A DNA stretch of 21,898 nt from Candidatus Methylomirabilota bacterium (GCA_046726415.1 JBKPAK010000244.1:1-21898), one strand, 5' to 3'; positions 1 to 21,898 are shown, counted from the stretch's first letter. Numbers and translations: made by a program. The notes: generated by a model from the sequence alone, not told the origin.

Positions 1-249
1 CTCCCAGCATACCTCGTGAACCGGGTGGCCGGACACGCTCAGCCGGGCGCGGCGGAGCCGCGCGAGGATCATATCGTCGGAGATCTTGGTGAGGGTTGTC
101 GTCTCCAGGGAGACCACACCCGTGCAGTGCATCGGCTCGCCAACCACGTCGTGCTCTTCGAAGAGATGCACGTCGAGGCCCGCTTCGGCACATCGCAGCG
201 CGGTCAGGAGACCGGCCGGGCCCCCGCCGACGATGGCGACGTCAGGCAT
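1..249 (-). CDS. NAD(P)/FAD-dependent oxidoreductase, geranylgeranyl reductase-like; 5' part only, runs off the window edge
   Basis: Not in the ORF track. Translated by hand from ATG 249: MPDVAIVGGGPAGLLTALRCAEAGLDVHLFEEHDVVGEPMHCTGVVS... It has a GxGxxG FAD motif, an acidic residue ending beta2, and the 'G.P.HCTG' segment typical of GGR-like enzymes. Confidence 0.85.
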   Translation of the reverse strand, partial: MPDVAIVGGGPAGLLTALRCAEAGLDVHLFEEHDVVGEPMHCTGVVSLETTTLTKISDDMILARLRRARLSVSGHPVHEVCWE

Positions 250-256
250 GCCGCGA

Positions 257-262
257 AGTATA
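257..262 (-). promoter_or_regulatory. Putative -10 box TATACT, 7 nt upstream of the ATG (possible leaderless transcript)
   Basis: Minus strand reads cgtcgTATACTtcgcggcATG, with no Shine-Dalgarno sequence. Confidence 0.5.
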
Positions 263-331
263 CGACGTCGCGGCGGACGCAGCAGCATAACAGACGGGTG
301 TCACCACTGCGTCGATGTGATCGAACCCCAA

Positions 332-540
332 GGTGTGGACCGGCTCCATCAGGCCATAGCGACCGGGGAGGGCGTCGCGCTCGGGCCGATAGGTGCCGAA
401 CAGGCAGTCGAAGATGAGTCGCACGCCACCACAGTTTGAGTCCAGGTGAGATCTCCAGTCCCAGGAAAAGACTGACGTACGACCAAGCCCCTACCGAGCT
501 CGAAATCGAAGGCGCGGTGTCGATAGAGCCAGTCGCCGGT
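332..540 (-). pseudogene. Remnant of a sterol desaturase/fatty-acid hydroxylase family gene (frameshifted, central part deleted)
   Basis: Three fragments in different frames: DWLYRHRAFDFEL; WSYVSLFLGLE; and HLDSNCGGVRLIFDCLFGTYRPERDALPGRYGLMEPVH. They resemble the family's N-terminal 'W.Y.HRLF...LFLGLEF' and C-terminal 'YLD.NYGG.LI.FDRLFGT...RYGL..P' segments as I recall them. His boxes are absent. Confidence 0.6.
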
Positions 541-563
541 CGGTATGCCCCGGGCCATTGGTG

Positions 564-773
564 TCAGATCGGCCCCAGCCGATTCACCATCGGTCGCCGC
601 CGCCCGCGAGGCGCGCCTGCTCCAGCGGTAGCGGCGTGATCCCGGCGCGGAGCGGCTGGCGCCGCCTCCACCGCGAGCGTGGCCAGCTCCCGGTGGATCA
701 CCTGCAGGACCCAGCGCGTCTGCTCCCGATAGTGGAGGAACTGCGCCATCAGGTCACAGAGCGGCTCGCTCAA
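564..773 (-). CDS. Possible small hypothetical protein (start TTG 773 or ATG 749)
   Basis: MAQFLHYREQTRWVLQVIHRELATLAVE has GC3-rich, coding-like codons. The 3' part is low complexity and runs up to the desaturase remnant. Confidence 0.25.
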   Translation of the reverse strand: MSEPLCDLMAQFLHYREQTRWVLQVIHRELATLAVEAAPAAPRRDHAATAGAGAPRGRRRPMVNRLGPI

Positions 774-801
774 CGGAGCGGATGGTCCCTGTTGGGACCT
801 G

Positions 802-1209
802 CTAGGGCGCCTGCGGGTAGGGCGAGTAGGAGTCGTACACGTTGGGGGCCTCGCTGCGGTCGATGCGCTCGGCAATCAGGCGACTTCGGTCCGGGTTGAC
901 GTACCCGAACACTCGCACGCGGTCTCCGCCGCGTATCGTGTTGTACGAGACTTGGTCGGCTCGCTGCAGATCGACGCGGACACTGATGCCGTTGTCGGCC
1001 ATGACCTGCATGGTCGAACCCGAGATCCACTGCACGTAGCCGGAGAGGGACATGCGCTGCTGAGCCGTTGCCGGTCCGGCCATCAGCAGGAAGCCGACGA
1101 GGAGGCCAGCGGCCAGCGTCGGCCACCGGCGGAGAATCGAGGATCGCCCCCCTTTCCCCAGGACGCGACGAGCGCGGGGGAGTGGGGGGACGGAGTCGAA
1201 GGTTTCCAT
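802..1209 (-). CDS. Secreted small beta-rich hypothetical protein (OB-fold/DUF5666-like); start uncertain
   Basis: Signal-peptide-like RRWPTLAAGLLVGFLLMAGPATA|QQ, followed by LSGYVQWISGSTMQV...VRVDL...IRGGDRVRVFG...LIAERI, a typical OB-like beta pattern. Candidate starts are 1263, 1209 or near 1138. Confidence 0.7.
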   Translation of the reverse strand: METFDSVPPLPRARRVLGKGGRSSILRRWPTLAAGLLVGFLLMAGPATAQQRMSLSGYVQWISGSTMQVMADNGISVRVDLQRADQVSYNTIRGGDRVRVFGYVNPDRSRLIAERIDRSEAPNVYDSYSPYPQAP

Positions 1210-1252
1210 GTTCCCGGGCCGGACGAAGCGCCGGCTGCTCCGCGACCCAAGG

Positions 1253-3571
1253 TCAACGCGCATGGCCCTGGGCGGCTCTCCACACGCGTTCGGCGCGGAG
1301 CGGCATGTCGAGGTGTCTCACCCCCAGCGGGCGGAGCGCGTCGACCACCGCGTTCACGATCGCGGGCGTGGAGCCGATGGTGGCCGCCTCCCCGATGCCC
1401 TTGGCCCCCAGGGGATTGCGGGTCGTCGGCGTGACGGTCTGGTCGGTGTTGAACGGCGGGAGGTCATCGGCGCGCGGGATCGCGTAGTCCATCAGCGTCC
1501 CCGTGAGCAGCTGTCCGTCCTTCGCGTACACCACCTCCTCGAGCAACGCCTGAGCGATGCCCTGGGCCAAGCCACCGTGAACCTGACCGCGGACGAGCAT
1601 GGGGCTGATGCGCACGCCGCAGTCGTCAACAGAGAAGAAATCGCGAACCGTCACCTCGCCGGTGTCGCGATCGACCTCGACCACGGCCAGGTGGGCGCCG
1701 AAGGGATACACCAGCTGCTGCTCTGGGGGCCGGAAGAAGTCCGTCGCTTCCAGCCCCGACTCGATGTCGGCGGGAAGTTCGCCACCGTAGGCCTTCGCGG
1801 CAATCTCGGCGAGCCCGAACGCCTTGCTAGGGGCTCCCCGCACGTGGTACCGACCGTTTTCCATCACCACGTCGTCGGCGGCGGCCTCCAACATGAGGGC
1901 GGCGATGCGCCGGGCCTTGTCCTGAACCACATTGGCGGCGCGCAGGATGGCCGAGCCCCCGATGGCCAGACTGCGGCTGCCACCCGTGCCGTTGCCCATC
2001 GGAGTGTTCATCGTGTCGCCGTGGCGCACGACGACCTTGTCGAAATCGACGCCCAGGCGGTCGGAGATGATCTGGGCGAAGGCCGTCTCGTGCCCTTGGC
2101 CGTGCGCCGAGGTGCCGGTATAGGCCGTCACCGTGCCGCCCGGCTCCACGCGGACGACCGCGCTCTCGAAGGGGCCGAACCCGCACATCTCCACGTAGCA
2201 GGCCATCCCGATGCCGAGCAGCGTGCGGTCGCCGCGCTCCACGCGTCGCTTCTGCTCGGCGCGCAGGGCCTTGATATCGGCGATCTCCAGCGCTTTGGTG
2301 AGCGCGCGATCGTACTCGCCGCTGTCGTAGTTCTGGCCGGTAGGGGCGGCATAGGGGAAGGCCGAGGGCGGAATGAAGTTCTTGCGCCGGACGGCCTCCG
2401 GGGTCAGGCCCAACTCGCCGGCGATGATGTCGACGAAGCGCTCGAGGTAGTAGGCGGCCTCCGGCCGGCCCGCCCCGCGGTAAGCGGCCACCGAGGTGCT
2501 GTTGGTGAAGACGCACGTCACCTTGAGATCGATGTTCTTCACGTGATAGACGCCGATGCCCATGAAGAGCGTCAGCTCAGGGATGAACGTGAACACGGGG
2601 TAGGCGCCCACGTCAGCCGTCACGTGCATCCGAAGGCCGGTGACCGTCCCATCCTTCTCCACGGCCGCTTCCAGGTCCGTGACCTGCGCCCGGCCGTGCG
2701 TGGTGGACGTCATGTGCTCGTTGCGCGTCTCCGTCCATCGGACGGGGATGCGCCAGCGATGGGCGATCGTGGCCAGCGTGATGTCTTCGGGGTAGAGGCC
2801 GAATTTCACGCCGAAGCCGCCACCCACCTCGGGGGCGATGACGCGCACCATGCTCTGCGACATTCCCAGAGCGGCGGCGATGTCGTTGCGCAGCATGTGC
2901 GGCGCCTGGTGCGTATCCCACACCACGATGCCGCCGGTGAGCGGATCGGGAGCCGCCAGGGCCGCCCGCGGCTCCAGCGTGATACCGGCCAGCCGCTGGC
3001 TCACCATGCGCTGCTTCACGACCCGATGAGCGCGGGCGAAGGCGGCGTCCGGATCGCCGGCTCTGACGTCTTTGACGTGCTCGATGTTGTGGGCCGCATC
3101 GGCGAAGAGCTGGGGCGCCCCGGCGGCCATGGCATCGAATGGGTCGGCGACGACCGGCAGCGGTTCCCACTCCACCACGACGTCGTCCGCGGCGTCCACC
3201 GCGACGGCCTCCGAAGCCGCGATCACCGCCGCCACCGCCTCCCCGACGTGCCGGACCAGACCGATCGAGAGCGGATAGTGCTGGCGACCAACGGTCTGGG
3301 CCGTGGCGCCGCCACCCTCGGTGCTCGGGCCGCCCGGCGGCACCGGCGCGCAGTAAGCGCGGATGTCCTCGCCCGTGAGGACCATGCGGACCCCCGGTCG
3401 CTTCGCCGCCGGCCCCGCGTCAATGCGGCGGATGCGCGCGTGAGCATGGGGGCTCCGCACGAAGGCCACGTACTGCAGACCCGGCACGGCGATGTCGGAG
3501 ACATACGACGACGTGCCAGTGATCAGCCGGGGATCTTCCTTGCGCTTGACCTCTGCACCGACCAGGGCCAT
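1253..3571 (-). CDS. Xanthine dehydrogenase family molybdopterin-binding large subunit (CoxL/CutL-like, AYRGAGR type)
   Basis: 772 aa. Motifs KRKEDPRLITG, RSPHAHA, VGGGFGVK, AYRGAGRPEA, HGQGHET, GTGGSRS, and GAKGIGE with the catalytic Glu. SD-like GAGGAAGGAAGG upstream. Confidence 0.95.
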   Translation of the reverse strand: MALVGAEVKRKEDPRLITGTSSYVSDIAVPGLQYVAFVRSPHAHARIRRIDAGPAAKRPGVRMVLTGEDIRAYCAPVPPGGPSTEGGGATAQTVGRQHYPLSIGLVRHVGEAVAAVIAASEAVAVDAADDVVVEWEPLPVVADPFDAMAAGAPQLFADAAHNIEHVKDVRAGDPDAAFARAHRVVKQRMVSQRLAGITLEPRAALAAPDPLTGGIVVWDTHQAPHMLRNDIAAALGMSQSMVRVIAPEVGGGFGVKFGLYPEDITLATIAHRWRIPVRWTETRNEHMTSTTHGRAQVTDLEAAVEKDGTVTGLRMHVTADVGAYPVFTFIPELTLFMGIGVYHVKNIDLKVTCVFTNSTSVAAYRGAGRPEAAYYLERFVDIIAGELGLTPEAVRRKNFIPPSAFPYAAPTGQNYDSGEYDRALTKALEIADIKALRAEQKRRVERGDRTLLGIGMACYVEMCGFGPFESAVVRVEPGGTVTAYTGTSAHGQGHETAFAQIISDRLGVDFDKVVVRHGDTMNTPMGNGTGGSRSLAIGGSAILRAANVVQDKARRIAALMLEAAADDVVMENGRYHVRGAPSKAFGLAEIAAKAYGGELPADIESGLEATDFFRPPEQQLVYPFGAHLAVVEVDRDTGEVTVRDFFSVDDCGVRISPMLVRGQVHGGLAQGIAQALLEEVVYAKDGQLLTGTLMDYAIPRADDLPPFNTDQTVTPTTRNPLGAKGIGEAATIGSTPAIVNAVVDALRPLGVRHLDMPLRAERVWRAAQGHAR

Positions 3572-3592
3572 GAAGTGCCTTCCTTCCTCTCG

Positions 3593-4738
3593 CTAACGGC
3601 CGACGCCCACCGTTTCGTCGACGTGCGCGTCGTCGCGGAAATGCGGCATGACATCCTCGGCGAAGAGCTGCATCATCTCGAGCGTCTTGCCGTGCGTGCC
3701 GCCGTTCATCCCCGAGCACACGATGCCGGCGGAGAGCTCGTCGGAGAAGATCCGGAGCTTGTCCCGCACGGTGGCCGGGCTCCCACAGATAATGTACCCA
3801 CCGGCCTCCAGATCCTCGAAGCTCAGCTCGGTGGGCATCTTGAGGCCGCTCTCGAGCACGCGCCGCAGCGACGGCTCTGTCAGGTAGCCTGGCGGGCGCC
3901 AAAAGGGCGGGGCCATGCGGAGCCCCACGTGGTACACCCACAGCGCGTTAGCCCGGGCGATCTCCTCGGCCTTGGCGTCGCTCTGGGCGATCACGATGGG
4001 GAGGTTCACGGTGAGCTGGTAGCGGCTGGCGGTGTACCCGTTTCGCTCGCACGCCTCGCGGTACTCCCCGTAGATCTGCGCGATGCGCTTGATGGGAGTG
4101 AACACCATCAGATAGGGGAAGCGCCGCTTGGCCGCCCACTCCACCGTCTCGTTGCTGCCCTGCGAGGGGCACCATATGGGCGGATGCGGCTTCTGGAGCG
4201 GGCGCGGCCACGGGTTCACGTAGGGGTAGCGATAGAAGCGGCCGTCGAAGGGAAAGGGACCCTCCTCCGTCCACGACTTCACGATGAGCTCGGCGGCCTC
4301 GTAGAAACGCTCGCGCGAGTCGGTGGGGTTGACGGCGGTGGAGAAGTACTCGGCGGCGATGCCGCGCACGAAGCCAGAGACGATGCGCCCGCCGGAGACC
4401 ACGTCGAGCATGGCGATCTCCTCGGCGATGCGCAGGGGGTTCTCGCGAAGGGGCAGGCCGTTGCCGAGAATGGCGATCTTGGCCCGGCTGGTGCGGCGCA
4501 CCAACATGGCGGCCATCACATTCGGGCTCGGCATGGTCCCGTAGCAGTTCTGGTGATGCTCGTTCACGCAGAGGCCGTCCCACCCCAGCCGCTCTGCGTA
4601 CTCCAGCTGATCGAGGTACTCGTTGTAGAGCGTGTGGCCCCGCACCGGATCGTAGTGGCGGTTGGAGAGGGTCACCCACGACGACGGCTCGTCGTGGACC
4701 ATCGGATACGGCATCAGATGGAAGTAGTAGAACTTCAC
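3593..4738 (-). CDS. LLM-class (luciferase-like) flavin-dependent oxidoreductase
   Basis: Motifs AERLGWD, NEHH, PLRIAEEIAMLDVVSGGR, PRPLQKPHPPIW, GSPATV. GTG start overlaps the hydrolase stop (GTGA). Confidence 0.95.
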   Translation of the reverse strand: MKFYYFHLMPYPMVHDEPSSWVTLSNRHYDPVRGHTLYNEYLDQLEYAERLGWDGLCVNEHHQNCYGTMPSPNVMAAMLVRRTSRAKIAILGNGLPLRENPLRIAEEIAMLDVVSGGRIVSGFVRGIAAEYFSTAVNPTDSRERFYEAAELIVKSWTEEGPFPFDGRFYRYPYVNPWPRPLQKPHPPIWCPSQGSNETVEWAAKRRFPYLMVFTPIKRIAQIYGEYREACERNGYTASRYQLTVNLPIVIAQSDAKAEEIARANALWVYHVGLRMAPPFWRPPGYLTEPSLRRVLESGLKMPTELSFEDLEAGGYIICGSPATVRDKLRIFSDELSAGIVCSGMNGGTHGKTLEMMQLFAEDVMPHFRDDAHVDETVGVGR

Positions 4739-5520
4739 GACGCCCGGGTGAACTCGAGGATGGCGTCGGCGACGGCGTCCGGCTCTTCGAGATGCGGGAC
4801 GTGGCCCGACCCTTCGAACACGCGCAGCTCGGCGTGAGGGATCTCCGCCTGCCAGGTCTTGGCGCAGACGAGTGGCGCGAGGCGGTCATGCTCGCCCCAG
4901 CAGAGCAGGGTGCGGACCCGGATGCGTCCCAGCCGCCGGCGCAGGAGGGGATTGTAGAGGTGCGGATTCCAGGAAACCCGCGCGATGGCCGCGCGTTCGC
5001 GGGCCAGCTCGATCATGGTGTCGACGCCGTGATCGCGCGGCAGGAGCGCCACCGCGGCGGACGGATCGTGAAACACCGTCGACACCAGCTCCGGAATGTC
5101 CATGCCGAAGAGAAAGGGATAGATCCAGCCGTCAACCTTGATCCCGACGGGATCGATGAGCACCAGCGAGGTGAGGCGAGGCGAGGCCATGGTGGCCAGC
5201 TCGGCGGCGATCCAGCCGCCGAATGAGGCGCCAACCACGTAGGCTGTCTCCAGCTCGAGCTGATCCAGGAGGTCGAGGTAGTGGAAGGCGAGATCGGAGA
5301 TGTGCTCGATCCACTCGGCCGCCGGCGATCCGCCGTGACCCGGATGGCTCGGGGCGTGCACGGCGAAGCGCTCGGCCAGCCGCTGGAGGAAGGGCGGCCA
5401 CCGACCAGCGCCCCCCGCGCCGTGGAGGAAGAGCAACGGGGGACCGGCCCCCGCAGCCATTATCTCAATCGGCGTCCCGCGGACGGTGAGCGTCCAGCGG
5501 AGGGGGACGGGATCAGCCAA
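4735..5520 (-). CDS. Alpha/beta fold hydrolase
   Basis: LHGAGG oxyanion motif, GASFGG nucleophile elbow, WGEHD acid, GHVPHLE His. Likely start is TTG 5520 with GGAGGG upstream, overlapping the SDR end. Confidence 0.9.
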   Translation of the reverse strand: MADPVPLRWTLTVRGTPIEIMAAGAGPPLLFLHGAGGAGRWPPFLQRLAERFAVHAPSHPGHGGSPAAEWIEHISDLAFHYLDLLDQLELETAYVVGASFGGWIAAELATMASPRLTSLVLIDPVGIKVDGWIYPFLFGMDIPELVSTVFHDPSAAVALLPRDHGVDTMIELARERAAIARVSWNPHLYNPLLRRRLGRIRVRTLLCWGEHDRLAPLVCAKTWQAEIPHAELRVFEGSGHVPHLEEPDAVADAILEFTRAS

Positions 5521-6334
5521 TGAAAAACCCTCCGTTCGGCGACAGCCACTGCCCGGTGTAAAAGCTGCTGTCGTCAGAGGCCAGGAAGAGCGCAGTGGCG
5601 GCAACCTCGCGCGGCTCCGCCCAGCGGCCGAGCGGCGTACTCGCCAACGCCGCTGCGCGGACGAGCGGCGATATCGGCTCCGTCATCGGCGTCTCGATGA
5701 AACCCGGACAGATGGCGTTCACCCGGATGCCGCGGGAGGCCACCTCCCGGGCCACCGCTCGCGTGAAGCCAAGGATGCCCGCTTTGGCCGCGCAGTAATG
5801 GGGGACAGAATCCAATCCCCCGAGCGCCGCCACGCTCGACATGTTGATGATCGCGCCCCGATTCTGCCGACTCATCAGCCGGAGGGCTTCGCGCGTGCAG
5901 AAGAAGGTTCCGTTCAGGTGCACGCCGAGCATGCGGTGCCACGTCTCGTCGGCCATGTTCTCGGTGATATCCCAGTGGGTCTGGACGCCCTGGCCGCTCA
6001 GCCTCTCCTGGATGCGGGCGTCAGCCTTGGCCCGGATGCTCTCGCCGCCCGGCCCTGCGCTGCCGATGCCGGCGTTGTTGACCATGATGTCGAGTGACCC
6101 GAACGCTCGCTCGACCTCGGCGAACATGGCGCGCACCTGAGCGCTGTCGGCGACGTCCGCGATGATCGCCCGGTGAGACCCTCCACCGAGTTGTGCCACG
6201 GTTTCGTCAGCGGGGTCGCGGCGCACGTCATTGACGATAACGCGCGCGCCCTCGTCGGCGAACATCCGGGCGATGGCCCGGCCGATTCCCGAGCCCCCTC
6301 CCGTGATCAACGCGATGCGATCCTTGAGCTTCAT
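5513..6334 (-). CDS. Classical short-chain dehydrogenase/reductase, probably NAD-preferring
   Basis: TGGGSGIG, Asp after beta2 (VND), NNAG, NMSS, YCAAK. Confidence 0.95.
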   Translation of the reverse strand: MKLKDRIALITGGGSGIGRAIARMFADEGARVIVNDVRRDPADETVAQLGGGSHRAIIADVADSAQVRAMFAEVERAFGSLDIMVNNAGIGSAGPGGESIRAKADARIQERLSGQGVQTHWDITENMADETWHRMLGVHLNGTFFCTREALRLMSRQNRGAIINMSSVAALGGLDSVPHYCAAKAGILGFTRAVAREVASRGIRVNAICPGFIETPMTEPISPLVRAAALASTPLGRWAEPREVAATALFLASDDSSFYTGQWLSPNGGFFIG

Positions 6335-6434
6335 CTAGGCACCCTGTGGGCGATACGATCGATGATACGGCGTCAGATGCCGAGCGCGCGCGGCAGTCTA
6401 GCCCGCTTCAGGGTTGAACGCCAGCGCGTGCTAG

Positions 6435-6467
6435 CATCGCGCAACCCGACGAGGAGGTTGCGCGATG
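6435..6467. promoter_or_regulatory. Perfect 12-bp inverted repeat in a divergent intergenic region
   Basis: CATCGCGCAACC (6435-6446), 9-nt spacer, GGTTGCGCGATG (6456-6467). It overlaps a TGcTAGCAT extended -10-like box and GAGGAGG/ATG. Confidence 0.55.
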
Positions 6468-6584
6468 TCCTCACCATGGCCGCGCGAGAAGCCCGGGATC
6501 CGGAGGCCGAGCGTCAGGGCGTCGAGCGCGGGATGAAGGTCCGGCGCGCGCGAGCATCGATCGCCGGCGAGCCGTGGTTGGCCT

Positions 6585-7835
6585 GTGGCGCGGCACGCTG
6601 ACGTCGTCGTCGTCGGTGGCGGCCCGGCCGGTTCGTTGGCCGCCCTCACCCTGGCCCGGTGCGGGCTCGGCGTCGTCGTGCTCGACAAGAAGCGCTTCCC
6701 CCGCGACAAGCCTTGCGGGGGCGGTATCCGCGCGAACGTCTTCCGACGTTTTCCCGACCTCGCGGCTCCGGTGCGCTCCGCCGTGGGCATCCACGAGGTG
6801 CGCAAGGTCCTGATGGAGTCGCCCGGCGGGGCCGCCGTCCTCGCCGCCGCCGAGGAAGCGTTCTACATCACGCTGCGCCGCACGGAGTTCGACCTCGCGC
6901 TGCTCGACCAGGCGCGCGCGCGCGGCGCCGACGTGATCGAGGGCGCGCGGGTCACCGCGCTCGATCGCGAGGCGGGCGATCTGATCGTGCGCTGCGTTGA
7001 CGGGCGGGCGTTGGGCACGCGCCTGGTGATCGGCAGCGATGGGGTCAACAGTGTGGTGGCCCGCGAGGCCGGCCTGACCCGCGGCTTCTCAGACGACGTC
7101 CTCGCCATTGACACGATGGAGGAGACACCGCTCGCCGAACTCGCGGTGGTCGAGCCCGACACCATGTACGTCGCCTACGGCTACAAGGGGTGGCCCGGCT
7201 ATGGATACGTCTTTCCCAAGGCCGCCCACGTCGATGCCGGCGTGGGCTTTCTGGTGCCGTTCTTCAAGCGGGCGCTGACCGGGAGGCCGTACGAGCACCA
7301 CCGGCGCTTTCTGGAGGAAGCGGTGGGCAAGGGCTGGGTGCGGGGGCGCTCCAACGCCGGAAACTTCAAAGCCTATCGGCTTCCGCTTGGCGGGCCGCTC
7401 GCCCGGACCTACGCCGACGGCGTGCTGATCACCGGCGATGCGGGTGGCTTCGTCAACGCCTACACCGGCGAAGGCATCTACTACGCGATGGTGACGGGCC
7501 AGCTCGCCGGCCAGACCGCCGCGCAGGCGATCGCGGCCGGCGATGTCTCCGCCGCTCGTCTGGCCGCGTACCAAGTGGCATGGCAGCGCGAGATCGGCGA
7601 GGAACTCGCCGACTCCCTGCGCATCCAACGCCGGCTCTTCGCCCATCCTCGCCTGGTCGACCGCGTCATCCGCGCGGCGTCTCGGGACCCTGCGCTATGC
7701 CGGTTGTTGGCGGCGGTGGCCCTCGGCGAGGAGAGCCTGCGCCGCCACAAATTCGAGATGGCCGTGCGCTTCCTCCTCACCCTCCTCCGACGGTCTGTCC
7801 CTCTGACGACGAGGGGTGCGCCATCTGGGCCTTGA
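6585..7835 (+). CDS. Geranylgeranyl reductase family FAD-dependent oxidoreductase
   Basis: DVVVVGGGPAG, RFPRDKPCGGG, RRTEFD, GSDG, GYGYVFPK, GDAGGFVNAYTGEGIYYAM. Confidence 0.92.
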   Translation: MARHADVVVVGGGPAGSLAALTLARCGLGVVVLDKKRFPRDKPCGGGIRANVFRRFPDLAAPVRSAVGIHEVRKVLMESPGGAAVLAAAEEAFYITLRRTEFDLALLDQARARGADVIEGARVTALDREAGDLIVRCVDGRALGTRLVIGSDGVNSVVAREAGLTRGFSDDVLAIDTMEETPLAELAVVEPDTMYVAYGYKGWPGYGYVFPKAAHVDAGVGFLVPFFKRALTGRPYEHHRRFLEEAVGKGWVRGRSNAGNFKAYRLPLGGPLARTYADGVLITGDAGGFVNAYTGEGIYYAMVTGQLAGQTAAQAIAAGDVSAARLAAYQVAWQREIGEELADSLRIQRRLFAHPRLVDRVIRAASRDPALCRLLAAVALGEESLRRHKFEMAVRFLLTLLRRSVPLTTRGAPSGP

Positions 7836-7861
7836 CTCGGCGGTGGCGCCGGGACTAGCGT
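7832..7861 (+). promoter_or_regulatory. Putative sigma70 promoter for the CBS gene
   Basis: TTGACT-N18-TAGCGT; SD GGAGGT before ATG 7903. Confidence 0.4.
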
Positions 7862-7902
7862 GGCTAGACTAGTCCTTGCGACCGCTCCCGGGAGGTGCCG
7901 AC

Positions 7903-8334
7903 ATGAAAATCCGGGACATCCTCAAGGCCAAAGGTAGCCAGGTGTACTCGGTCCCGCCCCACCGCACGATCAAGGAGGCCCTCGCCCTCCTCGTGCAGTT
8001 CCACGTGGGCGCCCTGCTCGTGCTCGAGGATGATGGCCACCCCATAGGCATCATTACTGAGCGCGATGTTCTGCGCGAGTGCCACCAGCGCAGCGGCCAG
8101 TTGGGGCATCGCCTCGTACGCGACGCGATGACCCGCGATCTCATCATCGGCGTCCCCGACGACGACCTCGGCTACACCATGGGGATCATGACGAACAATC
8201 GAATCCGGCACTTGCCCATCGTGGACGGCCACCGGATTGCGGGCCTGATCTCCATCGGCGACGTGGTGAAATCGTGTCTGGAGGAGACCGAGTACGAGAA
8301 CCGCTACCTCAAGGAGTACATCCAGGCGCGCTGA
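7903..8334 (+). CDS. Stand-alone tandem CBS domain protein (143 aa)
   Basis: MKIRDILKAKG, VGALLV, GIITERD, RIRHLPIV, GLISIGDVVK; strong SD GGGAGGT. Confidence 0.95.
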   Translation: MKIRDILKAKGSQVYSVPPHRTIKEALALLVQFHVGALLVLEDDGHPIGIITERDVLRECHQRSGQLGHRLVRDAMTRDLIIGVPDDDLGYTMGIMTNNRIRHLPIVDGHRIAGLISIGDVVKSCLEETEYENRYLKEYIQAR

Positions 8335-8403
8335 CGTCCCGAAGGAGTACATCCGGCGCGCTGACCGCCCCGAAGGAGTACATCCGGCGCGCTGACCGCC
8401 CCG
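8311..8403 (+). repeat. Three tandem 31-bp copies of the CBS gene 3' end
   Basis: 8311-8341 is aaggagtacatccaggcgcgctgacgtcccg. 8342-8372 and 8373-8403 are both aaggagtacatccggcgcgctgaccgccccg. Confidence 0.95.
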
Positions 8404-8440
8404 ATGGACGGCCATCGGCTCCTTGCGCGGCTCGAGGTCC

Positions 8441-9208
8441 TCAGGCCGAAGGATTGGCCGGGGGCCTCGGGCGTCTGGCGCGGCGCCCGAGAAAGGCCTG
8501 CAGGCGGACCTGGGCCTCCGCCGTGTGCAACGCGGTGGCGTATGCCTCCGGCTCCCGCCCGTGGCGCCCGGCGCGGATGTCGGTCACGATGTGCTTGGTG
8601 GAGATCAGCCCCGCGCGTGGCGACCGGGCGATCTCCATCGCCCAGGCGGCGGCTGTCTCCTGGAGGGTTGGAGCGGCGACCACCCGGTTGATGAGCCCCA
8701 GGCGGAGCGCCTCCGGCGCCCGCACGGTGCGCCCCGTGAGGAGTAGGTCGCGCGCCACCCCGGCGCCCACGATATCCAGAAGGCGGGCGATCCCGTAAGC
8801 GGGATTGAAACCGAGCGTCACCTCGGGCAGGCCCATGCGCACGCGGTCGGAGGCGATCCGGAGGTCCTGAGCGAGGGCGAGCATGCAACCGCCGCCCAGG
8901 GCGTATCCGTCCACCGCGGCGACGGTCACTTGTGGGAGCCGGCTGAAGTGTTCCATCAGCGCGGCCTGGCTTGTCGCCAGCGCCCGGGCCTCGTCGCCGG
9001 AGAGCGCCGCCATCTCGGTGATGTCATTGCCCGCGCAGAACGCCCGTCCCCGCCCGGAGACGATCAAAACACGCACGTCCTCGCGGGCGGCGACATCGTC
9101 GAGGATCTGGTCGAGTGCTTCGGTGAGCGGGCGGTTGAGCGCGTTGAGCGCCTGCGGTCGATTGAGGTACAGCCAGGCGACGCCATCGCGCGCTTCGAGG
9201 TCGATCAC
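8441..9208 (-). CDS. Enoyl-CoA hydratase/isomerase (crotonase) family protein
   Basis: LNRPQALNALN, GRAFCAGNDI, AVDGYALGGG, DLRIAS, MGLPEVTLG. Confidence 0.93.
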   Translation of the reverse strand: MIDLEARDGVAWLYLNRPQALNALNRPLTEALDQILDDVAAREDVRVLIVSGRGRAFCAGNDITEMAALSGDEARALATSQAALMEHFSRLPQVTVAAVDGYALGGGCMLALAQDLRIASDRVRMGLPEVTLGFNPAYGIARLLDIVGAGVARDLLLTGRTVRAPEALRLGLINRVVAAPTLQETAAAWAMEIARSPRAGLISTKHIVTDIRAGRHGREPEAYATALHTAEAQVRLQAFLGRRARRPRPPANPSA

Positions 9209-9252
9209 GACGAGGGGAAACCGATCACCATACCCACCGATCGATCACGACG
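9201..9252 (-). repeat. Triplicated junction (20-bp period) encoding two coupled 7-aa mini-ORFs
   Basis: GTGATCG begins at 9248, 9228 and 9208. The outer copies share 12 bp (CGTCGTGATCGA). Mini-ORFs are 9248-9225 MIDRWVW* and 9228-9205 MIGFPSS*. Confidence 0.8.
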
Positions 9253-10195
9253 TTCGACCGCGACCCGCACGATGTCGGACGAGGGCGGCGATCGCGAGCG
9301 CGGTCCCGGCCACGGCCGCGCCGGCGGCCGCCGCGCGCCAGAAGTTCGTTCGAAAGAACGGCATCAGCGTATAGGGCGAGCGCCGTGCGGAGGCGCTGAG
9401 GTGTCCGTCGAGGAGGCCATTGACCAGATCCAGGCTGGCGCCCATGAGGGCCTCGGTGGTGGCCTTGGCGAAATCGACGTCGGCCAGGGCGGGATGGCCC
9501 ACGTAGCCCTGGCCGCCGTCCCGCAGCGGATAGTTCGGTCGGAGCTTGGCGGGCATGGAGTACGTGGCCGCCGGCAGGTGGCGATACTGCTCGTCGACCA
9601 GCTCGGGTCGGAGCATCAGCATCATCGAGGTCTCCCACCAGCCGCCGTGCGCGTCCTCGGCGAAGGCGCGGCGCTCGCCATCGGTCAACGGCCGCCCGAG
9701 GGTGCGCGCGACGTCGTCGAGAAAGCGGCCGTTGCGGAAACCCCAGGCGAGATGACCACTCAGCGAAGCCATCGTGACGCCATAGCGGCGCGACACGATG
9801 GCGGCCGCCTCGTCGAGCGCGGTGAGGTGGGTTGGCCCGGCGTGGCCATTGGCAATGAGGAGATGGCGAAAGCCGGCTCGGGCGAGCGACGCTCCGTAGT
9901 CGACCAGGATATCGCGCACCACGCGTTGCCGGACCGTCACCGTCCCCACGCCCTCGAAGGTGAAGGAGCCAAGGTAGAGGGTGGGGGCGAGCACGGCACT
10001 CCAGCCGGGCCGCTCCGAAACCACCCGACTCGCGATCGACTCTGCGAAGTATCGCGCGGTGAAGGCGTCCACGCCCAAGGGCAGGTGAGGCCCGTGCTGC
10101 TCGAGCGGGCTCGCGGTGAGGACCACCAAGGTGCGCGCGCGGTCCAGCGCGGCGAGCGCGGGCATCGACATCTCTTCGAGGCGATGGACGCTCAG
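9245..10195 (-). CDS. Creatininase/creatinine amidohydrolase family protein with a C-terminal hydrophobic tail
   Basis: Metal-ligand motifs LEQHGPHLPLGVD, ANGHAG, DAHGGWWETS. Probable CTG start at 10195 (GGAGGAG upstream, gives SVHRLEEMS); alternative ATG 10171. Confidence 0.88.
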   Translation of the reverse strand: MSVHRLEEMSMPALAALDRARTLVVLTASPLEQHGPHLPLGVDAFTARYFAESIASRVVSERPGWSAVLAPTLYLGSFTFEGVGTVTVRQRVVRDILVDYGASLARAGFRHLLIANGHAGPTHLTALDEAAAIVSRRYGVTMASLSGHLAWGFRNGRFLDDVARTLGRPLTDGERRAFAEDAHGGWWETSMMLMLRPELVDEQYRHLPAATYSMPAKLRPNYPLRDGGQGYVGHPALADVDFAKATTEALMGASLDLVNGLLDGHLSASARRSPYTLMPFFRTNFWRAAAAGAAVAGTALAIAALVRHRAGRGRTS

Positions 10196-10263
10196 AATCT
10201 CCTCCGATCTTCGCGGCGATGGACGCTCAGACGCTGCTCCTCTCTTCGGCGATCGACGCTCAA
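10172..10263 (-). repeat. Triplicated junction (33/35-bp period) encoding a 23-aa bridging mini-ORF
   Basis: Copies are TTGAGCGTCGATCGCC-GAAGA, CTGAGCGTCCATCGCCGCGAAGA and CTGAGCGTCCATCGCCTCGAAGA, starting at 10263, 10230 and 10195. The ORF is 10263-10192. Confidence 0.85.
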
Positions 10264-11642
10264 AAGGTGCTCCCCTTCGTGGCGGTGAGGTACTCGCCCT
10301 TGGCGCGCTCCAGCTCGGCCATCAGCGCCTCTCGCTCGGCGACCAATTGCTGGGCGGCCGCGCCGTGGTGCAGCGCGAGCACGCCGAGACGGATCTGGTT
10401 CCACAGGCGGCCCGCGCCAACGAGATAGCGAGAGGCCAGGAGGCCGCTCAGCGGCAGGGTCAGGGCGAACAGAGGAGCCCACTGCACCCCCCACACGCGC
10501 GACACCACCCAGATCTCAAGGCCCCAGAATACCGGATAGGCGACGATACTGGCCAGAAACCGCGTGGTCGCGTAGTCCGTCTCCTTGCGGGCGGTGCGTC
10601 GCGCCAGCCAGCGGGGCACGTAGAACGGCAGGGCATTGACGAGGAAGCCGTAGGCGAAGACGGGAAAGCCGAGGATGATCTCCCATCCGGTCGAGATTGG
10701 GCGAGGGAGGCGGGAACGCCTGATGTGCGACCGCACGGCCTCGTCGCGCACACGGTGTTCAGCTAGGAGGGCCCGATAGCCCTGGATGTGTTGCCAAATT
10801 CGCTCCACGCGTTCGGGCTCTCGGGTTCGGAAATAGTTGGCGGCATCGACGATCGAATGGGAGAGACGCAGCATGTCGACCTGCGGTTCCGACAGGCCGC
10901 GCTCCTCGCGCAGCTCACGCACCAGCTCGTCGCGGTAGAGCTGCTCCACCGCCTGGACGAGGGCCGCGGCGTCGATGCGATCGACGTGAACCACCTGCGC
11001 TTCCATGCCCCACTGAATGGCGGTGGTCAACGCGGCCACGGCCTCGGTCGCATCCCGCTGGTAGGCATCGAGGTGCGGATGCACGGCAATGGGCGGGCCG
11101 AAGGAGACGAGCACACGGCCGCGGAATGACTTGCGCGCCTCGAAGGTAAGACCCACGGGCACGAGGGCGAGCACGTGGGGTCGCTGGGCTTCGCAGGCCA
11201 GGGCGATGCGCGCGGCCCCGGTCTTGATGCGCTGCACGCGCTTTTCTGCGTGCGTGGTCCCCTCCGGATAGATGGCCACCACACGGCCGGCGGCGAGCGT
11301 GGCCTGGGTGGCGGCGAAGGCGTCGATGTTGCGGTCCATCTTGTCGGGCTCATCCTGCCTCCGGTACACGGGAATCGCGCCGGCCGCCCGCAGGAACCGG
11401 GCCATCAGCGGATTGCGGAAGAGGGTGGCGGCGGCCATGTAGTGGACCTTGCGCCGCAGGACGGCGGCGATCAGCAGTGAATCGATGAGGTTGTTGGGAT
11501 GGTTGATGCACAGGAGCACCGGCCCAGCCGTGGGCATACGCTCGAGATGACCCACGTCGACGCGCTTAAAGAAGAACCAGAGCCAGAAGCGCGCGATCGC
11601 GCGCAGGACGCGGTAGAAGGGATCCGTCGTCTCCGGCGGCAT
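10260..11642 (-). CDS. Glycerophospholipid (PlsC/LPLAT superfamily) acyltransferase with C-terminal transmembrane segments
   Basis: NHPNNLID (HX4D), GAIPVYR, IYPEGTTH, KTGAARIAL, and hydrophobic C-terminal helices. Confidence 0.92.
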   Translation of the reverse strand: MPPETTDPFYRVLRAIARFWLWFFFKRVDVGHLERMPTAGPVLLCINHPNNLIDSLLIAAVLRRKVHYMAAATLFRNPLMARFLRAAGAIPVYRRQDEPDKMDRNIDAFAATQATLAAGRVVAIYPEGTTHAEKRVQRIKTGAARIALACEAQRPHVLALVPVGLTFEARKSFRGRVLVSFGPPIAVHPHLDAYQRDATEAVAALTTAIQWGMEAQVVHVDRIDAAALVQAVEQLYRDELVRELREERGLSEPQVDMLRLSHSIVDAANYFRTREPERVERIWQHIQGYRALLAEHRVRDEAVRSHIRRSRLPRPISTGWEIILGFPVFAYGFLVNALPFYVPRWLARRTARKETDYATTRFLASIVAYPVFWGLEIWVVSRVWGVQWAPLFALTLPLSGLLASRYLVGAGRLWNQIRLGVLALHHGAAAQQLVAEREALMAELERAKGEYLTATKGSTF

Positions 11643-11876
11643 GGCTGACCTCGAGCCCCTCGTCGGACGCCGCCTCAGGCTGGCTCTCGACGGGCCCGCA
11701 CCGAGTGTACCGTCTCCCGCTCCCCCGTGGGTGCGCGCAGATCCTCCTTGGAGTCACCTCGGCCGATGTCCTCTCCGTCATCCTTCATCTCAGAGGAGAG
11801 TCAATGGCCGGCGTCGCTGGCAGGCACCTCCCTCGATGTGAGGTCCGGGGGGCGTGCGGTGGTGGGACGTCGCGGC

Positions 11877-12443
11877 TCAGGCGCGCGGGTGGGACTCGGA
11901 GCGCGCATGGCGGCGGATCAGCGCGTCGAAGTCGTCGGAGGGGAGGGCGTGGGCCCACTCGACGGCCTCTGCCTCCTCGCCGTACAGTTCTTGAAGCCAC
12001 GCCACGGCCTCGGACTTCGCGCGGAAGAGCCGCCAGAGATGTCCGACCAGGGTCCCGGGCCGCCGAAGGTGAAACGTCGGGTCCGCGGCAGACTGCGGCT
12101 GGTAGCTGTTGCGCTCGCCGAAGCGATCGAGGGTGTTCCAGGCCACCGCGATGGCGTGCCCGGAGAGCACCCGCGCCTTCAGCGACTCCTCACGCGGGAG
12201 CGCATTGACATCGCAGAGCTTGGGGCCGTAGTAGATCGGTACGCTGGAGGCCGGAAGCGATATTTCCGCGCCGATGGGCGAACCGCCGGCGGCGTCGAGC
12301 AGCGCCTTGGAGTCCGCGCCGACCCAGAAGCCGACGCCCTTCGCGTCCGGCCACGCCTCCACTACCGCTCCCTTGAGCACGCGCGCCCGACGCCGCGCGA
12401 TCTCGTCGCCCGAGGCGAGGAGGTAGAGGCGCCTTTCGCTCAC
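11877..12443 (-). CDS. Hypothetical protein (188 aa), last gene of the citrate synthase-aconitase-prpF operon
   Basis: GTG 12443 overlaps the prpF stop (GTGA). Globular composition and GC3-rich codons; no family recognised. Confidence 0.8.
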   Translation of the reverse strand: MSERRLYLLASGDEIARRRARVLKGAVVEAWPDAKGVGFWVGADSKALLDAAGGSPIGAEISLPASSVPIYYGPKLCDVNALPREESLKARVLSGHAIAVAWNTLDRFGERNSYQPQSAADPTFHLRRPGTLVGHLWRLFRAKSEAVAWLQELYGEEAEAVEWAHALPSDDFDALIRRHARSESHPRA

Positions 12444-13537
12444 GGCACCCGGACGAACCCTTCCATGAGCCGGCGGGCCGTGCGGTACACCGTCACGTGC
12501 TCGGCCCACGGCGCGCCGTCGCGCGTCTTCACGGCAGCCGCGACGGGCAGCACGCCGGAGGGATGGCCCAGGCGGAGGTCACCAGTCGCGGACCCCGCGC
12601 ATTCGTGCACGACCGTCCCGTCGATGCGGGCGGCCACGGCCAGGCACATCGCCGCGGTCAGGGCGAACGCTCGATGGCAGTTGCCCATCGAGATGACGCG
12701 GGCCACCACGTCGGCGGCGTCCGCCTCGTACACCTGCCCATCGAGACCGTCAAAGGCAGTAGGCGGCGCCACCACAGCGACCTTCGGGACGGCGGTGCTG
12801 CCGGGTATCCCCATGCGCTCTCCGGCCTCCAGGCGGATGGCCTCGAGCTTCGCGCTCACCGTGCGATTGGCGTCGACGGCTTCCGGTCGCTCGATGCCGC
12901 TGAGCCCGAGGTCCTGCGCGCGCACGAATACCATCGCATTGGTGGCGTCGACCATCGAGGCTTCCACGCCGCCAATCACCTCGCGCGCGGCCCCGCTCGG
13001 CAGGAGCCGCCCCGTGCCGGCCCCGCCCGGATCGAGAAAATCCAGGGCGATCCGCGCGCCGCGCCCGCGGACCCCGGCGAGCTCGAAGTCCCCCTCCACC
13101 GCGGCTTCGCCGTCCTTCACGGGCACGTGGGCGACGATGATCTTTTGCGTGTTCGTGTTGTGGATGCGGACGATCATCTCGTCCCCCGTCGCCTTCACAA
13201 GTCCTTCATCGATGGCGAAGGGGCCGACCGCGGAAGAGCAGTTGCCGCAGTTGCCCCGGTAGTCCACTGCGGGAACACGCACCTCGACCTGGGCAAACGT
13301 GTAGTCGACGTCTGCCTCCGGGTGCGTTGCCGGACCGATGATGCAGGCCTTCGAGAGCGAGGAGATCCCGCCGCCGAGCCCATCGAGCTGGCGCCCGTAG
13401 GGGTCCGGGCTTCCCAGGGCGGTCAGGAGGATGCGGTCGCGAGGGGGCCCCGCGTGGGGCAGATCCTCATCGTGGAAGACCAGGCACCGGCTGGTGCCGC
13501 CCCGCATGAACACCGCGCGAATTCGGCGTTGGCTCAT
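12440..13537 (-). CDS. prpF: PrpF family isomerase (2-methylaconitate cis-trans isomerase / oxalomesaconate tautomerase family)
   Basis: MRGGTSR, GSPDPYGRQLDGLGGG.SSLSK, VDYTFAQV, GNCGNCSSAVGPFA, ISMGNCH, HPSG, YRTARRLMEG. Confidence 0.92.
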   Translation of the reverse strand: MSQRRIRAVFMRGGTSRCLVFHDEDLPHAGPPRDRILLTALGSPDPYGRQLDGLGGGISSLSKACIIGPATHPEADVDYTFAQVEVRVPAVDYRGNCGNCSSAVGPFAIDEGLVKATGDEMIVRIHNTNTQKIIVAHVPVKDGEAAVEGDFELAGVRGRGARIALDFLDPGGAGTGRLLPSGAAREVIGGVEASMVDATNAMVFVRAQDLGLSGIERPEAVDANRTVSAKLEAIRLEAGERMGIPGSTAVPKVAVVAPPTAFDGLDGQVYEADAADVVARVISMGNCHRAFALTAAMCLAVAARIDGTVVHECAGSATGDLRLGHPSGVLPVAAAVKTRDGAPWAEHVTVYRTARRLMEGFVRVP

Positions 13538-13581
13538 GGCGTGTCGCTCTCCTCGTCTTCGCTCCGAGAGGTCGCCGTCAC
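13534..13581 (-). other. MIRU-like intercistronic unit encoding a 15-aa bridging mini-ORF (MTATSRSEDEESDTP)
   Basis: Its GTG overlaps the aconitase TGA and its TGA overlaps the prpF ATG. CGCCRTGA occurs at both ends, with an internal GAGGAG. Confidence 0.65.
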
Positions 13582-15497
13582 GGCGATGCCCCCCGGGTGT
13601 GCGCGAGAAGGCCCCCGGCGAGGAGGATCTCCCGCTCGCGCGGCGTCAACACGCACGAGGCCGTGAAACGAGCGCCGCTCCGATGGTTGGTGACCGCCAT
13701 CCTCGTCCCCGAGGTGAGCGCGGGGCGCAGCCCGTCGATCCGAAGCCGATCGTCGCGCTCGATGCCGTCCCAGGCGGTCGGGTCATCGAACACGAGCGGG
13801 ACGAGACCCCAGTTGATGAGGTTGGCGCGGTGGATCCGTGCGAACGACTTGGCGATGACAGCGCGTACCCCGAGGTGCATGGGGCCGACCGCCGCCGCCT
13901 CCCGAGACGAACCCTGCCCGTAGTGCTCGCCGCCCACGATGATGCCGCGTCCGGCGGCCTTGGCCCGCGCGGCGAACTCCGCGTCCACGTTCCGAAAGCA
14001 GAACTCCGCGATGGCGGGAACGTTCGAGCGGAAAACGAGGACGGCCGAGCCTGAGGGCGAGATGTCGTCTGTGGATACCTTGTCGCCGAGCTTCAGCAGG
14101 ACCGGCGCCTCCAGCATCTCCGCTACCGGCTCGCCGAGCGGCACCGGCTTGATATTGGGCCCGCGCACCACCTCGCCCTCGCCGTCCGGCATAACGAAGC
14201 CGGCCTCCGAACTGGCGAAGCGCGGCGGCAAGGCGATCGACGGGTGAGGACCGAGCGTCCGTGGATCCGTGATGACCCCGGTCAGCGCCGAAGCCGCCGC
14301 CACGACGGACGAGCAGAGATAGACCTCGTCGTCCTTGACGCCGCTCCGTCCCGAGAAATTCCGGTTGAAGGCGCGGAGACTCTTGACTCCGGCGGCGGGG
14401 ACGTGACCGATGCCTGCGCAGGCGCCGCACGTGGACTCAGACACCGTGGCGCCGGCTGCCAGGAGGTCGGTGAGGAGCCCCTCGCGGGCCATGGTCTCGA
14501 GGATTCGATGGCTGCCCGGGAACAGCACGAAGGACACCGAAGAATGGACGCGGCGGCCTCGCAATACTTCGGTCACCGAGGCCATGTCATGCCACGATCC
14601 GTTAGTGCACGAGCCGACCATGACCTGCTCCACCGGCGTTCCCGCGACATCCTCGACGGGCACCACGCGGTCGGGCGACCCCGGGAGCGCCACCAGCGGT
14701 TGAATCGTCCCGAGATCGAGCTCGATCTGGTCATCGTACGTCGCGTCGTCGTCGGGTGCCGCGGGCCGCCAGTCGTCGCCGCGGCCCAGCCGGGTCAGGA
14801 ATGAGCGGGTGACCTCGTCGCTCGGAAAGACGCTGGTGGTCAAGGTCAGCTCGGCGCCCATGTTGGCGATGGTCATGCGCTGCGCCGCGAGCAGGCTCCC
14901 CAGGCCGGGGCCGCCGTACTCGAAGATCTTGCCGCTACCGCCGCGCACGCTGAGCTGCCGAAGCAGTTCCAGGATCACGTCCTTGGCCGTGACCCAAGGC
15001 GACAGCGCCCCGGTCAGCCACACGCGGACCACGGCGGGCATGGTGAAGAAGTACGGCCCACCTCCCAGGGCTACCGCGACGTCGAGACCGCCGGCGCCCA
15101 GCGCCAGCATGCCGGCCGCGCCGCACAGGGGCGTGTGACTGTCGGTGCCGAGCAAGGTCTGGCCGGGAACGGCGAAGCTCTCCATGTGCACCTGGTGGCA
15201 GATTCCGTTGCCGAGCTTGGAGAAGATCGCACCGAACCGCCGCGCCGCCGTCTGCATGTACCGATGGTCGTCCGAGTTACGCGAGTCGACCTGGTAGACG
15301 TTATGGTCGACGTAGGCCACCACGCGCGACGGCGTCACCCGGGTGAGCCCCATGGCCTCGAACTGCAGAAGGGCCATGGTGCCGTTGGTATCGGTGAGGA
15401 GCACCTGGTCGGGCTTGACGCCGACCTCGTCCCCCACCACGGGCTTGCCCGCGACGAGGTTGGACTCGATCAGCTTGCGCGTGAGGCTCCGGCCCAT
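13578..15497 (-). CDS. Aconitate hydratase family [4Fe-4S] hydro-lyase, compact single-chain (Aquifex-type-like) form
   Basis: 639 aa. YVDHN, GNGICHQVH, GTDSHT, GSCTNGS, CGACAG, FNRNF.GR, STDDISP, YGQGSSRE, SFARIH..NL.N.G. Confidence 0.92.
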   Translation of the reverse strand: MGRSLTRKLIESNLVAGKPVVGDEVGVKPDQVLLTDTNGTMALLQFEAMGLTRVTPSRVVAYVDHNVYQVDSRNSDDHRYMQTAARRFGAIFSKLGNGICHQVHMESFAVPGQTLLGTDSHTPLCGAAGMLALGAGGLDVAVALGGGPYFFTMPAVVRVWLTGALSPWVTAKDVILELLRQLSVRGGSGKIFEYGGPGLGSLLAAQRMTIANMGAELTLTTSVFPSDEVTRSFLTRLGRGDDWRPAAPDDDATYDDQIELDLGTIQPLVALPGSPDRVVPVEDVAGTPVEQVMVGSCTNGSWHDMASVTEVLRGRRVHSSVSFVLFPGSHRILETMAREGLLTDLLAAGATVSESTCGACAGIGHVPAAGVKSLRAFNRNFSGRSGVKDDEVYLCSSVVAAASALTGVITDPRTLGPHPSIALPPRFASSEAGFVMPDGEGEVVRGPNIKPVPLGEPVAEMLEAPVLLKLGDKVSTDDISPSGSAVLVFRSNVPAIAEFCFRNVDAEFAARAKAAGRGIIVGGEHYGQGSSREAAAVGPMHLGVRAVIAKSFARIHRANLINWGLVPLVFDDPTAWDGIERDDRLRIDGLRPALTSGTRMAVTNHRSGARFTASCVLTPREREILLAGGLLAHTRGASP

Positions 15498-15500
15498 CGC

Positions 15501-16631
15501 TCAGCGACCCTCGCGCGGCACCCAGGGGCGCGCCTTCGGTCCCACATACTCGGCCCGGGGCCGGATCAGGCGATTGTCGTCGTGCTGCTCGATGATGTTG
15601 GCCGTCCAGCCGGCGATGCGTCCAGCCGCGATGACTGGCGTGAAGAGGTCGACGGGAATTCCGAGCGAGTAGAAGAGGGGGGCGGAGTAGAAGTCCACGT
15701 TGGGGATGAGCCCCTTGGCCTTTCCGATCCGCTCGTGCAGCGCGCAGGCCATCTCGTACCACTTGAACTGGCCGGACTGCCGACAGGCCTCCTCCGCCAT
15801 GCCCTTGAGGATGGCCGCGCGCGGATCGCCTGCACGATACACGCGGTGACCGAAGCCCATCAGACGCCGCTTCGCGGCCAGGGCCCGCTCGGCGAAACTA
15901 TCGACGTTGGCCACCTCGCCGATCTCCATGAGCGTGCGCATCACGGCCTCACCGGCCCCGCCGTGGAGCGGGCCCTTGAGGGCGCCCACGCCGCCGGCCA
16001 CCGCGGAGTGCATGTCTGACTCGGTCGACGCGATGACGCGCGCAGTGGTCGTGGAGGCGTTGAGCTCGTGCTCGGCGTAGAGAGTCAGGCTCGCGTCGAA
16101 AGCCTTCACCGTCACCGCCGGGGGACGCGCGCCCGTCAGCATGTAGAGAAAGTTGGCGGCGTGGCTGAGATCGGGGGCCGGCGACACCGGCGCCTGGCCT
16201 CCGCGGACTCGATGGTGCGCACAGATTGCCGTAGCCATCTGACTCGTCAGCCGAACGGCCTTGCGGAGGTTTGCGGCGTGCGAGTTGTCGGTGGCGTCCG
16301 GGTCATGCATGCCCAGCATAGCCACCGCCGCCTGCAGCACGCGCATGGGATCGGTGTCCCGGGGCATCAGCGCGAAGGCCTGAGGGAGAGCGGACGGGAT
16401 CTCGCGGGCGGCGATCAGCTCCGTGGTGATCCGGTCGAGCTGGGCGGCCCTGGGCAACTCCCCGTGCCAGAGCAGGTAGCAGACCTCCTCGAACGTGGCC
16501 TTGCGGGCGAGATCGTCAATGTTGTAGCCCCCATAGGCCAGACGTGCGTTGGCGCCGTCGAGATCGCAGAGCTTCGTCTCGGCGGCGACCACCCCCTCGA
16601 GCCCGCGGATGAGCTGGGATCCTTCGGCCAT
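15501..16631 (-). CDS. Citrate synthase / 2-methylcitrate synthase (short, PrpC-like)
   Basis: RGLEGV, EHELNAST, GPLHGGA, MGFGHRVY, DPRA, PNVDFY, R.IRP. ATG 16631 with SD GAGAGG; 376 aa. Confidence 0.95.
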   Translation of the reverse strand: MAEGSQLIRGLEGVVAAETKLCDLDGANARLAYGGYNIDDLARKATFEEVCYLLWHGELPRAAQLDRITTELIAAREIPSALPQAFALMPRDTDPMRVLQAAVAMLGMHDPDATDNSHAANLRKAVRLTSQMATAICAHHRVRGGQAPVSPAPDLSHAANFLYMLTGARPPAVTVKAFDASLTLYAEHELNASTTTARVIASTESDMHSAVAGGVGALKGPLHGGAGEAVMRTLMEIGEVANVDSFAERALAAKRRLMGFGHRVYRAGDPRAAILKGMAEEACRQSGQFKWYEMACALHERIGKAKGLIPNVDFYSAPLFYSLGIPVDLFTPVIAAGRIAGWTANIIEQHDDNRLIRPRAEYVGPKARPWVPREGR

Positions 16632-16715
16632 GGCTGGTCCTCTCGGCCTCTTCGACGTCCACTCCATCGTCGAGTCGGGCACTCGGATATGCGGCGTCGT
16701 GCTCACCGCGCTACG

Positions 16716-16744
16716 ACCGTATACCGGCCCCTGCCTCGCTGCAA
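16716..16744 (-). promoter_or_regulatory. Putative sigma70 promoter of the citrate synthase operon
   Basis: TTGCAG-N17-TACGGT on the minus strand. Confidence 0.45.
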
Positions 16745-16963
16745 GTTCGCGCACGATCGCAGACCGGACGCGGCGCCTGCTCAAGGAGGGCCCGGCCTAC
16801 CTCCACGAGGATGGCCGGCCGCCGACTGGTTTGCCGTCAGAGTGCCCGTTATCGTCAGCGTCGTGGCGACCAGCTTCGTCGGACGAGCGCAAGCCACCGG
16901 CAGCCGCTATCCTAAAGACTGGCGTCAGTCGCGACGTTCCGGATATCCGAAGGGAGGGGAGCC

Positions 16964-17452
16964 ATGGACAGACCGCCGAGCGACGAGCAGGCCATCGAGC
17001 GGTACCGCTACATGCTGCGGACGGCTCCGCCCGAGACCATCGAGCAGGCGCACGCGGAGGCCTTTGCCAGGCTCACCGAGCCGCAGCGGCGCATGGTACT
17101 CCAGGAACTCAGAGAGAGCGCCCCGGAGCGCGACCGGGCGACCGCGGCGACCAGTGATCCGCAGTCCCTCGCGCGGATGGCGACGCGGGCCGAGATCCGT
17201 CAGCCCGGTACGCTCGAGCGCCTCTTCGGCGGGGCGACCGGTGGCGGGTTCGGGAGCATGCTCGCGGGGAGCCTGCTCGGCAGCCTCGTCGGTACCGTCC
17301 TGGGGAGCATGGTGGCGCAGCACTTCTTCACTGAGGCGGCCGCCGCCGGCGAGCCGTTGTCCGGTGGCCAATACCGCGATCAGACCGAGGTCGAGGACGT
17401 CGACTCGGAGGACTTCGATCAGGATGGAGACGACATGGACCTCGAGGTGTAG
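16964..17452 (+). CDS. Hypothetical protein with a helical N-terminus, Gly-rich hydrophobic segment and acidic tail
   Basis: SD GGAGGGGAG; RYRYMLRTAPPETIEQAHAEAF; GSLLGSLVGTVLGS; D/E-rich C-terminus. Confidence 0.85.
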   Translation: MDRPPSDEQAIERYRYMLRTAPPETIEQAHAEAFARLTEPQRRMVLQELRESAPERDRATAATSDPQSLARMATRAEIRQPGTLERLFGGATGGGFGSMLAGSLLGSLVGTVLGSMVAQHFFTEAAAAGEPLSGGQYRDQTEVEDVDSEDFDQDGDDMDLEV

Positions 17453-17470
17453 AACGCGCTCCGAGGGTCG

Positions 17471-18274
17471 TTACCGCAGGCTTGCGTTGTTGGTGGTCAG
17501 GGTGAGACCGGCATCGATGACCAGCGTCTGGCCCGTCACCCAGCGCGCCTCGTCGCTGGCCAGATAGACCGCTCCCCAGGCGACGTCCCAGCCCGTACCT
17601 TCGGTGCCGAGTGGCGAGGCGTGCCGCCGCCGCTCCCGCGCCTCCGGTCCCAGGTCTTGCACCATGGGCGTCCACACGGGGCCGGGCGCGATGGCGTTGA
17701 CGCGAATGCCTTTGGGGCCGAGCTGCACGGCGACGCTCCGGACGAAGCCGATGACCCCGGCCTTAGCGGTGGCGTAGGCCGTGCGCCCGTGGCCGCGCAT
17801 GGCCGCGATGGACGACACGCAGAGGATGGATCCGCGGCCGCGCTCGGTCATGACCCGCGCGGCCGCTTGGGTGGCCAGCAGCATGGATTTCAGGTCCACC
17901 TGGATGACGCGGTCCCACTCCTCCTCGGTCGTCTCCAGCAGGTCCTTGCGCGACTCGATGCCGACATTGTTGTGGAGAATGTCGAGGGCGCCCCAGCGTC
18001 GGATGGCCTCCTGCACCATGTCCGCGCAGTCACCCGCCTTCGTCACGTCAGCCGCGAACGGCTCGGCCGTCCCGCCCTCAGCCCGGATCAGCCCGGCCGT
18101 TTCCTCCGCGCGTTCCTTGATCTGATCGATGCAAAGCACCCGGGCGCCTTCGCGGGCGAAGAGCATGGCCGTGGCCTTGCCGTTGCCGAGTCCGGGACCC
18201 CGGGAGCCGGCCCCGGTGATGACGGCGACCTTGTCAGCGAGGCGACCGCCTCCGCTCGGGCCCTCGATGCTCAT
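17471..18274 (-). CDS. Short-chain dehydrogenase/reductase
   Basis: TGAGSRGPGLGNG, HNNVG, VSS, YATAK, RVNAIAPG, TGQTLVIDAG. Confidence 0.93.
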   Translation of the reverse strand: MSIEGPSGGGRLADKVAVITGAGSRGPGLGNGKATAMLFAREGARVLCIDQIKERAEETAGLIRAEGGTAEPFAADVTKAGDCADMVQEAIRRWGALDILHNNVGIESRKDLLETTEEEWDRVIQVDLKSMLLATQAAARVMTERGRGSILCVSSIAAMRGHGRTAYATAKAGVIGFVRSVAVQLGPKGIRVNAIAPGPVWTPMVQDLGPEARERRRHASPLGTEGTGWDVAWGAVYLASDEARWVTGQTLVIDAGLTLTTNNASLR

Positions 18275-18285
18275 CGAGAGATCAT
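18271..18285 (-). other. Four-codon bridging mini-ORF (MISR*) with ATGA overlaps at both ends
   Basis: GG ATG ATC TCT CGA TGA GC: the ATG overlaps the upstream TGA and the TGA overlaps the SDR ATG. Confidence 0.5.
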
Positions 18286-19352
18286 CCCATCAAAAGCGCA
18301 CCGGGTGTTTCGCGGCCCATGAGCTCGATCTGATCCTTCACAATGCCTTCCGCCATCAGACCGGCCACCAGCATGGCGTAGCCGTCCGGCTGGGACGGGT
18401 TTCCCATCTGTCCGAGGTCGGTTCCGAGGACGAAGTGCTGGGCGCCGACGTCCTTGATGTGCCCGGCAGACTCTTTGTAGGTCACCCGACGCCAGTGTCG
18501 CATCCAGGGCAGGTGGGCGTCGGGACCCATCAGCACGCCCATCGCATCGATCTCCAGCTTGGCCCCCATCGCGGCAGCCCTCTTCATCTGCTCGGTCGTC
18601 ATGTTGACGACGTCGAACTCGGCATGGGTGACGACGATACGATCGCATCCGGCATCGCGCGCGGCCTCGATGATCGCCAAGACCTCGGTGGGAGACGCGT
18701 GCCCGGTGCCGAGCACCAGCTCCTGCTGGGCGCAAATCTTCGCGATCTCCCGCAGGGCGGGGAGCGCCTTGCCGTGGGGACCGACGACCTTGACGCCTTC
18801 CGGAGCATCCTTGAAGTGCTTCACGTGGTGGTCGGCGTCGAAGGTTGGCAGCCACACTACGCGGCCGTACCCGCCCTGCATGCGCCACATCCACTGCACG
18901 GCGTCGGGGTTGAGCCCGCCGGCCGCGCCGTTGAGCGTGATGCCACCGAAGGCCTTGACGCCCGGGTTGTGCTTGCGCGCGAGCCATGCGCGATCGGCGG
19001 TGGTGGCCACGTGATTCTTCAGGACGATGGCCTCCATCTTTCGCGCCATGTAGAGTGGGGCGGACTCGTCGTCGTCCACGGATCGCCCGAAGACATCCGG
19101 GGCGCTGTGATTGTGGAAGTCGATGAGTCCCTCGATCGGGCTCTCGGCCGGCGGAGGAGGCGGGAACGCGGGCACCTGCGCGGCGAGCCGGTCGCCGCGC
19201 CGGCCCACCGTCGCGAGACCCGCCACGCCGGCCACGGCGGCCTTGAGAAAGTCGCGCCGGCCCCGCTCGGCAGGGAGGGCAGCCTCGCCGTGACCCCAGG
19301 CGTGTCCACAGCAATTCATGAAGCGCCAGCGGGGCGGTGGCAATGGCCTCAT
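18282..19352 (-). CDS. DUF6282-like amidohydrolase-fold metalloprotein with a twin-arginine signal
   Basis: RRDFLK followed by a hydrophobic stretch; IDFHNHSAPD (HxH), LKNH, VWLPT, GTGH, VTH, GTDLGQ. Start is ATG 19352 or 19319. The 528-aa ORF in the track wrongly includes pseudogene sequence. Confidence 0.8.
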   Translation of the reverse strand: MRPLPPPRWRFMNCCGHAWGHGEAALPAERGRRDFLKAAVAGVAGLATVGRRGDRLAAQVPAFPPPPPAESPIEGLIDFHNHSAPDVFGRSVDDDESAPLYMARKMEAIVLKNHVATTADRAWLARKHNPGVKAFGGITLNGAAGGLNPDAVQWMWRMQGGYGRVVWLPTFDADHHVKHFKDAPEGVKVVGPHGKALPALREIAKICAQQELVLGTGHASPTEVLAIIEAARDAGCDRIVVTHAEFDVVNMTTEQMKRAAAMGAKLEIDAMGVLMGPDAHLPWMRHWRRVTYKESAGHIKDVGAQHFVLGTDLGQMGNPSQPDGYAMLVAGLMAEGIVKDQIELMGRETPGALLMG

Positions 19353-19418
19353 CGACACTCTTCCCTCTGCGAGGGTGCGCAAGGGCGCCTGGGCCCACCC
19401 ATCGGCCGTGCACCATTG

Positions 19419-19971
19419 CTTGAAGGTCGGGTCGATGCTGACATCGACGAGGTACGGCCCGCGGCTAGTCAGACCGCGCCCGATGGCCGAACCGACATCA
19501 CTCGCCTTGTCGACGCGCTCGCCGGGAACGCCCAGGGCACCCGCCATTCCCACGAAATCGATGCGCGGCCGATCGAGATCCATGCCGACGTACGGGTCGT
19601 CGGCGGCGGAGAATCCCTTGAGGGCGTAGGTGCGCTGCTTCAGGATCCGGTACGTTCCGTTGTTGAAGATCACGTAGAGTACGGCCAGCGACTCCCGCCT
19701 TGTAGGCGTCGTCAAGCATGCCCATCGCGTTGTCGAGTCCGGGCGACACGTGGACGTTGACGGAGCCGAGCCCACCGCTGGCCTGCGCGTAGGCGTCGGC
19801 CATCGAGATGGCCACCGCTTCTTGGAGCGCGAGCACGTAGCGGATGCCTGGCTCACGCGCGAGCCCATCCATGAGCGGCAACTCCGTGGTGCCCGGATTG
19901 CCGAACATCACGGAGACGCCTTCCTGCTGCAGGATCCGGAGGAACGCTTGCTTGCCGGCGAGGTATGCCAT
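19419..19971 (-). pseudogene. ThDP-dependent enzyme (benzoylformate decarboxylase-like), internally deleted and frameshifted
   Basis: The N-terminal 93 codons (FGNPGTTELP, LQEAVAISMADAYAQ, PGLDNAMG) join out of frame at about 19694 to the C-terminal IFNNGTYRILKQ...IDFVGMAGALGV...GPYLVDV. The middle domain and GDG motif are missing. Confidence 0.9.
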
Positions 19972-20093
19972 AGCGCCAGGATCATACACCGAGCGATATC
20001 TCGGGGGTGTCGGGCGCGGAAGCATGGCGCTCACCGCCTCTTCGAGATGGCGGCGGACGCCAGCGGGCTGTGTTCTGGCGTGGTCGGGGCGCC

Positions 20094-20123
20094 TTGATTT
20101 CGCCGGGTGGCGACAGGTACGCT
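20094..20123 (+). promoter_or_regulatory. Putative sigma70 promoter of hemE, possibly leaderless
   Basis: TTGATT-N18-TACGCT-N7-GTG(20131). Confidence 0.5.
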
Positions 20124-20130
20124 CCACGGC

Positions 20131-21177
20131 GTGTGCCCCCACGACGCGCCATTCCTGCAGGCCGCGCGCGGTCGCGCCACGCCGCATACCCCCGTCTGGC
20201 TCATGCGCCAGGCCGGCCGGTACCTGCCGGAGTACCGCGCCGTCCGGGCCCGGCTCGGATTCCTGGAGTTGTGTCGGAGTCCCGACGCCGCGGCCGACGT
20301 CACGCTTCAACCCGTCGAGCGTCTCGGTGTCGATGCCGCCATTGTCTTTGCCGACATCCTGTTGATCGTCGAGCCTCTCGGGGTCGGGCTCGAGTTCGCG
20401 CGAGGCGAAGGGCCGGTCATACACCAGCCGGCCCGCACGGAGGCGGACGTCGCGCGGCTGAAACCCGTCGACGTGGAGAGCGACGTGGGATACGTGTTCG
20501 AGACGGTGCGCCGCGTGCGGCGCGCGTTGCCCGGGCACGTGCCGCTCATCGGGTTCGCCGGGGCGCCGTTCACCGTGGCCTCGTATCTCGTCGAGGGAGG
20601 ACCGTCGCGCGCCTACCTGCACACCAAGCGGTTGATGCACGAGGAGCCCCAGGCGTGGCATCGGCTCCTCGACATTCTCGTCGACGCCACCGCGCGGTAC
20701 CTGAACGGCCAGTTGGCTGCGGGGGCCCAGGCCGTCCAGATTTTCGACTCATGGGTGGGCGTACTCGCGCCCGAGGATTACCGCGCGTTCGTGCTGCCGC
20801 ACAGCCGCGCCCTCATTCGGGCCCTGACGCCGGGCGCTCCGGTGATCCACTTCGGGACGGGCACGGCGGGACTGCTCCCTCTGATGCGCGAGGCGGGCGG
20901 CGACGTCATCGGGCTGGACTGGCGAGTCGATCTCGACGCAGGCTGGCGCGCCGTGGGCCACGACGTGGCCGTGCAGGGCAACCTCGACCCCGCCGTTCTG
21001 CTGGCTCGGCCGCCGGTGATTCGAGATCGGGTCAAGGAGATTCTCGATCGGGCGGCGGCGCGACCGGGGCACATCTTCAACCTCGGTCACGGCATCCTTC
21101 CCCAGACGCCCGTGGATCACGTGAAGGCGCTCGTCGATATGGTGCACGACATGTCGGACCGGAGAGGTCACCCGTGA
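20131..21177 (+). CDS. hemE: Uroporphyrinogen decarboxylase
   Basis: PVWLMRQAGRYLPEYR, DAAIVFADIL, LIGFAGAPFT, QIFDSW, QGNLDP, IFNLGHGI. Alternative start GTG 20107. Confidence 0.97.
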   Translation: MCPHDAPFLQAARGRATPHTPVWLMRQAGRYLPEYRAVRARLGFLELCRSPDAAADVTLQPVERLGVDAAIVFADILLIVEPLGVGLEFARGEGPVIHQPARTEADVARLKPVDVESDVGYVFETVRRVRRALPGHVPLIGFAGAPFTVASYLVEGGPSRAYLHTKRLMHEEPQAWHRLLDILVDATARYLNGQLAAGAQAVQIFDSWVGVLAPEDYRAFVLPHSRALIRALTPGAPVIHFGTGTAGLLPLMREAGGDVIGLDWRVDLDAGWRAVGHDVAVQGNLDPAVLLARPPVIRDRVKEILDRAAARPGHIFNLGHGILPQTPVDHVKALVDMVHDMSDRRGHP

Positions 21178-21898
21178 TCGACTCGGTGCTGCTCATCGCC
21201 TTCGGCGGTCCCACCGCGCCGCACGAGATCCGACCTTTCTTGGGGCTCGTGGCGCGTGGACGGCGCATCCCTGCCGCGCGCCTGGAGGAGGTGGCGCATC
21301 ACTACGAGCTGATGCCGGCCGGCTGTTCGCCCATCAACGCGCTGACGCGCACCCAGGCCACGGCCCTCGAAAACTTGCTGCGCGCGGAGGACATCGCCCT
21401 CCCGGTCTTCGTGGGGCAGCGCAATTGGCATCCGTTCCTTCATGAGACGCTGGCCGAGATGACCGCCCTGGGACATCGCCGAACCCTCGGCATCATCCTG
21501 TCGCCGCTGCGCACGGAGGCGTCCTGGGATCGCTACATGGATGACGTGGCCGCGGCGCGGGAGCGGACGCCGGGCGCCCCCGAGATCGTCTTTGCCCCAG
21601 GGTGGGGCCGGCATCGCATGTTCGTCAGCGCCGTGAGCGATCGCGCGGCGGCGGCCCTGCGGGAAGTTCCCGAAGACGATCGCCCCTGGACGCTCATGAT
21701 CTTCACGGCCCACAGCGTCCCGGTAGCCATGGCCGAGCGTTCACCGTACGTCGCCGACTTCGAGCAGGCCGCTCACGCCGTCGTCGAGCAACTCGAGCAT
21801 TCGCGCTTCACCCTCGCCTATCAGAGCCGGAGTGGCCACTCGGCCGAGCCCTGGCTCGCCCCGGACGTCCTCGACGTGGTGCGCAGCCTGGCCGCCGA
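21174..21898 (+). CDS. hemH: Ferrochelatase; partial, runs off the window edge
   Basis: Not in the ORF track. Hand translation gives MIDSVLLIAFGGP...IRPFL...RLEEVAHHY...SPIN...RNWHPF...FTAHSVP...AYQSRSG...PWLAPD. GTGA overlap with hemE. Confidence 0.95.
   Translation, partial: MIDSVLLIAFGGPTAPHEIRPFLGLVARGRRIPAARLEEVAHHYELMPAGCSPINALTRTQATALENLLRAEDIALPVFVGQRNWHPFLHETLAEMTALGHRRTLGIILSPLRTEASWDRYMDDVAAARERTPGAPEIVFAPGWGRHRMFVSAVSDRAAAALREVPEDDRPWTLMIFTAHSVPVAMAERSPYVADFEQAAHAVVEQLEHSRFTLAYQSRSGHSAEPWLAPDVLDVVRSLAA

Follow-up and report, generated by a model that had tools for sequence, protein, structure and literature searches.

The window, a stretch of 21,898 nucleotides, belongs to a Candidatus Rokubacteria genome (G000, a 7.6-Mb assembly) from an uncultured soil bacterium. 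Four gaps between neighbouring genes in the window are bridged by mini-ORFs, and all genes flanking these gaps lie on the minus strand. The five mini-ORFs reported by the initial annotation, of 7, 7, 23, 15, and 4 aa, were all present on the same strand. Nine of their ten ends are canonical NTGA overlaps, the geometry of termination-reinitiation, and the tenth is a CTGA.

Gap 1 lies between a creatininase-family gene (9245..10171, minus strand) and a downstream enoyl-CoA hydratase/isomerase gene (8441..9208, minus strand; Pfam ECH_1, E 2.7e-46, from residue 6). GTGA occurs at 9248-9245, 9228-9225, and 9208-9205, and these 20-nt steps create two GTG..TGA mini-ORFs of 7 aa each on the minus strand. 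The GTG of the first (9225..9248, MIDRWVW) overlaps the creatininase stop (TGA 9247-9245), and the TGA of the second (9205..9228, MIGFPSS) overlaps the GTG start of the enoyl-CoA hydratase gene at 9208, which is the third GTG of the gap (MIDLEARDGVAWLYLNRP). The pair is one of 23 two-link chains in G000. At 5 of the 14 loci where the two genes are adjacent they overlap directly, both congeners (the same-genus genomes G001 and G002) being among these. The direct GTGA overlap in G001 and G002 therefore indicates that 40 nt (2 x 20) were inserted in G000. The signal of junction duplication was weaker here than at gap 2, with CGTCGTGATCGA recurring 40 nt apart, and no indels or copy-number variation were seen in contigs from two soil runs, which drop rare variants.

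Gap 2 lies upstream of the creatininase gene and follows an acyltransferase gene (10260..11642, minus strand; Pfam PF01553). Its mini-ORF of 23 aa (10192..10263, minus strand) starts at TTG 10263, which overlaps the acyltransferase stop, and its frame closes at TGA 10194-10192 within CTGA 10195-10192. The codon overlapping this stop is thus CTG (10195), which is non-canonical and in frame with ATG 10171, the first canonical start of the creatininase gene and the point at which the Pfam Creatininase alignment begins (E 2.2e-42, from residue 1). The initial annotation had stated that each mini-ORF ends on the next start codon; this applies to four of the five, and extends to gap 2 only if CTG is used. 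Upstream of ATG 10171, behind CTG 10195, lie the conserved N-terminal codons SVHRLEE, and in relatives the position of CTG 10195 is that of the ancestral TTG, ATG, or GTG start of the creatininase gene. The CTGA represents the mutated ancestral TTG start of that gene.

A tandem repeat of about 33-35 nt in 2.9 copies covers gap 2 (10173..10273, minus strand), as detected by TRF (82% matches) and by the sequence itself, and the array consists of three copies of the acyltransferase-stop/creatininase-start junction (TTGAGCGTC.., CTGAGCGTCC.., CTGAGCGTCC..). The number of junction copies is three in G000, two in G001 (35 nt apart), and one in G002, and the spacer of G001 is a clean 35-nt tandem duplication. 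Contigs of 4 soil runs (4 studies), in which rare variants are dropped, showed no indels of the array between 9634 and 10400. Among 30 loci of relatives, 26 showed a direct overlap together with the conserved N-terminus MSVHRLEE, and the spacers of the remaining four (68 nt at the locus itself, 35, 20, and 62 nt) are all 2 mod 3 and open. Two more loci have 26-nt spacers.

Gap 3 separates an aconitase-family gene (13578..15497, minus strand; Pfam Aconitase and Aconitase_C) from a downstream PrpF gene (12440..13537, minus strand; Pfam PrpF, E 7e-111, residues 4-365). With GTGA at 13581 and ATGA at 13537, a GTG..TGA mini-ORF of 15 aa (13534..13581, minus strand) begins on the aconitase stop (13580-13578) and ends on the PrpF start (ATG 13537). 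The two genes overlap directly at 37 of 62 adjacent loci. Of the 25 spacers at this junction, 12 do not combine [AGT]TGA upstream with NTGA downstream; among the other 13, exact bridging at 2 mod 3 is seen in 11, and the last two fall at 1 mod 3 and 0 mod 3. The 2-mod-3 spacers measure 8, 14, 17 (three loci), 26, 44 (the locus itself), 56, 74, and 80 nt, and the eleventh, of 749 nt, holds a real gene of 249 aa. Since the spacers are mostly 2 mod 3, their lengths vary in steps of 3, much like those of coding DNA.

Gap 4 lies between a DUF6282 gene carrying a TPP_enzyme_C remnant at its 5' end (18282..19673, minus strand; Pfam) and a downstream SDR (short-chain dehydrogenase) gene (17471..18274, minus strand; Pfam adh_short_C2, E 1.4e-64). 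ATGA occurs at 18285 and at 18274, and an ATG..TGA mini-ORF of 4 aa (18271..18285, minus strand) connects the DUF6282 gene stop with the SDR start (ATG 18274). In G001 the spacing is likewise 11 nt, with changes at 4 of the 7 spacer bases. That the mini-ORFs encode functional micropeptides would be compatible with their being open, having canonical start codons, and lying inside operons. Such divergence between congeners at gap 4 argues against coding for a product, as does the PrpF junction, where the bridging ORFs vary in length between 1 and 25 codons (spacings of 8-80 nt) and are unrelated in sequence except for the bases beside the downstream start; we regard functional peptides as very improbable.

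The rule that every co-directional gap with NTGA at both ends obeys the same frame was also examined in the window. A fifth such gap, absent from the initial list, lies on the plus strand (7832..7906; TTGA 7832 to ATGA 7903). Its spacing of 71 nt is 2 mod 3, but the gap is unbridged, the mini-ORF meeting a TAG inside the spacer after 8 codons. Elsewhere in the window, co-directional gaps lack NTGA at one end or both (TAG..ATGG, CTGA..ATGG, and CTGA..ATGC). No Rfam family was detected at gathering thresholds across the whole window, and in a crude scan of 8000-19000 neither terminator-like nor promoter-like sites turned up, which fits operon-internal spacers. A further local tandem duplication, 31 nt in 3.2 copies, is located at 8311-8408. 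In two RNA-labelled sequencing runs, only 5-9% of words were present.

The orthologous operons of relatives indicate that three of the four junctions were ancestrally direct NTGA overlaps, as the initial annotation had anticipated. These counts come from relatives that are not independent, and start positions in the three junction families rest on comparison with Pfam and with orthologue alignments. Of the spacers that relatives acquired at these three junctions, nearly all are 3n+2 and open. The proposal that a process duplicates or inserts at stop/start overlaps thus stands for gaps 1 and 2, which are local junction duplications or insertions, and does not hold as a general origin: genome-wide, only 9 of 134 2-mod-3 spacers in G000 look like junction duplications (at least 12 of 20 flank positions identical), and 0 of 56 do so in G036, a genome from another family of the same order of which 2.0 Mb were analysed. 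Tandem duplication as the general source of the relays was consequently rejected; it accounts for gaps 1 and 2 and for a handful of further cases. A habit of forming 29-37-nt tandem duplications was likewise rejected as the driver: these occur at 10.8 per Mb in G000 and 1.0 per Mb in G036, so that G036 is almost without them, yet it shows the stronger excess of relays described below.

The initial annotation had further suggested a MIRU-like family at the gaps. MIRUs reportedly go back to Supply et al. (1997). All four gaps are operon-internal and co-directional and hold an ORF that overlaps the neighbouring stop and start, gap 2 only through its CTG; the flanks of the two NTGA sites resemble each other at gap 2, less so at gap 1, and not at gaps 3 and 4. 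This architecture fits the description of MIRUs in PMC12548453, and the same genome does contain a dispersed, chain-forming element, so that a mobile element inserted at the four junctions might be imagined. However, a blastn-short search of the 7.6-Mb assembly with the four gaps and their flanks returned no other copy, only the self matches and 14-20-nt chance matches (E about 0.08 or higher). The repeated sequence at gaps 1 and 2 is that of the adjoining gene ends. A dispersed family at these sites is therefore not borne out, and its insertion at the four junctions seems to us highly unlikely. The dispersed element, of 65 nt, is separate from the gaps: it forms MIRU-like relay chains elsewhere in G000 and in a congener, and its conserved ends are absent from all four gaps. 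An nhmmer profile built from the 65-nt units of C103 gave only 9 hits on 2 contigs, and a looser 9-mer motif hit 127 spacers, mostly noise.

The frame of the spacers was then evaluated genome-wide. The G000 gene set of 6562 genes and 4503 co-directional pairs was produced with our own simple caller, which is not a validated one. The test class comprised gaps of 1-150 nt with a start-competent [AGT]TGA upstream and NTGA downstream, and junctions without a start on the stop (CTGA, TAG, and TAA stops) served as internal controls. The CTGA control is leaky, as some CTGA junctions resemble former TTGA relays at orthologous loci. Pooled orthologous loci were kept out of the statistics, a few junctions recurring in many genomes. 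In G000, the spacings of the test class were distributed over 0, 1, and 2 mod 3 as 51/70/147, as compared with 58/69/83 (83 of 210 being 2 mod 3) for CTGA..NTGA and 42/44/44 for [AGT]TAG..NTGA. G036 gave 18/11/66 against 32/35/42 in the control. The 2-mod-3 shares, 147 of 268 and 66 of 95, both depart from the expected 1/3 with p about 1e-12; the distribution is not uniform, and the genome-wide excess predicted earlier is present.

Exact bridging, in which the frame of the overlapping start closes on the next start, was likewise enriched, at 131 of 706 gaps in G000 against 67 of 723 in the CTGA control (Fisher p 3.6e-7). The excess was stronger in G036, with 64 of 195 against 39 of 361 (p 5.6e-10). 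Other controls in G000 gave 36 of 462 for [AGT]TAG and 22 of 222 for CTAG. The baseline over the CTGA, TAG, and TAA controls is about 8-10%, and the chance of 1 in 3 per mini-ORF assumed in the initial annotation, which corresponds to the frame alone, has to be replaced by this figure. The controls lend some weight to a chance reading: at 67-72% GC, with rare stops and about 30% NTGA starts, one could suppose that composition produces accidental spanning and that the cases were picked afterwards; gap 4 (11 nt) and gap 3 are unremarkable taken alone. We nevertheless consider chance very unlikely as an explanation, in view of the two- to three-fold excess over controls in both genomes, the departure of the 2-mod-3 shares from 1/3, and the variation of orthologous junctions in steps of 3. 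In the outgroup sample, consisting of 500 kb from a Bordetella sp. contig together with 800 kb of S. meliloti pSymB, 23 of 59 spacings were 2 mod 3, and exact bridging (19 of 118 against 14 of 136, p 0.19) showed a weak, non-significant trend. The proteobacterial 2-mod-3 share was below that of G000 (binomial against 0.55, p 0.018) in this small sample.

Closure of the frame was not confined to the exact form. In G000, the frame from the overlapping start closed no later than the next start in 325 of 494 test junctions against 198 of 492 controls (p 1e-15). Among 2-mod-3 spacers, exact overlaps stood to in-spacer closures as 131:96 in the test set and as 67:60 in the control, and within the 1-mod-3 class in-spacer closure was found in 98 of 183 against 71 of 232. 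The similar ratios suggest that a demand for the frame to close is better backed than a demand to close exactly on the start. Shine-Dalgarno motifs precede 51% of relay-fed starts in G000 and 64% in G036, as compared with 42-50% in the other classes. As these motifs are at least as frequent at relay-fed starts, the genes could be starting de novo, in which case the relay may contribute little.

These three results would all be expected if selection merely removed out-of-frame reading across the downstream start. The exact geometry would then be the cheapest closure in stop-poor, high-GC DNA, with no productive hand-over and with the downstream gene starting de novo at its own Shine-Dalgarno motif. 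This explanation does not on its own account for the near-absence of in-spacer stops at the PrpF and creatininase junctions, almost all of which close exactly, or for the 24 chains of two or three exact links in G000. It also still needs real reinitiation at the overlapping start and shares most of its steps with the explanation we favour. We hold it to be unlikely.

Our preferred reading, to which we assign a probability of roughly 0.7, is that selection keeps those junction expansions that close the frame of the old overlapping start and so preserve termination-reinitiation. It is consistent with the anatomy of the gaps, the ancestral overlaps, the excess of 3n+2 lengths and of frame closure in two genomes, and the variation of orthologous junctions in steps of 3n. 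The ancestral gene pairs would have been joined by a 4-nt NTGA overlap that allows termination-reinitiation coupling, and short insertions, visible at gaps 1 and 2 as local tandem duplications of the junction, would have separated them. The start codon on the upstream stop would stay put, so that terminating ribosomes could restart there. After a 3n+2 insert, the restart frame would meet the TGA overlapping the real start (NTGA), giving a stop and a second restart, that is, a relay; a 3n insert would lengthen the downstream protein, and after a 3n+1 insert the frame would run out of phase across and into the downstream gene. Purifying selection would purge the harmful lengths, and bridged 3n+2 spacers would accumulate, their peptides not being selected. 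As frame selection predicts, and as the initial annotation had held for length, 3n+2 is over-represented both genome-wide and in independent-looking expansions of relatives. From the sequences we infer that ribosomes translate the mini-ORFs, to the benefit of downstream gene expression.

If this reading is true, operon-internal non-coding spacers are under reading-frame selection and indels in them are not neutral. The 3n+2 rule could then help gene finders and operon models to locate start codons, and the excess of bridged junctions would provide a sequence-only gauge of the reliance of a lineage on termination-reinitiation, useful for uncultured phyla without ribosome profiling. The tolerance of coupled gene pairs to junction duplications and the end-to-end ORFs in elements such as MIRUs would also be explained. 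More tentatively, at somewhat less than even odds, pervasive reinitiation at stop-overlapping starts in Rokubacteria may impose a coding-like 3n+2 length on spacers and turn junction expansions into chains of relay mini-ORFs, possibly even through CTG. The same idea would have the lineage evolve a mobile element of its own, 65 nt (3n+2) long and conserved at its ends, which lands on stop/start overlaps and multiplies there into arrays whose relay ORFs have 21 codons each; it would be a counterpart of MIRUs that arose independently outside the mycobacteria.

Both mini-ORF ends use the NTGA overlap known from termination-reinitiation at ATGA/TGATG, as described in the available portions of Huber et al. 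2019 (PMC6728339) and Huber et al. 2023 (PMC10666635). According to the latter, reinitiation falls by 40-80% at +14 nt and is nearly abolished at about 20-38 nt; this steep loss with distance would explain the need for a bridging frame across a spacer of 20-80 nt. Unlike that coupling, the overlap is used here twice or more in series via a non-conserved spacer ORF, and a frame rule for spacers is not described in the available portions of the two papers. A literature search, with subscription journals outside it, found neither a 3n+2 spacer rule nor duplicated stop/start junctions outside MIRUs. The bacterial minisatellites or VNTRs are similar to gap 2 (33-35 nt x 3), gap 1 (20 nt x 2), and the 8311-8408 repeat in being local tandem duplications; in contrast to VNTRs, no copy-number variation appeared in the soil-run contigs (4 runs for gap 2, 2 runs for gap 1), and the interest lies in the frame constraint, not in variability.

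According to PMC12548453, MIRUs are, like the gaps of the window, short operon-internal inserts with an ORF coupled at -4 nt, and they occur in tandem copies; they form a dispersed, apparently mobile family in Mycobacterium, whereas each gap of the window has a sequence that is local and unique, and the host belongs to another phylum. The 65-nt element of G000 is by its architecture a closer analogue of MIRUs than the gaps are. As the same text puts it, short ORFs can "deliver" ribosomes, and uORFs and synthetic bicistronic designs likewise place a short, non-functional ORF so that it ends on the real start. Those ORFs stand at the 5' end with their own ribosome-binding site, whereas the mini-ORFs here would be fed by termination of the upstream gene. 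NTGA coupling and ribosome delivery by short ORFs are already known, and the present finding extends a known mechanism and creates no new category.

The window belongs to an assembly of 7.6 Mb (67.5% GC, 352 contigs), the genome G000. Its minus strand carries, in the order of transcription and as assigned by Pfam, genes for a DUF6282 protein (18282-19673), a short-chain dehydrogenase (17471-18274), citrate synthase (15501-16631), aconitase (13578-15497), PrpF (12440-13537), an acyltransferase (10260-11642), a creatininase-family protein (9245-10171), and an enoyl-CoA hydratase (8441-9208), together with an unassigned ORF (11877-12443) between PrpF and the acyltransferase. Reading of the minus-strand sequence located all five mini-ORFs that the initial annotation had placed in four gaps. 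In gap 1 (9205-9248, creatininase to hydratase), the layout was GTGA-16 nt-GTGA-16 nt-GTGA, that is, two 7-codon frames that each run from a TGA-overlapping start to the next GTG, the last of which is the hydratase start. Gap 3 (13534-13581, aconitase to PrpF) held a frame of 15 codons, GTGA to ATGA, terminating on the PrpF start, and gap 4 (18271-18285, DUF6282 to dehydrogenase) a frame of 4 codons, ATGA to ATGA, terminating on the dehydrogenase start. The description of these frames as ending on the next start codon thus held for gaps 1, 3, and 4, whereas the 23-codon frame of gap 2 (10192-10263, acyltransferase to creatininase), which opens at a TTGA, terminated on a CTGA at 10195-10192. 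The Pfam creatininase alignment begins at an ATG (10171) that shares the frame of this CTG. The rule had also been stated for every co-directional gap that had been found with NTGA at both ends; in a fifth such gap, on the plus strand (7832-7906), the spacing was again 2 mod 3 but the mini-ORF ran into a TAG. The other co-directional gaps of the window lacked NTGA at one or both ends.

Upstream of gap 4, the minus-strand ORF (18282-19868) begins with approximately 80-100 residues that match a TPP-dependent enzyme at its C-terminal end and continue in frame into DUF6282. The two parts are split by a stop codon in relatives (e.g. one TGA inside the match in the relative G007). Most of the N-terminal part of that enzyme is missing at this site, where the divergent URO-D gene (20131-21177, plus strand) begins.

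The frame rule was examined throughout G000 with our own gene caller, which combined codon log-odds trained on long ORFs of high GC3 with weights for Shine-Dalgarno motifs and start codons, refined by iteration, and resolved overlaps greedily. It called 6562 genes at a coding density of 82%; of the 4503 pairs of co-directional neighbours, 606 had the -4 overlap. For gaps of 1-150 nt, D was defined as the distance from the base before the upstream stop to the first base of the downstream start. With a start-competent [AGT]TGA upstream and NTGA downstream, D was 0/1/2 mod 3 in 51/70/147 cases, against 58/69/83 with CTGA upstream, which has no canonical start on the stop; the excess of 2 mod 3 anticipated by the initial annotation was thus present in these gene calls. 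The counts were 42/44/44 for [AGT]TAG upstream, and 165/115/164 for [AGT]TGA upstream when no A followed the downstream start. Exact bridging, in which the first stop of the frame lies on the next start, was found in 131/706 [AGT]TGA and 67/723 CTGA junctions (Fisher p 3.6e-7), and in 36/462 [AGT]TAG and 22/222 CTAG junctions. Since the control classes bridge too, the chance baseline is about 9% and the excess about 65 junctions. Chains consisted of one link at 131 junctions, two links at 23 (gap 1 among them), and three links at 1.

The same pipeline was applied to 2.0 Mb of contig C5 (72% GC) of G036, a genome of the same order and another family. Spacing mod 3 was 18/11/66 against 32/35/42 in the control, and exact bridging was 64/195 against 39/361 (p 5.6e-10). 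The outgroup samples were confined to 500 kb of a Bordetella sp. contig (5/5/8) and 800 kb of Sinorhizobium meliloti pSymB (14/12/15). Their exact bridging (19/118 against 14/136, p 0.19) had the same direction but was not significant, and their share at 2 mod 3 was weaker than that of G000 (23/59 against 0.55, p 0.018). Among spaced co-directional pairs of C5, TGA preceded by C was almost twice as frequent as TGA preceded by A, G, or T (361 vs 195), whereas the two were about equal in G000 (723 vs 706). This surplus may reflect avoidance of start-competent stops where coupling is absent.

Ribosomes that terminate at an NTGA overlap are able to start again on the start codon within it. The efficiency of this reinitiation drops by 40-80% at +14 nt and has almost vanished at about 20-38 nt (PMC10666635). 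Delivery of ribosomes to a coupled gene by short ORFs, and the coupling of MIRU ORFs at -4, are described in PMC12548453. An insertion at an overlap would leave the old start codon where it was, overlapping the upstream stop. For inserts of 3n+2 nt, the frame so opened would end on the TGA overlapping the true start, and the hand-over would be restored in two steps. A 3n insert would give an N-terminal extension of the downstream protein, and the pair would still be scored as an overlap. After a 3n+1 insert, the frame would extend, as the -1 frame, into the downstream gene, and with few stops there at this GC content it would mask the start and waste translation. Selection against this last class would produce the observed spacing pattern.

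The main rival is that selection merely removes open restart frames that interfere with the next gene, with no hand-over of ribosomes. When the in-frame class was left out, the frame met a stop no later than the downstream start in 325/494 [AGT]TGA junctions against 198/492 CTGA junctions (p 1e-15), and it extended past the first 30 nt of the next gene in 108/494 against 237/492. Closure of the frame is supported as strongly as closure exactly on the start. Moreover, a Shine-Dalgarno motif (4-mer or better) preceded 51% of the relay-fed starts in G000 and 64% in G036, which is at least the frequency at other starts, so that de novo initiation is possible there. For these two reasons, avoidance of interference is kept as the chief alternative to the more probable relay reading, which would account for the exactly bridged junctions by stepwise hand-over.

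The ancestral state was sought at orthologous junctions of 40 relatives and 80 public loci. A direct NTGA overlap, which the initial annotation had supposed to precede the spacers, was indeed found at 26/30 creatininase, 37/62 PrpF, and 5/14 hydratase loci. The unpublished genome G011 enters this comparison only with one direct PrpF overlap (L020), one hydratase overlap, and a CTGA creatininase overlap (L048).

At the 26 creatininase loci, the acyltransferase stop is overlapped by a TTG, ATG, or GTG start, and the N-terminus of the protein reads MSVHRLEE(M/L)S; because codon 9 is Leu in many of them, translation must begin at the overlapping codon. Spacers were present at only 4/30 loci, all of them 2 mod 3 and open: 68 nt in G000 (33 + 35, three copies of the junction), 35 nt in the congener G001 (a clean duplication, which creates a TTGA..TTGA relay of 12 codons), 20 nt in G022, and 62 nt in G033. 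The other congener, G002, has retained the direct overlap, and a second set of loci contained a 26-nt spacer at two further loci. Since relatives place their start and MSVHRLEE at this position, the CTG that ends the 23-codon ORF of gap 2 is the ancestral creatininase start after one T>C change, with the eight conserved codons behind it intact. CTG in place of the expected stop-overlapping start was seen in the window at 10195 and 10230, and at loci L048, L096, L128, and L140. At L048, the overlap is a direct CTGA and the first 9 codons offer no other start; CTGA..GTGA spacers of 20 or 26 nt occur at the acyltransferase-creatininase junction of three relatives, with TTC in place of TTT as the last codon. 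Either reinitiation in this lineage can use CTG, or the start of these relays was lost recently.

Creatininase and hydratase were adjacent at 14/30 loci; the 5 direct GTGA/ATGA overlaps, which include both congeners, continue with ATCGA(C/G)CTCGA, and G000 has 40 extra nt. Aconitase and PrpF were adjacent at 62 loci, our own included, with 37 direct overlaps and 25 spacers. With [AGT]TGA upstream and NTGA downstream, 11/13 spacers were 2 mod 3 and exactly bridged (8, 14, 17, 17, 17, 26, 44 (own), 56, 74, 80, and 749 nt); one of the remaining two was 1 mod 3 and the other 0 mod 3, with a stop inside both. The other 12/25 had CTGA, TAA, or TAG stops, or a start without a following A. The 749-nt insert (L011/L110) is a real gene of 249 codons, GTGA..ATGA, with 4-nt overlaps to aconitase and PrpF, and has the same relay geometry at full gene size. 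Except beside the start, the PrpF-junction spacers were unrelated in sequence, and their lengths differed by multiples of three. DUF6282 and the dehydrogenase were adjacent elsewhere in G001 only, where the spacing of 11 nt was identical and 4/7 spacer bases had changed. A role of the mini-ORFs as functional micropeptides is unlikely, because neither their length nor their sequence is conserved.

Gap 2 is a local tandem repeat (10173-10273, period 35, 2.9 copies by TRF) whose unit is the junction itself, i.e. the last bases of acyltransferase, TGA, and the first creatininase codons. Gap 1 contains GTGATCG three times at 20-nt spacing, and CGTCGTGATCGA is found again 40 nt away. In soil metagenomes (four runs, each from a different study), contigs covered 9634-10400 with 0-6 substitutions. 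They showed no indels or copy-number variation across this stretch, gap 2 included (four runs), or at gap 1 (two runs), although contigs can hide rare variants; the repeats are thus not an artefact of this assembly. A 31-nt x 3.2 repeat (94% matches) at 8311-8408, in the gap between the plus-strand CBS-domain gene (7903-8334) and the convergent hydratase gene, copies the last 8 codons and TGA of the former. The locus-specific tandem repeats of G000 show an unusual hump at periods of 29-37 nt, multiples of three excepted. These repeats have 2-8 copies, frequently 90-100% identical, and lie mainly at gene ends and in intergenic DNA; 52 clusters had periods at 2 mod 3 (29, 32, 35 nt) and 30 at 1 mod 3 (31, 34, 37 nt). 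Their density was 10.8 per Mb in G000 vs 1.0 in G036, and neither outgroup sample (pSymB, Bordetella) had any. As G036 lacks the hump yet has the stronger relay excess, the relay rule is independent of this mutational habit. The flanks of both NTGA sites were identical at 12 or more of 20 positions in 9/134 G000 spacers at 2 mod 3, 3/67 at 1 mod 3, 2/48 at 0 mod 3, 0/189 CTGA spacers, and 0/56 spacers of G036. Junction duplication is thus demonstrable for a minority of spacers, gaps 1 and 2 included; the origin of the remainder has been lost.

A MIRU-like dispersed family had been suggested for the gaps themselves, but blastn of the four gaps and their flanks against the whole assembly returned only the self matches and chance matches of 14-20 nt. 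The suggestion survives in another place: outside the window, a dispersed unit of 63-66 nt recurs. Its ends (..CAGGCCACCC.. and ..TACAATGACGCC..) are conserved while its interior varies, and it frequently forms tandem arrays that run exactly from stop to start. On contig C103 of G000 (7286-7682), a six-link relay chain with spacings of 68, 65, 65, 65, 65, and 65 nt connects an HMGL-like gene (6339-7289), at its GTGA stop, with an O-methyltransferase gene (7679-8272), at its ATGA start. Single units make complete two-link chains on C90 (24636-24683) and C143 (7694-7741), and further sites lie at C14:59107-59235 and C281:26365-26541. In G002, a five-unit array (L314) with another interior and the same ends and period forms four 65-nt links between two genes, the downstream one of which we take to be ispF-like. 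Some arrays, e.g. on C281, C122, and C238, have incomplete chains in our gene calls. The strict end-to-end pattern occurred in 3/41 genomes searched (G000 six times, G002 four times, G004 once), and a looser pattern gave 18 copies at 9 loci in G000. The aconitase-PrpF spacers of L124, L126, and L138 share the 5' motif of the element. It is this element, not the gaps of the window, that is a candidate for an undescribed MIRU-like family.

A literature search, with subscription journals and the original MIRU paper outside it, found in print neither the 3n+2 spacer rule, nor its genome-wide demonstration with controls, nor the comparative evidence for steps of three. The quantitative rule, with genome-wide controls and with overlap expansions whose length changes in steps of three, therefore appears to be new here. 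The relay architecture itself works like MIRUs and like ribosome delivery by uORFs and bicistronic designs; MIRUs, however, are defined as a dispersed family, a feature that the four gaps of the window lack.
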